Part shown: one piece after another, positions 1-64,000 of the stretch
How positions within the stretch are numbered: position 1 is the stretch's first letter
Layout of the letters: the number at the start of each line of letters is the position of its first letter
Source: an uncultured Gemmatimonadales bacterium
GTDB lineage: Bacteria > Gemmatimonadota > Gemmatimonadetes > JACCXV01 > JAHWKZ01
Assembly (NCBI GenBank): GCA_947259315.1
Contig: CAMYLR010000011.1
Span: forward strand, 72,177-136,176
Direction of reading: 5' to 3'
DNA length: 64,000 nucleotides
Made by a program: the position numbers and the translations under genes
The notes under the pieces: generated by a model
Databases searched by the model: none
What the model saw: the letters and a program-made list of their open reading frames with translations, nothing else
Told to the model about the DNA's origin: nothing

Positions 1-1604
1 TCGCTTTTGTATTCACTGGGTCACGGCCGCTCCTGTTCTGGCACCAGGTACTCACCGGCTTGACCGCGTTGGCCCTTCTTTGGGCGGCGCTCGTTTTCTC
101 GCAACAATTGACGTGGAAGCCCCGTTACCTGGCATTCGTCGCGTTCCCACTGGTCTGGTCCTACGTGGCGATGTACCGCTTGGAGAACTTCCTGGCAGCG
201 GCCGCGCCGATGGTTGTATTTCTGAGTTTGGCCACGTTGTGGACGGGGTGGGTGTTCTATCAATACGACCGCAGAGTCGGGTCGACCGGAGCGCGGCTGC
301 TGTTCATCTCGTTGCTCTTGTGGAGCGTACATCATCTCGACTATCCGTTTCTCCGCGCCCGGGGTGTCTGGAGCCCGTGGGGATATTACGTCGACATCAT
401 CTTCGTGCTCGCGATGGGTGCGGGCATCCTGCTGCTCGTGCTCGAGGAGCTTCATCGGGGCTTGGGAACACTCTCCGCGCTGTCGGGAGACCTCCAGCGC
501 GGCGAGAGACGAGTCGAGATCCTCGACGTACTGCTCAATCGCCTGCTCAGCTTACCGGCCGTGAAGGGCGCGGCGATGTACCAGGTGGAGGCCGGTCATC
601 GACAACTCATTCGCGGCGCCGGTATTTGCGCGTCTTGGGAAGACGAGCAGCCCCACGGCGACCTGGCTCGAGCGATCGATACGGCGGTCACGACCGGCCA
701 CCCGGAAGTCGTGCACGGGGGCACCGCCTTGGATGGCGGTCCCGTCGTGGACGCCAAGGAGAGCACCTACGCCGCTGCTCTGCCCGTCCTGCGGGGATCG
801 GAGGCAACCGGTGCGATCGTGGTGATCGGTGACTCCAGCGACCCCTTTGCGGCCCTCGATGCCCGTTTTTTGGTGGCCCTCGGTCAGCAGATCGGCGTCG
901 CTCTGGAAAAGGCCGACCTCGATCAGCGATTGCGGACTCGTACAGCCGAGCTCGAACGACTCGCTTCTAGGATGGTGCGACAGCATGAGGAACAGCGACG
1001 CCGTATCTCGCGCGAGCTACACGATGAGACAGCACAGGTGTTCTCGGCGGTCAAGCTGAATCTGGGCCTCGTAAGCGAGTCGGCTCGAGCCGAGGAGGCC
1101 GCTCGGCTCGACCAGGTGCTGGAGCTGATCGACACTGGAATCGATAGCATTCGCAGGGTGACCCAGGATCTGCGGCCCTCGGTACTCGATGAGCTTGGCC
1201 TGCTTCCCGCGTTGCACGCGTTGGTGGGCGACTTCGGAGAGACGACCGGTCTCGCGATCCGTTTTGTGGCGCCCAACGCCCTGCCCGAGCTGTCTTCTGA
1301 AGCCGAGTTGGCGCTGTTTCGTGTTCTGCAGGAGGGGTTGACGAATGTGGCTCGGCACGCGCAGGCGAGTGCGGTCGAGGTAACGGTTGAATCAAGGGAC
1401 GATCAGATCGTGGTTCACGTCAGAGACGACGGCCGTGGGCTAGAACCCGGTCGAGCCGACCGCCTGTCGGATGATGGCAGGTTGGGGCTGGTGGGTATGC
1501 GGGAGCGTATCGGCGGGCTCGGGGGTTCGGTCAGCGTCACCGGTGAGTCGGGGACGGGAGTCGACCTTAGTGTCCGACTGCCGTTGGACGAGGTGGCGAC
1601 GTGA
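1..1604 (+). CDS. Sensor histidine kinase, 5' partial. Polytopic N-terminus, GAF domain, HisKA_3 dimerisation/phosphoacceptor domain and HATPase_c.
   Basis: The frame is open to base 1 with no upstream stop, so the gene starts outside the window. The N-terminus is hydrophobic (TM helices). A GAF-like block (VVIGDSSDPF...LGQQIGVALEKA) is present. The H-box RRISRELHDETAQ is typical of the NarX/HisKA_3 family. The C-terminal G-boxes (VTGESGTGVDLSV) match an ATPase domain. A 4-bp GTGA overlap with the downstream regulator implies translational coupling. Confidence 0.75.
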   Translation, partial: AFVFTGSRPLLFWHQVLTGLTALALLWAALVFSQQLTWKPRYLAFVAFPLVWSYVAMYRLENFLAAAAPMVVFLSLATLWTGWVFYQYDRRVGSTGARLLFISLLLWSVHHLDYPFLRARGVWSPWGYYVDIIFVLAMGAGILLLVLEELHRGLGTLSALSGDLQRGERRVEILDVLLNRLLSLPAVKGAAMYQVEAGHRQLIRGAGICASWEDEQPHGDLARAIDTAVTTGHPEVVHGGTALDGGPVVDAKESTYAAALPVLRGSEATGAIVVIGDSSDPFAALDARFLVALGQQIGVALEKADLDQRLRTRTAELERLASRMVRQHEEQRRRISRELHDETAQVFSAVKLNLGLVSESARAEEAARLDQVLELIDTGIDSIRRVTQDLRPSVLDELGLLPALHALVGDFGETTGLAIRFVAPNALPELSSEAELALFRVLQEGLTNVARHAQASAVEVTVESRDDQIVVHVRDDGRGLEPGRADRLSDDGRLGLVGMRERIGGLGGSVSVTGESGTGVDLSVRLPLDEVAT

Positions 1605-2260
1605 GCTCGGAGAACATACGGGTCCTCGTCGTTGACGATCATCCTCTGGTGCGTGAGGGTATCCGACACGTGCTGAATGAAGGCAGCGGTCTCGAAGTGA
1701 CCGCCGAGGCGGCCAGCGGCGAAGAGGCTCTGAAACTGGCCCAGTCTCACCACCCTGACGTGATCCTGTTGGACATCTCGATGCCGGGCGAGTCGGGTTT
1801 GAAGGTCGCCACCAAGCTCCGGAGTTGTGTTCCCGAAGCGCGGATTCTGATTCTCAGCATGCATGACCACGCGGAGTTTGTGTTGGGCGCGGTAAGAGCG
1901 GGGGTACACGGGTACGTGCTCAAAGACTCGCTACCCGTGGAGCTCAGGCAGGCCGTGCGGACCGTTTACGGTGGGGAGGAGTTCTTTAGTCCACCGGTCG
2001 CCAGTCGACTGAGCGCGGCACTTCGCGGAGAGGTTCCTGTGGAAGCGAAGCGGCAGAGAATCGAATCGCTTACGAAGCGCGAACGCGAGGTGCTGGTGCA
2101 CGTCGCGATGGGGAGATCGAACAAGGAGGTTGCGGGGGAGCTCAGCATTAGCGTCCGCACCGTGGAGACACACCGGGAGAACCTGATGCGAAAGCTCGAC
2201 ATCCACTCGGTGGCCGAACTCACGCGCTTGGCTCTGAAGACCGGCCTCGTCCCCGAGTAG
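1601..2260 (+). CDS. Two-component response regulator of the NarL/FixJ (LuxR-HTH) family
   Basis: REC domain (VLVVDDHPLVREG...DVILLDISMPG) with the phospho-acceptor Asp context. C-terminal LuxR-type HTH (LTKREREVLVHVAMGRSNKEVAGELSISVRTVETHRENLMRKL). The start codon overlaps the kinase stop codon. Confidence 0.85.
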   Translation: MSSENIRVLVVDDHPLVREGIRHVLNEGSGLEVTAEAASGEEALKLAQSHHPDVILLDISMPGESGLKVATKLRSCVPEARILILSMHDHAEFVLGAVRAGVHGYVLKDSLPVELRQAVRTVYGGEEFFSPPVASRLSAALRGEVPVEAKRQRIESLTKREREVLVHVAMGRSNKEVAGELSISVRTVETHRENLMRKLDIHSVAELTRLALKTGLVPE

Positions 2261-2399
2261 GGATTCTCACCACTACCATCCGTAGTACTACGGACTTTTC
2301 CGGGCCGTAGAATCCCGAATTTTCCGGTGTGCAAAAAACCCCTACAATCGGTTCGTAGTCCTATTCATGACATATGCGGTTGAAAGGAGACCGACGTCC

Positions 2400-4586
2400 A
2401 TGACACTACTCTGTGAGTCTCTCTCCAGATTGCGCCGTTACGCTGCGGCAGTCACGCTCATGGTTCTTGCGTTCACGGGCACTGCGGTAGCCCAGGCCGC
2501 CCAGGCTCCCGACACTACGCAGCAAGGTGAGCTGGATCTGATCTGGGTTACGCCGATCACGGTGACGGTTACGCGCACCGCGACCGACGTCTTCGATAGC
2601 CCTGCGCCCGTGAGTGTGCTCGACGAGTGGATGATTCGGGATCGAGCTCCCAACACGGTGACCGATCTGTTCAAGGATCTTCCCGGGCTCGACGTGAATG
2701 GCGTCGGCACAAACCAGACCCGACCCGCGATTCGCGGCCAGCGAGGCCAACGTATCCTGCTGCTCCAAGACGGGATGCGGCTCAACAACTCACGCCGTCA
2801 GCAGGACTTTGGCGAGATCCCGGCGCTTGTCGACGTAGCTTCGGTGGAGAGCGTCGAAGTCGTGCGTGGGCCGGCCTCCGTACTGTACGGAACGGACGCG
2901 ATCGGCGGGGTGGTCAACGTTGTGACCCGCGTACCATCTGAGGAGGGTGTGCACGGTACCGTTGGGTACCGCTTCAGCACTCACGACGATCAGAACAAAG
3001 GCGCTCTCAGCTTGTCGGGAAAGAACAGCCACGTCTACTTCCTGGCCAGTGGCACCTACCGGGACAGTGATGCCTACGACGCGCCGTCCGGCTCGTTCGG
3101 AGACATCCGCCTCGAATCAGATACCGAGGTTCAGAACACCGGGATACAGGATGACAGCTTCAATCTGCTTCTCGGTTTTATGCCGGCACCAGAACAAGAC
3201 CTGACGTTCAAGCTCGAGCGGTATCGCGCCGAAGAAACTGGGTTTGGTTTTGTGGATCCAGCTGCGTTTGCGCCCGACGACCCGCTGATCGAGATCGTGT
3301 ATCCGTTTCAGGATTTCGATAAGTACACCCTTCGGTACCGCGCGCAGAGTTTGAATACGGCTCTCGCCGATGAGCTCGATGTGCTGGGCTACTGGCAGGA
3401 CAATGAGCGCGCGTTGGAACTCGGGCTGATGATGCCGATCGGCCCCGAGGCGACGCTCGACATCGTGACCGAGAACTTCACTGACTTAGAGACTAGTGGG
3501 TTCCGGGCCGAGGCCCAAAAGCAAGCCGCAGATATCCACCGTTTCACCTACGGGCTCGACTACTTCCGCGATGACTCGAAGAATACGGATCTGACTACGA
3601 CCACGATCCTGGGGTTCGGACCGCCGATGATCGAGGAGGACGACTCGTCTTCGGTCCCGAATTCGACGTACCGCAGCGTAGGAGCGTTCTTGCAGGACGA
3701 AATCGCGCTGCCGTCGGACGTGTCTCTCGTTTTAGGGGTGCGGTTCCAGGATGTCGAGGCTGAAGCCGATCCGACGCCTGGTTTGGATCCTTCGCTGGAG
3801 TCGCAGTCACACCAGACGGTGGTCGCTTCGGCCAGTACAACCATTGGCGTGACCGATAACCTGAATCTGATCGGCTCCGTCGGTCGGGCATTCCGTGCGC
3901 CGAACCTGGTCGAGCTGTTCTTTAGCGGACCGACCCCCGAGGGCGCCGCGTTCCAGTCGCGAAACCCGGATCTCGAACCCGAGACGAGTCTCAACCTCGA
4001 CATCGGCGCTCGGTATCGCGGGAGGCTGTTCTACATCGAGGGGTTCGTGTTCCGGAATGAAGTCAAGGATGGCATTCGCATCGCGCCGACCGGAAACACG
4101 ATCAATGAGTTGCCCGAGTTCCAGAATGTGAACGTCGACGAGCTCCTTTTCCGTGGTGTCGAAATCGCCGGCGACGTTCAGCTGCTGAACGGGGTCTACT
4201 TCGGGGGCAACTACACGTACCTGTCGACACGCGACGAGAACGATCGATCGAACCCGGTCGGCGAGTCGTTCTCGAGCAAGCTCAACCTGCACCTCGGAAT
4301 CGAAGATCCTGGTGAGCGGTGGTTCGCGGAGTATCGGCTGCGTCACAACGGTGACCGCGAGGATGTCCTCCTAGTGACGAACCCGGTCGGCCCGGAGCTT
4401 CCCGCGTTCACGACGCACACGCTTCGCGGCGGTTTGACCGTCTTCGAGAACACGTCCTACCGCCAGCGGATCGGGATCACCGTCGCCAATCTGACGGACG
4501 AACTGTACGCCGAGTTCTCGAACGCCAGCTTCTTCCGGCCCGAGCCCGGCCGCACGTTGATCGTGACGTGGGGGCTGGACTTCTAG
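2400..4586 (+). CDS. TonB-dependent outer-membrane receptor
   Basis: An AAGGAG RBS lies 6 nt before the ATG at 2400. The signal peptide ends ...AVAQA. Plug-domain motifs are present (VTRTATDVFDSPAPVSVL, IRGQRGQRILLLQDGMRLNN, VEVVRGPASVLYGTDAIGGVVNV). A long beta-barrel follows. The C-terminus ends in aromatic ...TWGLDF, typical of TonB-dependent receptors. The track ORF begins at 2367; the start was chosen by RBS. Confidence 0.8.
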   Translation: MTLLCESLSRLRRYAAAVTLMVLAFTGTAVAQAAQAPDTTQQGELDLIWVTPITVTVTRTATDVFDSPAPVSVLDEWMIRDRAPNTVTDLFKDLPGLDVNGVGTNQTRPAIRGQRGQRILLLQDGMRLNNSRRQQDFGEIPALVDVASVESVEVVRGPASVLYGTDAIGGVVNVVTRVPSEEGVHGTVGYRFSTHDDQNKGALSLSGKNSHVYFLASGTYRDSDAYDAPSGSFGDIRLESDTEVQNTGIQDDSFNLLLGFMPAPEQDLTFKLERYRAEETGFGFVDPAAFAPDDPLIEIVYPFQDFDKYTLRYRAQSLNTALADELDVLGYWQDNERALELGLMMPIGPEATLDIVTENFTDLETSGFRAEAQKQAADIHRFTYGLDYFRDDSKNTDLTTTTILGFGPPMIEEDDSSSVPNSTYRSVGAFLQDEIALPSDVSLVLGVRFQDVEAEADPTPGLDPSLESQSHQTVVASASTTIGVTDNLNLIGSVGRAFRAPNLVELFFSGPTPEGAAFQSRNPDLEPETSLNLDIGARYRGRLFYIEGFVFRNEVKDGIRIAPTGNTINELPEFQNVNVDELLFRGVEIAGDVQLLNGVYFGGNYTYLSTRDENDRSNPVGESFSSKLNLHLGIEDPGERWFAEYRLRHNGDREDVLLVTNPVGPELPAFTTHTLRGGLTVFENTSYRQRIGITVANLTDELYAEFSNASFFRPEPGRTLIVTWGLDF

Positions 4587-4621
4587 TGTTGGATCTCAGC
4601 TAGCTCCAACGAGGGAGGGGC

Positions 4622-5329
4622 ATGAGAGAGCCGGTCCACTTCATCCCGATCGCGACCACGGTGATCGCATTGGTGTTCGCGCGAATCGTGTTCGAACGGT
4701 ATCGCGGGCGCGGCGGAACACACCTCCTTTGGTGGTCGATCGGGATTCTGCTCTACGGAGTCGGGACGCTAACTGAGTCGTTGGTGACCCTCTTTGGCTG
4801 GAATGCGGTCGTTTTCAAGGCCTGGTACATCTCGGGTGCCCTGCTGGGCGGCGCGCCGCTCGCGCAGGGCACCGTGTACCTGTTGTTGAAACGGCGGACG
4901 GCCAATCGGTTGGCGAGCGTCCTCTTACCCTACATTGGCGTGGCGGCCGCTTGCGTGATTCTCTCACCGGTCAATTACGAGCTCGTCGAAGCACACCGAT
5001 TGACCGGTGCGGTCTTCGAGTGGCAGTGGGTGCGTTTATTCAGCCCATTCATCAACACGTACGCGTTCATCTTCCTCGTCGGCGGCGCCGTGTTGTCGGC
5101 GGTGCGATTCTATCGCAGCGCGGGTACGCACCACCGCTTTGTCGGAAACGTGTTTATAGCGGTCGGTGCGCTCTTGCCGGGCATCGGCGGGATGGCCACC
5201 CGAATGGGACACACCGACGTTCTGTACGTCATGGAGTTCATCGGTATCGTTCTCATCTGGATGGGTTACCGATGGAACATCAAGACGCCCAAGGAAGTGC
5301 TTTCCAAACCACTGGCGGCAGCGACCTGA
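4622..5329 (+). CDS. Polytopic membrane protein, function unknown
   Basis: GGGAGGGG RBS directly upstream of the ATG. About 6 predicted TM segments. No recognisable catalytic motif. Confidence 0.5.
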   Translation: MREPVHFIPIATTVIALVFARIVFERYRGRGGTHLLWWSIGILLYGVGTLTESLVTLFGWNAVVFKAWYISGALLGGAPLAQGTVYLLLKRRTANRLASVLLPYIGVAAACVILSPVNYELVEAHRLTGAVFEWQWVRLFSPFINTYAFIFLVGGAVLSAVRFYRSAGTHHRFVGNVFIAVGALLPGIGGMATRMGHTDVLYVMEFIGIVLIWMGYRWNIKTPKEVLSKPLAAAT

Positions 5330-5343
5330 GGGGTTGGGTCGGC

Positions 5344-5583
5344 ATGCGTGACGATACCGACGGTCTGATCGTGGTCGCGACGTGTGATGCCCGGCACAAG
5401 GCTGAGCTGTTGGTGGAGCTGCTGGAGGATGGTGGGATCGCGGCTGTACTCGAAGACGGGGAGTCGATCGGGTTTGGATCCAAGCCGCCTTTCGGTCCGT
5501 TTCACGTTGCCGTGCGATCCGATGACGCCGAATCTGCGAAGGAGTTGGTGGCTGGCTGGTGGGAAGCTGACGACTCGGACTAG
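5344..5583 (+). CDS. Small DUF2007-like (putative signal-transducing, ferredoxin-like fold) protein
   Basis: An ATG lies inside the longer out-of-frame track ORF 4951..5583. The sequence LIVVATCDARHKAELLVELLEDGGIAAVLED...FHVAVRSDDAESAKELV resembles the beta-alpha-beta-beta-alpha-beta DUF2007 pattern. Confidence 0.4.
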   Translation: MRDDTDGLIVVATCDARHKAELLVELLEDGGIAAVLEDGESIGFGSKPPFGPFHVAVRSDDAESAKELVAGWWEADDSD

Positions 5584-6530
5584 GTAGTGCTTGCAGACGC
5601 GGGGATGGTCGTCGACTGGGCTCGAACCCACCATCCGAAAACGAATAACGTGAACAGTATCCGCGCGGCCTGACCCGCGGGCACACCGAAGCCGAGAGTC
5701 GCGGTCAACTGTGGAGCGGCGAACCAGTAGTAGGTCCCGACCGCCAACGCGGCCAGTACTGGCAGAATCCTCACTACGGAGACCCTGGCCAACCCCGTAA
5801 TCACCGCAATGATGGCGTAGCTCGCTGCCGCACCCAGGAATACGGTCGCGTAGACCGAAGCCGCCGAGCTCAGCGGTCCGTCCGCGGTCTGGAAATATCC
5901 GAATACGAACCCCGGGAACCCGGCGGCGAACGCTCCAAACGGCGTGGCCAACCAGCGGTTGGAGTCGAGCGACTCGCCCAAGGCCACCAACGGCGCCTGC
6001 TGAGGCGATGGGTCGATACACGTGGCCGAACACACCGTGCAACACCGCGTGTGGCCGACCTTCAGGATCGGACGCTGGCCATAGAGACGTTCGACCGGCA
6101 GCACGGGGCAGACCGCGTTGCAGAAGCCGGATCTCGCCTTGAACAATGCGCCCAGCAGGACAGCCAGGACCCCGACTGCCAGTATCGTGATCGCCAGCGC
6201 GGTTCCGTTTTGATTGAACAGAAACCGTCGGGCGGGCACGAGGGCCCCAAACAGCGCGATTCCGATGATGGGGGCTGCGGTGACAAACCAGGACGGTGGC
6301 CAGGGTGCGTCCGAGATTCTGTTTCCGTGCAGGTTCAGCGTTGACAGCGGACAGGTGTTTCGCCACAGCAACGGTGTCAGCAGGAGTGACGCTGGGACCA
6401 ACGGGATCACGACGTTCCAGAGGATCTCGAGCGTTGGTGCAGGCCATTGGAAGAGGCCGACGAGAAGGACCGGGGTAGCCAGCAGGCCGACCCACTCGGC
6501 GACTCTCCACGGGCGGCTATTACTGGTCAT
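5580..6530 (-). CDS. Polytopic membrane protein with cysteine-rich (Fe-S-like) motifs
   Basis: Start chosen at ATG 6530 (MTSNSRPW...), preceded by AGAGGAG. The track ORF extends to 6602. Many TM helices. Central cluster FCNAVCPV...HTRCCTVCSATCIDP (CX3CP plus CCX2CX3C), reminiscent of NapH/MauN/CcoG-type membrane polyferredoxins. Confidence 0.45.
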   Translation of the reverse strand: MTSNSRPWRVAEWVGLLATPVLLVGLFQWPAPTLEILWNVVIPLVPASLLLTPLLWRNTCPLSTLNLHGNRISDAPWPPSWFVTAAPIIGIALFGALVPARRFLFNQNGTALAITILAVGVLAVLLGALFKARSGFCNAVCPVLPVERLYGQRPILKVGHTRCCTVCSATCIDPSPQQAPLVALGESLDSNRWLATPFGAFAAGFPGFVFGYFQTADGPLSSAASVYATVFLGAAASYAIIAVITGLARVSVVRILPVLAALAVGTYYWFAAPQLTATLGFGVPAGQAARILFTLFVFGWWVRAQSTTIPASASTT

Positions 6531-6587
6531 CGTCTCCTCTGGTGCGTAGGCTCGTACTTGGCACACAAACAGATCGAGAGGAGGAGC

Positions 6588-6833
6588 AGCGTGGCCAAAC
6601 ACGATGTCGGTTTCGAGATGCCGCAGCGGGCGCTCGACCGCTCGGACGTGATCTTCCGCGTTCGCGAGGACGGGGAGCTTCTAGGTACGCTGACGGTCTC
6701 AAAGGGATCGGTCGTATGGTTCCCCAAAAAGAGCCACTATGGTCACAGAGTCGGGTGGTCAAGGTTCGACGCCCTAATGCGCGAGCACGTCACGCGCTTC
6801 GAGAAGCGATCGCCGGCGCGCGACACAGACTAA
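6588..6833 (+). CDS. Small hypothetical protein (~81 aa)
   Basis: GTG start preceded by a GAGGAGGAG RBS. Divergent from the 5580..6530 gene. No recognisable domain. Confidence 0.3.
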   Translation, partial: SVAKHDVGFEMPQRALDRSDVIFRVREDGELLGTLTVSKGSVVWFPKKSHYGHRVGWSRFDALMREHVTRFEKRSPARDTD

Positions 6834-8179
6834 TCTGAGTCCCTAGAGCGTGCGTTGGCCACGCGAGCGGATCGCGACGGGCGCCAATCGCCCCCCACAC
6901 ACGTCGAGATGATCGTCTCGTTGCCGGTGCCGAAGATCCACGAGTCCAGTAACGTGTCCGCCTCGCTTCCTCTGAGTGCCGGGGCGGTCAGGTCGAGAGC
7001 CACAAAATCCGCCCAAAGACCCGGCCCGATGAGCCCAGCTTCTACGCCCAGCGCTCGCGCGCCGTTGAGTGTCGCGACGTCGAGCAATGAGGCTGCCACA
7101 CCGCCGTCCTGGTCGGTCACGATACCTCGCTGTTGCGCCTTCAGTCGCTGACCGTACTCGAGCCACCGCATCTCTTCGGTCATGGCGATCCGGGCGTTTG
7201 AATCCGTCCCCAGGCAGATGTGGCCGCCAGCCCTGTGAATCGCCGGGACATCGGCGATTCCGTCCCCGAGGTTGGCCTCGGTCAACGGACAGATGCAGAC
7301 GTTGCCGCCACGTTCGAGAAGACGCTGCATGTCATCGGACGCAGTGTGCGTGCAGTGGATCGCGGTAAAGCGGTCGTCGATCGCGAGCGCGTCGTCTAGC
7401 AGCGCCATCGGCCGGCGCCCGTGGAAACGGACACAATCTTCGACCTCCTGTGGCTGCTCTTCGACGTGGATGTGGAAGACGAGGTCTCGACGGCTGGACT
7501 CTTGGTGGAGCTCGACGATAGCCTCGATCGGGACAGCCCGAACGCTGTGGGCGGCCACGCCCATCGTCTGGGTGTCGGGCTCAAGGCCCGAATAGAGTCG
7601 GTCGACCGACATCCAGAACTCACTCGGTGATCGGGTGTCAAACCGTTGTTGACTCCCATGCAGTGGCTTCCCGAAACCGCCAGCCTCGTAGTGGGTGTTC
7701 AGCAACACTAATCGAATCCCAGCCTCGGCGGCGGCGTCGAGCAGCACGATATCGAGGTCGTAATCACGCTCGGTTGTCGCGTGGTGGACGTAGTGAAACT
7801 CGCCTACGGTGGTGATCCCGGCGTCGCGCATCTCGATAAAAGCCTCGAGGGTGAGCGCGCGGAAACGCTCGGGCTCGAGCGCATCGACGAGCTCGTACAT
7901 CGCTTCGCGCCACGTCCAGAAGCTTCCGCGACCGCTGGGAAACCGCTCCCCGCGACCACGCAACCCGATCTGGAACGCGTGTGAGTGAACGTCGACGAGT
8001 CCCGGCAGCAGCGCCTGGTCCCGAAGGCGACGGGTCGGGTTCAAACCCAGTCGCCCGACAGCCTCGATTCGAGCGCCAGCACCGACCGCCACCTGGACGC
8101 CAGCCTCGAAACGCTCACCAGTCCAGGTGAGATCCGCCTCGATGATCTCGGCCGGAGCGCCGGGTTGGGTGTCGCTCAT
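6830..8179 (-). CDS. hutF: Formimidoylglutamate deiminase (amidohydrolase superfamily)
   Basis: Amidohydrolase metal-ligand HxH (LPGLVDVHSHAFQ). A string of HutF-characteristic blocks is present: SFWTWREAMY, GEFHYVHH, CPLTEANLGDGI and EEMRWLEYGQRL. Length 449 aa fits HutF. Confidence 0.8.
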   Translation of the reverse strand: MSDTQPGAPAEIIEADLTWTGERFEAGVQVAVGAGARIEAVGRLGLNPTRRLRDQALLPGLVDVHSHAFQIGLRGRGERFPSGRGSFWTWREAMYELVDALEPERFRALTLEAFIEMRDAGITTVGEFHYVHHATTERDYDLDIVLLDAAAEAGIRLVLLNTHYEAGGFGKPLHGSQQRFDTRSPSEFWMSVDRLYSGLEPDTQTMGVAAHSVRAVPIEAIVELHQESSRRDLVFHIHVEEQPQEVEDCVRFHGRRPMALLDDALAIDDRFTAIHCTHTASDDMQRLLERGGNVCICPLTEANLGDGIADVPAIHRAGGHICLGTDSNARIAMTEEMRWLEYGQRLKAQQRGIVTDQDGGVAASLLDVATLNGARALGVEAGLIGPGLWADFVALDLTAPALRGSEADTLLDSWIFGTGNETIISTCVGGDWRPSRSARVANARSRDSD

Positions 8180-8244
8180 GGCCTTAGCTTGCTGCGCGCC
8201 GGCGCGCCCGGCAAGCCGGGTCGTCGGGGAGCGCTCGATGGGCG

Positions 8245-9000
8245 ATGAAACCTGGGGCGCCCGACCGCCGTAGGGCGGGAATGGAGGTGACGATGACTGC
8301 TACCACACAGACTGCCACATTTCGTTCCAGTTCGATCCCGAACCCGTTCCTCGTCCTGGCCGAGGCGCGGACCTATACGACGCTGCTGTACCTGTTGCTG
8401 AGCTTTCCGCTGGGATTGGCCTACTTCGTGATCCTCTTGACCGGTGGAGCGCTGGGGATTGGGCTGTCGGTCATCGCCGTCGGCCTGGTGATCCTCTTCA
8501 TGCTCGTCTTGGCCGGTTGGGCGCTGACCGTATTCGAGCGCCAGCTCGCGATACATCTCTTGGGCGCCGATGTCCCCCCCGCCAAACCGGAGGGTGCGCC
8601 CAAGGACGGATGGCTGTGGATCAAGAGCGTGTTTGGGAACCCCGTGACCTGGAAGGGGATCCTCTTCCTGGGGCTCAAGTTCCCGTTGGGTCTGGCCAGT
8701 TGGGTCGTAACGATCGTATTGCTGGCGATCGTTGCCACTTTTGTCACGGCGCCGTTGTCGTTGGCGCTCGGTGCTTCGATCAACATCTTCGAGTGGCAGG
8801 TCGAGACCTACGGGGAGGCCGCCGTGTTGACGCTGATCGGTCTCCTGGCGCTGTTGCCGACCGCCTATTTCCTCAACGCTTTGGGTGCCGTTTGGGCGCG
8901 TTTCGCCGAGGTCATGCTGGGCCGTGAGTGGCCCGAGCCTACACCGTCGCCCGTCGAAGCCGTCTCTTCAGGTGGTGAATCTTACGCCGGACTTTCTTGA
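8245..9000 (+). CDS. Membrane protein with tandem 'putative sensor'-like hydrophobic repeats
   Basis: Two similar halves, each with paired TM helices (YTTLLYLLLSFPLGLAYFVILLTGG... and FLGLKFPLGLASWVVTIVLLAIVATF...), reminiscent of Pfam Sensor-type domains. The likely true start is M at 8281. The 3' end overlaps the convergent gene by ~60 nt, so the end is uncertain. Confidence 0.4.
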   Translation: MKPGAPDRRRAGMEVTMTATTQTATFRSSSIPNPFLVLAEARTYTTLLYLLLSFPLGLAYFVILLTGGALGIGLSVIAVGLVILFMLVLAGWALTVFERQLAIHLLGADVPPAKPEGAPKDGWLWIKSVFGNPVTWKGILFLGLKFPLGLASWVVTIVLLAIVATFVTAPLSLALGASINIFEWQVETYGEAAVLTLIGLLALLPTAYFLNALGAVWARFAEVMLGREWPEPTPSPVEAVSSGGESYAGLS

Positions 9001-9262
9001 GTTCGGCCTTATCACCGGCCTCGAGTGCCGCCGCTCGCTCGACTTTTAGCGCCCGGATCTCGGCTTTCACCTTGTCTTTGTCGATCCCCACGACTTCATG
9101 GTGCACGTGGGCCTCGATCCCGAGCACCTCGCACAGCAGCGGGAGAAGCTGTTCTTTGTGCATGGTGGTGTTGCCGATCAGTCTCTCGTCATTGATCTCG
9201 GCCGCTATATCACGCAGTCGGGCGACCGTCATGTCGTGCAGCTCTTCGTAGGTGTGGGTCAC
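8939..9262 (-). CDS. Rho termination factor N-terminal (Rho_N)-like domain protein
   Basis: TVARLRDIAAEINDERLIGNTTMHKEQLLPLLCEVLGI resembles the Rho_N helix-hairpin, and the tail is basic (KVRRKIHHLKRRLRR). Start placed at GTG 9262, preceded by GGAGG. The track ORF start at 9391 uses rare codons and is unlikely. Confidence 0.4.
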   Translation of the reverse strand: MTHTYEELHDMTVARLRDIAAEINDERLIGNTTMHKEQLLPLLCEVLGIEAHVHHEVVGIDKDKVKAEIRALKVERAAALEAGDKAELKKVRRKIHHLKRRLRRATV

Positions 9263-9601
9263 GTGCGTAATGCCTCCTATTTGAAGTGGCGGATCCCCAG
9301 TCCGGGAAGATATCACCGTGTTGTGGTCTTGAGGAGCGATCGGTAATAGGATTGGATACAGAGCTCCGATAACGGCGATCGCGATGTTCATCGCGAGCGC
9401 AACGCCACGGGTTCCGCCCTCCGAGCCTCATCCGCGCCCAGAGACGCTGGGATCACCTGGCTGCCGAAGAGCCCAGGAATACTGCTTCAGGCCGTGAACT
9501 TCCAACCCCGAGGAGGCGCACGTGAAGCATCTCCTGGAGGGCTTGCGAGGCTCGCGCTCGTGAAGTGAGTCGCTGACTGACCGTAGCGCGGAGGCGCGCC
9601 G

Positions 9602-9967
9602 CTGAAAAAAATCGACCTGAACCAGAAGCTCGCATCGGTCAACGAGGTGTACGTCCCCAAGATCGTCGGCGAGCTGAACGGTCAGTACGTCAAAGTCGCC
9701 AAAGTCAAGGGCGACTATCCGTGGCATCATCACGCCGACGAGGACGAGTTGTTCTTGGTCCTCAAGGGGTCGATCACGATCCGGTTCCGAGACGGCGACG
9801 TCGAGCTCGGTGAGGGCGAGATGTGCATCGTGCCGAGCGGCGTTGAGCACAGCCCGACCGCCGACGAGGAAGCCCATATCCTCTTGTTCGAGCCCGTCAC
9901 CACCCGCAACACCGGCAACGTCGATCACGCCTACACGATCGAGGCCGAGGACCTGGAACAGATCTAG
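9602..9967 (+). CDS. Cupin-domain protein (probable CTG start)
   Basis: Cupin motifs G(X)5HXH(X)3-4E...G(X)5PXG(X)2H (PWHHHADEDELFLVLKG...MCIVPSGVEHSP). The conserved N-terminus (L)KKIDLNQKLASVNEVYVPKIV is typical of this cupin family. It lies upstream of the first ATG/GTG and begins at CTG 9602, 7 nt after GGAGG and immediately after an in-frame TAG. The track start is GTG 9647. Confidence 0.6.
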   Translation: MKKIDLNQKLASVNEVYVPKIVGELNGQYVKVAKVKGDYPWHHHADEDELFLVLKGSITIRFRDGDVELGEGEMCIVPSGVEHSPTADEEAHILLFEPVTTRNTGNVDHAYTIEAEDLEQI

Positions 9968-10087
9968 CGCTCAACCCTCCACCAGTCTGCAATGGCGCTT
10001 TGAGCGCCTCGTCCCGATTTGTAGTCCTTCTTCACATCACGCATCGACGCCAGCCCAGACACGTGGTACGCCACGCGAGGAGGTGGA

Positions 10088-11066
10088 ATGAACGCGACAT
10101 GTGTTCGAAGGACGGCTTACGGTGTTGCCGCGGTTGCTCTAGCGGCTGTTGGCCAGGAACGGACGGTCTACGCACAGGTCGCGGAGACCGTTGCGTCGGT
10201 TGAGGTCACGACGGTAACCGACACGTTGCCGGCAGCGGTCGGCGGTCTCACCGTTGACCGACTCGGCCACGTCTACGTAGCCGACTTTGGCGAACGAGTA
10301 TGGAAAGTCTCTCCGTTCGGCGAGGTGACTGAGCTGGCGACGGGGCTCTACGGGGCCTCTGGCAACGCCGTCGATTCCCATGGCACCCTGTTTCAGGCCA
10401 ACTTCTTTGGCAACACGATCAGCCGGATCTCACGTGACGGAACGACGGAGACCTTTGCTGCCGGGTTCAACGGACCGGTGGGGATCTCGATCGAACCGGG
10501 TGTACCGCGTGACGCTCGACGGTGACGTCACGACGGTCGCTGGCACCGGAGCGTTTAGCGCCACCGATGGCCCAGGACCCCAGGCGACATTCGCGACGCC
10601 GAACGGGATCGCCTACGATGCGGTCCGCGATCGTCTGTACACCAACGACTACCTGATCCCGTTCTCGCAGCGGCGGTTTGTGCCGCCGAGGAGCGTCGTC
10701 CGGCAGATCCGTTTCCCGACGCTCACCGAAAGCTTTAATGCAGCCTACGAGGCGGGTGGAATCGATGCTGCCGTGGCTGCGCAGAACGCGTACCGTGAGT
10801 CACGGCCCGGGCGATTCACCGAGCTCGAGGTGAATGCGCTCGGGTATCAGATCATGAGCACCGGCAACGTGCAGGACGCGATCGCCGTCTTCAAGCTCAA
10901 CGTCGAGGCGTACCCGAACTCGTTCAACGTCTACGACAGTCTGGCCGAAGGGTACAAAGTGGCCGGCGAGCGCGATCTGGCGATCGAGTTCTACGAGAAG
11001 TCGCTCGAGCTAAACCCCGCCAACACGAACGCGGTGAGCATGTTGGAGGAATTGGGCGCGCGCTAG
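10088..11066 (+). pseudogene. NHL-repeat beta-propeller / TPR protein disrupted by a frameshift near 10490-10525
   Basis: Track ORFs 10088..10525 and 10380..11066 overlap in different frames. The first carries a signal peptide and NHL-like repeats (VYVADFGERVWKV, GTLFQANFFGNTISRIS). The second continues the NHL repeats (NRVYRVTLDGDVTTVAG, LYTNDYL) and then a TPR domain (AIAVFKLNVEAYPNSFNVYDSLAEGY...AIEFYEKSLELNP). The two read as one protein only after a +1 shift. Confidence 0.55.
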
Positions 11067-11098
11067 CGCTTCAGACGCTTACTCGCGCCGGGCGTAGA

Positions 11099-13093
11099 TT
11101 GGCCGCCATGATCATCGGCGCCGACACCGGTGGTACGTTTACCGACTTCGTCGCTGCGGACGAGTCTGGGGTTTGGACGTGGAAGGTTCCTTCGACGCCC
11201 GACGATTTCGCTCGTGGTGTGTTGAGCGGGTTGGAGCAGCTCTTCGCGGAGCGTGGGGGTCGAGGCGCTAGCCAATCTGACGTCACGCTAGTCCACGCTT
11301 CGACGGTCGCGACCAACGCGCTCCTCGAGCGAAAGGGGGCGCGCACTGCGCTGATCACGACCCGCGGTTTCAAAGACGTGTTGGCGATCGGCCGCCAAAC
11401 GCGCCCGCACCTGTACGACTTGGCGGCACACCCAGCCCCACCCGTTGTCCCCAGTGGTTTGCGTTTCGAGGTCAGTGAGCGTGTGACGGCTGACCGAGAG
11501 GTCCTCGAGCGGTTGCAACCGGCAGAGATCGAGCGTGTCCTCGATCAGGTCGTAGCGGCCGATGTCGAGTCGCTGGCCGTCTGCCTGTTGTTCTCGTTCC
11601 TCGTTCCGGAGCATGAGCGGGCGATCGGCGAAGCGGCGAGAGCCCGGGGTCTGGAAGTCTCTCTATCGTGCGAGATCGCACCCGAGTTTCGCGAGTACGA
11701 GCGCACCAGCACGACGGTCGTCAACGCGTACGTGGCGCCGGTGGTTCGCCGCTACTTGGAGCGATTGGCCAAGGGGGCGGTAAGCGCTGGTGTGAGTCGC
11801 CTGCAGGTCGTCCACTCGGCGGGCGGGAGCTTGAGCCCTCGAGCGGCAACGGAGCGCGCGGTCGCGACGGTGCTATCCGGCCCCGCCGCGGGCGTGATGG
11901 GAGCGCTCGAGGTGGCCCGCCAGACGATAGGACCGGATCCGAAGGTGATCTCGCTCGACATGGGTGGAACGTCGGCCGACCTGTCGCTGATCGACGGTCA
12001 GCTCGGGAAAACGACCCAAACTGTAATCGGTGGTCTGCCGATTCAGGCGTCGATGGTCGACATCCATACCGTCGGCGCGGGGGGCGGCTCGATCGCCCGG
12101 CTCGACGCTGGCGGGGCGCTGCAAGTCGGTCCGGAGAGCGCGGGGGCGGATCCTGGGCCAGCCTGTTACGGTCGCGGAGACGCGGCGACCGTCACCGACG
12201 CGAACCTGGTGCTGCAACGCATCGCTCCAGATCACTTCCTCGGTGGTCGCATGGCGCTCGACGTGGCGCGCGGCGAAGCGGTGATCGATCAACTCGCACG
12301 GTCGATGGGCGTCGATCGGAGAGCTGCGGCGCACAGCGTTGTGACGGTCGTTAACGCGAACATGGAGCGCGCGGTGCGCGTGATCTCGGTTCAACGGGGC
12401 CACGATCCACGCGACTTTGCGCTGGTTGCGTTTGGCGGCGCGGCTGGGCTCCACGCCTGCGCGCTGGCCGAGTCACTCGGGATAACGCACGTGATCGTAC
12501 CCCGCGATCCGGGTGTCTTGTCGGCGCTGGGGGCCACCGAGAGCGACGTCGCAAAGGAGTACGGCCGCACGGTCATGCAGCCGCTGGGGCCAAACGCCGC
12601 TTTCGCAAGTGTATTTGGGGATCTGGAGACGAAGGCTCGAGCGGCGCTCGATCGAGAGCGGGTCGATCCTCGATCGGTCGTCGTTACGCGCACCGCTGAT
12701 GCTCGATACCGCGGTCAATCGCACGAGTTGACGATCGATTGGCACGACGATGTGGCTGATGTCGCTGCGACATTCCACGCCACTCACCAGCGATACCATG
12801 GTTATCGCGCCGACAACGAGCCGATCGAGATCGTGACCCTGCGGCTTCGCGCGGCGGCCACCGTCGAACGACCGCCTCCTATCGAATTGGACGGCGGGGC
12901 CGGCGTCGAGGAGGCCACGCTTAGTATCCGCGATGATGTAGCGGTCATCGATCGGTTGGCGCTGGCAGCCGGTGTTCGCATGGTTGGATCGGCGCTGTTG
13001 GTCGAACCCTACGCCACGACGTATCTACCGTCCGGTTGGGAAGCGACAGTCGATGCGCACGGTCATCTCATGCTCGTTTCAGAGGCAGCTTGA
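11099..13093 (+). CDS. hyuA: Hydantoinase/oxoprolinase family, A (HyuA-like) subunit
   Basis: N-terminal MIIGADTGGTFTDFVA (ASKHA ATPase fold), and VISLDMGGTSADLSLI. Its 664 aa length is typical of N-methylhydantoinase A, acetone carboxylase beta and oxoprolinase A. Confidence 0.85.
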   Translation: MAAMIIGADTGGTFTDFVAADESGVWTWKVPSTPDDFARGVLSGLEQLFAERGGRGASQSDVTLVHASTVATNALLERKGARTALITTRGFKDVLAIGRQTRPHLYDLAAHPAPPVVPSGLRFEVSERVTADREVLERLQPAEIERVLDQVVAADVESLAVCLLFSFLVPEHERAIGEAARARGLEVSLSCEIAPEFREYERTSTTVVNAYVAPVVRRYLERLAKGAVSAGVSRLQVVHSAGGSLSPRAATERAVATVLSGPAAGVMGALEVARQTIGPDPKVISLDMGGTSADLSLIDGQLGKTTQTVIGGLPIQASMVDIHTVGAGGGSIARLDAGGALQVGPESAGADPGPACYGRGDAATVTDANLVLQRIAPDHFLGGRMALDVARGEAVIDQLARSMGVDRRAAAHSVVTVVNANMERAVRVISVQRGHDPRDFALVAFGGAAGLHACALAESLGITHVIVPRDPGVLSALGATESDVAKEYGRTVMQPLGPNAAFASVFGDLETKARAALDRERVDPRSVVVTRTADARYRGQSHELTIDWHDDVADVAATFHATHQRYHGYRADNEPIEIVTLRLRAAATVERPPPIELDGGAGVEEATLSIRDDVAVIDRLALAAGVRMVGSALLVEPYATTYLPSGWEATVDAHGHLMLVSEAA

Positions 13094-14697
13094 AACCGCG
13101 GCTGGCAGCGGCCGCGGAGCGATCGCTCTTTGCCGGACTTTTCGCCAGCATCGCCGACGAGATGTTGGCGACGTTGATACGCACGGCGTACTCGCCAAAC
13201 ATCAAGGAGCGGCGCGACTGCTCGACGGCGCTCTTCGACGGTCAGGGTCAGCTAGTCGCCCAAGCCGCGGCGATTCCGGTTCACCTCGGCGCGATGCCGC
13301 TATCGGTCGCTGCAGTGCTCAGCGCGTTCGATGAATGGCAACCGGGTGACGTCGTGGCGCTCAACGACCCGTTCCGCGGTGGTACTCACCTACCCGACGT
13401 AACGATGGTGAGCCCGGTTTTCACGGGCGATAGTGAGGAACTGTTCGCTTTTCTCGCTTCGCGCGCGCACCACGCCGACATGGGCGGCGCGACGCCGGGG
13501 TCGATGCCGTTGAGCCGCGACGTGTACCAGGAAGGGCTGCGGATCCCGCCGACCAAGATCGTCGTCGCTGGCTCACGTCGCGATGACATCTGGAACATTT
13601 TGCTGGCCAACGTTCGAACACCTACAGAGCGACGTGGGGATCTTCGCGCGCAAGTGGCGGCGCACACGGTCGGCGCAAGGCGGCTCGGGGACGTGCTCAC
13701 AAAGCATGGGAGGATCCAGCTGGCGACGCGCATGAGCGATCTCATCGAGTATGGCGAAAGCCTGATGCGCGCGGTCGTAGCCGCGATCCCGGATGGCCAG
13801 TACCGGTTCGAGGATGCGCTCGATGACGACGGGTTTGGGACCGAGACGATACCGATCGTCGTCACGGCAACGGTGGCTGGGGACCGCGCCGAGATCGACT
13901 TCGCCGGCACGGCACCGGCTTGCGAAGGGGGCGTCAACGCCGTCGAGGCGATCACCCTGTCGGCGGTTCGATACTGCTTCTTGTGTCTGATGGCGACGCG
14001 TTGGGAAGGGGCCCCCGTCGGTACCGGCGAACCACCGCTCAACGCGGGTTGCTTTCGGCCGATCGAGGTCGTCGCGCCGGCGGGAACGGTCGTCAACGCC
14101 GGACCACCCCACGGCGTGGCCGCCGGCAACGTCGAGACGTCACAACGCATCGTCGACGTCGTCCTCGGTGCCTTAGCTCAAGCGCTGCCGGACGTCATCC
14201 CGGCCGCGTCTCAGGGTACGATGAACAACGTGACGTTGGGTGGGCGACATCCCGAGTCTGGTCAGCCGTACGCGTTCTACGAGACGATCGCCGGGGGCAC
14301 CGGCGCCGGCCCGCTGGGTCCGGGGCTCGACGGCGCGCACGCCCACATGACCAACACGTGGAACACACCGGTCGAGGCGCTCGAGTTCGCCTACCCGTTC
14401 CGCGTCGAGCGGTACGCGATTCGTGACGGGTCTGGTGGCGATGGCCGGCGGCGAGGTGGAAACGGCCTGTGTCGCGAGATCCGGGTTCTCGGACGCGCCC
14501 AAGGCACGTTGATCTCCGAGCGACGCCGATCGAGGCCCTACGGGTTGGCGGGTGGCGACCCGGGTCAGGCCGGCGAGGATATAGTGTTGCGGGACGGGGA
14601 GATACACCCCTTGGGAGCGAAGGCGGTACTCGACCTGGCTGCCGGCGACGTGGTGCGGGTCAGCACTCCCGGAGGTGGGGGGTGGGGAAGACCCTGA
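13090..14697 (+). CDS. hyuB: Hydantoinase/oxoprolinase family, B (HyuB-like) subunit
   Basis: Conserved HyuB N-terminus (...LATLIRTAYSPNIKERRDCSTALFD), then GDVVALNDPFRGGTHLPD. The TTG start at 13090 overlaps the hyuA stop (TTGA), which suggests translational coupling. The track start at 13036 is an upstream, out-of-context extension. Confidence 0.85.
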   Translation: MKPRLAAAAERSLFAGLFASIADEMLATLIRTAYSPNIKERRDCSTALFDGQGQLVAQAAAIPVHLGAMPLSVAAVLSAFDEWQPGDVVALNDPFRGGTHLPDVTMVSPVFTGDSEELFAFLASRAHHADMGGATPGSMPLSRDVYQEGLRIPPTKIVVAGSRRDDIWNILLANVRTPTERRGDLRAQVAAHTVGARRLGDVLTKHGRIQLATRMSDLIEYGESLMRAVVAAIPDGQYRFEDALDDDGFGTETIPIVVTATVAGDRAEIDFAGTAPACEGGVNAVEAITLSAVRYCFLCLMATRWEGAPVGTGEPPLNAGCFRPIEVVAPAGTVVNAGPPHGVAAGNVETSQRIVDVVLGALAQALPDVIPAASQGTMNNVTLGGRHPESGQPYAFYETIAGGTGAGPLGPGLDGAHAHMTNTWNTPVEALEFAYPFRVERYAIRDGSGGDGRRRGGNGLCREIRVLGRAQGTLISERRRSRPYGLAGGDPGQAGEDIVLRDGEIHPLGAKAVLDLAAGDVVRVSTPGGGGWGRP

Positions 14698-14776
14698 CAG
14701 CTGCTGCTGGACAAGCGGTCGCCACCCCACCAAATTGGTAGTCATCACAGGCCTAACCTGACCAATGGAGGCGTGC

Positions 14777-17700
14777 GTGCGTACCCATCCGCTCTTGGTC
14801 CCCCACGCTCTTGTAGCAGGCTTGATCGCTTTGATCGCCTGCTCGGAAGATTCCCCCACAGCGCCTAGCGATCAAACGGTTCGTCCACCGGCGGCGGTCC
14901 TCCGTGCGTCCAGCGGCGACGCCTACGTGGCCGGCCGCGTACTGGTGGAGTTCAAACCCGGCGCCAATGAAACGGCGATCGCTAACAGCCAGGGCGCGGC
15001 GATGGGGAGGCGCTACCTCCGAAAGATCAGGATGCTGCACGTGACCAACGGCCAGGAGATGCGCATCGTGCAAGCGCTGCGCAGGCGGGCGGACGTTGTG
15101 TTCGCCGAGCCCGATTACATCCGCACGATCGACATCGGCTGCCCGTCGTGCTCGGTGCCGACCGACGCGCTGTTTGGACAAAAGTGGGATCTCGACAACG
15201 ACGGCACGGTCAGATCCGAGACGGGTGGGGTTCTGGCCAACACAGGTCAGGTTGACGCTGACATGGATTGGCTCGAGGCGTACGATCATCTCGGCCCGCA
15301 GTTCAGCGGGTCGGCCCGCATAGCGATCCTTGACACTGGGATTCGAGCCACGCACCAGGACATCGTAGGGCGGGTCGCCGTCCAGTTCGACTTCGTGAAT
15401 CAGGACCCGGACGCAGCTGACGATCAGGGACACGGCACCCACGTAGCCGGGATCGCTGGAGCGCGTGGAAACAATGCCATCGGTGTTTCGGGTGTCGCTT
15501 ACGGCGCCAATATCGATTTCGCCATCGCCAAGGTTTGCCGGGTGACGGTGATCAGCGCCGAGTGCGCTAGCTCGGACATCATCGACGGGATCGACTGGGC
15601 GGTGCTGAACGGCGCCAACGTCATAAACATGAGCTTTGGCGGCGACACGCCGTCTGCCGGTGAGCAGACCGCCCTCCAGGCGGCTCGCGCCGCTGGAGTG
15701 CTGCCGTTTTGTGCGGCTGGCAACAACGCTGGTCCGGTGATCTACCCGGCCGCATTCCCGGAATGCGTAGCGGTCAGCGCCACCGACTGGGGCGATAACC
15801 TCGCCAGCTACTCGAACTCCGGACCCGAGGTCGAGTTGTCCGCACCGGGCGGCGACTTTGAGAACCTCTTCGGCTACAGCCAGATCTTCTCGCCGTGCTT
15901 TGATAGCGATAGCGCCTACTGCTACAAATCCGGTACATCGATGGCGTCGCCAAATGCGGCCGGGCTTGGAGCGCTCATTTACGCGGTCGGTCTAACCGAC
16001 GACGACGCGGTGCTCAATCAGATGAAGAGCACCGCGGATGACCTCGGTCCGGCCGGCGTCGATAATCAGTTTGGTCACGGCCGCATCAACGCCTTCCAGG
16101 CGATCCAGAACTTGACGCCCGGTGACCCCAACCAATCACCGACCGCGGCGTTCACGTATTCCTGCAACGATCTCGATTGCGGGTTCACCGATCAGAGCAC
16201 CGACTCGGACGGTACCATCGTTTCATGGAGTTGGACGTTTGGTGACGGCGGGACGTCGACGCTCCAGAACCCGTCTCACACGTACGCTTGCAGCGGCGAC
16301 TATTCGGTTACGCTGCGGGTGACCGATGACGGTGGCCGCTCGGGCATCGATTCTCAAACGGTCAGCGTGACCGCCAGCACCGGGCCGCCTGGTGGTCCGG
16401 GCGATATAGCGGACCTCATGATGTGGTTGCAAGCGGACGCGATTACTGGCCTCAACGACGGCGACCCGGTATCGAGCTGGTCCGACTTGTCTGGGAGCTG
16501 CAATCCGGCTACGCAAGGGACGGCGTCCAAGCAGCCAGCTTACAGGGTCAATCAGGTGAATGGCTTGCCGGCGGTCGTATTCGATGCCACCGACGACGGC
16601 ATGTCGACGACCGCGAACCCCGGCACAGCGACGACGATCGTCGCCGTGTACGCGTCCCGCGCGGGCGCGTCGGGCAAGATGCTCAATGGCGGTTTCTCGT
16701 TCTTTATGGGTCCCTACGTCAGCTTCTATCGCAACTTCACCTTCGCCTATGTGACCGGCCCGGGCGTGACGAGCGGTCGATGGGTGATCCACACATTGCG
16801 GCAATCGTCGTCGTCGGCAGAGATGCACTTCGATGGCGCGCTGATCGGTTCGACGGGCTCAGTGTCGAACCCGGGAAGCATCTTGCTGGCGAAGCAGGGC
16901 ACGTACGGTGAACAGCTGGACGGGTCGATCGCCGAGGTGTTGGTCTACAACCGCACGCTGACCGATACCGAGCTCGGCGACGTCCACAACTTCTTGTCGA
17001 CCAAGTACACGGCGCCACCGGGGAACGCATCACCGACGGCCGCGTTTAGCTCGAACTGCACAGACCTTGACTGCACATTTACCGATCAGAGTACCGACTC
17101 GGATGGCAGCGTAGTCTCGTGGAGCTGGGACTTTGGCGACGGCAACACGTCGACGGCTCAGAACCCGTCGCACAGCTACGCCGCGGCGGGCACGTATTCG
17201 GTGTCGCTGACGGTGACCGATAACGAGGGTGCGACGGACGCCACATCATCGGATGTGACGGTGACGGCGCCGGCGGCGAACGTGCCGCCGACAGCGGCAT
17301 TCTCGTCGAGCTGCACGGATCTCGGCTGCAACTTCACGGACCAGAGCACCGACTCCGATGGCAGTGTCGTGTCGTGGAGCTGGGACTTTGGCGACGGCAA
17401 CACGTCGACGGCTCAGAACCCGTCGCACAGCTACGCCGCGGCGGGCACGTACTCGGTGTCGCTGACGGTGACCGACGACGACGGCGATTCCGACGCGACA
17501 TCGAATAACGTGACCGTTACCGAGCCCGGACCGTTCGACCCGAGCGATGTGCCGGATCTCCTGATGTGGCTCAAGGCGGATGCGATCACCGGTCTCAGCG
17601 ACGGCGATAAGGTGTCGACATGGCCAGACGCTTCGGGCAACGGCAAGCACGCGACCCAGTCCTCGAACTCGAAGAAGCCGAAGTACCGAACGAACCAGGT

Positions 17701-19303
17701 GAACGGTCTCCCGGCGGTCGAATTCGACGCTTCGAACGACGGAATGTCGACCAGCGCCAACTCGCCGACGACGACGACGATCATCGCCGTCTACAAGTCA
17801 CGCACGGGGGCTTCGGGCAAGTTGCTCAACGCTGGCTTCTCGTTCTTTATGGGGCCGTACGTCAGCTTCTACCGCAACTACACGTTTGCGTACGTGAACG
17901 GCCCGGCCGTCACGAGCGGTCGGTGGATAACCCAGACACTGCGTCAATCGTCGTCGTCGGCAGAGCTCCACATCGACGGTGCTTTCGTTGGGTCGACGGG
18001 GTCGGTCTCGAACCCGGGGAGTATCCTGCTCGCGCGACAGGGCACGTACGGTGAGCGGTTGGACGGTTCGATCGCCGAGGTGTTGGTCTACAGCCGAACT
18101 CTGACCGACACCGAGCTCAGTGATGTCCACGACTGGCTATCGAACAAGTATGTGGCACCGCCGGGTAATGCGTCGCCGACGGCGGCGTTTAGCTCGAGCT
18201 GCACGGATCTCGACTGCAACTTCACCGACCAGAGCACCGACTCCGACGGCAGCGTGGTGTCGTGGAGCTGGGACTTTGGCGACGGCAACACGTCGACGGC
18301 TCAGAACCCGTCGCACAGCTATGCGGCGGCAGGGACGTATACGGTTTCGCTGACGGTGACCGATAACGAGGGTGCGACCGACGCCGCGTCATCCGATGTG
18401 ACCGTGACGGACCCGGCGGTGAATGTCCCGCCGGCGGCGGCGTTTGGTTCAAGTTGTACGGATCTCGACTGCAACTTTACCGACGAGAGCACCGACTCCG
18501 ACGGCAGCGTGGTGTCGTGGAGCTGGGACTTTGGCGATGGGAACACGTCGACGGCGCAGAATCCGTCGCACAGCTATGCCGCGGCGGGGACGTACACGGT
18601 GTCGCTGACGGTGACCGACGACGACGGTGACTCCGACGCGACCTCGAGTGATGTGACGGTTACTGAGCCGGGCTCATTTGACCCGAGTGACGTGCCAGAT
18701 CTGCTGACGTGGCTCAAGGCCGATGCGATTACCGGTCTCAACGACGGTGATCCGGTAGGGACGTGGCCCGACGCATCGGGTAACGGAAAGGACGCTACTC
18801 AGACGACGTCGTGGAGGCGGCCGATCTACGCAACGAACCAGGTCAACGGCCTGCCCGCGCTGAAGTTCGACGCTTTCAACGACGGCATGGTGACCAGCGC
18901 GAATCCGCCCAAGTCTTCGACGATCATCGCCGTTTACAAGTCGAACGCGGGAGCCTCGGGCAAGACGTTGAACGGTGGGTTCTCGTACTTCATCGGCCCG
19001 TACGTCAGCTTCTACCGCAACTACACCGGTGCATTTGTGACCGGACCGGGGGTGACCTCGGGTCGCTGGTTGATCCACACGATTCGCCAGGGCTCACGCG
19101 CTGAGTTGTTCATCGACGGTGTGGCAAACGGCTCGACGAACCGGACCGCAAATCCGGGCAACATCTTGCTGGCCGGGTCGGGGACCTATGGCCAGAAGCT
19201 AGATGGCTCGATATCCGAGGTGTTGGTGTACAGCCGGACGCTGACCGATACCGAGTTGGCGGACGTCCACGCCTGGCTCCAGGCGCGGTACGCGATCCCG
19301 TAG
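14777..19303 (+). CDS. Secreted lipoprotein subtilase (peptidase S8) followed by PKD and LamG (concanavalin-like) domains in the order PKD-LamG-PKD-PKD-LamG-PKD-PKD-LamG
   Basis: GTG 14777 lies 5 nt after GGAGG. Lipobox LIALIAC. I9-like propeptide, then the S8 catalytic triad: D (AILDTGI), H (HGTHVAG) and S (GTSMASP). PKD domains of the form C.DL.C.FTDQSTDSDG..VSWSWDFGDGNTSTAQNPSH.Y...GTY.VSLTVTD. LamG_3-like domains ending in LDGSIAEVLVY.RTLTDTEL. The track start is 14765. Confidence 0.85.
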   Translation: MRTHPLLVPHALVAGLIALIACSEDSPTAPSDQTVRPPAAVLRASSGDAYVAGRVLVEFKPGANETAIANSQGAAMGRRYLRKIRMLHVTNGQEMRIVQALRRRADVVFAEPDYIRTIDIGCPSCSVPTDALFGQKWDLDNDGTVRSETGGVLANTGQVDADMDWLEAYDHLGPQFSGSARIAILDTGIRATHQDIVGRVAVQFDFVNQDPDAADDQGHGTHVAGIAGARGNNAIGVSGVAYGANIDFAIAKVCRVTVISAECASSDIIDGIDWAVLNGANVINMSFGGDTPSAGEQTALQAARAAGVLPFCAAGNNAGPVIYPAAFPECVAVSATDWGDNLASYSNSGPEVELSAPGGDFENLFGYSQIFSPCFDSDSAYCYKSGTSMASPNAAGLGALIYAVGLTDDDAVLNQMKSTADDLGPAGVDNQFGHGRINAFQAIQNLTPGDPNQSPTAAFTYSCNDLDCGFTDQSTDSDGTIVSWSWTFGDGGTSTLQNPSHTYACSGDYSVTLRVTDDGGRSGIDSQTVSVTASTGPPGGPGDIADLMMWLQADAITGLNDGDPVSSWSDLSGSCNPATQGTASKQPAYRVNQVNGLPAVVFDATDDGMSTTANPGTATTIVAVYASRAGASGKMLNGGFSFFMGPYVSFYRNFTFAYVTGPGVTSGRWVIHTLRQSSSSAEMHFDGALIGSTGSVSNPGSILLAKQGTYGEQLDGSIAEVLVYNRTLTDTELGDVHNFLSTKYTAPPGNASPTAAFSSNCTDLDCTFTDQSTDSDGSVVSWSWDFGDGNTSTAQNPSHSYAAAGTYSVSLTVTDNEGATDATSSDVTVTAPAANVPPTAAFSSSCTDLGCNFTDQSTDSDGSVVSWSWDFGDGNTSTAQNPSHSYAAAGTYSVSLTVTDDDGDSDATSNNVTVTEPGPFDPSDVPDLLMWLKADAITGLSDGDKVSTWPDASGNGKHATQSSNSKKPKYRTNQVNGLPAVEFDASNDGMSTSANSPTTTTIIAVYKSRTGASGKLLNAGFSFFMGPYVSFYRNYTFAYVNGPAVTSGRWITQTLRQSSSSAELHIDGAFVGSTGSVSNPGSILLARQGTYGERLDGSIAEVLVYSRTLTDTELSDVHDWLSNKYVAPPGNASPTAAFSSSCTDLDCNFTDQSTDSDGSVVSWSWDFGDGNTSTAQNPSHSYAAAGTYTVSLTVTDNEGATDAASSDVTVTDPAVNVPPAAAFGSSCTDLDCNFTDESTDSDGSVVSWSWDFGDGNTSTAQNPSHSYAAAGTYTVSLTVTDDDGDSDATSSDVTVTEPGSFDPSDVPDLLTWLKADAITGLNDGDPVGTWPDASGNGKDATQTTSWRRPIYATNQVNGLPALKFDAFNDGMVTSANPPKSSTIIAVYKSNAGASGKTLNGGFSYFIGPYVSFYRNYTGAFVTGPGVTSGRWLIHTIRQGSRAELFIDGVANGSTNRTANPGNILLAGSGTYGQKLDGSISEVLVYSRTLTDTELADVHAWLQARYAIP
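17030..19303 (+). repeat. Intragenic tandem duplication: two ~1.14-kb PKD-PKD-LamG units (~17030-18165 and ~18166-19303). A third partial PKD-LamG unit lies at ~16138-17010.
   Basis: Long stretches are near-identical at the DNA level. An example is ggcagcgt.gt.tcgtggagctgggactttggcgacggcaacacgtcgacggctcagaacccgtcgcacagctacgccgcggcgggcacgta, which occurs at ~17100, ~17360, ~18245 and ~18505. The LamG segments at 17530-18160 and 18670-19303 are collinear. Confidence 0.75.
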
Positions 19304-19316
19304 GTCAAGAGGGGGA

Positions 19317-19667
19317 CTAGCGCCTACCGGTACGAATAACGATCTCGCCGTCGCGGCCGATCACGATGTCGCCCTGCCGGGTGCGACCGCGGCGGCGGGT
19401 GTCGAACAGGACATCCCGACCGAGCCCGAACCCCTTCCGCAAACACCAACGCCGCCCGTGTACGGGGTGACCCGCGCCTGAGCGGCAGAACGACGGGCCT
19501 CGGCCGCGGCGGTTCTGACCGCGGAAGAGATCGTCGTCCAGAACGATGACCAACCGGCCATCTCGGTCGTTTCCACCTCCGCGGCCGCGTCCCTGGGCCC
19601 ACAGATCGCTCGCCCCGGCGATCGTCAGAACCAGCGCGGCCGCCAAAATCCAACCCGACTTGCTCAT
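19317..19667 (-). CDS. Small secreted Arg/Gly-rich protein of unknown function
   Basis: Signal peptide MSKSGWILAAALVLTIAGASDLWAQG, then a low-complexity RGRGGGNDRDGR region. AGGTG lies upstream of the ATG. Divergent from the MarR-GNAT gene. The extreme composition means a spurious high-GC ORF cannot be excluded. Confidence 0.4.
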   Translation of the reverse strand: MSKSGWILAAALVLTIAGASDLWAQGRGRGGGNDRDGRLVIVLDDDLFRGQNRRGRGPSFCRSGAGHPVHGRRWCLRKGFGLGRDVLFDTRRRGRTRQGDIVIGRDGEIVIRTGRR

Positions 19668-19755
19668 TCACACCTCTGTTCAGTCACGGCGACCCAGCCT
19701 CTGTTACCCGGTCGATCGCGTCGCGATCCCACTTGGTGGACGACTCGCATGGTTA

Positions 19756-19770
19756 GTTGTATAATACAAC
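19756..19770. promoter_or_regulatory. Perfect 15-bp palindrome GTTGTATAATACAAC that embeds a TATAAT -10 hexamer; candidate MarR operator/promoter
   Basis: It sits in an AT-rich island of the divergent intergenic region, 45 nt upstream of the MarR-GNAT start. Arms 7-1-7 are perfectly complementary. TATAAT lies at ~19760-19765. Confidence 0.45.
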
Positions 19771-19814
19771 CATTATCGTTCACGCTGCGCTCTAGCAGGA
19801 ATCGGAGGATCCCG

Positions 19815-20744
19815 ATGCCTACTTCACACGATGTTGAGTCGCTTGTTCCCGCAATACGTCGCGCCTCGCGCGAATTCGTGCGAGAGTTGGACTTGTTGGA
19901 TGTACCACATGATGGGTGCACGATGAGCGATTGCCACGCGTTGATCGAGCTCGGTCGTCACGGCGTGCTCACGGCGGCTCAGCTGGGGCGCCACCTCGGG
20001 CTCGAGAAGTCGACGATAAGCCGCAAACTGACTCGGCTGCAGAAGAAGGGATTCGTTCGATCGCGGCGCGATAGTGGCGATGGCCGATACAAGCGGCTGG
20101 TTCTAGCCCGTCCGGGTCGGGCGGTACTCGATCGGATCGACAAAGCCGCAGACCGGCGGGTCAGCGATGCGTTGTCCCTGTTGACCCCTGGTGAACGTGA
20201 GACGGTGCTCGAGGGCTTTCGGCTGTACGTCGACGCGCTGGCGCGATCGGGTCTTCGCGGCGCTGTGCGAACGCGGCGGATGCGTCGATCGGACAACGCC
20301 GATATCGCGTTTATCGTGCGCACGGTGATGATGGAGTTCGACCTGGCCCGTAAGGGATTCGCGTACTTCGACGCCGAGGTCGACCGCATGTACGAGCACT
20401 TTCAGGGGCGCCGCAGCGCCTACTTCGTAGCGACCGTTGGTGATCAAGTAGTCGGGGGTGCGGGGATCGCGCCGCTCAGGGCGGGACCCGATGACACGTG
20501 TGAGCTCCAGAAGATGTACTTGCTGCCGGCGGCTCGCGGCCGCGGACTGGGCAAGCAGCTGCTCGAGCGGTGCCTCAAGGCAGCGCGCGTGGCCGGTTTT
20601 CGGCAGTGTTACCTGGAGACGATGCCTCAGTTGACGACTGCGCGCGCGCTATACGAACGCGCCGGCTTCAGTGCGATCTCCGAGCGGCTGGGAGATACCG
20701 GCCACCCCAACTGTCAGAATCACTACGTCATGTCACTCGAGTAG
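19815..20744 (+). CDS. MarR-family HTH transcriptional regulator fused to a GNAT N-acetyltransferase domain
   Basis: ATG 19815 lies 5 nt after GGAGG. N-terminal winged helix (LTAAQLGRHLGLEKSTISRKLTRLQKKGFVRSRRDSGDGRYKRLVLARPG). C-terminal GNAT motif A (LLPAARGRGLGKQLLERCLKAA) and motif B (YLETMPQLTTARALYERAGF). Confidence 0.75.
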   Translation: MPTSHDVESLVPAIRRASREFVRELDLLDVPHDGCTMSDCHALIELGRHGVLTAAQLGRHLGLEKSTISRKLTRLQKKGFVRSRRDSGDGRYKRLVLARPGRAVLDRIDKAADRRVSDALSLLTPGERETVLEGFRLYVDALARSGLRGAVRTRRMRRSDNADIAFIVRTVMMEFDLARKGFAYFDAEVDRMYEHFQGRRSAYFVATVGDQVVGGAGIAPLRAGPDDTCELQKMYLLPAARGRGLGKQLLERCLKAARVAGFRQCYLETMPQLTTARALYERAGFSAISERLGDTGHPNCQNHYVMSLE

Positions 20745-20760
20745 AGCTCCCTCGCAACAC

Positions 20761-21570
20761 CTACTCAGCGACATTGGGCTCGATCGATGACACCGCCATT
20801 TCGATCTTGAACTTCCCGGAACCCGCCATCTCCCGGAGGTTCTTTAGTTGGTCGCCCATTACTCGCTCAACCATCTCCCGCTCTTGGTCAGACATGTCCT
20901 CGAGGCTTTTCTCTAGTTCTGCGAGCGATTCCTGGGCTTCCGCCATGTCGACCTCGGATGCACCGCCGGGTCCCATAATGCCATCCGCCTCGATCAGGAT
21001 GCGGAACGGGTGGTACATCCCGTTGACCTGCCGGTAATCGGTCATGAGAGCCTCGACGGACATGGGTCGAGTTGAGTCCTCAACCACCATGTTGCCTTTC
21101 ATTCGCATACGGCGCGGAAGAGAGCTCTCGGTATCGAGCGCGATCGACATCCAGGTCGGCTGGAACTCACCGTCCGACTGCATTCCGGGTCCCAGTTCGA
21201 GGCCTTCGAAGTTATCGATCGAAACGACATGGCAGGTGCGACCGTCGACTTCCTCGGTCCCGTCGTATTTCGCCCGATCGGCGATTTTGCGGAACCAGTT
21301 TTGGGGGCTTTCCCACTTTGAACTCATGGATTCGTTGACTTGCGCGGGAACGAATACTGGATGCCCGTCAACGATCTCCTTCTTCATGAGCGTCGTGCTC
21401 TCGAAGCCCATCGTCTTGGCCGTCATCCGGTAGTTGTCGGTGTTCTTGGCGCCATCTTCGTATACCTGCAGAGCTTGCTGGATGATTTGCGCGGCGTCCT
21501 GGGCTGGCGCGATGGTGGCGGTGACCATGACCGCCATGCAGACAGCAGCGAAAACATGGATGAAACGCAT
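20761..21570 (-). CDS. Secreted hypothetical protein (269 aa)
   Basis: ATG at 21570 preceded by AGGAG. Signal peptide MRFIHVFAAVCMAVMVTATIAPAQD. The N-terminal 170 codons of the track ORF are an upstream read-through extension. Confidence 0.55.
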   Translation of the reverse strand: MRFIHVFAAVCMAVMVTATIAPAQDAAQIIQQALQVYEDGAKNTDNYRMTAKTMGFESTTLMKKEIVDGHPVFVPAQVNESMSSKWESPQNWFRKIADRAKYDGTEEVDGRTCHVVSIDNFEGLELGPGMQSDGEFQPTWMSIALDTESSLPRRMRMKGNMVVEDSTRPMSVEALMTDYRQVNGMYHPFRILIEADGIMGPGGASEVDMAEAQESLAELEKSLEDMSDQEREMVERVMGDQLKNLREMAGSGKFKIEMAVSSIEPNVAE

Positions 21571-21714
21571 CGTCTCTCCTCGTGAAGTCCTTGGATTGCC
21601 CCAAAACCGGTCGGGTTCCGTGACCCGGGGCGCAGAGTTAACGTGACAGCGGTTGCCGCGGCAAGTGTGCGTATATTCCGCGTCGATCTGATGTGATACC
21701 CAAGACAGGAGGCG

Positions 21715-22683
21715 TTGTTGCGTTATCGGCGACTGGGTGATGCCGGGGTCAAAGTCTCGGCGATCAGCCTCGGATCGTGGCTCACCTACGGCGGTCGGGT
21801 CGAGGAACAGACCGCCCACTCGTGCATCGCGCGGGCCTACGATTTGGGGGTCAATTTCTTTGACACTGCGAACGTCTACGCGCACGGGGCCGCCGAGCAG
21901 GTGATGGGCCAAGCGCTGGCGGAGTATCCGCGCGACAGCTACGTGTTGGCCACAAAGGTGTACTTCCAGATGGGGGATGGTCCCAACGACCGCGGTCTGT
22001 CCCGCAAGCACGTATTCGAACAGTGCCACCATTCGCTGCGGCGCTTGGGTGTCGACTATATCGATCTGTACCAGTGCCATCGGTACGACGACGAGACGCC
22101 GCTCGAGGAAACGTGTGAGATCATGAACGATCTCATCCGGCAGGGGAAGATCTTGTACTGGGGCGTGTCCGAGTGGTCGGCCGGGCAGATCGAGGCCGCG
22201 TTCGAGGTGTGTCGAACCCTTGGATGGACTCCGCCTAGGAGCAATCAGCCGGAGTACAACGCGCTCCAGCGATCGATCGAAGCGGCCGTCTTGCCGGTTT
22301 CCGAGGAGCTCGGGATCGGAAACGTCGTCTGGTCACCGATCGCCCAAGGGGTCCTGACCGGTAAGTACGTGTCCGTGGATGAGCTGCCTTCTGGCAGCCG
22401 GGCCACCGGGGAGGCGGCGGGGTTCATGGGTCGCTACATGAACCAGGATGTGCTCGACGCCGTGCAGGCACTCAGGCCCGTGGCCGAGCGGTCGGGGTGC
22501 TCGCTGACCCAGCTCGCGCTCGCCTGGTGCCTGAGACAACCGAGGGTGTCGAGCGTGATCGTCGGCGCGACCCGAGTTGAGCACGTCGATGAGAACGTCG
22601 CCGCTGCAGATATCGATCTCGACCCGACCGCGATCGCCGAAGTGGATCAGCTGATCGGGGCGACCGCGGTGCCGAGCGTATGA
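21715..22683 (+). CDS. Aldo/keto reductase (Kv-beta-like subfamily)
   Basis: RYRRLGDAGVKVSAISLGSWLTYGG..., YDLGVNFFDTANVYAHGAAE, IDLYQCHRYD, ILYWGVSEWSAGQIEAA. AGGAGG RBS precedes the TTG start. Confidence 0.85.
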   Translation: MLRYRRLGDAGVKVSAISLGSWLTYGGRVEEQTAHSCIARAYDLGVNFFDTANVYAHGAAEQVMGQALAEYPRDSYVLATKVYFQMGDGPNDRGLSRKHVFEQCHHSLRRLGVDYIDLYQCHRYDDETPLEETCEIMNDLIRQGKILYWGVSEWSAGQIEAAFEVCRTLGWTPPRSNQPEYNALQRSIEAAVLPVSEELGIGNVVWSPIAQGVLTGKYVSVDELPSGSRATGEAAGFMGRYMNQDVLDAVQALRPVAERSGCSLTQLALAWCLRQPRVSSVIVGATRVEHVDENVAAADIDLDPTAIAEVDQLIGATAVPSV

Positions 22684-23984
22684 GACATCGGAAGCTGTCA
22701 ATAGCGGTCGCGGCGGTGACCTTCGTCGCGACACTTGCTGGGACGGTCAAGGCTCAGGAGCTCTCGCCGGTCGAGCAGGAGATCGCTGCCCATGTCGAGG
22801 GTCATGCAGCCCAAGCCGAGGCGCTTCTCGAGCAGATCGTCAACATGAACAGCGGAACGATGAACCACGATGGCATCCGAGCCGTGGGTTCCATCGTTCA
22901 ACAGCGGTTCGAAGGGCTGGGGTTCGCGACCCGCTGGATCGATATGCCGGATAGCGTAAATCGCGCCGGGCACTTATTCGCGGAGCGAATCGGTACACGC
23001 GGGCGTCGCGTGTTGCTGATCGGACATCTCGATACGGTGTTCGAACCGGGCGATCCGTTCCAGGAGCTGTCTCGCGAAGAGTCCACCGCGAGCGGACCCG
23101 GGGTGGTCGACATGAAGGGTGGGGTCGTGGCCATGGTTTACGCCCTCGCAGCGCTGGAGGCGGCGGGTGCGCTGGATGGGGCGACGATCCGTGTCGCGTT
23201 GATTGGCGATGAGGAGTTTGCCGGGCTGCCGCTGGAGCTGAGTCGCGGGGACCTGGTGGCGGCTGCTCAGGAGAGCGACGTGGCGCTCGGCTTCGAGGGC
23301 GGCGAGACCGGACGAGCGGTGGTCGCGCGCCGCGGATCGAGTGCCTGGACGCTCGAGGTCAGCGGTCAGCAGGGTCACTCGTCGCTGATCTTCGGCGAGC
23401 GATTCGGCAGCGGCGCGATCTTTGAGGCCGCGCGGATCCTGCATCGTTTTCACGACGAGGTTCGCGGACCCGAGTACCTGACGTTCAACCCCGGGATCAT
23501 CCTCGGGGGCACTGACGTCAGCTATAACGCGACCGACAATCGCGGAACGAGCTTTGGCAAGACCAACGTCATCGCCCAGCGCGTGGTTGTCGATGGCGGC
23601 CTGAGGTTCATCTCTGAAGAGCAGAAAGAAGCCGCTCGCGAGCAGATGCGCGCCATCGTGGCCGATCACCTGCCGGGCACCTCGGCCGAGGTGTTTTTCA
23701 AGGACAAGTATCCCGCGATGCCCCCAACGGAAGGCAATCAGGCGTTGCTGGCGCTGCTCGATCAAGTCAGCCGTGAGCTAGGACAGGGGCCGGTCGAAGC
23801 GTTCGATCCCGCCGAACGCGGCGCCGCCGACATCTCCTTCGTCGCTCCGTACGTCGACGGCCTGGACGGCCTGGGCCCATTCGGTTCAGGCGCCCACACG
23901 CCGGACGAGCAGCTCGATCTGGTGTCGCTCCCGGCGGTTACCAAGCGGGCGGCGCTCATGATCTATCGCTTGACACAAGAGTAG
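22680..23984 (+). CDS. Secreted M20-family metallopeptidase (carboxypeptidase G2 / ArgE / DapE-like)
   Basis: Signal peptide. M20 metal-binding blocks (LLIGHLDTVF, VVDMKGGVVAMVYAL, GDEEFAG, GSGAHTPDEQLDL). The ATGA overlap with the upstream AKR gene suggests translational coupling. Confidence 0.8.
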   Translation: MRHRKLSIAVAAVTFVATLAGTVKAQELSPVEQEIAAHVEGHAAQAEALLEQIVNMNSGTMNHDGIRAVGSIVQQRFEGLGFATRWIDMPDSVNRAGHLFAERIGTRGRRVLLIGHLDTVFEPGDPFQELSREESTASGPGVVDMKGGVVAMVYALAALEAAGALDGATIRVALIGDEEFAGLPLELSRGDLVAAAQESDVALGFEGGETGRAVVARRGSSAWTLEVSGQQGHSSLIFGERFGSGAIFEAARILHRFHDEVRGPEYLTFNPGIILGGTDVSYNATDNRGTSFGKTNVIAQRVVVDGGLRFISEEQKEAAREQMRAIVADHLPGTSAEVFFKDKYPAMPPTEGNQALLALLDQVSRELGQGPVEAFDPAERGAADISFVAPYVDGLDGLGPFGSGAHTPDEQLDLVSLPAVTKRAALMIYRLTQE

Positions 23985-23994
23985 GGGGCCGACG

Positions 23995-24665
23995 ATGAAG
24001 TGCAGTCGGGTCGCGATTAGCACGATGGTGCTGCTTCTGCTGGGCTTCGGATTGGGACGCGCACAGGGGCCGACGGGAGCCCCGATCGATCTGTCGTACC
24101 CGTTCAATGAGGAGACCGTGTACTGGCCCACCGCGTCGCCGTTTGAGCTGACCGTCGAGGCGGCGGGTCAGACAGAAGCGGGCTATTGGTACGCCGCTAA
24201 CTCTTTTCGCGCCGCTGAGCACGGTGGGACCCACCTCGATGCACCGATCCATTTCGCCGAAGGCAAGCGTACCGCGGCCGAGATCCCGCTCGACGACCTG
24301 ATGGGGCCTGGGGGAGCCGTTGGCCCGATCGATCGAGCTACTTGGGCACAGCGGAGCTCGGTCCAAGTGCGGTGGCTGATCTCCACTTTCCAGGCTTGGG
24401 TCCCGATGCGGCCACATGGTTGGTCGAAGAGCGTCGGGTGCGGGCGGTAGGGATCGATACCGCCTCGATCGACCGCGGCCAGTCGACCGAGTTCCACGCG
24501 CATCGAGTGTTGGCCGAAGCCAATGTCCCGATCTTCGAGAACGTGGCCAACCTCGACCAACTGCCACCGACCGGAGCGTGGGTTGTGGCGTTGCCAATGC
24601 AGATCGAGCGCGGCACCGGCGGTCCCCTGCGCGCCGTGGCGTTCGTACCCGACTCGGGACAGTGA
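23995..24665 (+). pseudogene. Cyclase-family (kynurenine formamidase-like, PF04199) protein disrupted by a frameshift near 24340-24370
   Basis: The N-terminal ORF 23995..24450 has a signal peptide and the HGGTHLDAPIHF motif. The C-terminal ORF 24342..24665 continues the family (...VRAVGIDTASIDRGQSTEFHAHRVL...) in another frame. Together they give ~220 aa, typical of the family. Confidence 0.55.
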
Positions 24666-24666
24666 T

Positions 24667-24915
24667 GTGAGCGATACAATCGAGCGAACGGTGGGCGGCG
24701 TGACGGTACGCATCGATCGCCTCTTGTGCGTCGGTTTTGGTGACTGCATCGACGAAGCACCGCACGCGTTTGCGTTGGACGATGAGGGGATCGCGGAGTT
24801 TGGCGAGGCAGTCAACGGCGTCGACCGGGGGCAACTTATCCGCGCCTGCGAAGCGTGTCCGGTCGATGCCCTGTCGGTGCACGACGCCGACGGCAACCCG
24901 CTGGCGGCAGAGTGA
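24667..24915 (+). CDS. Small [4Fe-4S]/[3Fe-4S] ferredoxin (Fer4_13-like, 82 aa)
   Basis: A GTG start overlaps the cyclase stop. Motifs CVGFGDCIDEAP...ACEACPVDAL are typical of single-cluster actinobacterial/thermophilic ferredoxins. The stop overlaps the Mrp start (GTGA). Confidence 0.6.
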   Translation: MSDTIERTVGGVTVRIDRLLCVGFGDCIDEAPHAFALDDEGIAEFGEAVNGVDRGQLIRACEACPVDALSVHDADGNPLAAE

Positions 24916-25817
24916 CCGAGCGGACGCGCAAGGTACGGACGTACCACGAGGTAGCTGATCCGGACTCCGAGGATATCGTCGGCCAAATCGAGGCTCAGCG
25001 CTCGAAGTTGGTTGGCCGTTTGGCGGACATCGATCGATTGGTGGTCGTGGCCAGCGGCAAGGGCGGGGTGGGAAAGAGCGCGATAACCGCCAATCTTGCG
25101 GCGTTGATAGCCGAACGCGGGCGTCGCGTCGGCGCCATCGATGGGGATCTGCACGGCCCGTCGTTGGCTGCCATGCTCGGTGCCGAGCGTACACCGTTGG
25201 TCGTCTCCGAGCACGGAGTCGAGCCAGCCGTCGGTGCGGCCGGCGTCAAGCTGATGTCGATGGACCTCGTGCTGTCGGATGGTGCGCCGCTCGAGTGGCG
25301 TCAACCCGAGGTGGCTGGATTTGTGTACCAGAGCACCCTCGACACCGGTGCGGTGCGGGAACTGCTGGCCGACGTCGTGTGGGGTGAGCTCGATTTTCTG
25401 TTGATCGATGCACCGCCGGGTACCGACAAACTGGCGCGTTTGCTGGAGCTATTACCGGTGATCGACACACTATTGTTGGTCACGACGCCATCCGAGGCGG
25501 CTCGCCGAGCGGTGGGGCGCACTGTTCGACAAGCGCACGGGACGGGGATTTCGACGATCGGGCTGGTGGCTAACATGACCGCTCACGAGTGCCCCGACTG
25601 CGGTCGGTCGGAACCGATGTTCGAGGCCGACGGCGCCGCCCGGCTGGCGACCGAAACGGGACTCGAGCTGTGGGCCGAGGTGCCGTTCGAGCCCCGCTTC
25701 GCGGTGGCTACCGACGCCGGGCGGCCGCTCGTCCTCGAAGCGCCTGAGTCGCCAGCCGCACGCGAGCTCGGTCGCCTCGCGACCAAGCTCGCGAACGCAA
25801 CGAGCGACACCGCATGA
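24912..25817 (+). CDS. apbC: Mrp/NBP35/ApbC-family Fe-S cluster carrier ATPase
   Basis: Deviant Walker A VVVASGKGGVGKSAITANLA. Conserved CPxC cluster-bridging motif (HECPDCG). No N-terminal DUF59. The GTG start overlaps the ferredoxin stop. Confidence 0.8.
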   Translation: MTERTRKVRTYHEVADPDSEDIVGQIEAQRSKLVGRLADIDRLVVVASGKGGVGKSAITANLAALIAERGRRVGAIDGDLHGPSLAAMLGAERTPLVVSEHGVEPAVGAAGVKLMSMDLVLSDGAPLEWRQPEVAGFVYQSTLDTGAVRELLADVVWGELDFLLIDAPPGTDKLARLLELLPVIDTLLLVTTPSEAARRAVGRTVRQAHGTGISTIGLVANMTAHECPDCGRSEPMFEADGAARLATETGLELWAEVPFEPRFAVATDAGRPLVLEAPESPAARELGRLATKLANATSDTA

Positions 25818-26254
25818 AGTTCCTGTGTATCGACTGCGATGAGGTAATGACGTTCGCCGAACGCGAGCTACCCGGCGACGGCACGTTGGCGGCGGTGTTC
25901 GAGTGTCCTGATTGTGGGCGCGAGATGGCGATGCTCACGAACCCGATGGAGACCAAGCTGGTGAGCGGGCTCGGGATCCAGGTCGGAGGCCGCACCGTCC
26001 CCGATCAGCCGCTGGAGCTGGTGCGATCATCGGTGACCACCGGCGACGAGCAAGCGTTCGCCGATTTGCCATTAACGGCCGGAACGGTGCGCTGGAGTGA
26101 AGCCGCTGCTGAGCGACTCCAAGGCGTCCCGGGATTCGTGCGCGGCATGGTGAAGAAGATCTACGGCGAGTACGCCGTCGAACGGGGGATCGAGGAGATC
26201 ACTCCCGAGATCATGGACCGCGCCCGGCAAGATCTCGGGCTCGAGGGGATGTAG
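25814..26254 (+). CDS. Zn-ribbon protein with a C-terminal PCP_red (BchB/ChlB C-terminal-like) domain
   Basis: N-terminal CxxC...CxxC (CIDCDEVM...CPDCGREM). The C-terminal block WSEAAAERLQGVPGFVRGMVKKIYGEYAVERGIEEITPEIMDRAR closely resembles the BchB C-terminal domain (W-T-x-x-A-x-x-x-L-x-x-IP-x-FVRG-K-V-R). ATGA overlap with mrp. Confidence 0.55.
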   Translation: MKFLCIDCDEVMTFAERELPGDGTLAAVFECPDCGREMAMLTNPMETKLVSGLGIQVGGRTVPDQPLELVRSSVTTGDEQAFADLPLTAGTVRWSEAAAERLQGVPGFVRGMVKKIYGEYAVERGIEEITPEIMDRARQDLGLEGM

Positions 26255-26256
26255 CG

Positions 26257-26643
26257 ATGCTGCGGCGGGCCGAGCACGAGCCACACCGGGCTCACAAGTT
26301 CCGTCAGGCGGCGATCGCCTACCTCCACTACGCGGTGCTCTACGAGCTCGGTGTTTACGCGCTCTACGAGCAGGAGATGTTTCCCGCCAGCCGCGGCTCG
26401 CCGACGGTGTGGCTGGTTTTTGGCGTGGTCATCACCGGTCTCGTCGTATGGGGTCTGTGGTGGTGGCAGAACCGGTGGTTCGCGCGCGTCGTGTGGGTGG
26501 TGATGTCGTTGCGGCTCCCGGCGCTCATGGCGGGCGCCTTTTTGGGGACCGCGACCACCGTTGCTCCGGGTTTCTACCTCGCCGGCGGTATCGTCGTAAT
26601 CGCTGCGATGTGGATGATCGCTCGGGCAGCCTGGGACGTGTGA
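26257..26643 (+). CDS. Small membrane protein (3-4 TM)
   Basis: Hydrophobic segments with a W-rich loop (WGLWWWQNRWF). Lies immediately downstream of the PCP_red protein. Confidence 0.4.
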   Translation: MLRRAEHEPHRAHKFRQAAIAYLHYAVLYELGVYALYEQEMFPASRGSPTVWLVFGVVITGLVVWGLWWWQNRWFARVVWVVMSLRLPALMAGAFLGTATTVAPGFYLAGGIVVIAAMWMIARAAWDV

Positions 26644-26658
26644 GCCCGGGCCGCCGGA

Positions 26659-26687
26659 TTGACACTACCCCCAGCCGTCAGTATATA
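26659..26687 (+). promoter_or_regulatory. Sigma70-like promoter: TTGACA, 17-nt spacer, TATATA
   Basis: ttGACActacccccagccgtcagTATATAagg lies ~55 nt upstream of the usp-PCP_red start, in the only sizeable intergenic gap of the 24.6-39.7 kb co-directional cluster. Confidence 0.45.
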
Positions 26688-26740
26688 AGGCGCCAACATC
26701 GCCGAAGGGTTTACGCCCCGCCGCTCTAGTCCCGGACGGC

Positions 26741-28768
26741 ATGTACCACGAGATACTGGTTCCAGTAGACAATTCAGAGCACTCTGATTGGGCGGTCGAT
26801 CGTGCCATCGAGATCACCGGTCAATCCGGCGGCCGGATCACCGGTAACCACGTCTACGCCGCTCGCCTTCACGATGTTCGCTTCCGACAGCTCGAGACGG
26901 GACTTCCGGCTCAATTCCAGACACCCGAAGAGATCAAGCGACAGCGCAAGGTTCACGACAAGCTGATCGAGAAGGGCCTGCAGCTGATCAGCGATAGCTT
27001 TCTCGATCAGGTCGAGAAGCGGTGCCACGAGGCGGGCGTCGACCTCACGCGGCAGCTGCTCGAGGGGATCCACTACGAGGAGCTGATCCGCGAGGCCAAT
27101 CAAGGGGTGGGACGTCTGCCTTCGCTTATCGGGTTCGACCCCAACATCGCCGACAAGTACGACGGCGGTGACGCCGTTCGTTCCGACGTGCGCCTGGGCG
27201 CCGACGGTCGGATCGAGGCCGAGGAGGAGTCACTCGAGGAGAAGCTTGCGGGCACCTCGGAGCGGGCCTACGACCTGGTGGCGATCGGCGCCCACGGGCT
27301 CGGCCGGCAGCAGTTCAGCCAGCTCGGTGGGGTCGTCGCACGGGCGATCCGCGGCATAGAAAAGGACATCCTGATCGTCCGTGACGAGCGACCGATTCGC
27401 GACGGCAAGTACATGGTGTGCGTCGACGGCTCAGCCTACAGCTACAAGGCGATGCGTCACGCGCTCGAGCTGGCACAGATGTTCGGCGGCAAGTTGTTCG
27501 TTTGCAGCGCGTTCGACGTTGAGTACCACCACGTCGTCTTCCACAACATCAAGGATGTCTTGTCCGTACAGGCATCGAAGGTGTTCAAGTTCGAGGAGCA
27601 GGAAGAGCTCCACAACAACATCATCGACAAGGGGTTGCTCAAGCTCTGCCAAGCGAACATCAAGCGCGCCCAGGTCATGGCCGAGGAGTACCCGGACGTA
27701 GAGGTCGAAACCCAGATCCTGATCGGCAAGCCATTCCAGGTCGTGCTTCAGTGGGCCGAAGAGATCGAGCCGTCGCTGTTGATCTTCGCCCGCCACGGCA
27801 GCCATCGGATCGAGGGCACCGAATTGGGTTCGCAGGCCGAGAACTTGGCCCGCCTGGCACCTACCAACGTGCTGCTGATCGGCACCACCGAAGTTCATCC
27901 GGAAGAGATTCCGTGGATCGAAGAAGATGGGGAAACCGGTCTCGAATGGGCTCCCGAAGCGGAAGTCCGGATCCTTCGGGTACCGCCGTTCGCGCTCGGC
28001 ATCGCCCGCAAGGCGGTCGAGGAGTACGTGATCGAACGGTACGCTTCCAACGGCAACGGCTCGGGCGCGTTGCCGATAGTGACCAACGCGCGGCTCGATG
28101 AAGCGATCCAGAAACTGCTTCCCACGCACATGCAGCTCATCATGGGGATCGGCACCGCCGAAGAGCTGGCGCTAGCCGAGGTCAAGGCGGAAGAAGCGAT
28201 GAAGCGCACGGTGGTGGAAGGGCACGACGACGTTCCCGTGCCCGAGACGCGGATCGTGGAGGCCAAGTGCCCCTACACCGGCCACGTCGAACAACGACCG
28301 TGGACAGCTAGCGATCCGGTCGTTTGGACGCACGAGGCGCGGCAACGTCTCGAGCTCGTTCCGCTCATCGCGCGCCCATTGGCCCGCAACACCGTTGAGC
28401 GCTTTGCCCGCGATCACGGATGGTGGCGCATCACGACGCCGGTCATGGACGAGAACAAGCAGGCGATGATCGAGGCCGACGAGTTCGATCTCGATACGAT
28501 GCTCGTCATGTTCAAGGAGCTGCAGACGAAACAGATCAAAGCCGCGGCCGAAGGAGTCGACGGACTGACACCTGAGATGCGCAAGTTCATCGACGAGGCT
28601 AAGGAGGCCGGGGTCACGCGCTGTCCGATACGGGATATCGAGGCCGCTGCGGACAAGTGCCCGGTGGACTTCAAGACCGCTACCCCGGCCGAGGCCAAAG
28701 CGGCGATCGAGGCGGTCATGAAGGAGCAGAAGAGCGACGCCAACGGTGACGACCGGGACGAAGCTTGA
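26741..28768 (+). CDS. Tandem universal stress protein (UspA) domains fused to two PCP_red-like domains and a C-terminal Cys pair
   Basis: Usp starts (MYHEILVPVDNSEHSDWAVDRA, and YMVCVDGSAYSYKAMRHALELA with ...LLIFARHGSH...GS.AENLARLAPTNVLLIGT). Then two BchB-C-term-like blocks (WAPEAEVRILRVPPFALGIARKAVEEYVIERYAS and WTHEARQRLELVPLIARPLARNTVERFARDHGW). C-terminus ...TRCPIRDIEAAADKCPVDF. Confidence 0.6.
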   Translation: MYHEILVPVDNSEHSDWAVDRAIEITGQSGGRITGNHVYAARLHDVRFRQLETGLPAQFQTPEEIKRQRKVHDKLIEKGLQLISDSFLDQVEKRCHEAGVDLTRQLLEGIHYEELIREANQGVGRLPSLIGFDPNIADKYDGGDAVRSDVRLGADGRIEAEEESLEEKLAGTSERAYDLVAIGAHGLGRQQFSQLGGVVARAIRGIEKDILIVRDERPIRDGKYMVCVDGSAYSYKAMRHALELAQMFGGKLFVCSAFDVEYHHVVFHNIKDVLSVQASKVFKFEEQEELHNNIIDKGLLKLCQANIKRAQVMAEEYPDVEVETQILIGKPFQVVLQWAEEIEPSLLIFARHGSHRIEGTELGSQAENLARLAPTNVLLIGTTEVHPEEIPWIEEDGETGLEWAPEAEVRILRVPPFALGIARKAVEEYVIERYASNGNGSGALPIVTNARLDEAIQKLLPTHMQLIMGIGTAEELALAEVKAEEAMKRTVVEGHDDVPVPETRIVEAKCPYTGHVEQRPWTASDPVVWTHEARQRLELVPLIARPLARNTVERFARDHGWWRITTPVMDENKQAMIEADEFDLDTMLVMFKELQTKQIKAAAEGVDGLTPEMRKFIDEAKEAGVTRCPIRDIEAAADKCPVDFKTATPAEAKAAIEAVMKEQKSDANGDDRDEA

Positions 28769-30045
28769 TCTCGGCAGTACCGCATATCGTCGCTTGGAAC
28801 CTCACCCGGCGCTGCAATCTCGCCTGCGCCCATTGTTACATCGCGGCTGGATCGTGGCACGCGGCTGGAGAGGAGCTGCCGACCAGTGACTGCCACCGGA
28901 TCGTGGACGAGATCCTGGCGGTCAACCCGTCGCCGATGTTGATCCTGTCCGGCGGTGAGCCGCTGCTGAGGGATGACTTGGAATCGATCGCCGCTCGCGC
29001 TTCAGCCGGCGGTGCAACGGTCGTAGTCGGTACCAACGGCACTCGATTGACAGACGCGCGAATCGCGTCGCTCATGGCGGCCGGGGTGCAGGGTGTCGCG
29101 GTGAGCGTCGACTCCCTCGACCCTGTGTATCACGATCGTTTTCGACACGGCGCGGGCGCGCTCTCCGACACGTTGGCCGCGGTAGAGCGATTGAGCGACA
29201 ACCGCTTGGATCTCGTTCTGCAGACCACCGTGACCCGCGGGAATCAAGCCGAAATAGGACGCCTCGCGTCATTGGCCGCTGATTCCGGGGCGGTCGCTTT
29301 CAACGTCTACTTCGTTGTAGCCACTGGAAGAGCCGGCACCATGAAGGGGATGTCGACCGCGGAAAATGATGATGTCTTGACAGAGCTCGCCGCGCTCGAG
29401 CGCGAGTACCGCGGTCGGATGCTCGTTCGGTCGAAGTGCCAACCCCAGATCATGCGTCACGTCTACGATTCGGATCCCGAATCACCGCTGTTGAACTACG
29501 CCACTCGTTGCCCGTGCGGAGTGCAGTACTGTCGGATCACGCCCGACGGGAAAGTGACGCCGTGTCCCTACATGGAGGTCGTTGCCGGCGACTTGAGTGC
29601 GCAATCGTTCGGTGAGATCTGGAGCGACTCGCCGGTGTTTGGGGATCTGCGCAGAGGAGAGCTGGGTGGGAAGTGTGGTCGTTGCGGGTATCGTGAGATC
29701 TGCGGTGGATGCCGCGCGCGGGCCTTCGCCGAGACGGGCGACTATCTGGGACCGGACGGGTCGTGCGGCTATGAGCCTGATGGTGTCGAGTCGCCGGTGA
29801 CGCGGACGCGTGAGATCACCTACGGCACGCCAGCCCGGGCCGAGCTCGAGTGGTCACCCGAGGCGGCGGAACGAGTCGCTCGGATCCCGAGCTTCGTCCG
29901 CGGTGTCGTGACTCATCGCGTCGAGACCTTTGCCGCTGACCACGGTCACGATCGCGTTACCGCCGCGCTGCTCGACGAGGTGCGATCCCAGATGCCGATC
30001 GACTTCTCGAAACGCCGACCCTTCTTCAGCCGGAAGCGCGAGTGA
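28765..30045 (+). CDS. Radical SAM / SPASM-domain enzyme (NirJ/AhbD-like) with a C-terminal PCP_red-like extension
   Basis: CX3CX2C at the N-terminus (WNLTRRCNLACAHCY), typical of NirJ/AhbC/AhbD-type enzymes. GGEPLL. Cys-rich SPASM region (CPCGVQYC...CPYM...CGRCGYREICGGCRARAF...GSC). C-terminal WSPEAAERVARIPSFVRGVVTHRVETFAADHG. ATGA overlap with the upstream gene. Confidence 0.8.
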   Translation: MISAVPHIVAWNLTRRCNLACAHCYIAAGSWHAAGEELPTSDCHRIVDEILAVNPSPMLILSGGEPLLRDDLESIAARASAGGATVVVGTNGTRLTDARIASLMAAGVQGVAVSVDSLDPVYHDRFRHGAGALSDTLAAVERLSDNRLDLVLQTTVTRGNQAEIGRLASLAADSGAVAFNVYFVVATGRAGTMKGMSTAENDDVLTELAALEREYRGRMLVRSKCQPQIMRHVYDSDPESPLLNYATRCPCGVQYCRITPDGKVTPCPYMEVVAGDLSAQSFGEIWSDSPVFGDLRRGELGGKCGRCGYREICGGCRARAFAETGDYLGPDGSCGYEPDGVESPVTRTREITYGTPARAELEWSPEAAERVARIPSFVRGVVTHRVETFAADHGHDRVTAALLDEVRSQMPIDFSKRRPFFSRKRE

Positions 30046-30046
30046 G

Positions 30047-31870
30047 ATGAGTAGTGTCGCGACGGTGTTTCGAATCGCCGCGGTGGGGAATCTGCCACGG
30101 CTACGTGGAACGCGTTCGTTGGTTCCTAGCTTTGGCGCGGTCGCGCTGGGGCTGCTTATGGCGCAATCGGGGTTCGCGCAGGAAGCCGGTATCGCGACCC
30201 GCGAGTACGGCGACTTCCCTTACATCGGCAGCCGAGTAGCGGTGTGGATAGCGGCGCAGGTCCACCTCATGTTCGCGGCGTTTGTTCTTGGCGTCCCGAT
30301 GTTCGCGATGGTCGCCGAGGCGATCGGCATCTTTGGTGGCGACAAGCGCTACGACCGACTGGCCAAGGAGTTTACCCGACTTCTGCTGATCGCTTACAGC
30401 GCGACCGCCATCTGGGGTGCGGTTCTGGTTTTCTTCCTGACCACGTTGTACCCCCGGTTCTGGGCTCACCTGTCGGAGATCTTCGAAGTCTCGATGTGGA
30501 TCTACGTCGGGCTCTTCTTCCTCGAGTCGTTCACTCTGTACCTCTACTACTACGGTTGGGATCGTTGGAAGGCAGGGACCGCGAAGTACGCGCACTGGGG
30601 GTTGGCGATCCTGCTCAACATCTGGGGCACGGCGGTCATGTTTATCGCCGACAGTTGGTTGAGCTACATGATGAGCCCGCCGGAAGTGATCACGGCCGAT
30701 CCATCGCCGGGGGTCGTTCAGTTGTGGAGCGCGATCAACAACGCCACGTGGATGCCGATCAACATCCATCGCATCATCGCCAACGTCGTGTTCGGGGGCT
30801 CGGTCGTCGGCGCTTACGCCGCGTACCGGTTCCTGGCCGCCAAGTCCGATGAAGAGCGCGCGCACTACGACTGGATGGGGTACGTCGGCAACTTCATCGC
30901 GATCGGGGCGCTCATCATCCTGCCGTTCGCCGGTTACTACCTGGGACGCGAGATCTACGAGTTCAACCAGCAGATGGGGATCACGATGATGGGTGGTTTC
31001 ATGAGCTGGTTGTGGATCATTCAGGCCTTCTTGATCGGCGTCTTGTTCTTGACCGGCAACTACTACTTGTGGGTCGGCATGACTCGCATCCCCGGTGCCG
31101 AGCGGTTTCTTCCGTACACCAAGTGGATGCTCGTAGTGTTGGTCATCGGCGTTATCGTGTGGGCCACGCCACACACGATGATCGCCAATCGTGCCGAGCT
31201 CGAGGCGATGGGCGGCTCTCACCATCCGTTCCTGGGTGTGTTGGGCGTCATGAGCGCCAAGAACACCGCGGTCAACCTGATGATTCTGACGACGTTCCTT
31301 TCGTTCCTGATGTACCGACGAGCCAACAAGCGCCCGGTGGTCGGGTGGGCCAAAACAGGGACAATCGTGCAGGCTTCGCTCTTCGCGTTATCCGCCGCGG
31401 TCGTGCTCTTCTACGGCGTCTATGGCTACTTCGTGACAGCGATCGTGCGGATCGGCTTCAGCGTCTACCAGGTGCTGGCGGTGCTGGGGACGATCATCGC
31501 CGTCATGGTGCTCGATGTGTTGATGCTGCGCGGCTCCGAATCGCGAGGCGCGATTCAGTGGGGCAACATGCCGGCGCGATCGCAATACGCACTGTTTGTC
31601 TTGGTGGTCACGTTTACCTGGCTCATGGGATTGATGGGCTTCGCGCGCAGCGGCATTCGCCAACACTGGCACGTTTGGGAGGTCATGCGCGACACCAGTC
31701 AGTGGGCGGCCACCCCAGCGTTGGGACCCGCGGCTCAGGTGATCAGCGTGTGCGTTCTGATCTTCCTCGTGCTGATCGCATTCATCTTCTGGCTTGGCGG
31801 GTTGGTGGAGAAACCGCAGCTAGTACCGGAACAACCGGCACCTGGAGCTTCCGGAACCGTGACGAGCTAA
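30047..31870 (+). CDS. Cytochrome bd family subunit-I (CydA)-like membrane protein, with no CydB partner
   Basis: ATG immediately after the rSAM stop. The CydA signature region is conserved (...AQVHLMFAAFVLGVPMF..., MWIYVGLFFLESFTLYLYYYGWDRW versus E. coli [24 protein letters not shown]). About 12-14 TM helices. No cydB-like gene follows. Confidence 0.75.
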   Translation: MSSVATVFRIAAVGNLPRLRGTRSLVPSFGAVALGLLMAQSGFAQEAGIATREYGDFPYIGSRVAVWIAAQVHLMFAAFVLGVPMFAMVAEAIGIFGGDKRYDRLAKEFTRLLLIAYSATAIWGAVLVFFLTTLYPRFWAHLSEIFEVSMWIYVGLFFLESFTLYLYYYGWDRWKAGTAKYAHWGLAILLNIWGTAVMFIADSWLSYMMSPPEVITADPSPGVVQLWSAINNATWMPINIHRIIANVVFGGSVVGAYAAYRFLAAKSDEERAHYDWMGYVGNFIAIGALIILPFAGYYLGREIYEFNQQMGITMMGGFMSWLWIIQAFLIGVLFLTGNYYLWVGMTRIPGAERFLPYTKWMLVVLVIGVIVWATPHTMIANRAELEAMGGSHHPFLGVLGVMSAKNTAVNLMILTTFLSFLMYRRANKRPVVGWAKTGTIVQASLFALSAAVVLFYGVYGYFVTAIVRIGFSVYQVLAVLGTIIAVMVLDVLMLRGSESRGAIQWGNMPARSQYALFVLVVTFTWLMGLMGFARSGIRQHWHVWEVMRDTSQWAATPALGPAAQVISVCVLIFLVLIAFIFWLGGLVEKPQLVPEQPAPGASGTVTS

Positions 31871-31874
31871 AACG

Positions 31875-32669
31875 ATGTGGGCGACGAACCTCAAGATTCT
31901 GGGCATCGTGCTCGGCACACTCGCCCTGTACACGTTGATCGCCAACGGCATCCCCCAGGTCGAGTCCGAGGTACCGCAGGAGTTGTCGTTCACAGGCGAA
32001 GTGAGCGCGGCCGAGTTGGTGGCGGCGGGTGAAGAGTTGTACGCCGGGGCTGGCGGCTGCACCGCCTGCCACGGGCTCGGCACGCGGGCGCCCAACTTGT
32101 TGAGCGACGCCGGCGGTCAAGGTGCGATCGGCGCGCGCTGCGGCCAGCGCGTAGAGGGTGAATCGTGCAAGGAGTATCTGTATCGATCGATGATCGAGCC
32201 CAATGTGTTTGTCGTTGAGGGGTTTCAGCCGATCATGCCGGACATGCGACGGACGCTGTCGGAGGTTCAGATCTGGGCCATGATCGCCTATCTGCAAAGC
32301 GTGGGGGGCGAGGTGACGGTCACCGGCGACGACATCGCGGCTGCGCAACCTGCCGGTGAAGACGAGGCGTCGGATTCAGGTGCGGGAGCGATGATCGTAG
32401 CGACCACTGATCCGCTCGAGTTGCTGCGTGAGATGCAGTGCCTGGCTTGTCACTTGCTAGGCGACGAGGGGGCTCAAGTGGGTCCGCCTCTCGATGACCT
32501 CGGAAGCCGCCTGACGACTGATCAGATTCGTGAGTCGATCCTCGACCCCAACGCGGAGTTGGCGGCGGGCTACGAACAGTTCGGCGGTATGATGCCGGCC
32601 AACTTCGGTCAAAGGCTGACCGCCGAGCAGCTCGAGGTGATCGTGTCGTATCTCGGATCCCAAAAGTGA
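31875..32669 (+). CDS. Membrane-anchored dihaem c-type cytochrome
   Basis: N-terminal TM anchor. Two CxxCH sites (CTACHGL, CLACHLL), each with a downstream Met-containing segment. Confidence 0.7.
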   Translation: MWATNLKILGIVLGTLALYTLIANGIPQVESEVPQELSFTGEVSAAELVAAGEELYAGAGGCTACHGLGTRAPNLLSDAGGQGAIGARCGQRVEGESCKEYLYRSMIEPNVFVVEGFQPIMPDMRRTLSEVQIWAMIAYLQSVGGEVTVTGDDIAAAQPAGEDEASDSGAGAMIVATTDPLELLREMQCLACHLLGDEGAQVGPPLDDLGSRLTTDQIRESILDPNAELAAGYEQFGGMMPANFGQRLTAEQLEVIVSYLGSQK

Positions 32670-32676
32670 GCGTGAC

Positions 32677-33480
32677 TTGAGCATCAATCGGTATCTGCGC
32701 CATCCGTTTTGGCAGGCGATTCTGGTCCTAGTGATCGCGTACGTGTTGATCGAGTACGGCATCCCGTATTTGCCTCCGCTAATCGGGATCAGCAGCGCGC
32801 CGGTACCACAGTCGGTCGTGTTGCAGTACATGCTGACCGTGTTGGCGGGAGTACTGATCTGGGTCAGCGACAATGAGGAGCGTTGGGCGCGGTTTCGCGA
32901 GCCGATCCGCGCGACGCTCGTCGATCGCGACAAGCGAGTGTTACGGATTGCGCTACTCGTCATCGTCCCGCTGCTGACCGGATGGCTCACTTTCCGCGCC
33001 GTGCGTCAGACCGTGGCCGCGCCCCCCAGCTTGCGGTCGATCCATCCGGCACCACCGTCGTCGATCACGTTTCGTGGCCAAACGATGCAACTCGCTGGGC
33101 TGGAGAACCCGCTGCGCGAAGGCGACTTGATGGCTGAGGCCTATCGTGTCGGGAAGCGCGTTTACTACCAGAACTGTCTGCCGTGTCATGGCGACGCGCT
33201 GAGCGGAGACGGGCACTACGCGCACGGATTCACGCCCGCACCGCTGGCGTTTACCGGTTCGAGCACGATCGCTCAGCTGACCGAGAGTTTTGTGTTCTGG
33301 CGGATCGCCAAGGGCGGCCCGGGACTTCCACGCGAGGGCACGCCGTGGAACTCGGCCATGCCGGCGTGGGAGGACATCCTGAGCGAGGACGAGATCTGGT
33401 CGGTGATCGTGTTTCTGTACGAGCAGGCAGGCGTCTCGCCCCGGACTTGGGAAGAAGCCGAGGGGTCTGGTGAGCACTAA
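32677..33480 (+). CDS. Membrane-anchored monohaem c-type cytochrome
   Basis: Three N-terminal TM helices, then CLPCHGDALSGDGHYA and ...AMPAWEDILSEDEIWSVIVFLYEQ, a class-I cytochrome c signature. Confidence 0.65.
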   Translation: MSINRYLRHPFWQAILVLVIAYVLIEYGIPYLPPLIGISSAPVPQSVVLQYMLTVLAGVLIWVSDNEERWARFREPIRATLVDRDKRVLRIALLVIVPLLTGWLTFRAVRQTVAAPPSLRSIHPAPPSSITFRGQTMQLAGLENPLREGDLMAEAYRVGKRVYYQNCLPCHGDALSGDGHYAHGFTPAPLAFTGSSTIAQLTESFVFWRIAKGGPGLPREGTPWNSAMPAWEDILSEDEIWSVIVFLYEQAGVSPRTWEEAEGSGEH

Positions 33481-35017
33481 GGGGTTTGCGATAGGGGTCG
33501 CGTTGAGCGCATTTGTCGCGGCCGCGCCGGCGGCCGCTCAGGAAACGCCTGTCGGAAAGGCGATATACGATAAATGGTGCGCCGAATGCCACGGCGAGGA
33601 CGGTGCAGGCGACGGCTCGGCAGCAGCCTACATGTTGCCGCAGCCGAGGGACTTCACCACCGGGCTGTACCAGATTCGCACCACGCCCAGCGGCGAGCTT
33701 CCCACCGATGATGACATCCTCAGAATGATCGACGAAGGCATGCCCGGGTCGGCGATGCCAGGCTGGAAAGAGTACCTGAGCGACACCGAGCGCAACGACC
33801 TGGTTCAGTACCTGAAGACCTTTTCACCGTTCTTCGAAGACGAAGCCCCGTCGCCGGTCGAGTACGGTGGACCGCCTGGAGTGAACGAGGAGGGCCTCGC
33901 CGAGGGGAAAGAGTTCTACGACAAGATCGAGTGCTGGAAGTGCCATGGACAGGCTGGCCGCGGAGACGGTCCGTCGGCGCCGACTCTCGAGGACGATTGG
34001 GAGCTTCCGATCCGAGCCACAGACTTGACCGAGGGTTGGAACTTCAACGGCGGCCACACGACGGAAGCGATCTTCGCCCGGCTGATGACGGGGCTCAACG
34101 GAGCGCCGATGCCGTCGTTCGCAGACCTGATCGACGCTGAGTTCATGACCGAGGAACAGCTGTGGCGCGTTGCGCAGTACGTGAAGAGCCTCTCTCCCGA
34201 GACGCCTGAGGTTCGAGAGGTCGTTCGGGCGGCTCTGGTCGAGACGCTTCCCACGAGTGTCGACGATCCGGCGTGGGATGCAATCGAGAGGTTTTACATC
34301 CCTCTCGTCGGGCAAATAATCGTCGAGCCGAGGTGGTTCGCGCCGACGGTCGACGGCGTGTGGGCGCAGGCCGCTCATGACGCCCAGCGCGTCGCGTTGC
34401 GCCTAACGTGGAACGATCCATCGGAGAGCCCGAATCCGGAATGGGAGGAGTGGCGGCAGCGCGTGGTCAGCGTCATGGAGCCAAGCGTCGAGGCCACTGA
34501 CGAGTTGCTATCCGATGCGCTTACGGTTCAGTTCCCAACCACGATCCCCGAGGGCATGAAGCGTCCCTATTTCTTGATGGGTGCTCAGGACGAGCCGGTG
34601 TACTTGTTGAGTTGGAACAGCGGTGGCGGCGCAACCGAAGCGCTCGGTCGCGGGATGAACGCGATCGAGCCGATCGGGGGTGCCTCGACGTTGACCACTG
34701 AGTCGACGTTCGATGATGGACAATGGCGGCTCTATTTGAGTCGCGATCTGATCACTGAGAGTGCAGATCGGCTGGCTATCGAGACTGGCCGTCCGATTCC
34801 CATGGCGATCTTCGCCTGGGACGGTTCGAACGGCGAGTCCGGTACGCAGGGCGCGATAAGCACGTGGTACTTCTTGTATCTCGATCAGCCGACGGAGAAC
34901 ATTACGTACGCGTTTCCGGTAGTGGCGGTGCTTTTGACAGCCGTGCTGGGCTTGGTCATCATTGCGCGCGCTCAGCGCGCAACCGGCGGCGGTGGCCCTG
35001 AACCCGGGTCTGATTAA
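33470..35017 (+). CDS. Dihaem c-type cytochrome (515 aa) with a C-terminal TM anchor
   Basis: Signal peptide. CAECHGEDGAGDG...MPGW and CWKCHGQAGRGDG...MP, resembling CcoP/c4-like tandem haem domains. The ~300-aa C-terminal domain is of unknown type, and a TM helix (FPVVAVLLTAVLGLVIIA) closes the protein. A GTG start overlaps the previous gene. Confidence 0.7.
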   Translation: MSTKGFAIGVALSAFVAAAPAAAQETPVGKAIYDKWCAECHGEDGAGDGSAAAYMLPQPRDFTTGLYQIRTTPSGELPTDDDILRMIDEGMPGSAMPGWKEYLSDTERNDLVQYLKTFSPFFEDEAPSPVEYGGPPGVNEEGLAEGKEFYDKIECWKCHGQAGRGDGPSAPTLEDDWELPIRATDLTEGWNFNGGHTTEAIFARLMTGLNGAPMPSFADLIDAEFMTEEQLWRVAQYVKSLSPETPEVREVVRAALVETLPTSVDDPAWDAIERFYIPLVGQIIVEPRWFAPTVDGVWAQAAHDAQRVALRLTWNDPSESPNPEWEEWRQRVVSVMEPSVEATDELLSDALTVQFPTTIPEGMKRPYFLMGAQDEPVYLLSWNSGGGATEALGRGMNAIEPIGGASTLTTESTFDDGQWRLYLSRDLITESADRLAIETGRPIPMAIFAWDGSNGESGTQGAISTWYFLYLDQPTENITYAFPVVAVLLTAVLGLVIIARAQRATGGGGPEPGSD

Positions 35018-35085
35018 CGTCTAGCCGACATTTAAGGGGTCGATAGCATCGTTGCATTGATCAACCACACATGAAGGAGAGGGAT

Positions 35086-35913
35086 ATGAACTTTTCACTG
35101 AGGCAGATCCTCGCCTTGGTCGTGGTGTCGGGGATCTCGATCGCCACCGCTTGTGGTGGTGGTGGCGAGCCAACCGATGACGGGGCCGACGGCGACGCTC
35201 CGGCAGCGGCCGGTCCGGTCGTAAGCCCGGACAGTGCGGCCATGATCACCGGGACGGTTTCGTTCGAAGGCACGGCGCCGGCGGCCGAGCCGATCGATAT
35301 GAGCGAGGAGCCGACTTGCGCCGAGAAGCACCCCGATGGCGCCATGCGCCAACTGGTCATGGTTGCGGGCGGTGGGTTGGCCAACGTCTATGTCTACGTG
35401 AAGTCGGGGTTGGGGGACCGGAGTTTCCCGACTCCGTCGGCGCCGGTGACGCTGGACCAGGACGGCTGCGAATACATGCCGCACGTCTTGGCGATACAGG
35501 TAGGGCAATCGCTGGAGATCAAGAACAGCGATGGGATCCTCCACAACATCAACACCCAGCCCACCGTGAACCGCGGTTTCAACATCAGCCAGCCGGTCGT
35601 GATGGAAACGTCGCGGGAGTTTTCGCAACCGGAAGTCATGATCCCGGTCAAGTGTGATGTCCACGGTTGGATGGAAGCGTTCATCGGTGTCCAGGCTCAC
35701 CCGTACGCGGGTGTCAGTGGCGCCGACGGATCGTTCTCGTTGGCGGATCTGCCTCCCGGTGAGTACGAAATCGAAGCCTGGCATGAGTTGTACGGGACGC
35801 AGTCCCAAACGGTCACCGTAGGGGTCAAAGAGACCGCCGAAGTGAGCTTCACGTTCAGCTCCGATATGGCCGGGAACCACGTGCCTCTAGGCGAACCGCT
35901 CGTTCTCAGATGA
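35086..35913 (+). CDS. Lipoprotein with an amicyanin-like type-1 copper (cupredoxin) domain and a C-terminal CarboxypepD_reg-like beta-sandwich
   Basis: ATG 35086 lies 6 nt after AAGGAG. Lipobox IATAC and a Gly/Asp-rich linker. Cupredoxin fold (VLAIQVGQSLEIKNSDGILHNI), with the His, then the C-X2-H-X2-M loop (KCDVHGWM), ~37 residues later, as in amicyanin. C-terminal GADGSFSLADLPPGEYEIEAWHE. The stop overlaps the coxB start (ATGA). Confidence 0.65.
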   Translation: MNFSLRQILALVVVSGISIATACGGGGEPTDDGADGDAPAAAGPVVSPDSAAMITGTVSFEGTAPAAEPIDMSEEPTCAEKHPDGAMRQLVMVAGGGLANVYVYVKSGLGDRSFPTPSAPVTLDQDGCEYMPHVLAIQVGQSLEIKNSDGILHNINTQPTVNRGFNISQPVVMETSREFSQPEVMIPVKCDVHGWMEAFIGVQAHPYAGVSGADGSFSLADLPPGEYEIEAWHELYGTQSQTVTVGVKETAEVSFTFSSDMAGNHVPLGEPLVLR

Positions 35914-36668
35914 ACTGGAGTTGGCTGATGCCCGAGCCGGCGTCGACGTTTGGCGCCGGCATCGACTCGATCTACTACATCATCCTGTGGATCACCGGGG
36001 CGATCTTCGTGCTCGTCGAGACCGCGTTGATCGTGTTCATCATACGGTATCGGCATCGCGAGGGTCGGGTCGCCGCTTACTCCCACGGCAACAAGAAAGC
36101 CGAAATCGTATGGACAGTGATCCCGTTCATTTTGGTGCTGTTTATCGTCTACGCCAGCAACGACATCTGGTTGGAGGTCAAACGAGCCGACCAAGGCGGT
36201 GCGGCTCCGGCGGACGCGCTACCGCTCAGGGTAGTCGCTAAGCAATTCGAATGGAACGTGACGTACCCGGGCCCGGACGGAGAGCTCGACACCGCTGACG
36301 ATTTCGTCAAGCGAAACCAGCTTCACGTCCCCATCGGAAGGGCGGTTCGGATCGATCTCGGATCCGAAGACGTAATTCACTCGTTCTTCCTGCCGGATTT
36401 TCGCGTCAAGCAGGACGCCGTGCCGGGGATGACGATCCCGGTCTGGTTCGAGGCCACACGAACCGGAGAGTTCCCGTTGGCGTGCGCTGAACTGTGTGGG
36501 TTGGGGCACTATCGTATGCGCGCCTCGCTGACGGTCCACGAAGCTGCCGATTTCGATCTTTGGCAGTCCCAAGAGATCGCCGCCAGCGGCTCGCCGACTG
36601 GTGCCAGTGAGATCGATACCGAAAGAGCAAATGAAGCCGAGATCAGCGAAGGGGAGGAGAGCGCATGA
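35910..36668 (+). CDS. coxB: Cytochrome c oxidase subunit II (CuA, no fused cytochrome c domain)
   Basis: Two TM helices. CuA site H...CAELCGLGHYRM. Length 252 aa with no CxxCH, so aa3-type. Confidence 0.85.
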   Translation: MNWSWLMPEPASTFGAGIDSIYYIILWITGAIFVLVETALIVFIIRYRHREGRVAAYSHGNKKAEIVWTVIPFILVLFIVYASNDIWLEVKRADQGGAAPADALPLRVVAKQFEWNVTYPGPDGELDTADDFVKRNQLHVPIGRAVRIDLGSEDVIHSFFLPDFRVKQDAVPGMTIPVWFEATRTGEFPLACAELCGLGHYRMRASLTVHEAADFDLWQSQEIAASGSPTGASEIDTERANEAEISEGEESA

Positions 36669-38470
36669 GTACGACCCAGCTGTTGGCGCCCAACGTAACC
36701 GCGCAGCACTGGGCCGATCCGAGCCATCCGGATGATCGCCCATTCATCCGGAGATACATCTTTTCAACCGATCACAAGACGATCGGAAACCAGTTCATGT
36801 TTATGAGCTTGTTCTTTCTGCTGGTTGGCGGAGCGCTGGCGATGATGATCCGTTGGCAGCTCGGTTGGCCGGGTCAGCCGATGCCCGGGGGAGGGGTGCT
36901 GCCCGAGACGATGGCGCCGGGCGGAATCCTGTTGCCCGAGTTCTACAACTCGCTGGTCACCATGCACGGCACGTTCATGATCTTCTTTGCCATCATGCCC
37001 TTGCTGGTAGGGATGTTCGGCAACTGGCTAATCCCGCTCCATGTCGGTGCTTCTGACATGGCGTTCCCGCGGCTCAACATGATGTCGTTTTGGTCGGCTG
37101 TCCCCGCGGGGTTCATCATGCTGGCCAGCTTCGTCGTCGAAGGTGGAGCCGCCGGGGCGGGGTGGACGGCTTATCCGCCACTGAGCGCGGTGCCGGAGTA
37201 CAGTGGGGTCTCGACCGGACAGCAACTTTGGTGTGTGAGCCTGATCATCCTCGGGTTCTCTTCGCTGATGGGGGCGGTCAACTACATCACTACGATCGTC
37301 AATATGCGCGCTCCCGGTATGACCTGGATGCGCATGCCGTTGCCGATCTGGTCGCTCTTTATCACCGCGATCTTGATCCTGCTGGCGATCCCGATCCTGG
37401 CTGGCGCAGCGATCATGTTGCTGTTCGACCAGACGATCGGCACGACGTTCTTCCTGCCCGAGGCCGGTGGTCAGCCGCTACTGTGGCAGCACCTGTTCTG
37501 GTACTTCGGCCACCCCGAGGTCTACATCCTGATCCTACCAGCGATGGGCGTCGCGTCCGAAGTGATCGCAAATGGATCACGCAAGCCGATCTTTGGTTAT
37601 CCCGCGATGGTCGGCGCGATCGTGGCTATCGCGTTCCTCGGTTGGATCGTGTGGGGACACCACATGTTCCAGAGCGGGATGAACCCGCTTCTGGGATCCA
37701 GCTTTATGCTGTCGACGATGATCATCGCCGTGCCTTCAGCGATCAAAGTGTTCAACTGGCTGGGTACGATTTGGCGCGGCGACATTCACTTCCATACGCC
37801 TATGTTGAACGCTCTAGCTTTCGTCGGGATGTTCGTGATCGGTGGATTGTCGGGCGTGTTCATGGCGTCGACGCCGGTCGACATTTACATCCACGACACG
37901 TACTTCATCGTCGCGCACCTCCATTACGTGCTGTTTGGCGGCAGCCTGTTCGCGATCTTCGCCGGGATCTACTTCTGGTTCCCGAAGTTCTTCGGCCGGA
38001 TGTTGAGCCCAACCCTCGGCAAGATTCACTTCGCACTCACGTTCGTGTTTTACAACCTGGTGTTCTTTCCGATGCATAATCTCGGGTTGGGCGGCATGAT
38101 GCGGCGCATCTATGACCCCAATCAGTACGGCTTCCTCGAGCCGCTTCAGCCGATGAACACGTTCGTGTCGGTGTTCGCGTTGGCACTCGGTGTGAGCCAG
38201 CTGGTGTTCTTCTTCAACATCCTCTGGTCGCTGTGGCGCGGAGAGAAAGCGCCAGAGAATCCGTGGCGGTCGAACTCGTTGGAGTGGAGCCTGGCGTCGC
38301 CGCCGCCGCACGGAAACTTCGAAGCGATGCCGGCGGTGTATCGCGGGCCATACGAGTACAGCTACCCCGGTCGAGGCGAGGACTTCTGGCTCCAGGGTGA
38401 GCCACCGGACGGCGGAGCGGTCCATGCGCCCACCGGTGGGGCACCGGTGGGCGAGGGGGTGCCCCAATGA
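36665..38470 (+). CDS. coxA: Cytochrome c oxidase subunit I (haem-copper oxidase, A-type)
   Basis: GHPEVYILILPAMG, WAHHMF-like HHMF block, ~12 TM helices; 601 aa. Confidence 0.9.
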   Translation: MSTTQLLAPNVTAQHWADPSHPDDRPFIRRYIFSTDHKTIGNQFMFMSLFFLLVGGALAMMIRWQLGWPGQPMPGGGVLPETMAPGGILLPEFYNSLVTMHGTFMIFFAIMPLLVGMFGNWLIPLHVGASDMAFPRLNMMSFWSAVPAGFIMLASFVVEGGAAGAGWTAYPPLSAVPEYSGVSTGQQLWCVSLIILGFSSLMGAVNYITTIVNMRAPGMTWMRMPLPIWSLFITAILILLAIPILAGAAIMLLFDQTIGTTFFLPEAGGQPLLWQHLFWYFGHPEVYILILPAMGVASEVIANGSRKPIFGYPAMVGAIVAIAFLGWIVWGHHMFQSGMNPLLGSSFMLSTMIIAVPSAIKVFNWLGTIWRGDIHFHTPMLNALAFVGMFVIGGLSGVFMASTPVDIYIHDTYFIVAHLHYVLFGGSLFAIFAGIYFWFPKFFGRMLSPTLGKIHFALTFVFYNLVFFPMHNLGLGGMMRRIYDPNQYGFLEPLQPMNTFVSVFALALGVSQLVFFFNILWSLWRGEKAPENPWRSNSLEWSLASPPPHGNFEAMPAVYRGPYEYSYPGRGEDFWLQGEPPDGGAVHAPTGGAPVGEGVPQ

Positions 38471-39096
38471 GCGAGGCGGCAGCCATTCACGCCCACGCTC
38501 CGCGCCCCATGGAGGGGATCCGGGTCTACAACGTGAAGCTCGGAATGTGGGTCTTCCTGCTGTCCGAGGTGATGTTTTTCAGCGGGCTGATCGGCGCGTA
38601 CATCATCCTGCGGTTTGCAAACCCAGAACAATGGGCGGCGCCGGGTGAGGTGCTAAACGTCACGCTGACGGCGTTCAACACGTTTATGCTGATCTGTAGC
38701 AGTGTAACGATGGTGAAGGCCTTTGCCGCGATCGAGCACGGCGATCAGGCCGGGCTCAAGAGGTGGCTGCTGGCGACGATCGTTCTGGGCGCGGCGTTTG
38801 TCGGCATTCAGGTCTTCGAGTACATCAAGCTCGCCGAGCACGGGTTTGTGCCGATGGCCAGCCAGTACGCTGCGGACGGCGGCGGGCCACTGTATGGCTC
38901 CACGTTCTACACGATGACCGGCTTCCACGGTGCGCACGTTACGATCGGCGTGCTGTGCCTCATCTTCACGTTGGTCAAGGCGCTACGCGGTCACTACACC
39001 GAGGAGTACTACTCGGGCGTGGAGATCATGGGGTTGTACTGGCACTTCGTGGATCTGGTTTGGATTATCTTGTTCACGATCGTTTACTTGATCTAG
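38467..39096 (+). CDS. coxC: Cytochrome c oxidase subunit III
   Basis: Subunit III motifs (FFSGLIGAYIILR..., GFHGAHVTIGVLCLI, MGLYWHFVDLVWIILFTIVYLI). Confidence 0.85.
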   Translation: MSEAAAIHAHAPRPMEGIRVYNVKLGMWVFLLSEVMFFSGLIGAYIILRFANPEQWAAPGEVLNVTLTAFNTFMLICSSVTMVKAFAAIEHGDQAGLKRWLLATIVLGAAFVGIQVFEYIKLAEHGFVPMASQYAADGGGPLYGSTFYTMTGFHGAHVTIGVLCLIFTLVKALRGHYTEEYYSGVEIMGLYWHFVDLVWIILFTIVYLI

Positions 39097-39105
39097 GACG
39101 TCGAC

Positions 39106-39375
39106 GTGGCTAACAAGAAACCGAACTACTACTTGGTCTGGTTGTACCTGTTGGTCCTGACGATCGCCGAGGTGGGAGTAGCCTTCTTGTCGGGGCTACC
39201 GTTCGAGGTGCTGGTCTTCATCCTGCTGTCGTTGGCGATCTGGAAAGCGGCGCTCGTAGCGATGTACTACATGCACCTTCGGTTCGAGCCGCCCCGGCTC
39301 GTTATCATCGCTCTGGCTCCCCTTCCGCTGGCGGTTCTGATCACGATCGTCGTGGTGACGATGGAGGTCTTCTGA
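39106..39375 (+). CDS. coxD: Prokaryotic cytochrome c oxidase subunit IV (COX4_pro)
   Basis: 89 aa, 3 TM. YYLVWLYLLVLTIAEV...MYYMHLRFE is typical of the bacterial subunit IV family. Confidence 0.7.
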   Translation: MANKKPNYYLVWLYLLVLTIAEVGVAFLSGLPFEVLVFILLSLAIWKAALVAMYYMHLRFEPPRLVIIALAPLPLAVLITIVVVTMEVF

Positions 39376-39386
39376 ACCCCGGGCTG

Positions 39387-39521
39387 ATGGAAGGGATGCT
39401 GTGGGCGGGGCTCGTCATGATCGGCGTCCCGCTATTGGTGGGCATCGGGGTCGCGATCGTGATCGTGCGCCATCGTTCTCGCTACCACTCAGAAACCCGA
39501 ACCGAGTCAGAGTCGAGGTAA
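39387..39521 (+). CDS. Unannotated 44-aa single-TM ORF at the tail of the cox operon
   Basis: ATGGAAGGGATGCTGTGGGCGGGGCTCGTCATGATCGGC... encodes MEGMLWAGLVMIGVPLLVGIGVAIVIVRHRSRYHSETRTESESR*. It is below the ORF-track size cut-off. One hydrophobic helix is followed by a basic tail, the shape of oxidase accessory micro-subunits. No strong RBS. Confidence 0.3.
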   Translation: MEGMLWAGLVMIGVPLLVGIGVAIVIVRHRSRYHSETRTESESR

Positions 39522-39525
39522 ACTG

Positions 39526-39723
39526 ATGGCTCGCTCCTCGCTGATCGGCTTTCATCGGGTGTTGATCGGGGCGGCCATTCTGTTCTGTATCGGATTCGCC
39601 GTGTGGATATGGTGGGCTGGACACAACACGGTGCTGGCGGTCGTGTTTGTCGTCCTCGGACTCGGGCTCAGCTACTACTTGAAGAACCTCCACCGCTTCG
39701 TCGATTACAAGGACGACAGCTAG
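39526..39723 (+). CDS. Small two-TM membrane protein (65 aa)
   Basis: GAGGT lies 7 nt before the ATG. The ATG sits 4 nt after the stop of the preceding mini-ORF. The product is hydrophobic (VLIGAAILFCIGFAVWIWW...VLAVVFVVLGLGLSYY). Confidence 0.4.
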   Translation: MARSSLIGFHRVLIGAAILFCIGFAVWIWWAGHNTVLAVVFVVLGLGLSYYLKNLHRFVDYKDDS

Positions 39724-39732
39724 CCCTAGCTA

Positions 39733-40263
39733 TTACTCGTCCCAAATCCGGTTGAAGTGCGTCAGCAACCGGGGGTGGCGGTACCATAGCCAGGCCGCCA
39801 TCCCGGCGGCAGCCAGCAGGTTCGCGACCGCGACGCCCCAAAACGCGATGCTTCCGAGCAATGGTTGGCCGATCGCCACCATGTAGACGTGGAAAGCGAC
39901 CTCGAAGAAGATAAAGAAGAAAACCAGGGCGATCCCGAGCGGTGGGATGCGCTCGATCTCGGTCACCAGAAACGACGCTACGACGCCGACGCCGATGAAC
40001 GCCGCGTGGTGCACGATCGTGTAAGCCGCGACCATACCCGGATCGATGACCGTGTGACCGGCAGCCGCTTCACCTCCCTTGAAGAGCACAGTTCCGAGGA
40101 GCGACGGGGTGTAGAGCGCCTGATACTGGACTACGTCGAGGAACAGGAACCAAGCGGCAACGATCCCGGCACCGATCATCCCGGTCACAAAGCCTTCGAT
40201 CAGGACGTTTGGGGCGGAAGCGGGTGGGACGATGGGTCGTGTTGCTGAAGGGGCGTCGGTCAT
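39733..40263 (-). CDS. Four/five-TM membrane protein at the end of the reverse-strand cox operon (possibly DUF420/CtaM-like)
   Basis: ATG at 40263 (MTDAPSATRP...) preceded by GGGAGGT. The track ORF runs on to 40602 but overlaps coxD. His-containing TM helices. The functional assignment is speculative. Confidence 0.45.
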   Translation of the reverse strand: MTDAPSATRPIVPPASAPNVLIEGFVTGMIGAGIVAAWFLFLDVVQYQALYTPSLLGTVLFKGGEAAAGHTVIDPGMVAAYTIVHHAAFIGVGVVASFLVTEIERIPPLGIALVFFFIFFEVAFHVYMVAIGQPLLGSIAFWGVAVANLLAAAGMAAWLWYRHPRLLTHFNRIWDE

Positions 40264-40337
40264 TGTACCTCCCGAAGCGCGAGTGGAAGGCAGATGATGG
40301 CCGGGCGTCTGCTGTGACGCAAGCCTGATCCCATCGA

Positions 40338-40655
40338 TCAGGCCGGCGCCATCAGCCTCAGCGCCCCGAACAGCAGCATGAGGGCGAGGATGATGGCCGC
40401 GGCAACGACCAGCCCGGTCGACAGAATCGCGGTCAAGATCGGCCGATCGTACCGCAGGTGCATGAAGAACATCGCCACCAGCGCGAACTTCGTCGCCGAG
40501 AGTACCAACAGAATCGGCGCGATCACTGTTCGCAGGAACGGGATGTAGAACACCGCCACCTCGAGCAGCGTGATGATCGCCAAGATGAGCGCCACCAGCC
40601 AATACGTGCTTCGGCTGGCGTGAGCACCACTGTGATGTTCAGCGATCTCGTTCAT
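40338..40655 (-). CDS. coxD: Prokaryotic cytochrome c oxidase subunit IV
   Basis: 105 aa. YWLVALILAIITLLEVAVFYIP...MFFMHLRYD is COX4_pro-like. Confidence 0.7.
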   Translation of the reverse strand: MNEIAEHHSGAHASRSTYWLVALILAIITLLEVAVFYIPFLRTVIAPILLVLSATKFALVAMFFMHLRYDRPILTAILSTGLVVAAAIILALMLLFGALRLMAPA

Positions 40656-40668
40656 GCGCGCGCACCCC

Positions 40669-41241
40669 TCATTGGATGAGGTATACGACCGTAAAGATCA
40701 CGATCCACACCACATCTACGAAATGCCAATACAACCCCGCGACCTCCACGTCAAGGCTTCGCTCTGGTCCCAGCCGTCCACGGAACGCCATGACGAGCAG
40801 CGTCGCCATCCAGATCACGCCGACCGTCACGTGGGCGCCGTGGAAACCGGTGAGCACGAAGAAGGTCGAGCCGAAGAGGTTTTGCTGGAGGGTCAATCCC
40901 TCGTGGTAGAAATGCGAGAACTCGTAAACCTGACCCGCCAGGAAGATACCCCCGAGGACGATGACGCCGCCGATCCAGATCTTCGCCTGACGCGTGTCAT
41001 CGCGCTGGACGGCGTCCAGGGCCAGCACCATGGCGAGGCTCGACATGAGTAGTACGAAAGTCGAGACCGACGTCAGTGGGATGTTGAGGATTTCGGCCGG
41101 TGTGGGGCCGACCACGCTTTTTCCTTTGTAGGAGAGATACGTCGCGATCAGCGACCCGAAAAACATGCACTCGGATCCAATGAACACCCACATCGCCATC
41201 TTACGGTGCGGAACTCCGAACGTCGTTGCGTGCGTGCTCAT
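40669..41241 (-). CDS. coxC: Cytochrome c oxidase subunit III
   Basis: GFHGAHVTVGVIWMATLL, GLYWHFVDVVWIVIFTVVYLI. The start overlaps the coxA stop (ATGA). Confidence 0.85.
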   Translation of the reverse strand: MSTHATTFGVPHRKMAMWVFIGSECMFFGSLIATYLSYKGKSVVGPTPAEILNIPLTSVSTFVLLMSSLAMVLALDAVQRDDTRQAKIWIGGVIVLGGIFLAGQVYEFSHFYHEGLTLQQNLFGSTFFVLTGFHGAHVTVGVIWMATLLVMAFRGRLGPERSLDVEVAGLYWHFVDVVWIVIFTVVYLIQ

Positions 41242-43124
41242 TCGGTCCCTCTCGCCGGCTCAAATATGGGGTTCCCCGGGCGCTCTAGCGGCTGGAAGGC
41301 CCACCAGTAGACGGCGACCACGAGCACCGCTACTCCCGCTAGCACAGGTAGCAAACCGACCATCGTTCCGCCGCCGGCGAGCGTAAGCCCGGCCGCGGCC
41401 ACCAGCGGCCAGTGGCTGGGCGAAGGCAACTCGATCCGTTCGACAGGGTGATCGGGCTGGGGTGGGGTGCCGTCTTCCCTGGTGTGGGTCGAGATGTCCC
41501 TGGTCGGGCCGTACTTGTGGAGCCACAGCGGTCGCGCGCTGTTGACGGTCGGAATGACGGCGAAATTGTACTCGGGCGGTGGCGAGCTCATCGACCACTC
41601 GAGCGTGGCTCCATCCCACGGATCCGGCGTGGCCGCTTCTCCCGATCGCAGACTGCGCACCAGGTTTACGTAGAACAACAAAACGCCGAGCGTGAGAACG
41701 AAGGCGCCAACGGTCGCCATCAGGTTCCACTGTTCCCACCCGGCCCCGGCTGGGTAGGTGTAGATCCGCCGCGCCATGCCGTCGAGACCGAGAAAGTGCA
41801 TCGGGAAGAACGTCAGGTTCATGCCCAGGAACATGACCCAGAAGCTGAGCTTCCCGAGCCCCTCACCGAGCATCCGGCCGGTGACCTTGGGCCACCAGTA
41901 ACAGACGCCGGCCAGGAGACCAAACACCGTGCCGCCAAAGAACACGTAGTGCAGGTGCGCGACCACGAAGTACGAATCGTGCTGCTGCAGGTCGATCGGC
42001 GCCGATGCGTGCATGATTCCAGACAGCCCGCCGACGATGAACAGCGCCACCATGCCAACGGCGAAGTAGAGCGGCGTCCGCATGACGATATGGCCGCCCC
42101 ACAGCGTTCCGATCCAGTTGAAGATCTTTACACCGGTTGGGATCGCGATCAGCATCGTACCGAGCGAGAACGCGGTGTCGGCGATCGGTCCCAGGCCGGT
42201 CGTGAACATGTGATGGCTCCACACCCCAAAACCGAGGAAACCGATCAAGATCCCCGAGAAGATCACAAACGGCGCCCCAAACAGCGGCTTCCGCGAGAAG
42301 GTGGGAAGGATCTCCGATACGATGCCAAAGGACGGCAGAATCAGGATGTAGACCTCGGGATGTCCGAAGATCCAGAATAAGTGCTGCCACAGCACCGGCG
42401 TCCCGCCTGCGGCCGCGACGTAGAAGTTGGTGTCAAAAAAGCGGTCGAACAGCAGGAAGATGAGGCCCACTGTGATGGCCGGAAACGCCAGCAACATGAG
42501 GATCTGAACGATCAACGCCATCCACACGAATAGCGGCATCCGCATCAGCGACATGCCTGGTGCTCGCATGTTGAGAGCCGTGACCGTGAAGTTGACCCCC
42601 GAGGCGATCGAGGCGATGCCCATGATCTGCAGGCTCAACACCCAGAAATCGATTCCGAGTCCTGGGTTGTACTGCTTGGACGTCAGATTGGCGTAGCCAA
42701 ACCAGCCCGCATCTGGGGCTTGATTCACGAAAAACGCCAGGTTCAGCAAGATCGCGCCAAAGAACCAGGTCCAGAACGAGAACGCGTTCAGCCGCGGGAA
42801 CGCGACATCTCGAGCGCCGACCATGAGCGGGATCAAGAAGTTGAACATCGCGGCCGCCAGCGGCATGAGCACCAGGAACACCATGGTGGTCCCGTGCATC
42901 GTGAACAGCTGGTTGTAGGCGTCCGCGCCGACGACCGCTCCTTCGGGCGCAGCGAGCTGGAGCCGGATGATGAGCGCTTCCACGCCGCCAACGATGAAGT
43001 AGAGCAGGGCCGTGGCCCCGTACATGACACCGATTCGCTTGTGATCGACGGTGGTCAGCCACGAGGCGATGGATCCGGAGTAGATCGACTCGTGCTGCAC
43101 GGTGTCCGTTGGCGCAGCGTTCAT
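41238..43124 (-). CDS. coxA: Cytochrome c oxidase subunit I
   Basis: ATG 43124 (MNAAPTDTVQHESIYSGSIASWLTTVDHKRIGVMY...) overlaps the coxB stop, with GAGGAG upstream. GHPEVYILILP, HHMF. The upstream 100 codons of the track ORF are a read-through artefact. Confidence 0.9.
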   Translation of the reverse strand: MNAAPTDTVQHESIYSGSIASWLTTVDHKRIGVMYGATALLYFIVGGVEALIIRLQLAAPEGAVVGADAYNQLFTMHGTTMVFLVLMPLAAAMFNFLIPLMVGARDVAFPRLNAFSFWTWFFGAILLNLAFFVNQAPDAGWFGYANLTSKQYNPGLGIDFWVLSLQIMGIASIASGVNFTVTALNMRAPGMSLMRMPLFVWMALIVQILMLLAFPAITVGLIFLLFDRFFDTNFYVAAAGGTPVLWQHLFWIFGHPEVYILILPSFGIVSEILPTFSRKPLFGAPFVIFSGILIGFLGFGVWSHHMFTTGLGPIADTAFSLGTMLIAIPTGVKIFNWIGTLWGGHIVMRTPLYFAVGMVALFIVGGLSGIMHASAPIDLQQHDSYFVVAHLHYVFFGGTVFGLLAGVCYWWPKVTGRMLGEGLGKLSFWVMFLGMNLTFFPMHFLGLDGMARRIYTYPAGAGWEQWNLMATVGAFVLTLGVLLFYVNLVRSLRSGEAATPDPWDGATLEWSMSSPPPEYNFAVIPTVNSARPLWLHKYGPTRDISTHTREDGTPPQPDHPVERIELPSPSHWPLVAAAGLTLAGGGTMVGLLPVLAGVAVLVVAVYWWAFQPLERPGNPIFEPARGTE

Positions 43125-44206
43125 CGTAGGCTCCTCAGATAGGCGACCAAGCTCGCGATACGCTCTTCTGAGAGGTTGAGGTTTGGCATCCGAACGCCCG
43201 GCTTGATGCTTTCGGGGTCCCGCAGCCAGGCTGCCAGCTGGTCCGGTTCGTTGGCGAGCAGCCCGGAGGCGATCGTCGATCGGCTTCCGAACTTGGTCAG
43301 ATCGGGTCCGATCTTGGCTTGCGCAGGTGTTCCGGCGATCGCGTGACAGGCGGCGCAACCGGAAGAGAGAAACGCTTGCAGACCAACGGAATCCTGCACT
43401 GCCGGCCGGCGCTGCTGCTCGACCCATGCGTCGAACGAGTCGGCCGTTTCAACGAACACTTTCAACCGCATGTTGGCGTGCGACGTACCGCATAGCTCGG
43501 CGCATTGGCCAATGAACACGCCGACGGAATCGGGCGTGAACCAAAGCTTGTTTTCGCTGCCCGGGTTGAGATCGCGCTTGCCTCCCAGCCGCGGCACCCA
43601 AAACGAGTGGATCACATCGGCTGACGCCAGCGCGAGGTTGGCTGTTCGTCCGACTGGCAAATGGAGCTCGTTGGCGGTCACGATCCCGAGATCGGGATAC
43701 TCGAACTCCCACCACCACTGATGACCGATCACCGCTATTTCGATTCTGTCGGCTGGCGGCTTCTGCTGGACCTCGAAGATCGTGCGCACGGTGGGAATCG
43801 CGATGAAGAACAGGATCGCAGCCGGTACCAACGTCCAGGCGATCTCGAGCGCGGTGAAGCCGTGCACCTGGTCGGGTACGCCCGAGTCGCCGGGCCGGCG
43901 CCGATAGCGGATGATCGCGTAGACGAGGAGCAGTTCGACGACGACAAAAATCCCCGCTGTCCAGAACCACACTGTCTTGTACACATCCTGAATCGAACGT
44001 GACAGATCGGAGGCCGGTTGTATGGTCGACCAATCAGGGACGTCGGCGAGGCCACACGCCGCGAGCGAGCCCCCCAGGACCAAGAGCGCGACTGCGGAGC
44101 AGAGCCCACGCCCTGACGAGATGCTTCTAGGCTGTGGTGACCGCGGCTCCACGTGCCCCCTCAATGCGTGCGCGATGGTTGTCGAAGGCGGAAAAATCGC
44201 CGACAC
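43121..44206 (-). CDS. coxB: Cytochrome c oxidase subunit II with a fused C-terminal cytochrome c domain (caa3-type)
   Basis: Signal peptide plus TM. CuA site (GQCAELCGTSHANM). C-terminal CAACHAIAGTP...M haem c domain. Confidence 0.85.
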   Translation of the reverse strand: MSAIFPPSTTIAHALRGHVEPRSPQPRSISSGRGLCSAVALLVLGGSLAACGLADVPDWSTIQPASDLSRSIQDVYKTVWFWTAGIFVVVELLLVYAIIRYRRRPGDSGVPDQVHGFTALEIAWTLVPAAILFFIAIPTVRTIFEVQQKPPADRIEIAVIGHQWWWEFEYPDLGIVTANELHLPVGRTANLALASADVIHSFWVPRLGGKRDLNPGSENKLWFTPDSVGVFIGQCAELCGTSHANMRLKVFVETADSFDAWVEQQRRPAVQDSVGLQAFLSSGCAACHAIAGTPAQAKIGPDLTKFGSRSTIASGLLANEPDQLAAWLRDPESIKPGVRMPNLNLSEERIASLVAYLRSLR

Positions 44207-44346
44207 TCTACCCAGACCCGCGGGGCGCCGTCAAGGTGGGGAACCTCTCTCCGCCTCGAGGGGTTTACATAGTGCTGGTCCGCAGGAAGGCTCGGGGGAT
44301 AGGTTTCCCGGACGTTACGGATCGAGAAAATACCGGGAGGAACACA

Positions 44347-45966
44347 ATGTTCGTTCGTCGTCTAGTGCAGACATCCACAACGCTCGTGGCGTTATTCTTA
44401 CTCTCCGGTGGTGGGGCGGCTTCGCTTCACGCCCAGGCTCCGGACGACGATCGTTTTGTGATCGCCGTGCTACCGTTCGTCTCGGCCGATGATGGGAAAG
44501 CCAAGGACCTGCAGGAAGAGATCATCGCTGAGTTGAATGATCTCGGCCCCTACACACTGGTCGCCGAGGACGAAGTCAACGACGCGGTGGAGCAGAACGG
44601 TTTCAAGCCAGGCTCGCCGATTCCCGACGTCAAGACGCTCGAGATCGCTCAGTCGCTGGAAGCCAAAATCGTCGCCCGTGGCACACTCGATCGCCAGGGT
44701 GACATGTGGATCGCCAAGTCGACTTTCGTCGACGTTGCGACCCGCAACACCCAGCACCTGCCGCAGGTCACTGACTCCGACATAGACGACTTGGGCGAAA
44801 GCCTGGTGGAAGCGTTCAACGCCCGGAACCAAGCCGATAAGCACATCATCTTCGGTCGCGACTACATGCGATCGGAGAATCACGAACGGGCGATCTCGAA
44901 CTTCGAGCAGGCGCTCGAGTACGATCCGGGACTGGCGCTGGCCTACTTCTTCATGGGCCAGTCGTACTTGGAGCGAGATATGGTCGACCCGGCCCTCGTA
45001 GCGTTGGAGAAGGCGATCGAGCTCGACCCGGCGTACATCAACGCCTACCACTCGATCGGTGAGGCCTACCTCGAAAAAGGCGATACAACACATGCCCGTG
45101 ACTTCTTCGAGGAGTTGATCCGCCGCAAGAGCGACGATTGCGATATCCAGGTCGCTTATGGCTACGTGATGGCCAATCAGCTACAGGAAATCGAGAAGGG
45201 TTTGGCGGCGTTCGAGCAGGCGACGACACTCTGTCCGAATAATGCAGCCGCTCATCAGTACTTGGCCTATGCGTTGCCGGACGACCGTCGGGACGAGAAG
45301 ATCGCCAATCTCAAGAAGTACCTGGAGCTCTCGGCCGGCGGCGCGACCGATCCCGAAGCGTTGCAGTTTCTTTTTGGTCTCTACTTTGCAAATGAGCAAT
45401 ACGAGGAGGCGAGAGCCACCGCCGACGAGGCGCTAGCTGCCGATCCGGGCAATGCCAACCTGCTGGGTTCGGCCGGGTACGTTCAATACAAGCTCGGCGA
45501 GTACAACTCCGCGATCGATTATTACAATCGAGCGCTGGAGGTCAATCCCGATTTCGAGCGCAACACGGTTGAGTTCGCCAAGGATCTCGAGCGCGCCGGC
45601 AAAGGGCAATCGAGCGCGATCCTGGCCAATATCTTCCTCAAGGACGCCTCCGATGCGCTGAAGGGCGGCCGCTACGGTGCAGCCCTCGAGTTCCTGGGCC
45701 AGGCCTCGCGACTTGGGGGCAATTCGTGCGCGATCTCCTATTACCGCGGAGATGCCTATTATCGGATGGCGAAGGCGCTCCAGGGGGAGGACAAGTCGAT
45801 CCCGCAGAACGAGCGGTCGCGGTCGCTGTTCACGACGGCGATCTCGCACCTCCGGAACGCTTGTGGCGATTACGCATCCTATGGGCAGGGTCTGATCGGG
45901 AACTCGAACCAGTATATCGAGCGGGTCGATTTGATCATCAAGAAGCTGAGCCGACAGGGCGGGTAA
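44347..45966 (+). CDS. Secreted TPR-repeat protein
   Basis: ATG 44347 lies after GGGAGG. Signal peptide ...ASLHAQA. Multiple TPR units (AISNFEQALEYDPGLALAYFFMGQSYLE, ALVALEKAIELDPAYINAYHSIGEAYLEKGD, AIDYYNRALEVNPDF...). The track ORF start at 44134 is an upstream extension. Confidence 0.7.
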   Translation: MFVRRLVQTSTTLVALFLLSGGGAASLHAQAPDDDRFVIAVLPFVSADDGKAKDLQEEIIAELNDLGPYTLVAEDEVNDAVEQNGFKPGSPIPDVKTLEIAQSLEAKIVARGTLDRQGDMWIAKSTFVDVATRNTQHLPQVTDSDIDDLGESLVEAFNARNQADKHIIFGRDYMRSENHERAISNFEQALEYDPGLALAYFFMGQSYLERDMVDPALVALEKAIELDPAYINAYHSIGEAYLEKGDTTHARDFFEELIRRKSDDCDIQVAYGYVMANQLQEIEKGLAAFEQATTLCPNNAAAHQYLAYALPDDRRDEKIANLKKYLELSAGGATDPEALQFLFGLYFANEQYEEARATADEALAADPGNANLLGSAGYVQYKLGEYNSAIDYYNRALEVNPDFERNTVEFAKDLERAGKGQSSAILANIFLKDASDALKGGRYGAALEFLGQASRLGGNSCAISYYRGDAYYRMAKALQGEDKSIPQNERSRSLFTTAISHLRNACGDYASYGQGLIGNSNQYIERVDLIIKKLSRQGG

Positions 45967-46026
45967 TCCTGTGGTCCAGCTGTTCAAGCCGAACGGGCCG
46001 CCCTTTCGAGAGTGGCCCGTTTTGCG

Positions 46027-46055
46027 TTGACACTTTCGCCCGGGTTCCGTAGGTT
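46027..46055 (+). promoter_or_regulatory. Candidate promoter for tRNA-Asp: TTGACA, 17-nt spacer, TAGGTT
   Basis: gcgTTGACActttcgcccgggttccgTAGGTTctc lies ~50 nt upstream of the tRNA. It is preceded by a hairpin (ACGGGCC...GGCCCGTTTTG) that may terminate the TPR gene. Confidence 0.3.
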
Positions 46056-46102
46056 CTCTCCCCTGCATTTCTTAAGCGTTCGTTCGTCATTCATGCACGC
46101 GC

Positions 46103-46180
<78 letters not shown>

Positions 46181-46214
46181 TGCAAACAAGCTTGCCCCAA
46201 ACCGTTTCCCGCCG

Positions 46215-47465
46215 ATGACCGGGCCCGCCGTCAACCTGGTAGGTATCAGCCACAAAACGGCGCCACTCGCCCGCCGAGAGCGGTTTGCGTTTCCTACCGC
46301 GACGTGTCGCGAGATCCTCTCGCAATCGACCGAAGAGACGCTGATCCTGGTGACCTGTAATCGAACTGAGCTGTATGGTTTGGCCGGGGCGGCGGAGCTC
46401 GAATCGAGCCTGTTGGCGGCAGCCAACGCCGGCCAGGGGCCGTTCTATGTCCGCGAGGGCCGCGAGGCGGTCGAACACCTCTACGAGGTCGCCGGCGGGC
46501 TCGACTCGATGGTGCTGGGAGAGCCCCAGATACTGGGACAAGTGAAACGGGCGATGGGGACGGCGCGCGACGCGGGTCGGTTGGGACCCGTTCTAGACGA
46601 GCTGACCCGCCGTGCGGTCCGTGTTGGTCGGAGGATCAGGGGCGAAACCGGTGTTGGGCGCGGGTTGCCGTCGATCCCGAAGGTCGCCACTGGGATGGCA
46701 CGACTGACGCTCGGCGAGCTAAGTGGACGCTCGATGCTCATCATTGGCTCCGGAAAGCTCGGTGATTTGACCGCACAGACGCTGCAGCGGGCTGGTGCGG
46801 CCGACATCGTGGTTACCAACCGCCACTCGGAATCGGCCCAGCGGCTGGCTCAATCGATCGGCGGTCGAGCGGAACCGCTCGGCGAGATCGATCGGCTGCT
46901 CGCCGACGCCGACATCGTCATATCGTGCACATCTTCACAGACCCCGATCCTCGACCGCCACCAGTTGGAGCGCGTGGTCGGGCAACGTCGTTCGCCGCAG
47001 CCATTGGTCATCATCGACATCGCGGTGCCGCGAGACATCGAGCCGACGGCCTGCGAAATCGAGGGTGTACACCTGTTCGATCTCGATGACCTGCGCGGAT
47101 GGAGCTCGGAGGCCGTTCCCAGGAAAGCGATTGACGCGGCTCGAGACATCGTCGCTGCCGAGGCGCAGGATTTCGATGTGTGGTTGGCGGGTCGCTCCGC
47201 GGTGCCAACGATCCGGGCGCTTCGCGATCGAGCCGAGCGAATCGTCGCCGCGGAGGTGGAGCGAGCGGGCTCAAATGACCAGGAGACGCTACGAGCCTTT
47301 GGAAGGCGAGTGATAAACAAGCTGCTACACCATCCGACAGCCAGACTCAAAGACCGGGCCGCCTCGGAAGGGGAGACCTACCTCGACCTCGCTCGCGATC
47401 TCTTCGCTCTCGATCTCGAGTTTCCTGACGAGCGGGGCAATGGTGGGCGTGACAGTGGTGGGTGA
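46215..47465 (+). CDS. hemA: Glutamyl-tRNA reductase
   Basis: LVGISHKTAPLARRERFAF, catalytic-Cys block LILVTCNRTELY, NADPH domain IIGSGKLGDLTAQTL. Start moved to ATG 46215 because the track ORF start at 46119 overlaps the tRNA. Confidence 0.85.
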   Translation: MTGPAVNLVGISHKTAPLARRERFAFPTATCREILSQSTEETLILVTCNRTELYGLAGAAELESSLLAAANAGQGPFYVREGREAVEHLYEVAGGLDSMVLGEPQILGQVKRAMGTARDAGRLGPVLDELTRRAVRVGRRIRGETGVGRGLPSIPKVATGMARLTLGELSGRSMLIIGSGKLGDLTAQTLQRAGAADIVVTNRHSESAQRLAQSIGGRAEPLGEIDRLLADADIVISCTSSQTPILDRHQLERVVGQRRSPQPLVIIDIAVPRDIEPTACEIEGVHLFDLDDLRGWSSEAVPRKAIDAARDIVAAEAQDFDVWLAGRSAVPTIRALRDRAERIVAAEVERAGSNDQETLRAFGRRVINKLLHHPTARLKDRAASEGETYLDLARDLFALDLEFPDERGNGGRDSGG

Positions 47466-48381
47466 AGCGCGGCCGCGGTTGCGGATCGGGACCCGGGGTA
47501 GCGCACTAGCCAGAGCCCAAACGCGGCTCGTCTCGCGGGCACTCGAAGCGGCCGGTTGGGAAACCGAGGAAGTCGTCGTGCGAACGGCTGGGGATCGGTC
47601 TCCGGATGCGTCTCCGGCCGAGTTGGGGCGCGGCGCTTTCGTGGCTGCGCTCGAGCGTGCCCTCACGGATCGGTCGGTCGACCTGACCGTGCACAGCGCC
47701 AAGGACTTGCCAACTGGTGATCGGCCCGCGGTGACGGTGATCGCTTACCCACCACGCGCGGACGCCCGCGACGCGATCGTGACCCGCGACGGGGAACCAC
47801 TGGCGAGTCTGCCGCCGGGTGCGCGGGTCGCAACATCGAGTCCTCGCCGACGCGCATTCCTGCTGTCCGAGCGTGACGACCTCAACGTGGTCCCGATTCG
47901 CGGCAACGTCGATACGCGACTCGCCAAGCTGGATCGGGGTGACGTCGACGCTTTGTGCGTTGCAGCAGCGGGGCTCGATCGGCTCGGTTTGGCGAGCCGC
48001 GCCGCTGAGCGGCTTGCGCCAGCGCGTATGCTCCCGGCTGTTGGTCAGGGCGCTCTCGCGGTTCAGATCCGAAACGAGGATGAAGACCTCGAGGGTGATC
48101 TCAGTTCGCTTGATGATCCGATTACGCGCCGGGCGGTGACCGCGGAGCGCAGTTTTCTGGGAGCGATGGGGGGTGGCTGCCAGACCCCGCTGGCGGCTTA
48201 CGCGATCTGCGAAGACGACCAGCTGACGATCGATGGGGCAGCGATCGACCCCGCTGGCGGCCAGGCGTTCTTTGATCGCTCGACCGGCCCGATCGACGAG
48301 GCCGCTCGGATCGGGAGTCAGCTCGCCGAGCGACTGCTGGCGAATGGCGCCGATGTGATCGTGGGGGTGGGACTGAAGTGA
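47440..48381 (+). CDS. hemC: Hydroxymethylbilane synthase (porphobilinogen deaminase)
   Basis: RIGTRGSALARAQT, AKDLPTG, VPIRGNVDTRLAKL, GGCQTPLAAYA. Confidence 0.9.
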   Translation: MVGVTVVGEARPRLRIGTRGSALARAQTRLVSRALEAAGWETEEVVVRTAGDRSPDASPAELGRGAFVAALERALTDRSVDLTVHSAKDLPTGDRPAVTVIAYPPRADARDAIVTRDGEPLASLPPGARVATSSPRRRAFLLSERDDLNVVPIRGNVDTRLAKLDRGDVDALCVAAAGLDRLGLASRAAERLAPARMLPAVGQGALAVQIRNEDEDLEGDLSSLDDPITRRAVTAERSFLGAMGGGCQTPLAAYAICEDDQLTIDGAAIDPAGGQAFFDRSTGPIDEAARIGSQLAERLLANGADVIVGVGLK

Positions 48382-49151
48382 AGGGCAACCTCTTGCACGG
48401 TTGGCGCGTCCTTGTGACCGCCTCGGAGGGTGGTCGGTTCTGCGATCATCTAGAGCGCAACGGTGCGCTATCGGTTCACGTCCCGACGATAGCGATTCGG
48501 CCGCTCGGTGGTGAGCTGATCGATGGCGCGTTGCGCCGACTCGAAGCCTACGACTCGATTGTGCTGACCAGCAGCAACGGGGTGGACTCGCTGGCAAACC
48601 GGCTGGTGGCGCTTGGGGTGACAGTGCCCTCGGGACTGGCTTGGGTAGCGGTCGGGCCCCGGACGCGTGACGCGCTCGAGTCGTCGCTAGGCGTCGAGGT
48701 GCGCGCCATGCCATCCGAACAACGGGCGGCGGCGATTCCCGACGTGATGGGAGACGTCGAGGGCCGACGAGTGCTCCTCGTACGGGCCAAGCGAGCTACC
48801 GAGGAGCTGCCGATGATTCTGCGCCAGCGGGGTGCGGTGGTGGACGATGTGGCGGCTTACGAGACGATCGAGGGGCCGGAGGATGTGCGCAGTGCGCTCG
48901 AGTTGGCACTGACCGAGCCCCCGCGTGCGATCGTATTCACCAGCGGCTCGACCGTACGGGGTTTTGCGCGACTCGTCCCCGACCCGCGAAGCGCGTTGGA
49001 CGGAGCGGTGATCGCCTGCATCGGGCCAGTGACGTCGGAGGCTGTTCGGCAAGCCGAGCTAGGTGTCCCGGTCGAGGCAGCCGAGCCCACTCCCAAAGGG
49101 ATCGTCGAAGTACTGGTGGCTGCTTCGGGACCGGATCGCGCCCGTGTCTAG
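48378..49151 (+). CDS. hemD: Uroporphyrinogen-III synthase
   Basis: HEM4 fold repeats (LLHGWRVLVTASEG..., YDSIVLTSSNGVD, AIVFTSGSTVRGF). Its position between hemC and hemB supports the call. Confidence 0.75.
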   Translation: MKGNLLHGWRVLVTASEGGRFCDHLERNGALSVHVPTIAIRPLGGELIDGALRRLEAYDSIVLTSSNGVDSLANRLVALGVTVPSGLAWVAVGPRTRDALESSLGVEVRAMPSEQRAAAIPDVMGDVEGRRVLLVRAKRATEELPMILRQRGAVVDDVAAYETIEGPEDVRSALELALTEPPRAIVFTSGSTVRGFARLVPDPRSALDGAVIACIGPVTSEAVRQAELGVPVEAAEPTPKGIVEVLVAASGPDRARV

Positions 49152-50118
49152 TTCGAGGTTCGAGCGTTTTCGAAGGCTGCGGCGAACGCCAGCGATGCGA
49201 GCGTTGATCGCCGAGACTCGACTCTCTGCGCGCCAGCTGGTGTATCCGATGTTTGTTCGGGACGGACAGGGGGTACGCGAACCGATCGCGTCGATGCCGG
49301 GCCAGGAGCGGGTGTCGGCCGACGAGCTGGTGCGCGATGTCGACCGTGCCTCCGAGCTCGGGATCGGTGGAGTCTTATTGTTTGGCTTGCCGGCCGAGAA
49401 AGACGGTGTCGGCAGCGGCGCATGGGACGAAGACGGGGTCGTTCAGCGCGCGATTAGGGCGGTGCGCCAAGCCGATCCGGGCTTGGTCGTGGCGGCCGAC
49501 GTTTGTCTGTGTGGCTACACCGATCACGGTCACTGCGGGGTGTTACGCGATGGCGATGTGGACAACGACGAGACGTTGCCGTTGCTGGCGCGAGCTGCCG
49601 CGTCCCTGGCGGCAGCAGGGGCGGATATCGTCGCGCCGAGCTCGATGATGGACGGCCAGGTCGCGGCGATCCGTTTGCAGCTCGACGAGGCGGGTCACCG
49701 GGACGTGGCGATCATGGCTTATGCCGCCAAGTACGCGTCGGCGTTCTACGGCCCGTTTCGTGACGCCGCCGATTCAGCTCCCCAGAGCGGAGATCGGCGG
49801 GGGTACCAAATGGATCCGTCCCATGTTCGGCAGGGGTTGGCGGAGATCGCTACCGATCTCTCCGAGGGGGCCGACGTGGTGATGGTCAAACCCGCGCTGG
49901 CCTATCTCGACGTGATTCGCGCCGCGCGCGAGCGGTTCGACGCGCCCCTCGCTGCGTACAGCGTGAGCGGTGAGTACGCGATGCTGGCGGCGGCCGCCGA
50001 ACGCGGTTGGCTGGATCACGAGGCCGTGGTTCTCGAGTCGCTGAACGCGATCGTCCGTGCGGGTGCGGACATCGTGATCACCTACTCCGCACTGGATGCC
50101 GCCCGTTGGCTGAGTTGA
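49144..50118 (+). CDS. hemB: Porphobilinogen synthase (delta-aminolevulinate dehydratase)
   Basis: FRRLRRTPAMRALIAETRLSARQLVYPMFV, active-site region VCLCGYTDHGHCG, MVKPALAYLDVI. The GTG start at 49144 overlaps the hemD stop. The track start at 49063 is an extension. Confidence 0.9.
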   Translation: MSSSRFERFRRLRRTPAMRALIAETRLSARQLVYPMFVRDGQGVREPIASMPGQERVSADELVRDVDRASELGIGGVLLFGLPAEKDGVGSGAWDEDGVVQRAIRAVRQADPGLVVAADVCLCGYTDHGHCGVLRDGDVDNDETLPLLARAAASLAAAGADIVAPSSMMDGQVAAIRLQLDEAGHRDVAIMAYAAKYASAFYGPFRDAADSAPQSGDRRGYQMDPSHVRQGLAEIATDLSEGADVVMVKPALAYLDVIRAARERFDAPLAAYSVSGEYAMLAAAAERGWLDHEAVVLESLNAIVRAGADIVITYSALDAARWLS

Positions 50119-50801
50119 GCGCTCGCAATTTCGTCCACGTGCTGGCGTTACGGGTCGACCCCGCCTGGCGGAGGGAATCGCGTGAAACGCGTCGCGTCGA
50201 GTGCGAAGAGCTGCTCGAGGCCGCCAGTCGAGCCGCCGAGAGAGTGACGACATACACGTACTCGATGATCGGCACACGGACCGACGTGGATCTGCTGTTT
50301 TGGCGACTCGGTGCGTCGCTCGAGGACCTCGAGGAGACCGCGAGTTCGCTGTTGTGTTCGGGTGTCGGGAAATGGTGCACGATCTCCCATTCCATGATCG
50401 GCTTGGTCCGACCTTCTAAGTACGTAAAAGAGAGAACTCCCCAGGAGGAGGCGATGTTCACCGGCGATCGTTCCCGGTATCTGATCGTCTACCCGTTCGT
50501 CAAGACGACCGAGTGGTACTTGCTGCCGGAAGACGAGCAACGTCGTCAGATGTCGGAGCACATCCGGGTGGGGCGGCGCTACCCGATGATCCAGCAGTTG
50601 CTCGCATATTCGTTTGGACTCGACGATCAGGAGTTCATCGTCGCTTACGAGACCGATGATCTTGGCGCTTTTCAGGACCTCGTTCGTGACCTCAGAGCGA
50701 CCGAAGGCCGGTTGGCGACGGTCCGCGACGTTCCGCAACTGGTAGGGGTCCATCGTCCGCTGGCCGACATAATGGCGTTGATCGGAGGGTCGGAGGCGTG
50801 A
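50115..50801 (+). CDS. hemQ: Chlorite-dismutase-family coproheme decarboxylase (HemQ/ChdC)
   Basis: TTG start overlaps the hemB stop (TTGA). Cld-family C-terminal domain (YLIVYPFVKTTEWYLLPEDEQRRQMSEHIRVGRRY..., FIVAYETDDLGAFQDLV). Its position inside the hem operon supports a haem-synthesis role rather than chlorite dismutase. Confidence 0.75.
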   Translation: MSARNFVHVLALRVDPAWRRESRETRRVECEELLEAASRAAERVTTYTYSMIGTRTDVDLLFWRLGASLEDLEETASSLLCSGVGKWCTISHSMIGLVRPSKYVKERTPQEEAMFTGDRSRYLIVYPFVKTTEWYLLPEDEQRRQMSEHIRVGRRYPMIQQLLAYSFGLDDQEFIVAYETDDLGAFQDLVRDLRATEGRLATVRDVPQLVGVHRPLADIMALIGGSEA

Positions 50802-52069
50802 ACCAGACGCTGTTTGCGCAAGCCAGAGAGCTCTTCCCCGGGGGGGTCAACAGCCCGGTGCGCGCCTTCGGTGCGGTGGGGGGGACCCCGCGCTTTATCA
50901 CGCGCGCTGAAGGCGCCCACGTGTGGGACGCGGACGGCGTCAGACGAATCGACTACGTCTCGTCGTGGGGCGCGATCATCCTCGGTCACGCCGATCCCGG
51001 CGTCGTCGATGTGGTCCGTTCAGCTGCCAGCCTTGGCACGAGCTACGGCGCGCCGACTCCGGCTGAGATCGCGCTCGCGGAGCGCATTCGGGCTGCGATA
51101 CCGTCGGTCGAGCGGATGCGTTTCACATCCTCGGGGACGGAAGCGGCGATGAGCGCAGTCCGCTTGGCGCGAGCCCACACAGGCCGGACAAAAATCCTGA
51201 AGTTCGCTGGGTGTTACCATGGGCATATCGACGCGCTCTTGACGGCGGCGGGCTCCGGGGTCGCGACGATGGGATTGCCGGGGAGTGCCGGGGTGTCCCC
51301 AGAAGCCACCCGTGACACGCTGGTGGCTCCGTACAACGATCTAGGCGCGGTGAACGAGCTATTCGACCGTTATGGAGATGAGCTCGCGGCCGTATTGGTC
51401 GAGCCGGTGGCTGCTAACATGGGGCTGGTCCTGCCAGCGCCGGGCTTTCTCGAGCTCCTGCGCGAGCAGGCCAGCGCGCATGAAGCATTGCTGGTCTTCG
51501 ACGAGGTCATAACGGGGTTTCGCGTGGCGCCGGGTGGCGCTCAGGAGCGGTACGGCGTGATCCCTGACTTGACGTGTCTGGGGAAAGTGATCGGTGGCGG
51601 TCTTCCGGTCGGGGCGTTTGGCGGCCGGGCCGATATCATGGCTCAGGTCGCACCCGATGGACCTATGTATCAAGCCGGGACTCTGTCAGGCAACCCGTTG
51701 GCGATGGTCGCGGGCGCGGCGACTTTAGGTCGCCTCACGGACCGCAGTGTGTTCGATCGGTTGGAACAACAGACCGCTCGGCTGGCGACCGGGCTTGCGG
51801 AAGCGATTGACGCCAGCCCGCACGCCGGACGCGCTAGCGTGGCTACGCTTGCATCTCTGCTGACGCTCTTCTGGACGCCGCAACCACCGACCTCGTTCGC
51901 CGAAGCCCAAGCCGGCGACGACGAAGCGTTCGCGCGGTTCTTTCACGGCCTGCTCGATCGCGGCATCAGCCTGCCACCTTCGCCCTACGAAGCCTGGTTT
52001 GTGACGCTGGCTCACGGCGAGGACGAGATCGAAGCCACGTTGGCGGCTGCCGGGCAAGCGCTTGCCTAA
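50798..52069 (+). CDS. hemL: Glutamate-1-semialdehyde 2,1-aminomutase
   Basis: LFPGGVNSPVRAF, PLP-lysine region (DEVITGFRVAPGGAQERYGVIPDLTCLGKVIGGGLPVGAFGG). Confidence 0.9.
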   Translation: MNQTLFAQARELFPGGVNSPVRAFGAVGGTPRFITRAEGAHVWDADGVRRIDYVSSWGAIILGHADPGVVDVVRSAASLGTSYGAPTPAEIALAERIRAAIPSVERMRFTSSGTEAAMSAVRLARAHTGRTKILKFAGCYHGHIDALLTAAGSGVATMGLPGSAGVSPEATRDTLVAPYNDLGAVNELFDRYGDELAAVLVEPVAANMGLVLPAPGFLELLREQASAHEALLVFDEVITGFRVAPGGAQERYGVIPDLTCLGKVIGGGLPVGAFGGRADIMAQVAPDGPMYQAGTLSGNPLAMVAGAATLGRLTDRSVFDRLEQQTARLATGLAEAIDASPHAGRASVATLASLLTLFWTPQPPTSFAEAQAGDDEAFARFFHGLLDRGISLPPSPYEAWFVTLAHGEDEIEATLAAAGQALA

Positions 52070-52084
52070 CCGGTCCCGGTTCTC

Positions 52085-53095
52085 GTGAGCGATCGTTTCC
52101 TCCTCGCCTGTCGCAGCGAAGAGGTGGATTGTACGCCGGTCTGGTTTATGCGACAGGCGGGTCGATGTTTGCCCGAGTACCGCGCGATTCGAAAGCATCA
52201 TTCGTTGCTGGAGATCGTTCGCCAGCCCGAGCTCTGCACAGAAGTCACGCTCCAACCGGTCGACCGGTTCGGGGTCGATGCCGCGATCGTGTTCTCTGAC
52301 ATCACGCTGCCTTTTCTTGGCCTCGGCGTTCAATTCGAGATTCAATCCGGGGTTGGCCCGGTGGTCGAGAGCCCTTTGCGGGAGCCGGTTGACGTCGAAC
52401 GGCTGTCGGTATTCGATCCGCATTCCGACGTGGCCGAGCTGTTCGCCGCGATCGATTTGATACGACGCGCGAGCGCGGTGCCCGTGATCGGTTTCGCGGG
52501 CGCACCGTTTACGCTGGCGGCATACCTGATCGAGGGTCGACCATCGAGACGGTTCCATCTCGTGAAGGGTTTTATGCACCAACACCCCGGTGCCTGGCGG
52601 CGGCTGATGGAACAGTTGACTGACGCGACGATCGCGTATCTGGCGGCTCAGGTCGAAGCTGGCGCCCAAGCGCTGCAGGTCTTCGATTCGTGGATCGGAG
52701 CGCTGAGCCCGAGCGATTATCGCGCGTCGATTCAGCCGCATATGGAACGCTTGTTTGGGAGCCTGCCGCCGGTTCCGACGATCCACTTTGGGACCGATAC
52801 GGCGGGGTTGCTGCCGTCATTGGCGGAGGCTGGGGGTGATGTCATCGGGCTCGACTGGCGTATCGATCTCGACCGTGGGTGGGAGATCGTCGGCGACCGT
52901 GGGATCCAGGGTAACCTCGACCCAGTGGTCGCAGCCGGCCCGTGGGAGGTCGCCGAGCGTCAGACCCGTGCGATCCTGGCCGCGGCGGGTGGCCGGCGAG
53001 GGCACGTGTTCAACCTCGGCCACGGCGTTCTTCCCCACACACCCGTCGATAACTTGAAACGGTTGGTCGAGCTGGTTCACGAGGAGACCGCGTGA
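52085..53095 (+). CDS. hemE: Uroporphyrinogen decarboxylase
   Basis: PVWFMRQAGRCLPEYRAIR, QVFDSW, FNLGHGVLPHTP. Confidence 0.9.
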   Translation: MSDRFLLACRSEEVDCTPVWFMRQAGRCLPEYRAIRKHHSLLEIVRQPELCTEVTLQPVDRFGVDAAIVFSDITLPFLGLGVQFEIQSGVGPVVESPLREPVDVERLSVFDPHSDVAELFAAIDLIRRASAVPVIGFAGAPFTLAAYLIEGRPSRRFHLVKGFMHQHPGAWRRLMEQLTDATIAYLAAQVEAGAQALQVFDSWIGALSPSDYRASIQPHMERLFGSLPPVPTIHFGTDTAGLLPSLAEAGGDVIGLDWRIDLDRGWEIVGDRGIQGNLDPVVAAGPWEVAERQTRAILAAAGGRRGHVFNLGHGVLPHTPVDNLKRLVELVHEETA

Positions 53096-54003
53096 CTCCG
53101 GGATTGCTGGTCATGTCGTATGGGACCCCTGAGCGACTCGAGGACGTCGAGTCGTATTACACCCACATTCGGCGTGGCGATCCGCCCCCTCCGGAGCTGC
53201 TCGACGAGCTAGTGGAGCGTTACCGGGCGGTTGGGGGTCCCACGGCTCTAAATCGCATCACGCGTCGACAGGCGGCCGCGCTGGAAGCGACGCTCGGAGA
53301 TCGTGGAGCCCATGTTCAACTGTATATCGGGTTCAAGCACGTGGCGCCGTTCATCGGCGATGTCGTTGAACAGATGGCCGCCGATGGCATCGAAAGGGCG
53401 GTCGGCCTCGTGTTGGCTCCGCACTATTCGCTGCGCTCGATCGCCGAGTACCAGACGTATGCGGAAAAGAAGCGACCCGACGGTATGCGGTTAGACATCG
53501 TTTCAAGTTGGCACGACCATCCGGCGTTTATCGACGGGCTCGCCCGGCGGCTCAGCGATGCGCTGCCGGGCGCAGGCGACAACCCGCACGTCGTTTTCAC
53601 GGCACATTCGGTGCCCGCATCGGTGCTCAATCGCGGCGATCCATATCCTGATCAACTCCAACGCACGGCCCAACTGGTAGCCGAGGCCGCAAGCCTTGAC
53701 GGGTGGTCCTTCGCCTATCAGAGCGCTGGTCGTACCGGCGAACCGTGGCTGGGCCCGGACATCCTCGAGACGATCGATGAGCTCGCGGAGCGGCGGGAGA
53801 GAGGTGTGGTCGTGCAATCGATCGGATTCGTGGCCGACCACCTCGAAGTGCTCTACGACCTCGACATCGAAGCCCGCGATCTGGCGAACCGGCGTGGACT
53901 CGCCTACGCTCGCGCCGCAATGCAGAACGACGATCCGGACTTCATCGAAGCGCTGGCGACCATCGTTGAAGATCGATTGGCGACACTCGAGTCGACAGGA
54001 TGA
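53092..54003 (+). CDS. hemH: Ferrochelatase, probably coproporphyrin ferrochelatase (CpfC) given the hemQ context
   Basis: LLVMSYGTPE, FTAHSVPASV, QSIGFVADHLEVLYDLDIE. The ATGA overlap with hemE suggests translational coupling. Confidence 0.85.
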   Translation: MTPGLLVMSYGTPERLEDVESYYTHIRRGDPPPPELLDELVERYRAVGGPTALNRITRRQAAALEATLGDRGAHVQLYIGFKHVAPFIGDVVEQMAADGIERAVGLVLAPHYSLRSIAEYQTYAEKKRPDGMRLDIVSSWHDHPAFIDGLARRLSDALPGAGDNPHVVFTAHSVPASVLNRGDPYPDQLQRTAQLVAEAASLDGWSFAYQSAGRTGEPWLGPDILETIDELAERRERGVVVQSIGFVADHLEVLYDLDIEARDLANRRGLAYARAAMQNDDPDFIEALATIVEDRLATLESTG

Positions 54004-54353
54004 ATGTGAGTTGGGGGGCCGCTCGGCAGAGCGTAGCTTGATGGCAACGAAAGGGTGAATCTTGAGCGTCTTTGGTAGACTGATCTTTGGCAGATGGTTC
54101 GCGCGATGGCTGCTCCGCGGTGGGCCGTGGGCGATCGCTGCCAAGCTGGCCGCAGTTGGCATTTGGGGCGCGTTCAAGTGGCGCCGTGAAACGCGCCGTC
54201 TCGCGCGCGAGGTGGAGCGCCGGGAGATCGAGGCCGAGTACGAGGTCCTGCCAGGAACCTCGGCTCCTGGGACGGGTACCGGTTCTCGGAGGCCGACCGC
54301 CGAATTGCCCGAAACATCAGCCGATAGTCAATACCCTCAGAGGAGAACAGACG

Positions 54354-55097
54354 GTGCTTAGAACATTTTTTGTCGGAGTGTTTGCCACGTTTGTATTGAC
54401 CATGCCGGTCCTGGCTCAGGACGATACCGCGGAGAACGGTGAGCCCGAGGTGGCCGCCGATGCCGCACCAGCGGCCGAAGAAGAGCCAGCGGCCGAAGAA
54501 GAACCAGCGGCCGAAGAAGAGCCAGCGGCCGAAGAAGAGCCAGCGGCCGAAGAAGAGGTCGTGTCAATGCACGATTGGGAGTTCGCGCTCCAGCCGACCC
54601 AGCACGCGCCCAGCGGCGCGGGAGTGGTCAAGGTGACCGAGGGCGACGCCGGACAGGCTCTGGTGGTCGAGGTCGAGGGGCTACCGCTGATCGATGAGCT
54701 CGACCAGGAAGACCGCGACGTCAACGCCTACACGGTATGGATCGTCCCGAGCAAGGAGCGCGTCAAGGAATCGACCTTGGCCGGTGTGGTCACGGTGGGT
54801 CCGGAGGGAACCGGCGCGTTTGAGAGCACGACCTCGCTGGAGACGTTTGGCATCATCGTTACCGCCACGCCGGACGGTGCGCCGGAGGCGATCTCGGGGG
54901 TCCCGGTCCTGACCGGAATACCGGTGACATCGGCGCCACCAGCCGCCCCAGCTGAAGACGCCGCGGCCGATACGCCGCCCGCGGAAGGGGAAGCGGCTCC
55001 AGCTGAGGACGCCGCCGCCGATGCCCCGCCAGCTGAGGGCGAGGCCGAGCCCGAAGCCGAGGAGCCGGACGAGGAAGCGCAAGGCCAAGCTTTTTAG
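54354..55097 (+). CDS. Secreted acidic low-complexity protein with (EEEPAA)n repeats
   Basis: GTG 54354 lies 7 nt after AGAGGAG. Signal peptide VLRTFFVGVFATFVLTMPVLAQD. Five EEEPAA repeats. A globular middle (MHDWEFALQP...VVTVGPEGTGAFES). An Ala/Glu/Asp/Pro-rich tail. The track ORF start at 54087 is an upstream extension. Confidence 0.5.
   Translation: MLRTFFVGVFATFVLTMPVLAQDDTAENGEPEVAADAAPAAEEEPAAEEEPAAEEEPAAEEEPAAEEEVVSMHDWEFALQPTQHAPSGAGVVKVTEGDAGQALVVEVEGLPLIDELDQEDRDVNAYTVWIVPSKERVKESTLAGVVTVGPEGTGAFESTTSLETFGIIVTATPDGAPEAISGVPVLTGIPVTSAPPAAPAEDAAADTPPAEGEAAPAEDAAADAPPAEGEAEPEAEEPDEEAQGQAF
54470..54556 (+). repeat. 18-bp coding tandem repeat (gccgaagaagagccagcg), ~4.7 copies
   Basis: Four perfect or near-perfect units (one A for G change) encode EEEPAA. 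The repeat lies inside the secreted-protein gene. Confidence 0.65.
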
Positions 55098-55138
55098 CGT
55101 CGCTTAGCGACTCTTAGTAGGACCAGCCACACAGGATG

Positions 55139-55171
55139 ACCGCCTCCCCCGCTCGGGGAGGCGGTTTTTTG
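55139..55171 (+). terminator. Rho-independent terminator
   Basis: GACCGCCTCCCCCGCTCGGGGAGGCGGTTTTTTGTGGG has a perfect 10-bp GC-rich stem, a 4-nt loop and a T6 tract. It lies 40 nt after the stop of the secreted-protein gene. Confidence 0.7.
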
Positions 55172-55181
55172 TGGGTCTACT

Positions 55182-55211
55182 TGACACGGCTGGCGCGTTC
55201 GTCCTACAATG
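55182..55211 (+). promoter_or_regulatory. Near-consensus sigma70 promoter of the dcw (mraZ) operon: TTGACA, 17/18-nt spacer, TACAAT
   Basis: cTTGACAcggctggcgcgttcgtccTACAATgtgggg lies ~30 nt before the mraZ start region. Confidence 0.55.
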
Positions 55212-55272
55212 TGGGGCCAGGTGGGAAATAATGGGAGAAAGTGGGCTGTGGACACGAACGTTGTGGGGTCAA
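55211..55272 (+). promoter_or_regulatory. Candidate MraZ operator: GTGGG / TGGGA direct repeats at ~10-11-nt periodicity
   Basis: tGTGGGgccagGTGGGaaataaTGGGAgaaaGTGGGctGTGGAcacgaacgttGTGGGg overlaps the -10 region and the mraZ start. MraZ proteins bind arrays of TGGGN or GTGG-type direct repeats in their own promoters. Confidence 0.4.
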
Positions 55273-55702
55273 AACGTCGTTTCTTGGTCAGTACACGCAT
55301 TCAATCGATGAGAAGGGTCGGGTCAGCCTCCCAGCACGGTTCAGGGACGGCGAGGCGGGTCAATCTTTTGTTGCCACCCGTGGGCTCGGGTCATGTCTCT
55401 TCCTCTACCCGTTGGCCGAGTGGGATCGGGTCCTCGCGCGATTCGACCGTCAGAAGGCTCGAATCGATCCCGAGCAGCGACGTCACTTTCTCCAACTCAT
55501 GCGACACACCGTCGAGACGACCGTCGACGCCCAGGGGAGAATCCTACTCCCGAGCCCTCTCGCCAAGCTGGCAGGCATCGGCGATGAGGTCACGTTCGTG
55601 GGCGCTGGGGACGTGATCGAGATGTGGGACCCGAAGCATTATGAGGAGTTTGTTGGCCAAGCTGGTGAGGAGTTCGATCAATGGTTGACTCAGTACCTGT
55701 AG
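55241..55702 (+). CDS. mraZ: Transcriptional regulator MraZ
   Basis: FLGQYTHSIDEKGRVSLPARFR, then a second DXXXR-containing half (GRILLPSPLAKLAGIGDEVTFVGAGDVIEMW). This is the MraZ double SpoVT/AbrB fold. Confidence 0.85.
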   Translation: MGCGHERCGVKTSFLGQYTHSIDEKGRVSLPARFRDGEAGQSFVATRGLGSCLFLYPLAEWDRVLARFDRQKARIDPEQRRHFLQLMRHTVETTVDAQGRILLPSPLAKLAGIGDEVTFVGAGDVIEMWDPKHYEEFVGQAGEEFDQWLTQYL

Positions 55703-55709
55703 CGCGACC

Positions 55710-56660
55710 GTGCCCGAGCGGCGGTTCCACGAACCGGTCCTGTTGACGGAGACGATCGCGATGCTGAGGCCAGTTACAGGAAAAACGTATCTCGACGCCA
55801 CGCTCGGTGGTGGTGGGCACGCCGAGGCGATTCTCGAGGCGTCGGCGCCAGCCGGACGATTAGTGGGACTGGATCGGGATCCGCAGGCGATCCAGTTCGC
55901 AGGCCAGCGGTTGGCGCGGTTTGGTGATCGGGTCGAGTTATTGAATACGAACTTCGCCGAGATCGACCGGACGTCGAGGCTCGAGCAAGCGCATTTCGAT
56001 GGCGCTCTGCTCGACCTCGGCGTTTCCTCGGCGCAAGTCGACGACGTGGTGCGCGGCTTCAGCTACCGTCAGGACGCTCCGCTGGATATGCGGATGGGGC
56101 CCAGAGGGGAACCTGCTCGGGAATTGTTGTCGCGCGCCGCACCATCGACCCTCGAGCAGATCATTCGAGACTACGGTGAAGAACGTCACGCACGGCGTAT
56201 CGCCAAGGCGATCGTGCGTGAGCGCGAACGCGAGCCGATCAATACTACCAATCGGCTGCGAGCCATCGTCGAGTCGGCAGTCCCAGCGAGCTCGCACCAG
56301 CTCAAGAGCGTCGCGAGGGTCTTCCAGGCGATCCGAATCGCCGTCAATGACGAGCTGACGGCGTTAAAGAGTGGTCTTAAACAAATTGAGCGGCGGCTGA
56401 ACGCCGACGCCCGGCTAGTGGTGATCGCGTATCACTCGTTGGAAGACCGTGTAGTCAAGCGGTATTTCCGCGAGTTGGCGGCGGATTGCGAGTGTCCGCC
56501 CGATCTCCCCGTTTGCCGGTGTGACAAGGTTTCTGAGGCGGACGTGCTCACCCCCCGACCGATCCGTCCGACCGAGGCCGAAGTCGCCGCCAATCCTCGT
56601 GCTCGGAGCGCGCGTTTGCGCGCCATCGAGCGGCGCCGCCAGGTGGCGGACCAAACCTAG
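55710..56660 (+). CDS. rsmH: 16S rRNA (cytosine1402-N4)-methyltransferase
   Basis: HEPVLLTE, DATLGGGGHAEAIL, LLDLGVSSAQVD, AYHSLEDRVVK. Confidence 0.9.
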   Translation: MPERRFHEPVLLTETIAMLRPVTGKTYLDATLGGGGHAEAILEASAPAGRLVGLDRDPQAIQFAGQRLARFGDRVELLNTNFAEIDRTSRLEQAHFDGALLDLGVSSAQVDDVVRGFSYRQDAPLDMRMGPRGEPARELLSRAAPSTLEQIIRDYGEERHARRIAKAIVREREREPINTTNRLRAIVESAVPASSHQLKSVARVFQAIRIAVNDELTALKSGLKQIERRLNADARLVVIAYHSLEDRVVKRYFRELAADCECPPDLPVCRCDKVSEADVLTPRPIRPTEAEVAANPRARSARLRAIERRRQVADQT

Positions 56661-56680
56661 CGCCGGAAAGTAGGGAGTCG

Positions 56681-57127
56681 GTGAACGTCTACGTTCGTGA
56701 GTATCGCAAGATCGAACACCGAACCCGTCGCCGAACCAGTTTTGCGTGGCATTATCTGCCGACGCTCCTGTTGCTCACGGCTGCAGTCGTCGTCGGCAAG
56801 GTCTACGTCCAGTCGGTCGCGATTCGGTGGTCTGATCGCGCTTTGGAGCAGAAAACCACGGCGCGAGATCTAGAGACCACGAATGATGCGCTGGCGCGTT
56901 CGATCGCAGTGTTGACGACCCGAGACCGGGTAACGCACGTTGCAGACCGGCGCCTGGGCATGGTCACTCCGACCGAGATCGACATCGTTTGGCTGCCGGT
57001 TCCCGATGGTACCCCCGCGCACGCACCGCCACTGCCAGCCAAGATCGATGGTGGAGTGCTGGCCACCGTGGGCGGTTGGCTTGATGCGCTCTGGCAGGAG
57101 GAAGCTCTCGCGCTGACGAGCCAATAG
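56681..57127 (+). CDS. ftsL: Cell-division protein FtsL-like (septum formation initiator)
   Basis: Its position between rsmH and ftsI. A single TM helix (LPTLLLLTAAVVVGKVYV) is followed by a coiled-coil-like periplasmic region. GGGAG RBS before the GTG. Confidence 0.55.
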   Translation: MNVYVREYRKIEHRTRRRTSFAWHYLPTLLLLTAAVVVGKVYVQSVAIRWSDRALEQKTTARDLETTNDALARSIAVLTTRDRVTHVADRRLGMVTPTEIDIVWLPVPDGTPAHAPPLPAKIDGGVLATVGGWLDALWQEEALALTSQ

Positions 57128-59151
57128 TGGCTCGCACCCGAGGGATCCGCTCCAAGAAGGTGAGTGAGTCCGATCGCCTTCGAATCGGACGTCGTCGCCA
57201 ACGGCTCATCTTCGTCTTGCTTCTCATGTTTTCAGCCCGGCTCGGAGTCGCGTTCTTCGAGATCCAGGTTCGCGGCCACGACGAATACCGGGCAACAGCC
57301 CAAAAACAGCAAAAGAAGCGCATCGTCATCCCGCCCGAGCGGGGCACGATCTACGATCGTAACGGGGTGCCACTTACGGTCAATGAAGAGGAGTACGGCG
57401 TTTACCTCGTCCCACGCCACGTTGATCCCGATGAGACAGAGCAGTTTGTCGAGACGTTGACCTCGATCTTGGGGGTCAATGCCCGAGAGGTCAAGCGCCG
57501 TCTGGAGGAGGGTGGGTGGTACGTGCGTCTTACGCGTGGGATGTCGCCCGAGATCGTCCACCAGCTCGAAGCCGCGAAACTGGATGGCGTGGGTGTGGAG
57601 TCGTATCGGGTGCGCCGGTATCCCTACGATCGGCTGGCGGGCGATCTGCTTGGCAAGGTCAACACCGAAAACAAAGGCCTCGACGGCATAGAGCTGTATT
57701 ACGACGAGGTCCTTCGTGGAACTCCGGGTTACGCCATCCACCAACGAGACGCCTTGGGGCATGAGTACCCGAACTTCACATTCCCGGTTAAGGCTCCAGT
57801 CCACGGTCGGGCCTTGTACCTGACGATCGATCTAGGGGTGCAAGAGATCGTCGAGGCTGCTCTCGAGACAGCCATGGGTAAGACTCACGCGAAAGCCGGA
57901 AGTGTTGTAGTCGTCGACCCGCGAACCGGCGAGGTGCTGGCGATGGCGACTCGCGGCGGACCCAGAAAGAGCGACCAACGGGGGAGAAACGTAGCTGTGG
58001 TCGATCAGTTCGAGCCCGGGTCGACTTTCAAGATCGTGCCCCTCACCGGGTTGTACGAGGAGTCGCTGGCGGCTCCAAACGATTCGCTGTTCTGTGAGCG
58101 CGGCACGTGGCGACACAAGGGGCGCACGATTCGCGATGTCCACCCGTACGACTATCTCACCGTCGAGCAGGTCATCGAAGCTTCGTCGAATATCTGCTCG
58201 ATTAAGCTCGCGGATCGCCTCGGCGACAATCGACTCTACGAGTACGCCCGCAAGTTCGGGTTCGGATTGCCAGCTGGTCTCGATTTTCCCGGCGAGCCGC
58301 GCGGCCTGCTCAAACGTCCGGATGAATGGTCCGTGCTGACGGCCGGATCGGTGACTATGGGGTATGAGGTCATGGTGACCTCGGTCCAGATGGCGATGGC
58401 GTACAGCGCGGTGGCCAACGGTGGCGAGCTACTGAGACCCTATTTGGTAAGACGGATCGTCGACACCGAGGGCGGGGTCGAGTTCGAGGGTCGTCCGCAG
58501 CTCGTTCGCCGGGTCATGAAGCCGCAGACGGCGCATCTGGTGACTCAGGCACTCGTTCGCGTGGTGGAGTTTGGCACTGCCAGGAGTGCGCAGATCGACA
58601 TGCTCCCGGTGGCTGGGAAGACAGGCACCGCCCGCAAGGTCGGCGAGCGGGGGTATGACTACAAGCGGCACACCTCCTCGTTCGCGGGGTTTTTCCCCGC
58701 TGATGATGCGCGATACGCTGTCTTCGTCCGTATTGATGAACCGGTGGGCAAGTTCTACGGGGGGTTGGTGGCGGCACCGGTGTTCCATGAGATCGTCGAG
58801 AACACACTTCTGACCCGCGCGGTGGATCGATCACCCGCACTGGTTGAGCGGTTTCGGTCGCCCCAGCAGGTTGTGCAGCGTGTTTCAGACGGGTTTGGTG
58901 CATTGCCCGCCGCGACGGAGCCCGATACGCTCGCTTCGTCGCAGCCGGTGGAATTACCGGACGGCGTCGATCCGCGCACGCACGTAAAGGTACCGGATTT
59001 CACTGGACTGGGTCTGCGCGAGGCGATCCGCCGCGCGTCGCGTCTTGGGATCGAGCTCGCATTTGATGGAACGGGGACGATCGTTGGCCAGGATCCGGAG
59101 CCTGGGGAGGTGCTGACCCGCGGCGGCGTGGTACTGGTTCGGGATCGATAG
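57127..59151 (+). CDS. ftsI: Peptidoglycan D,D-transpeptidase (class B PBP, FtsI-like) with a C-terminal PASTA domain
   Basis: TM anchor, dimerisation domain, and transpeptidase motifs (STFK, SSN, KTGTA). C-terminal PASTA (VKVPDFTGLGLREAIRRASRLGIELAFDGTGTIVGQDPEPG). Confidence 0.85.
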   Translation: MARTRGIRSKKVSESDRLRIGRRRQRLIFVLLLMFSARLGVAFFEIQVRGHDEYRATAQKQQKKRIVIPPERGTIYDRNGVPLTVNEEEYGVYLVPRHVDPDETEQFVETLTSILGVNAREVKRRLEEGGWYVRLTRGMSPEIVHQLEAAKLDGVGVESYRVRRYPYDRLAGDLLGKVNTENKGLDGIELYYDEVLRGTPGYAIHQRDALGHEYPNFTFPVKAPVHGRALYLTIDLGVQEIVEAALETAMGKTHAKAGSVVVVDPRTGEVLAMATRGGPRKSDQRGRNVAVVDQFEPGSTFKIVPLTGLYEESLAAPNDSLFCERGTWRHKGRTIRDVHPYDYLTVEQVIEASSNICSIKLADRLGDNRLYEYARKFGFGLPAGLDFPGEPRGLLKRPDEWSVLTAGSVTMGYEVMVTSVQMAMAYSAVANGGELLRPYLVRRIVDTEGGVEFEGRPQLVRRVMKPQTAHLVTQALVRVVEFGTARSAQIDMLPVAGKTGTARKVGERGYDYKRHTSSFAGFFPADDARYAVFVRIDEPVGKFYGGLVAAPVFHEIVENTLLTRAVDRSPALVERFRSPQQVVQRVSDGFGALPAATEPDTLASSQPVELPDGVDPRTHVKVPDFTGLGLREAIRRASRLGIELAFDGTGTIVGQDPEPGEVLTRGGVVLVRDR

Positions 59152-60626
59152 TGGGGGTGGCCGTCGAGACGACACGTCTCTCCGCGCTGGCTAAGCGGGT
59201 CGGCGGGCGGGTCGTTGGCGACGAGGACCCTCGCGTCGTCGGAGTATCCCATGATAGCCGTCGTGTGCAAGCAGGGGATTTGTTCGCGGCGATCACCGGC
59301 TTTGAAGCCGATGGCCATCGTTTTGTCCCTGCGGCGGTCGAGGCGGGCGCCGTCGCTGGGTTGGTCGATCACGAGGGCTCCTGGCCGGTGCCAGTGATCG
59401 TCGTCGATGACGTGCGCCGTGCGATCGGACCCATAGCGCATGCTGTTGTGGGTGACCCCACGACTCGTATGCGGGTGATCGGGATTACTGGAACCAATGG
59501 CAAGACGACGACGACGTTCATGACAGCGGCGGTCTTGGGTGGCGATGAGGTGGCGACGCTGGGAACGCTCGGTGCCCGGCGTGGCGAGCGGGTTTTCAAG
59601 ACCGGGTTTACGACGCCCGAAGCGCCCGACTTGGCGCGCCTTTTTGCGGACTTGGAGCGGGAAGGGGTGAGATCGATCGTGATGGAGGTCTCGAGCCACG
59701 CGATCGCGCTCGAGCGCATCGGCGGGATTCACTTTACGGCGGGCGGGTTTACGAACTTGAGCCCTGATCATCTCGATTTTCACCCCACCATGGAAGATTA
59801 CGGCGAAGCGAAGCTCGATTTCTTTCGTCTGCTTCGTGAGCAACACGGCTTTGGGGTGGTGAACGCAGACGACGCCTGGGGTGATCGGTTTCGAGCCGCA
59901 GGGCCCGACGAGACGTGGCGCTTTAGCGAGAGTAATCCCGAGGCCGAGGTGTACGCCGAGCGGATGGAGATCGAACGCGACGGCACGACGATGGATGTAC
60001 GCACTCCGCGCGGACGCTTTACGACCCGTCTGTCGATGGCTGGTCGCTTCAACGCTGCCAACGCGCTGGCAGCGGCGGCGTTGGGTGTTGGGCTCGGGAC
60101 TGAGCCGGAGGCGGTGGCGCGAGCGCTAGCGGAAGTTGACCACGTACCCGGTCGCTACGAGGTGTACCGTGGCGTCGATATCACGGTAATCGTGGACTAC
60201 GCCCACACGCCGGAGGCGATCGAAAGGGTCCTGCTGGCGGTACGTGATACCGGAGCCCGACGGATCTTGTGTGTCTTTGGCTGTGGGGGCGAGCGTGACC
60301 GCACCAAGCGACCAGAGATGGCCCGAGTTGCGGGAACGTTGGCAGAGGTCGCGATTCTCACCACCGATAACCCGCGCCGCGAGTCGATCGATCAAATCGT
60401 CGCCGACGCCATCGTCGGATTTGATGACACCCCGGCCCGGTGGGAGCGGATCGATGACCGCGCGGCGGCGATCGAACATGCGATCGGCGAAGCTGAGCGC
60501 GGTGACGTTGTATGTGTGCTCGGCAAAGGAGACGAGGAGCACATCTTGATCGGCAACCAGCAGATACCGTTTTGTGATCGTGACGTGGTTCAACGCGCCT
60601 TGGCAGTCCGAGACGGTGCAGAGTGA
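59151..60626 (+). CDS. murE: UDP-N-acetylmuramoyl-L-alanyl-D-glutamate--2,6-diaminopimelate ligase
   Basis: GITGTNGKTTTTFM, and a DNPR motif (TDNPRRE) that indicates meso-DAP specificity. Confidence 0.9.
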   Translation: MGVAVETTRLSALAKRVGGRVVGDEDPRVVGVSHDSRRVQAGDLFAAITGFEADGHRFVPAAVEAGAVAGLVDHEGSWPVPVIVVDDVRRAIGPIAHAVVGDPTTRMRVIGITGTNGKTTTTFMTAAVLGGDEVATLGTLGARRGERVFKTGFTTPEAPDLARLFADLEREGVRSIVMEVSSHAIALERIGGIHFTAGGFTNLSPDHLDFHPTMEDYGEAKLDFFRLLREQHGFGVVNADDAWGDRFRAAGPDETWRFSESNPEAEVYAERMEIERDGTTMDVRTPRGRFTTRLSMAGRFNAANALAAAALGVGLGTEPEAVARALAEVDHVPGRYEVYRGVDITVIVDYAHTPEAIERVLLAVRDTGARRILCVFGCGGERDRTKRPEMARVAGTLAEVAILTTDNPRRESIDQIVADAIVGFDDTPARWERIDDRAAAIEHAIGEAERGDVVCVLGKGDEEHILIGNQQIPFCDRDVVQRALAVRDGAE

Positions 60627-62011
60627 GTGCTAGGCTGACCGCCGATCAGGTGACCGCCGCGCTGGGCGTAAAACCCAGCCGACAGCCGCCTCAAGCCTTC
60701 AGGGGTGTAACGATCGACACCCGCCGAGCAACGGATGGAGAGCTTTTCGTTGCGATCCGTGGCGACCGCTATGATGGCAATGATTTCTTGGACGCTGCGG
60801 TGGCTGCTGGTGTGTCCGGTGCGGTGGGCGAGGATAGGGGTTTCGCCGATCGTGCCGAGATCGCGTTCTGGGCGGTACCCGACGGGCGGGCTGCGCTCCA
60901 GGCGCTGGCCGCTCATTATCGGAATGCGCTCTCGACCCAGCTCGTCGCGGTCACCGGCTCGAATGGAAAGACGACCACAAAAGAGCTGATCGCGGCGGTG
61001 CTGGCGCAACGTTTCTCGACCTCGGCAACCGCTGGCAACTTGAATAACCAGATCGGGGTCCCACTCACCTTGCTCGATATCGATCCCAACGACGATTGGG
61101 CGGTGGTCGAGCTGGGGTCCAGCGAGCCCGGGGAGATCGCGATTCTGTCGCGCATCGCTCAACCAACGATGGCGGTCCTTACCAGCGTCGCGGCCAGCCA
61201 CCTCGAGGGGCTGGGTTCGGTCGAGGCGGTGATGGAGGAGAAGCTGGCTCTCGGACGTGTTCTCTCTCCTGACGGGACCCTGTTCTATAACGGCGATGAT
61301 CCGCGCTTGACAGCTGCGGTTTCGAAGTTGAAGTGCCGACTGGTCTCCTACGGTATCGAGCCATCGAACGACGTTCGACCGGAGCGCTGGGAGTTGGACG
61401 GCGAAGGCCGCGGGATGTTCGAGATCGATGGGCGCACCTACCGCCTGCGGCTGGTCGGTCGGCACAACGTCGTGAACGCGCTGGCGGCCGTCGCCGTGGG
61501 CGGCGAGGCGGATATCTCGCCGGGGGCGATCGCCGTCGGGATCGCCGAGCCCGATGCATTGCCGCTGCGGATGGAATTGGAGCGATGGGGGGACGTGATC
61601 GCGCTGGTCGACTGCTACAACGCCAACCCCGAGAGTGTGGCGTCGGCGGTGGCTACCCTGGTGGCCCTCGATGATGCTCGTCGACGCGTCGTCGTGCTCG
61701 GCGAGATGCTGGAATTGGGCGACCAAAGCGAAATGCTGCACCGGCAGGTCGGGTGCGATCTGGCGTCGGCCGGTGTTGAAGTCGTCGTGGCGGTTGGCGC
61801 TGGCGCCGCACCGGTAGCCACTGGGGCCGAGGATGAGGGCGTGACCGCGCTGCGATTCGACTACCAGCCGGGATCGATCCGGTGGCTTATTGACAACCTC
61901 CGCCCTGGTGACGCGGTCCTCTTCAAGGCCAGTCGTGGTGCAGCGCTGGAGCGAGTGGTTGAACCGGTTCGCGAGGCGTGTCTGGGTTGCTCGGTCGAGA
62001 TCAATCGATGA
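60623..62011 (+). CDS. murF: UDP-N-acetylmuramoyl-tripeptide--D-alanyl-D-alanine ligase
   Basis: VTGSNGKTTTKE and the Mur ligase central and C-terminal domains. Position in the dcw order. Confidence 0.85.
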   Translation: MSARLTADQVTAALGVKPSRQPPQAFRGVTIDTRRATDGELFVAIRGDRYDGNDFLDAAVAAGVSGAVGEDRGFADRAEIAFWAVPDGRAALQALAAHYRNALSTQLVAVTGSNGKTTTKELIAAVLAQRFSTSATAGNLNNQIGVPLTLLDIDPNDDWAVVELGSSEPGEIAILSRIAQPTMAVLTSVAASHLEGLGSVEAVMEEKLALGRVLSPDGTLFYNGDDPRLTAAVSKLKCRLVSYGIEPSNDVRPERWELDGEGRGMFEIDGRTYRLRLVGRHNVVNALAAVAVGGEADISPGAIAVGIAEPDALPLRMELERWGDVIALVDCYNANPESVASAVATLVALDDARRRVVVLGEMLELGDQSEMLHRQVGCDLASAGVEVVVAVGAGAAPVATGAEDEGVTALRFDYQPGSIRWLIDNLRPGDAVLFKASRGAALERVVEPVREACLGCSVEINR

Positions 62012-62022
62012 GGCAGCGGTAG

Positions 62023-63108
62023 ATGCTCTACGACCTGCTCGTTCCACTGGCTGATCAACACACGTTCTTCAACGTTTTTCGATACATAACGTTTCGCTCT
62101 GCCTACGCGACGGTCACCGCGCTTGCGCTCGCGTTCCTGCTGGGTCCATGGCTGATTCGACGCTTGAGCGTTCTTGGGGCGGGACAGCCGATCCGACAAG
62201 AGGGTCCAAAGGCCCACTACAGCAAGGCCGGCACGCCGACCATGGGTGGCGTGTTGATCATCCTGGCCGTCGTCGTCCCGACTCTTCTTTGGGCCGATTT
62301 GAGTCAGCCGTTCATTCAGATGATTCTCGTGGCTACGCTTTGGATGGGAGGGTTGGGATTCCTCGATGACTATCTGAAAGTCGTGAAGCAGAAGTCAGAG
62401 GGACTGATCGCCATCCAGAAGGTCGTCGGTCAAGTCCTGCTAGGTGTGGTGCTCGGCGTGTGGCTCTACATGCAACCGGTTCACGGCGAGTACACGACAC
62501 TCACCTCGGTGCCGTTCTTCAAGGAGCGCTTTGTCGATTTCGGTTTCCTATACATCCCGTTCATCATCTTGGTGGTGATCGCTGCCACCAATGCGGTCAA
62601 CCTTACCGACGGTCTGGATGGGCTGGCGATCGGGTTGGGGGCTATCGCGGCGACCGCATTTGCCGCGTTCGCATACGTGATCGGTCGTGCCGACTGGTCA
62701 GGCTATCTGCAGATCCCGTACTTCTCGGGTGCCGGTGAACTCACCGTCTACTGCGCGGCGTTGCTCGGCGCTGCACTTGGGTTTCTCTGGTACAACGCTC
62801 ATCCAGCCGAAATCATCATGGGCGACACCGGATCGCTCGCGCTCGGCGGCGCGTTTGGGACGCTCGCGGTGCTGCTCAAGATGGAGTTCGCCTTGATCTT
62901 TGTCGGCGGCGTGTTCGTGCTCGAAACATTGTCGGTGATCATCCAGGTGGCGTCGTTCAAGCTGCGCGGGAAGCGAGTTTTCAAGATGAGCCCGATTCAC
63001 CACCATTTCGAGCTTCTTGGGTGGGACGAGCAGAAGATCGTCATGCGGTTCTACATCCTCGGGGTCCTGTTCGCTCTGCTCGCTGCCTCGACGCTGAAAC
63101 TGCGGTGA
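62023..63108 (+). CDS. mraY: Phospho-N-acetylmuramoyl-pentapeptide transferase
   Basis: PTMGGVLI, NAVNLTDGLDGLA, MGDTGSLALGGA, HHHFEL. Confidence 0.9.
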   Translation: MLYDLLVPLADQHTFFNVFRYITFRSAYATVTALALAFLLGPWLIRRLSVLGAGQPIRQEGPKAHYSKAGTPTMGGVLIILAVVVPTLLWADLSQPFIQMILVATLWMGGLGFLDDYLKVVKQKSEGLIAIQKVVGQVLLGVVLGVWLYMQPVHGEYTTLTSVPFFKERFVDFGFLYIPFIILVVIAATNAVNLTDGLDGLAIGLGAIAATAFAAFAYVIGRADWSGYLQIPYFSGAGELTVYCAALLGAALGFLWYNAHPAEIIMGDTGSLALGGAFGTLAVLLKMEFALIFVGGVFVLETLSVIIQVASFKLRGKRVFKMSPIHHHFELLGWDEQKIVMRFYILGVLFALLAASTLKLR

Positions 63109-64000
63109 TCGATCCACCGGTCCAGGTCGATGGTGCACGCGTAGCGGTGCTCGGGCTGGCGCGCTCGGGGATGGCGGTCGCGCGTCTGTTGCAGCGGGTG
63201 GGGGCTAGCGTCTACGCGTCCGACGTCTCGGCGTCAGATCATGTCGTCGCTGCAGCTCGTGCTCTTGAGGACGAAGGCATCGAAGCCGGCACCGGGGGTC
63301 ACGATCGTGAGCTGATCTCAGACTGCGACTGGGTCGTGGTTAGCCCTGGAATCCCGCCCAACGCCGAGATCCTGGTGGCACCGCCGGTCTGCGATCTCCC
63401 AATCTTCAGCGAGATCGAGGTTGCGTGGTGGTTTGCCCGCGCACCCGTAGCTGCAGTCACGGGCACCAACGGCAAGACGACGACCACGGCGCTGCTTGGA
63501 GCTGTTGCTCAGACGGGCGGCATCTCGGTCAGACGTCGAGTGGTATGTGCTCGAGGTGTCGTCGTTCCAGTTGGCCCGGATCGAAACCTTCAAGCCGCGG
63601 GTGGCGGTGGTCCTAAACCTGACCGCCGATCACCTCGATACCTATCCCGATGTCGAGGCGTACGCTCGGGACAAGGCACGTATCGCTATGAACCAGGATC
63701 GCGGCGATCACCTGTGCCTGAATGGTGAGGACCGTGCGCTGTCGAGTTTCGGTTCCGATCGACCAGCAACCCGGCACTGGTTTAACCGTTACGAGTCGGT
63801 TGAGCGAGGCGCTTGGGTCGACGATGGTTGGATTACGCTGACCGGCGAGGCGTACTCGGGCCCGATCATCAAGACAGCCGCGCTGAGAATACCAGGGCAG
63901 CACAACGTGCAGAACGCATTGGCGGCGACGCTCGCAGCAGAGCTCATGGGGGTCGAGCCGACGGCGATCGGCTCGGGGTTGGCGTCTTTCGGCGGGGTCG
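63105..64000 (+). pseudogene. murD: UDP-N-acetylmuramoylalanine--D-glutamate ligase (murD), 3' partial, with an internal frameshift/deletion at ~63500-63540
   Basis: GTG 63105 overlaps the mraY stop. The N-terminus (RVAVLGLARSGMAVARLL..., VTGTNGKTTTTALLGAVAQTGG) then degenerates into an Arg-rich out-of-frame tail that stops at 63728. Authentic MurD sequence (DVEWYVLEVSSFQLARIETFKPRVAVVLNLTADHLDTYPDVEAYARDKARI...HNVQNALAA) resumes in a different frame from ~63540 and runs to the window end. About 20 residues expected between the P-loop and ELSSFQL are missing. Confidence 0.6.

Follow-up and report, generated by a model that had tools for sequence, protein, structure and literature searches.

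The siroheme-dependent haem and haem d1 pathways use the radical SAM-SPASM enzymes AhbD (haem b synthase) and NirJ/NirJ2, and AhbD-type enzymes carry one radical-SAM cluster plus up to two auxiliary clusters; most SPASM enzymes act on peptides. Among universal stress proteins (USPs), the tandem members Rv2623 and TeaD are nucleotide-binding regulators, and Mrp/NBP35 proteins are known as cluster carriers rather than as reductases. In some coproporphyrin-pathway organisms, AhbD serves as an O2-independent coproheme decarboxylase that replaces ChdC (PMC13564367). The OR-N family of cytochrome bd-like oxidases has been described from sequence and operon context in a preprint whose biochemical characterisation is confined to a CydAA' enzyme (Murali et al., bioRxiv 10.1101/2021.01.16.426971). 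For the C-terminal domain of BchB/ChlB from dark-operative protochlorophyllide reductase (DPOR), termed PCP_red (PF08369), the literature that we searched has established no role in this enzyme. Here we describe a locus that encodes relatives of these proteins side by side.

A six-gene locus with a recurrent PCP_red domain

The window, that is, the whole stretch of 64,000 nt analysed here and to which all positions refer, stems from an uncultured Gemmatimonadales bacterium (contig CAMYLR010000011.1, positions 72,177 to 136,176). The six genes that a preliminary description had placed on its plus strand were all found there. F (24667-24915) encodes a small, single-cluster ferredoxin of 82 aa; M (24912-25817) an Mrp/NBP35-type P-loop ATPase; Z (25814-26254; 4-nt overlap with M) a Zn-ribbon protein (CxxC...CxxC) with one PCP_red domain; T (26257-26643) a small membrane protein of 128 aa with ~3 predicted transmembrane segments; U (26741-28768) a tandem-Usp protein with two PCP_red copies; and R (28765-30045; 4-nt overlap with U) an AhbD/NirJ-like radical SAM-SPASM enzyme with a C-terminal PCP_red domain. 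The reading frame of M opens at 24855, with GTG 24912—overlapping the stop of F—as its likely start. The adjoining gene for a cytochrome bd subunit-I-like (CydA-like) protein begins at ATG 30047, one base past the stop of R; a start at 29930 was rejected.

T and U are separated by 97 nt. This gap holds a promoter-like element on the plus strand (26659-26687; TTGACA, 17 nt, TATATA), previously termed a consensus promoter. That label suits the -35 box, which is perfect (TTGACA at 26659-26664, both read and scored), but not the -10 box, which is either TATATA at 17-nt spacing (4/6) or TATAAG at 19 nt; a rule-based scan of 24300-30300 returned no promoter. Upstream of U in bacterium HR33 (L001) lies TTGACA-17 nt-CATACT, and the first unit of this genome is reordered to T-M-Z-F (its T seen only in an ORF scan). 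In another Gemmatimonadota locus (L003), three unrelated genes are inserted exactly at the T-U boundary. Given the gap, this insertion and the HR33 arrangement, the suggested division into two transcription units, F-M-Z-T and U-R-oxidase, appears plausible.

Inspecting domain content corroborated that PCP_red is common to three otherwise unrelated proteins. Measured against a gathering score of 32.5 bits, PF08369 reaches 53.5 bits in Z (aa 94-138, nt 26093-26227), 56.3 bits in U (two stretches) and 46.1 bits in R (aa 363-407, nt 29851-29985), and the best stretch in each covers all positions (1-45) of the 45-position profile. In U, the two domains occupy about aa 403-447 (nt 27947-28081) and aa 529-573 (nt 28325-28459), and a purpose-built HMM finds them at about aa 402-438 and 528-570, so the Usp protein does carry the motif twice. 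All three proteins had been said to end in it; the motif is indeed in all three, but the U copies are internal, with ~100 residues after them. A family HMM run on the six frames of the whole window found these four PCP_red copies and no others. The suspicion that the motif might be a generic helix does not hold, because Z aligns to the solved BchB/ChlB C-termini (2xdq_B, ChlB, E 4.9e-6; 3aek_B, E 7e-4) and to the stand-alone NMR domains 2kru_A (E 2.5e-3) and 2l09_A (E 3.4e-3); U matches the BchB/ChlB C-termini weakly (E 0.16-0.35). All share the same ~45-residue helical domain with its W-x2-E-A...(V/I)P-x-F-(V/A)-R signature. Unlike in BchB/ChlB, the domain resides here on proteins that are not nitrogenase-like (Usp, radical SAM, Zn ribbon) and that bear from 1 up to 5-6 copies of it, and none of the examined loci comes from a known phototroph.

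The tandem-Usp protein and its radical SAM partner

U comprises 675 aa: a Usp region (aa 1 to ~385; Pfam E 1.4e-32, two stretches), the PCP_red repeats and a C-terminal tail of ~100 aa. Its AF2 model averages a pLDDT of 72; outside a clade-specific insert, the Usp cores mostly reach values near 85-94. Foldseek matched it to ATP-bound tandem USPs, namely 3ab8 (TTHA0350; TM 0.83, E 1.4e-12), Rv2623 and UspE, and the fold matches, including 3ab8, 3cis and 4r2j, span E values of 1e-12 to 1e-13 and target TM scores of 0.7-0.83. U shares with TTHA0350, Rv2623 and UspE the tandem fold and both ATP-binding glycine motifs, G183-x2-G186-x9-G196 and G353-x9-G363-S364, which are invariant across 63 sequences. 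Compared with the pattern G-x2-G-x9-G-(S/T), the U of the window has G-G at the last position in domain 1 and Ala for the first Gly in domain 2. The best reading of U is an ATP-binding tandem USP, with nucleotide binding predicted from sequence and model. What sets the U family apart from these USPs are helical inserts with invariant H37, H44, H72, H263, H291 and H355, plus Asp and Arg; the PCP_red repeats, with or without a rubredoxin-like knuckle; and, specific to Gemmatimonadota, an insert of ~55 aa. No NCBIfam model covers U beyond its PCP_red tail.

R (Radical_SAM PF04055, E 3.3e-23; SPASM PF13186, E 5.9e-9) contains the radical SAM CX3CX2C motif as CNLACAHC (aa 17-24) and a Cys-rich SPASM auxiliary-cluster domain. 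It aligns end to end (aa 8-338) with the models of NirJ2 (TIGR04055, 269 bits) and AhbD (TIGR04545, 264 bits), well under their curated equivalog cut-off of 500 bits, and orthologues from Thiodiazotropha (309/315 bits for AhbD/NirJ2) and Nitrospira (311/320) stay below it, too. Since all of these scores (264-320 bits) miss the cut-offs, R forms a separate subfamily whose substrate could differ. It also deviates from AhbD/NirJ2 in bearing C-terminal PCP_red domains (one to three among orthologues), in its constant partnership with U and in residing in oxidase clusters. Among the scanned ORFs of the 64-kb window, we found no AhbA/B, AhbC or haem d1 genes (NirE, NirDLGH, NirF, NirN, NirS). With R below the cut-offs, these biosynthesis genes absent from the scanned ORFs and a coproporphyrin-type haem operon present in the genome, the locus is not the known Ahb or haem d1 pathway, an identity that the preliminary description had considered.

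Judged by bit scores, R appears closest to tetrapyrrole-modifying radical SAM enzymes (269/264 bits, as opposed to 112 for PqqE and 119 for the mycofactocin maturase). Could R nevertheless be a SPASM maturase that modifies an oxidase or cytochrome subunit, for instance by a cross-link, rather than a tetrapyrrole enzyme? Such a role would agree with the peptide targets of most SPASM enzymes, with the closest solved relatives of R by sequence (PqqE, 6c8v_A, E 7.8e-22, and SkfB) and with the location of R inside operons of membrane redox proteins. We regard it as improbable, as the tetrapyrrole clade is ahead of the peptide maturases by ~150 bits and an unsystematic look noted no conserved small precursor-peptide gene next to R.

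Conservation of the U-R pair and distribution of its helpers

U is a large family: it forms 244 clusters at 50% identity (E < 1e-30), and species-representative genomes hold at least 587 confirmed U loci. The literature searched contains no description of the module, which is conserved nonetheless; the architecture, previously said to match no described maturation system, is not rare. We examined 10 kb around U at 86 loci, with Gemmatimonadota, Nitrospirales, Proteobacteria, SAR324 and Methylomirabilota among the groups represented. Of these loci, 71 contain R. In 70, R comes after U in the same orientation; the gap between the two has a median of 12.5 nt (≤150 nt in 64 of the 70 pairs), and 67 of these pairs have R as the gene directly downstream. 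In unrelated phyla, the genes U, R, M, Z and T recur jointly or as subsets, which supports the proposal that the gene set forms a functional unit.

Within 10 kb of U at the 86 loci, PCP_red is carried by U, R, Z and one 308-aa protein only, and copy numbers co-vary by clade (U5/R3, U3/R1, U2/R1+Z1). U is not merely an accessory of R, since it occurs without R beside bd-like oxidases at 10 loci in Dormibacterota, Chloroflexota, Actinomycetes and Binatia. These solitary occurrences, and the regulatory function of the structurally matching tandem USPs Rv2623 and TeaD, would be compatible with U simply regulating the adjacent respiratory operons in response to hypoxia or energy state, PCP_red sharing then reflecting domain shuffling without U-R-Z coupling. 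In Nitrospira marina, USPs next to induced operons do rise at low O2 (PMC8115632). Against such a regulator, which we think has little chance of being the answer, speak the U-to-R order and tight spacing kept across distant phyla, the confinement of nearby PCP_red to U, R and Z with co-varying copy numbers, and the identity of U homologues within Gemmatimonadota: 70-96% over 675 aa across an order suggests many constrained contacts.

With respect to the remaining genes, F (Fer4_15, E 2.8e-9; Fer4_13, E 2.5e-7) adjoins the module only in Gemmatimonadota loci L001-L003. Z belongs to a set of 3738 homologues named 'PCP reductase family protein' at NCBI, and resembles the Z of an unrelated 8-Mb genome over its full length (E 7e-32). 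T lacks a Pfam match; its motifs are an N-terminal KFRQAAxxYL and a C-terminal RAAWD(V/L), and relatives neighbour R, M or Z in L001, L003, L023 and L084 (E 2e-8) and, with weak similarity, in L085/L086. M (PF10609, E 4.9e-62, 210 bits) has in common with Mrp/ApbC/NBP35 carriers this domain, a deviant Walker A (GKGGVGKS) and a CxxC (C-P-D-C) motif. In contrast to these carriers, it remains below equivalog level (MrpORP, 200 bits with a cut-off of 450; ApbC, 142 bits with a cut-off of 348) and is embedded in a PCP_red module instead of being a lone housekeeping gene. Its gene is adjacent to U, R or Z in Gemmatimonadota and also in L023, L084 and L085-L088.

This raises the question, already implicit in the preliminary description, of whether PCP_red serves to dock an ATPase dimer of the NifH/BchL kind, here Mrp, such that ferredoxin, Mrp and a PCP_red enzyme would form a route of ATP-driven electron or Fe-S delivery copying that from ferredoxin via BchL to BchNB. 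M is in the P-loop class of BchL/NifH and weakly matches the BchX, BchL, NifH and CfbC models. It retains a CxxC with which a cluster could be bridged, and in nine loci, representing four lineages or more, its gene neighbours one for a PCP_red protein. Yet most U-R loci (>70) are without Mrp within 10 kb, and the Mrp/NBP35 proteins are known for carrying clusters rather than for reducing partners. Cryo-EM states of DPOR have BchB as the sole contact of the L-protein, but the contacts are not assigned to its C-terminal domain (PMC12022308). All in all, we deem this route quite unlikely. The Nitrospirales U-R pairs have no oxidase genes, including CydA-like ones, within 10 kb; this and the many loci without Mrp mean that docking of PCP_red on either Mrp or the CydA-like protein, as first proposed, is not implied by the distribution.

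Oxidase and haem biosynthesis neighbourhoods

The CydA-like gene (30047-31870, plus strand) encodes 607 aa (PF01654, 75.6 bits), only the first ~150 residues of which (~four helices) align to solved CydA (5doq_A, E 4.3e-12, aa 57-212), and the protein is devoid of CxxCH motifs. We provisionally assign it as an OR-N type bd-like oxidase subunit: as in that family, which is further marked by the lack of a quinol-binding Q-loop, it keeps the N-terminal four-helix core without a haem c motif and sits with alternative electron-donor genes for cytochromes c. In the accessible part of the OR-N preprint, the term 'radical SAM' occurs 0 times and neither Usp nor PCP_red is mentioned as a neighbour (bioRxiv 10.1101/2021.01.16.426971). 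Downstream on the same strand, Pfam matches identify a dihaem c-type cytochrome (31875-32669; 2 CxxCH), a monohaem membrane-anchored one (32677-33480; 1 CxxCH) and a dihaem one with an EB_dh-like haem b domain (33470-35017; 2 CxxCH), with DMSO_red_II_gam at 86 bits; these three genes are syntenic with the CydA-like gene across phyla. A lipoprotein with lipobox, CarboxypepD_reg domain and a type-1-copper-like motif (LHN ... C-D-V-H-G-W-M) comes next (35071-35913), followed by COX2 (35910-36668), COX1 (36665-38470) and COX3 (38467-39096), all on the plus strand by Pfam and in the same order in L001-L003. All 21 homologues of the lipoprotein conserve the C-D-[AV]-H-x2-3-M motif, and they are often encoded immediately upstream of U.

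This suite—CydA-like protein, three cytochromes c and Cu lipoprotein, with or without COX—accompanies U in Gemmatimonadota, Proteobacteria, SAR324, Nannocystaceae and Fibrobacteria. CydA-like orthologues near U score 540-1000 bits in the first four; the Fibrobacteria locus has a contig-end fragment only (206 bits). In Dormibacterota and Chloroflexota, U is followed by two bd-like genes and a cytochrome b gene, and in Methylomirabilota a haem-copper oxidase operon with CtaA/CtaB lies directly upstream of U-R-T-M. The CydA-like protein is likely a client or partner of the module.

Haem biosynthesis genes form an operon in the window (46119-54003, plus strand; hemA, hemC, hemD, hemB, chdC-like, hemL, hemE and ferrochelatase by Pfam). 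The operon is of the coproporphyrin type, and its chdC-like gene (50007-50801, plus strand; Chlor_dismutase PF06778, E 5.6e-52) shows that the organism already has a coproheme decarboxylase of the O2/H2O2 type. If R catalysed the same reaction, it would therefore be superfluous except where O2 or H2O2 runs short. Proteobacteria have, in 18 loci, a gene for a porphyrinogen oxidase of the HemY/CgoX type after R (proto_IX_ox, 252.6 bits with a cut-off of 97.85), which also argues against R acting on peptides. Enzymes of the HemY type are O2-dependent, and this pairing fits poorly with a purely anaerobic rationale for R. Further neighbours are an HmuY-family gene in the U-M-Z-T loci L085 and L086, CtaA plus CtaB, which L084 and L088 have in the same gene string, and PBS-lyase-like HEAT proteins in 12 loci.

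Might R and U instead constitute a new cofactor pathway, producing a modified haem specific to the bd-like oxidase rather than haem b? R stands as a subfamily of its own, as distant from AhbD as from NirJ2, and in three phyla it scores below both cut-offs; ordinary haem b is already covered by ChdC; only 1 nt separates R from the CydA-like gene in the window; and Proteobacteria, normally on the protoporphyrin route, carry the extra HemY-like gene after R. The OR-N enzymes, too, described as they are from sequence and operon context, leave room for such a cofactor. However, the U-R pairs of Nitrospirales do not adjoin bd-like genes, and in Methylomirabilota the pair is preceded by an operon for a haem-copper oxidase that includes CtaA and CtaB. 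We consider a modified haem of this kind unlikely, if well short of far-fetched.

Whether a dedicated maturation system or co-regulation is at work cannot be told from gene neighbourhood by itself. The strongest clues, which the preliminary description had missed, are that U and R are constantly paired, that a HemY-like gene comes after R in Proteobacteria and that oxidase genes and CtaA/CtaB lie nearby. Our tentatively preferred reading, which we stop just short of calling probable, is an accessory module for respiratory haem enzymes in which R would act on an iron tetrapyrrole, U would be its ATP-binding partner and PCP_red the shared adaptor. R would perform SAM-derived radical chemistry on the side chains of the tetrapyrrole, in the simplest case the O2-independent decarboxylation of coproheme to haem b, and its product would pass to the bd-like oxidase, cytochromes and haem-copper oxidase encoded alongside. 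U would bind nucleotide and, via its PCP_red repeats, hold or gate R as well as bind the small PCP_red protein Z. We infer that M may, in Gemmatimonadota, load the [4Fe-4S] clusters of R, that F may supply or remove electrons and that T may anchor the set near the oxidase.

In broader terms, the module, present in many bacterial phyla, probably prepares haem cofactors for the neighbouring oxidases. A bolder version, to which we give a low but real likelihood, is that U-R, joined in some phyla by M, Z, T and F, forms a dedicated maturation machine that makes or inserts a chemically distinct haem for OR-N and partner haem-copper oxidases. PCP_red would then be the portable adaptor that assembles this machine, possibly by bringing in an ATPase of the NifH kind, a role that BchB may have in the synthesis of chlorophyll.

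A six-gene module with a recurring PCP_red domain

Re-analysis recovered the six co-directional genes of the preliminary description (24667-30045, plus strand). They encode F, a single-cluster ferredoxin with a Fer4_15 match (24667-24915); M, an Mrp/NBP35-type ATPase (PF10609, E 4.9e-62; motifs GKGGVGKS and CPDC) whose reading frame opens at 24855, with a likely GTG start at 24912 overlapping the F stop, and ends at 25817; Z, a CxxC...CxxC zinc-ribbon protein with a PCP_red domain (25814-26254); T, a 128-aa membrane protein (26257-26643) without a match in a Pfam scan; U, with two universal stress protein (Usp) and two PCP_red domains (26741-28768); and R, with radical SAM, SPASM and PCP_red domains (28765-30045). 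Overlaps of 4 nt join M to Z and U to R, 2 nt separate Z from T, and a CydA-like gene starts with the ATG at 30047, one base past the R stop. We saw no sign of recent transfer: GC content of the locus (0.63-0.66) equals that of the rest of the window. Proteins 92-100% identical to those of the window come from Gemmatimonadota metagenome bins, and P0121 is identical to Z.

PCP_red (PF08369), the C-terminal domain of BchB/ChlB in the light-independent protochlorophyllide reductase (DPOR), is common to Z (53.5 bits), U (56.3 bits, two stretches) and R (46.1 bits; threshold 32.5), and a six-frame search of the 64 kb with the family HMM found exactly four copies: one each in Z and R, two in U. The motif had been said to end all three proteins and to occur twice in U; the two copies are there, but they are internal rather than terminal. 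Z aligns with the C-termini of solved ChlB/BchB chains and with two stand-alone NMR domains. In DPOR, the substrate-capping helix, which acts in trans, comprises residues 398-420 (PMC12022308), a span that places it N-terminal to PCP_red. The L-protein contacts BchB at unspecified residues (PMC12022308), and the DPOR literature searched holds no statement of what PCP_red does.

The proposed division into two transcription units is plausible, given the 97-nt gap before U, the three genes inserted at this point in another Gemmatimonadota locus (L003), and bacterium HR33, where the first unit has another order and a similar -35/-10 pair precedes U. The 'consensus promoter' at 26659-26687 held up in part: its -35 element is perfect, but the -10 element matches at just 4-5 of 6 positions and failed the rule of the prediction tool. 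A GC-rich hairpin with a T-run (26520-26538, plus strand) was rejected as a terminator because it lies inside the T coding sequence, ~105 nt before the stop, and because such sites are no commoner than in shuffled sequence.

Several genes upstream of the module were recorded as well. A putative kynurenine-formamidase-like cyclase (23995-24665, plus strand; HGGTHLDAPIH) is spread over the frames 23995-24450 and 24342-24665, an apparent frameshift reflecting either a pseudogene or an assembly error. Further upstream, the plus strand encodes a secreted subtilase of 1512 aa (14765-19303) that contains five PKD domains as well as a laminin-G-like one; a hydantoinase A/B pair (11099-14697) precedes it.

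Protein families of the module

R matches the AhbD and NirJ2 models from end to end at 264-269 bits, far ahead of its scores with peptide-maturase models (PqqE, 112 bits); in three phyla, R stays below the 500-bit AhbD/NirJ2 cut-offs. By these scores, R belongs to a subfamily that is sister to the radical SAM enzymes acting on tetrapyrrole side chains, and it is not a certified AhbD. Its sequence matches in the PDB include no AhbD or NirJ structure, the nearest being PqqE and SkfB. That R is instead a protein-modifying maturase, the kind to which PqqE belongs among the models compared, we consider distinctly improbable.

U belongs to a large family. Clustering at 90% leaves over 2,000 relatives, the best 120 of which, at 70-96% identity, stem from Gemmatimonadota/Longimicrobiales bins; clustering at 50% leaves 244 clusters of E <1e-30. 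At 32-46% identity, distant members still have the tandem Usp core, together with one to six copies of PCP_red and often a rubredoxin-like knuckle. We confirmed at least 587 U loci in species-representative genomes; those listed fall within Nitrospirales, Nitrospinia, SAR324, Gallionellales, Nitrosomonadales, Parvularculaceae, sulfur-oxidising Gammaproteobacteria (Thiodiazotropha, Sedimenticola, a tubeworm endosymbiont), Nannocystaceae, Fibrobacteria, Binatia, Dormibacterota, Chloroflexota and Actinomycetes, to which a profile search added Methylomirabilota/Rokubacteria and Terriglobales. Databases name U just 'universal stress protein', and the homologue of HR33 (P0068, GCA_002923375.1, L001:10001-11998) was deposited as 'Light-independent protochlorophyllide reductase subunit B'. 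This latter name, an error stemming from the PCP_red tail, might be misread as evidence of phototrophy.

The AF2 model of U (mean pLDDT 72, most of the Usp cores near 85-94) has a predicted fold matching ATP-bound tandem USPs, namely TTHA0350 (TM 0.83), Rv2623 and UspE. Both nucleotide motifs are invariant over 63 diverse sequences, as are six histidines in family-specific helical inserts; no cysteine is invariant, so that the core lacks an Fe-S site. Gemmatimonadota members carry an additional insert of ~55 residues in the first Usp domain (aa 122-176, window 27104-27268; GVGRLPSLIGFDPNIADKYDGG...), which is absent from all other phyla and predicted with low confidence. In the low-O2 proteome supplements for Nitrospira marina, we saw only USPs of 288-293 aa and did not locate the U orthologue.

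Among the remaining proteins, M has the domain and motifs of a typical Mrp, yet falls under the equivalog cut-offs. Z forms a separate family, with conservation across phyla that extends over the whole protein. Z could have been a rubredoxin-PCP_red fragment detached from the longer U of other phyla; we rejected this, since Z matches P0403 through PCP_red only and since a full-length Z orthologue stands beside a rubredoxin-containing U in L085. In Rokubacteria and in locus L023, recognisable relatives of T adjoin R, M or Z.

Gene neighbourhoods across phyla

To place the module in a wider context, we inspected ±10 kb around U in 86 loci, with reading frames called by a simple six-frame procedure; absence from such a neighbourhood does not mean absence from the genome. 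R is present in 71 of the 86, and 64 of 70 U-R pairs are separated by 150 nt or less (median 12.5 nt). Recurrence across phyla thus bears out the module as a real unit. Within 10 kb of U, PCP_red is confined to U, R, Z and one 308-aa protein, and its copy numbers shift together by clade: five in U, three in R and no Z in Proteobacteria; three, one and no Z in Nitrospirales; two in U and one each in R and Z in Gemmatimonadota.

The partners of the U-R pair differ by lineage. The Gemmatimonadota (three loci plus the window) combine F, M, Z and T in varying order, followed by U, R, the CydA-like gene, two cytochromes c, a cytochrome c fused to an EB_dh-type domain, a copper lipoprotein and COX genes. 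Three Methylomirabilota loci show COX2-COX1-CtaA-CtaB-COX3-COX3-COX4, then, with other genes between, U, R-T and M; the copper lipoprotein precedes U in two of these (L084, L087). In 18 proteobacterial loci, U-R is followed by a HemY/CgoX-type porphyrinogen oxidase (L006-L008, L016, L019, L020, L022, L024-L028, L030, L039, L059, L061, L063, L079), exemplified by the flavoprotein at L007:14199-15635 (TIGR00562, 252.6 bits vs a cut-off of 97.85). Lineages of these Proteobacteria normally use other protoporphyrinogen oxidases, and HemY/CgoX is unexpected there. Usually, a PBS-lyase-like HEAT protein and the copper lipoprotein lie upstream, with the CydA-like and cytochrome c genes divergent. The HEAT proteins, large and with CpcE/NblB-like repeats, flank the module in Proteobacteria and SAR324 (L005:12367-14640, L007:6506-8983 and ten more loci).

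In 42 Nitrospirales loci, a 169-aa CopD/DUF4149-like membrane protein follows U-R. We considered it as a candidate HemJ: the protein reaches 25.4 bits for DUF4149, narrowly over the cut-off, its CopD match is weak, and the L023 homologue matches UPF0093/HemJ weakly (17.9 bits). In Nitrospira sp. NFB02 (L075:6693-9563 and 13659-14168), two genes lie ahead of U-R: one for the methyl-plastoquinone methyltransferase MpqE (410 bits, exceeding its cut-off), the other for a B12-type radical SAM protein resembling slr0320 (445 bits, short of the 775-bit cut-off).

U also occurs without R. Ten loci from Dormibacterota, Chloroflexota, Actinomycetes and Binatia show U followed by genes for an ABC ATPase, a bd-like protein, a cytochrome b and a second bd-like protein. 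Two genomes of 7-8 Mb (L085, L086) carry U-M-Z-T, a small ORF and an HmuY-family gene (L085:13174-13839, L086:13243-13920), with Z detected in L085 alone; within 9 kb, neither locus shows R or an oxidase. HmuY proteins are a haem-binding family. A U that is a plain hypoxia regulator is a reading for which such loci leave room and to which we assign little weight.

M had been proposed, along with the CydA-like protein, as the common docking partner of the PCP_red proteins. Docking of Mrp on PCP_red in a DPOR-like, ATP-driven line would suit the loci in which M adjoins the module, but most U-R loci lack a nearby Mrp, so that the distribution favours docking on neither candidate; we regard the Mrp version as quite unlikely.

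A candidate haem-processing role beside respiratory oxidases

In the window, R is followed on the plus strand by genes for a bd-subunit-I-like membrane protein and three cytochromes c, namely a dihaem protein, a monohaem protein anchored in the membrane and a second dihaem protein, this one fused to an EB_dh-type haem b domain. After these come a CarboxypepD_reg lipoprotein (35071-35913; lipobox IATAC) and COX2, COX1 and COX3. The lipoprotein contains LHN...C-D-V-H-G-W-M; a type-1-copper-like pattern, LHN...C-D-[AV]-H-x2-3-M, is kept in 21 of 21 homologues, although Pfam calls no cupredoxin. Homologues occur in 20 loci (e.g. L007:8934-9755), often directly upstream of U. The minus strand carries another haem-copper oxidase cluster (40669-44206), whose genes encode COX2 fused to cytochrome c (43121-44206), a long COX1 of 729 aa (41238-43427) and COX3 (40669-41241); a 289-aa ORF without a Pfam match (39733-40602) adjoins it.

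About 16 kb downstream of R, a complete haem operon (46119-54003, plus strand) encodes hemA, hemC, hemD, hemB, a ChdC/HemQ-like protein (50007-50801; Chlor_dismutase PF06778, E 5.6e-52), hemL, hemE and ferrochelatase; we saw no HemY/CgoX-type gene in it. This gene content implies a coproporphyrin-type route with an O2/H2O2-type coproheme decarboxylase already present. The 336-aa ORF after ferrochelatase (54087-55097) was dismissed as the missing coproporphyrinogen oxidase, having no Pfam match and low-complexity PAAEEE repeats. No gene of the Ahb or haem d1 pathways was seen among the window ORFs scanned. The set thus escapes the refuting case of a known cofactor pathway, and the preliminary interpretation stands in part: the module is real and belongs to neither pathway.

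The best-supported reading, held at somewhat less than even confidence, is that the locus is an oxidase-linked haem-processing module. Starting from the established domains, operon pairing, neighbourhoods and ATP motifs, we infer that R would perform radical SAM chemistry on an iron tetrapyrrole, most simply the O2-independent conversion of coproheme to haem b, a reaction that AhbD carries out in some coproporphyrin-pathway organisms (PMC13564367). U could act as the nucleotide-binding partner of R, PCP_red as a common adaptor tying U, R and Z together, M as the loader of Fe-S clusters into R, F in electron handling, and T as the membrane anchor of the set.

Four observations fit this reading poorly: the window already has ChdC, the enzyme paired with R in Proteobacteria is HemY-type and of the O2-dependent kind, in some phyla U is found without R, and the Nitrospirales pairs stand away from oxidase genes. 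They are the reason why we keep four rivals alive: Mrp docking, a maturase R, a regulatory U and, unlikely though ahead of these, a module that makes a modified, oxidase-specific haem.

Every component of the module belongs to a known kind. In the literature searched, the Usp-PCP_red and AhbD-like-PCP_red architectures, their combination and their link to bd-like/haem-copper oxidase clusters are undescribed, and no curated family model covers either architecture. Cytochrome bd-like oxidases are candidate terminal oxidases of nitrite oxidisers (Nitrospira), and here they also occur in Nitrospinia, Ca. Thiodiazotropha, tubeworm-endosymbiont genomes, soil Methylomirabilota and Gemmatimonadota. 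They were defined from sequence and operon context (bioRxiv 10.1101/2021.01.16.426971); the literature searched describes no assembly factors for them. The U-R pair travels with these oxidases and resembles haem-side-chain chemistry, providing an experimental handle on whether they need a special haem supply and a direct route into the cofactor supply of these poorly understood enzymes, as well as into PCP_red function. The orphan PCP_red domain gains a second, non-photosynthetic context, which could clarify its part in protochlorophyllide reductase, while the present labels of U conceal a large family and can wrongly hint at phototrophy.

Follow-up and report, generated by a model that had tools for sequence, protein, structure and literature searches.

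A CydA-like module of the OR-N2 type with three c-type cytochromes, encoded upstream of an aa3 oxidase in Gemmatimonadota, may pass electrons from menaquinol to cytochrome c

What might a CydA homologue of the cytochrome bd superfamily be doing when it is encoded together with c-type cytochromes instead of CydB? The question is raised by a 64-kb stretch of DNA (64,000 nucleotides; hereafter the window) from an uncultured Gemmatimonadales bacterium. Here the initial annotation had described a 607-aa CydA homologue preceded by a radical SAM enzyme and followed, with short or overlapping junctions, by three c-type cytochromes and no CydB. This description of the gene order holds: the four open reading frames were confirmed at 30047-35017 on the + strand, the 607-aa protein matches Pfam Cyt_bd_oxida_I (PF01654; cutoff 26.2 bits), and a Pfam scan of 50 predicted proteins of the window gave no match to CydB (PF02322). 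The genes are as follows, coxBACD having been identified from their translations instead of by the Pfam scan:

24855..25817, + strand: Mrp/NUBPL-type P-loop ATPase (PF10609, ParA/NUBPL, 210 bits)
25814..26254, + strand: small protein with a CxxC...CxxC zinc ribbon and PCP_red (PF08369, 53.5 bits)
26257..26643, + strand: hydrophobic 128-aa protein with no assigned family (ORF)
26741..28768, + strand: 675-aa protein with two universal stress protein domains and PCP_red (PF00582, 113.6 bits; PF08369, 56.3 bits)
28765..30045, + strand: radical SAM/SPASM protein of the AhbD/NirJ clade with a C-terminal PCP_red (Radical_SAM 83, SPASM 36.5, PCP_red 46 bits)
30047..31870, + strand: CydA-like membrane cytochrome b, OR-N2, 607 aa, core of the module (PF01654, 75.5 bits)
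31875..32669, + strand: membrane-anchored dihaem cytochrome c, 264 aa (two CxxCH, one N-terminal TM helix)
32677..33480, + strand: monohaem cytochrome c, 267 aa (one CxxCH, three N-terminal hydrophobic segments)
33470..35017, + strand: dihaem cytochrome c with EB_dh and a C-terminal TM anchor, 515 aa (PF00034/PF13442 twice; PF09459, 55 bits)
35071..35913, + strand: type-1 copper cupredoxin with CarboxypepD_reg, probable lipoprotein, p280 (PF13620, 35.8 bits)
35910-36668, + strand: coxB (reading of translation)
36665-38470, + strand: coxA (reading of translation)
38467-39096, + strand: coxC (reading of translation)
39106-39375, + strand: coxD (reading of translation)

The whole set of 14 genes, Mrp through coxD, is encoded on one strand, and the 13 from the zinc-ribbon gene onwards overlap or are tightly packed. 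The zinc-ribbon/PCP_red gene starts within the end of Mrp (4-nt overlap); the radical SAM/SPASM gene stops 1 nt ahead of the CydA-like start, and the next junctions are gaps of 4 and 7 nt and an 11-nt overlap. Overlaps of 4 nt recur at p280/coxB, coxB/coxA and coxA/coxC, and no terminator-like site was found on the + strand between 31870 and 39375.

The CydA-like protein, which is identical to an NCBI entry (P0001), contains no CxxCH motif. Its AlphaFold2 model (pLDDT 85, pTM 0.85) comprises 13 TM helices and, at the N-terminus, a further hydrophobic helix, and Foldseek matches it best to CydA chains from solved structures of bd oxidases (probability 1.0). The equivalents of His19, His186, Met393, Glu107 and His126 are H73, H241, M402, E160 and H183. 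The motifs AQVHLMF and FFLESF...YYYGWDRW, initially assigned to the haem b558 region, have to be placed elsewhere: the first contains H73 and the second is the Glu99/Glu107 helix, whereas the b558 ligands are H241 and M402. In canonical bd oxidases the four-helix bundle with these motifs is the site of the O2-reducing haems. A check of the haem ligands, as the initial annotation had proposed, gave a divided result. The His19, His186, Met393 and Glu107 equivalents are kept, and the haem-ligand positions are invariant across homologues, so a redox role for the protein is likely; Glu99 and Glu445, however, are replaced by Y153 and S535, invariantly across members, and the canonical bd-type di-haem O2 site is therefore not preserved. 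Two TM helices stand in place of the canonical Q-loop, and the canonical quinol-binding residues have been reported as lost from the bd-like family (PMC3578206; Murali 2021).

The locus matches the OR-N2 type of the superfamily (Murali et al. 2021) by its number of helices, its signature residues and its kind of operon. The model shares the 14-helix topology of that type; H73, Y153, E160, Y167, Y169, H183, H241, M402/N406, S535 and W541 all agree with the reference row of Murali et al.; and the OR-N2 operons in their supplement likewise carry several cytochromes c and an EbdC (EB_dh) homologue. This published operon, and a ‘bd-like oxidase’ module that has been under discussion since 2010-2013 for nitrite oxidisers and anammox bacteria, remove the novelty that the initial annotation had implied: the module is the Gemmatimonadota copy of an already known type, not a new kind of system, and is orthologous to that of Nitrospira, Nitrospina and anammox bacteria. 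Specific to this locus type are the downstream coxBACD, the type-1 copper protein and the upstream radical SAM/PCP_red/Mrp genes.

The operon encodes five c haems in total, plus one blue-copper protein. The 264-aa dihaem cytochrome has conserved distal Met121 and Met240 alongside its two CxxCH motifs and is homologous to Kuenenia Kustd1711 (PDB 7ZS0, E 2.2e-23); the haems of the Kuenenia homologue lie near +350 mV (PMC11791136). In the 267-aa monohaem cytochrome Met228 is conserved and the three hydrophobic N-terminal segments are predicted to span the membrane; its Nitrospira counterpart occupies an equivalent position (37% identity, E 5e-55). The 515-aa protein was rightly recognised as dihaem and C-terminally anchored, its hydrophobic ends being read as a signal peptide and that anchor, but its EB_dh domain (ethylbenzene dehydrogenase gamma-like; DMSO-reductase type II gamma-like) had been overlooked (PF09459; TIGR03477 86 bits, under the model cutoff). 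The dihaem portion gives a match to PDB 6H5L chain B (E 1.8e-60), and the whole protein, the equivalent of the ‘alternative NxrC’, is 31% identical to a 593-aa Nitrospira homologue (E 4e-58).

The proposed tie between the CydA homologue and c-type cytochromes is borne out by recurrence. The order bd-like, cytochrome c, cytochrome c, dihaem c-EB_dh is found in Nitrospira (L084), Anaerolineae (L085) and a second Gemmatimonadota paralogue (L087), and it recurs in Methylomirabilales (L086), where an Mrp gene and a PCP_red gene interrupt it. Identities to Nitrospira, where two cytochromes c and the alternative NxrC lie downstream of the CydA-like gene, are 50, 25, 37 and 31% for the four genes in order. 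Of 23 metagenome loci that reach 14 kb or more, 21 have the same order, and the 13 loci of 20 kb or longer all have the three cytochromes; cox is not nearby in any locus of either set, nor in the Nitrospira, Anaerolineae and Methylomirabilales loci. Moreover, the CydA-like protein is naturally fused to the dihaem cytochrome in two proteins (P0122 and P0430). The three cytochromes thus belong to the CydA-like module and not to cox. That they serve aa3 alone, the CydA-like protein being an unrelated or non-redox relic, is what the adjacency of coxBACD here and in all informative Gemmatimonadota loci might suggest, and the initial annotation had allowed for such a link to cox. This is highly improbable, being contradicted by the cox-free metagenome loci, by Nitrospira, reported to lack haem-copper oxidases, by the fusions and by the invariance of all CydA-like haem ligands.

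The EB_dh/TIGR03477 domain brings in another reading, drawn by analogy with the gamma subunit of type II DMSO-reductase enzymes and with what has been proposed for NXR in nitrite oxidisers. The module could be a membrane dock and electron-collecting hub for a soluble periplasmic dehydrogenase, with the CydA-like protein mainly an anchor and wire and the electrons passed to aa3. Consistent with this, the ‘alternative NxrC’ orthologue is encoded in or near nxr clusters in Nitrospira, Nitrospina and Kuenenia, and the Methylomirabilales module adjoins a molybdopterin oxidoreductase with a TorD-like chaperone. However, molybdoenzyme alpha/beta genes are absent from the window and from 80 Gemmatimonadota loci, EB_dh shows no conserved haem b ligand pair of the Met/Lys type across 109 homologues, and an anchor role leaves unexplained the strict conservation of the CydA-like haem ligands and polar TM residues. 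We consider such a dock unlikely.

Translations identify coxBACD as an aa3-type haem-copper cytochrome c oxidase. CoxB has the CuA motif H...CAELCGLGHYRM and, lacking CxxCH, no fused cytochrome c, so that an external electron donor is needed. Just upstream, the copper protein p280 has H158, C195, H198 and M201 at least 90% conserved in 102 homologues, and a profile built on its family picks up amicyanins as well as a protein with a blue (type 1) copper domain (E 1e-6). Homologues occur in 38 of 80 metagenome loci (tblastn), and Pfam-annotated CarboxypepD_reg genes adjoin or lie near the bd-like gene in L084-L087. This protein belongs to the module, probably as a lipoprotein (a Cys, in ATAC, lies behind an N-terminal hydrophobic stretch) and likely as its periplasmic electron carrier. 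The module lies just upstream of coxBACD in 59/59 informative Gemmatimonadota loci, with coxA downstream on the same strand in all 59 with enough sequence. This synteny, the p280/coxB overlap and the lack of a terminator-like site support a link between module and aa3; against a role in feeding aa3 counts the adjacency to cox in only 3 of 80 metagenome loci, that is, almost never outside this Gemmatimonadota clade.

Among 326 Gemmatimonadota genomes petB was found in 23%, ACIII in <10% and a caa3-type oxidase in 74%, and the authors suggest that novel complex III modules may exist in the phylum (PMC9426454); in that dataset cydA is annotated in 173 genomes and cydB in only 95. No bc1 or ACIII genes were found in the window. 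Given the conserved cox synteny, we lean, tentatively, towards a complex-III-like menaquinol:cytochrome c/copper oxidoreductase that feeds the aa3 oxidase. It would comprise the CydA-derived cytochrome b, with at least two b haems (at H241/M402 and H73) predicted near the periplasmic face, the anchored dihaem, 3-TM monohaem and anchored dihaem c-EB_dh cytochromes, and the type-1 copper lipoprotein. Taking the place of complex III, it would receive menaquinol electrons at the CydA-like subunit, and these would reach CuA of aa3 by way of the c haems and the copper protein, perhaps within a fixed supercomplex. The module would run backwards, or dock NXR via the EB_dh subunit, in nitrite oxidisers and anammox bacteria; an ACIII-like or quinone-linked role has been proposed for the orthologous module (Lücker 2013; Mundinger 2019). 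ACIII genes commonly lie just upstream of oxidase genes, a precedent for this arrangement (PMC12342949); the degraded O2 site is further support, and haems near +350 mV, as in the Kuenenia homologue, would suit a subunit that takes electrons from quinol and hands them to an oxidase. Against it, no quinol site was identified, the Q-loop being replaced, and the invariant residues E160 and H183 of the cytoplasmic proton channel are more readily reconciled with an electrogenic O2/NO reductase than with quinol oxidation on the periplasmic side. Other OR-N types (N1, N5) lie downstream of bc- or ACIII-like genes, which casts the family as the electron-accepting oxidase side, and in Nitrospira strains without any canonical oxidase O2 respiration must rest on some OR-N enzyme.

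These last points favour the main alternative, a cytochrome-c-dependent terminal reductase for O2, possibly NO, which we regard as possible but doubtful. Electrons would run from the periplasmic c haems and copper protein through b558 to a catalytic haem at H73, and E160 and H183 would conduct protons from the cytoplasmic side; the Gemmatimonadota module would then act as a second oxidase beside aa3, expressed together with it and drawing on common donors. The initial annotation had put this reading first, and it is the usual view of OR-N enzymes in the Nitrospira/Nitrospina literature, where cytochrome c is taken to be their donor (PMC10839748), an OR-N2 resembling NIDE0901 has been proposed as the oxidase of Nitrospirales without other oxidases, and the N. 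moscoviensis orthologues are among the 40 most transcribed genes. Homology to an O2-reductase family and the invariance of the H19, E107 and H126 equivalents agree with it, and the additional periplasmic histidines H393 and H542 (invariant) and H376 (nearly so) could make a new metal or haem site. Yet Glu445, the haem b595 ligand, and Glu99 are replaced in every member, and the operon has neither CydB nor a second CydA-like partner, unlike the proposed OR-N2+OR-N1 CydAA' oxidase. Further, close homologues occur in Brocadiales, which are anaerobes, and the literature has no measured O2 reduction for any OR-N enzyme. Many Gemmatimonadota lack bc1 and ACIII, and if the operon encoded two terminal oxidases and no quinol oxidase, nothing would reduce the cytochromes in these organisms.

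The upstream Mrp, PCP_red and radical SAM genes probably supply cytoplasmic maturation or haem-handling factors. The Mrp ATPase (NCBIfam MrpORP 200 bits, under the model cutoff), probably an accessory protein with an assembly role, is kept in every Gemmatimonadota locus for which 6 kb or more of upstream sequence is available (57/57), and Mrp genes also adjoin the modules of L085 and L086. The zinc-ribbon/PCP_red and 675-aa stress/PCP_red genes, both putatively accessory, are likewise present in 57/57; the former has full-length matches in L085, L086, L148 and L156, and the latter recurs in L085 and 9 of 80 metagenome loci. PCP_red proteins are encoded near the bd-like genes of L084, L085 and L086. 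The 128-aa hydrophobic protein, with no Pfam or NCBIfam match, is found in about one third of the Gemmatimonadota loci (tblastn). The AhbD/NirJ clade is tetrapyrrole-modifying; among NCBIfam models the radical SAM protein scores best with NirJ2 (269 bits) and AhbD haem b synthase (264 bits), in each case short of the 500-bit equivalog cutoff. Its gene lies directly upstream of the bd-like gene in 78 of 79 Gemmatimonadota loci, with matches at 60% coverage or more in 10 of 80 metagenome loci. Beyond Gemmatimonadota, at least one of the radical SAM enzyme, the two other PCP_red proteins and Mrp is encoded near the module.

Four co-directional ORFs occupy positions 30047-35017 of the window, with junctions of 4 nt and 7 nt followed by an 11-nt overlap. 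The first (30047-31870) encodes a 607-aa protein, hereafter the CydA-like protein, which matches the Pfam model for cytochrome bd oxidase subunit I (PF01654, Cyt_bd_oxida_I) over residues 62-583 with 75.5 bits against a cutoff of 26.2, and in which a motif search found no CxxCH. The three proteins that follow (264, 267 and 515 aa) have 2, 1 and 2 CxxCH motifs, i.e., five c haems on three membrane-anchored subunits. These ORFs, motif counts and membrane segments are as described in the initial annotation, and its observation that no CydB follows also holds, with Pfam scans recovering neither CydB (PF02322) nor bc1 or alternative complex III (ACIII) genes among 50 predicted proteins scanned across the window. 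Only in its N-terminal third does the CydA-like protein resemble solved CydA chains, and there weakly (E 4e-12 for Geobacillus, 1e-4 for E. coli bd-I). An AlphaFold2 model using 136 homologues (pLDDT 85, pTM 0.85) predicts 13 TM helices and an N-terminal hydrophobic helix, and its sole convincing matches in a Foldseek search are ten bd-oxidase CydA chains (probability 1.0). The protein is thus a member of the cytochrome bd superfamily with the subunit I fold.

The model shows no periplasmic Q-loop between TM6 and TM7; at this position, between the helices bearing the His186 and Met393 equivalents, are two extra TM helices (320-347 and 355-373) and a short loop (374-400). The bd-like family is reported to have lost its quinol residues (PMC3578206; Murali 2021). 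The segments AQVHLMF and FFLESF...YYYGWDRW, which had been read as the b558 region, are rather the helices of His19 and of Glu99/Glu107. The functional positions map as follows.

Residues of canonical cytochrome bd (E. coli positions), their role there, and the equivalent in the CydA-like protein
H19: binds a haem of the O2 site; H73
E99: O2 site and proton supply; substituted by Y153
E107: proton channel; E160
Y-x-Y pair: two conserved tyrosines close by; Y167 and Y169
H126: proton channel; H183
H186: haem b558 ligand; H241
M393: haem b558 ligand; M402, with N406
E445: haem b595 ligand; substituted by S535
W of GRQPW: close to the active-site haems; W541

The conservation of haem ligands, proposed earlier as a check, therefore has a divided outcome: H73, H241, M402 and E160 are kept, whereas Glu445 and Glu99 have given way to S535 and Y153. 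The ExGRQPW motif persists as SGIRQHW. Across 136 Gemmatimonadota and Nitrospirota sequences, no mapped residue varies save Y169 and W541, the latter being conserved in at least 90% of them; H393, H542, K405, N410, R425, R468, Q475, R534 and R538 are likewise invariant in this set. Both b558 ligands and the ligand equivalent to His19 are predicted to lie near the periplasmic face. Three extra conserved histidines without a counterpart in canonical CydA, namely the invariant H393 and H542 and the approximately 90% conserved H376, are also predicted on the periplasmic side and could bind a further haem or metal.

The bd superfamily has been split into the qOR, OR-C and OR-N families (Murali, Gennis & Hemp 2021, bioRxiv 10.1101/2021.01.16.426971), and the supplement of that study assigns 14 helices to the OR-N2 subunits. 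The CydA-like protein shares with OR-N2 the approximately 14 TM helices, the lack of a haem c motif (CxxCH) in subunit I and the lack of a Q-loop. The OR-N2 reference row (H99, Y183, E190, Y197, Y199, H213, H269, M430/N434, S563, W569) agrees with its residues, which are conserved across representatives, at a constant offset of 26-30, the mapping being by offset and motif. The common signature comprises H19, Y for E99, E107, YxY, H126, H186, M/N for M393, S for E445, and W. Agreement extends to the operon type: OR-N2 operons combine several cytochromes c with an EbdC/EB_dh homologue, and the 515-aa cytochrome bears an ethylbenzene-dehydrogenase-gamma-like EB_dh domain (PF09459, 55 bits; TIGR03477, 86 bits). 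In this domain (gene at 33470-35017, residues 266-459), no Met/Lys or His pair that could serve as haem b ligands is conserved among 109 homologues, no column exceeding about 60-75%. All 65 Gemmatimonadota loci keep the bd-like gene with cytochromes c/EB_dh, as do 21 of the 23 long metagenome loci. By identity, the protein clusters with bd-like proteins of Nitrospirota and Nitrospinota (33-50%) and shows very weak similarity to solved qOR CydA. Judged from sequence and gene order, the locus matches OR-N2 in helix count, residue pattern and operon type.

With canonical CydAB(X) (qOR1-3; PDB 5DOQ, 6RKO, 7OSE) the protein shares the CydA fold, the b558 His/Met pair, the His19 equivalent, Glu107, His126 and R-Q-x-W, but it differs in having TM helices for the Q-loop, four extra TM helices, Ser for Glu445 and Tyr for Glu99; the locus lacks CydB and CydX, and the partners are instead c-type cytochromes and a cupredoxin (see below). 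A canonical enzyme with CydB encoded elsewhere was rejected, as the Q-loop and Glu445 are lost family-wide. OR-C enzymes are likewise bd-superfamily members without a quinol site and linked to cytochrome c; however, their subunit I has 8 TM helices, its own CxxCH and fused C-terminal haem c domains, whereas the window protein has the OR-N2 residue pattern. The absence of CxxCH from subunit I led us to reject OR-C membership.

The closest homologues of the CydA-like protein come from Gemmatimonadota and Longimicrobiales MAGs (up to 95% identity); more than 6,800 homologues were found, with related proteins in at least 8 phyla. The group of the homologue P0159 is a more distant E/Q-variant subfamily. 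The MAG JBHIAV01 (Gemmatimonadota K_2_bin.6) holds two OR-N2 modules, L087 and L078, one linked to cox as in the window and the other with no cox nearby, the latter belonging to a widespread clade of Rokubacteria, Binatia, Chloroflexi, Nitrospinota and Brocadiales; the two paralogues probably differ in role.

The cytochromes also have recognizable relatives. Kuenenia Kustd1711 (PDB 7ZS0; E 2e-23), whose haems titrate near +350 mV (PMC11791136), is a homologue of the dihaem subunit. For the dihaem part of the 515-aa protein, the match is chain B of PDB 6H5L, a Kuenenia HAO entry (E 2e-60); this chain is probably the dihaem partner of a Kuenenia HAO-like enzyme. The genes for an aa3-type oxidase (coxBACD, 35910-39375) lie close downstream, and the cytochromes could in principle serve this neighbour only. 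This reading, under which they would belong functionally to cox, is most improbable: the module occurs without cox in Nitrospira sp. Kam-Ns4a (L084), Anaerolineae (L085), Methylomirabilales (L086, where it is interrupted by an Mrp gene and a PCP_red gene) and a second Gemmatimonadota paralogue (L087). Among 80 mixed metagenome loci, all three cytochromes were found in 13/13 loci of at least 20 kb and 21/23 of at least 14 kb, but coxA near the module in only 3/80. Moreover, there are natural fusions between the CydA-like protein and the dihaem cytochrome: in the 889-aa homologue P0122, residues 616-886 cover the whole cytochrome including its TM anchor (E 8e-44), and the 1019-aa P0430 from Nitrospinota is similar, as checked by alignment. 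The linker in these fusions is the cytochrome's own TM anchor. As Rosetta-stone evidence, they indicate a single complex with both proteins as subunits. Together, the cox-free loci and fusions reject an exclusive cox partnership, bear out the proposed wiring of a CydA homologue to cytochromes c, and place the three cytochromes with the CydA-like protein. By CxxCH count and source annotation, the 784-aa P0125 is a further fusion of this kind; the Nitrospira paralogues P0396 (N. tepida) and P0313 are solitary genes, and the one with an informative locus is P0381.

Lücker et al. (2013, PMC3578206) found the same bd-like type encoded in nxr clusters, namely those of Nitrospina, Nitrospira and Kuenenia; according to that study, the protein has 14 helices, keeps the haem b ligands, has helices in place of the Q-loop and has lost the quinol residues. 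In L084, a 652-aa bd-like protein (50% identity to that of the window) is followed by homologues of all three cytochromes in the same order, with identities of 25%, 37% (E 5e-55) and 31% (E 4e-58). This sequence and synteny evidence confirms the window module as an ortholog of the nitrite-oxidiser bd-like module. The modules of Nitrospira (bd-like_3/alt_NxrC_2), Nitrospina and Kuenenia (PMC3578206, PMC6606698) combine, as in the window, a bd-like oxidase, mono-/dihaem cytochromes c and an alternative NxrC, and are likewise accompanied by copper proteins and a small zinc-finger/PCP_red protein. The window module differs in residing in a Gemmatimonadota MAG, in adjoining an aa3 oxidase (Nitrospira being reported without haem-copper oxidases; PMC6606698) and in having no nxr within 64 kb. 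Pfam detected no molybdopterin oxidoreductase or nxrAB in the window, nor was there any sign of a molybdopterin oxidoreductase in 80 Gemmatimonadota loci screened with 14 window proteins.

Between the cytochromes and cox lies a gene for a 280-aa protein (p280, 35071-35913), in which Pfam detects CarboxypepD_reg alone. Its residues H158, C195, H198 and M201, a His...Cys-x2-His-x2-Met set, show at least 90% conservation among 102 homologues, and the family profile matches amicyanins as well as a blue (type 1) copper domain protein (E 1e-6), the ligands falling in register. We accordingly find p280 to be a predicted type-1 copper protein of the cupredoxin fold. Pfam-annotated CarboxypepD_reg genes adjoin or neighbour the bd-like gene in L084-L087, and tblastn found p280 homologues in 38/80 metagenome loci. 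The conserved copper ligands, profile matches and recurring neighbourhood assign p280 to the module as its cupredoxin subunit or carrier.

Among species-representative Gemmatimonadota genomes, each of the 59 loci with enough downstream sequence has coxBACD after the module. In the window, the 14 genes from Mrp to coxD are on one strand and mostly overlap or are separated by gaps of less than 10 nt, the exceptions being 53 nt before the cupredoxin gene and 97 nt before the universal stress protein (USP) gene. A scan found no terminator-like site on the + strand between module and cox, its promoter and terminator counts being at chance level. CoxB of this operon has a CuA motif and no haem c domain, so the aa3 oxidase requires an external donor. 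By contrast, CoxB of a second cox operon in the window is a cytochrome c fusion. This second haem-copper oxidase operon, of caa3 type (40338-44206, minus strand), comprises:

43121-44206, minus strand: CoxB with a C-terminal cytochrome c domain (Pfam)
41238-43427, minus strand: ORF of CoxA, the true start probably being later
40669-41241, minus strand: coxC
40338-40655, minus strand: small subunit IV-like ORF

These features raise the question of what the module does. Our tentative choice, held with somewhat less than even confidence, is that it acts as a complex-III-like quinol:cytochrome c/copper oxidoreductase, electrons passing from menaquinol through the module to the aa3 oxidase in the manner of complex III. 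Several lines of evidence point this way. The operon logic parallels that of ACIII-oxidase clusters (PMC12342949), the adjoining oxidase needs a donor, and the canonical di-haem O2 site is not preserved, Glu445 and Glu99 being replaced. Further, a survey of 326 Gemmatimonadota genomes found petB in 23%, ACIII in <10% and caa3 oxidases in 74%, and suggested that unknown complex III modules may exist (Zheng et al. 2022, PMC9426454). Its tables also list cydA in 173 genomes and cydB in 95 (PMC9426454), an imbalance that fits widespread orphan CydA-like genes, although the MAGs are incomplete. Finally, the nitrifier literature favours a quinone-linked, ACIII-like or reverse-electron-transport role for the orthologous module (PMC3578206, PMC6606698).

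Against the complex-III-like role, no quinol site is seen in the CydA-like protein, and the invariant Glu107 and His126 equivalents, of the cytoplasmic proton path, would suit an electrogenic O2 or NO reductase. OR-N1 and OR-N5 take the oxidase position relative to bc- or ACIII-like genes (Murali 2021; PMC12342949), and reviews take OR-N enzymes as putative cytochrome c oxidases (PMC10839748). A cytochrome-c-dependent O2/NO reductase, to which the lost O2 site is a counterweight, seems to us unlikely on present evidence, though a serious competitor. That the module is a docking hub for a soluble dehydrogenase appears decidedly improbable, and some other function takes up what is left. The earlier statement that the family has no assigned function agrees with the literature up to 2025 (PMC12342949, PMC10839748).

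For the complex-III-like role, the closest functional parallel is ACIII (ActABCDEF) with its downstream caa3/aa3 oxidase and auracyanin, a likeness of workings and not of homology. Both are non-bc1 membrane complexes with several anchored c haems, placed directly upstream of a haem-copper oxidase and provided with a blue-copper carrier. The window operon, however, lacks NrfD-type ActC/F, the Fe-S ActB and the pentahaem ActA (Pfam), and its membrane core, the proposed site of quinol oxidation, is a CydA fold that binds haem b.

Upstream of the module, on the same strand, lies a set of accessory genes:

24855-25817, plus strand: Mrp/NUBPL ATPase
25814-26254, plus strand: zinc-ribbon protein with PCP_red
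26741-28768, plus strand: two USP domains and PCP_red
28765-30045, plus strand: radical SAM/SPASM enzyme with C-terminal PCP_red, scoring best with NirJ2 (269 bits) and with the model for AhbD haem b synthase (264 bits), in each case under the equivalog cutoff of 500 bits

The Mrp, zinc-ribbon and USP genes were found in 57/57 Gemmatimonadota loci with at least 6 kb upstream, and the radical SAM gene lies directly upstream of the bd-like gene in 78/79. Subsets occur in the Anaerolineae and Methylomirabilales loci, and the Nitrospira locus has a small PCP_red protein. At least one accessory gene is present in 15/80 mixed metagenome loci, and in 10/80 the radical SAM-PCP_red enzyme has a match over at least 60% of its length. 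Among the compared loci, members of the recurring set (24855-30045) are seen also at L085, L086, L084, L088, L135, L146, L148, L156 and L162. PCP_red is the tetrapyrrole 'lid' domain of the protochlorophyllide reductase BchB; hence, the accessory set may serve specifically to modify or deliver haem, and its recurrence may hint at a route of haem maturation not yet described. We found nothing in the searchable literature tying PF08369 proteins to bd-like enzymes. The window also contains a haem biosynthesis cluster (46119-54003; hemA, hemC, hemD, hemB, chdC/hemQ, hemL, hemE, hemH), whose chdC/hemQ product is a chlorite-dismutase-like coprohaem decarboxylase, indicating the coproporphyrin-dependent pathway. 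With this pathway in the same region, the AhbD-like radical SAM enzyme would not be needed for ordinary haem b synthesis.

A more far-reaching proposal combines these elements: the CydA scaffold would have given rise to a third quinol:cytochrome c oxidoreductase beside bc1/b6f and ACIII, which, in an obligate supercomplex with aa3, would be the 'missing complex III' of Gemmatimonadota, with dedicated cytoplasmic haem synthesis/insertion by the AhbD/NirJ-like radical SAM-PCP_red enzyme, two PCP_red proteins and Mrp. We regard this conjunction as doubtful. It bears on the observation that most Gemmatimonadota genomes have cytochrome c oxidases but no recognizable complex III. If the complex-III-like role were true, the list of quinol:cytochrome c oxidoreductases would gain a new member, and there would be a concrete candidate for reverse electron transport in nitrite oxidisers and anammox bacteria.

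The novelty implied in the initial annotation was overstated, in that the family, the operon type and the presence in Gemmatimonadota, already among the OR-N carriers, are on record (Murali 2021). That description of OR-N2 is by phylogenomics only and mentions neither cox linkage nor a cupredoxin subunit nor the radical SAM/PCP_red/Mrp genes; for the invariant cox linkage in Gemmatimonadota, the cupredoxin subunit in a bd-like setting and this accessory set, we found nothing in the searchable literature. To our knowledge, no OR-N type bd-like complex has been purified or assayed. Reviews stress that OR-N enzymes are without experimental characterization (PMC10839748), even as the complexes are abundant and highly expressed in the main nitrite oxidisers and are the sole terminal-oxidase candidate in some Nitrospira. 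Gemmatimonadota offer a more tractable host group, the phylum as a whole including culturable aerobic heterotrophs, and the sharing of one operon with an aa3 oxidase yields the testable prediction that the module oxidises quinol.

Two other regions of the window are unrelated to the module: 14765-19303 encodes a secreted subtilase of family S8 (1512 aa, five PKD domains), and 55241-63728 holds the first part of a dcw cell-wall cluster (mraZ, mraW, ftsI, murE, murF, mraY, murD).
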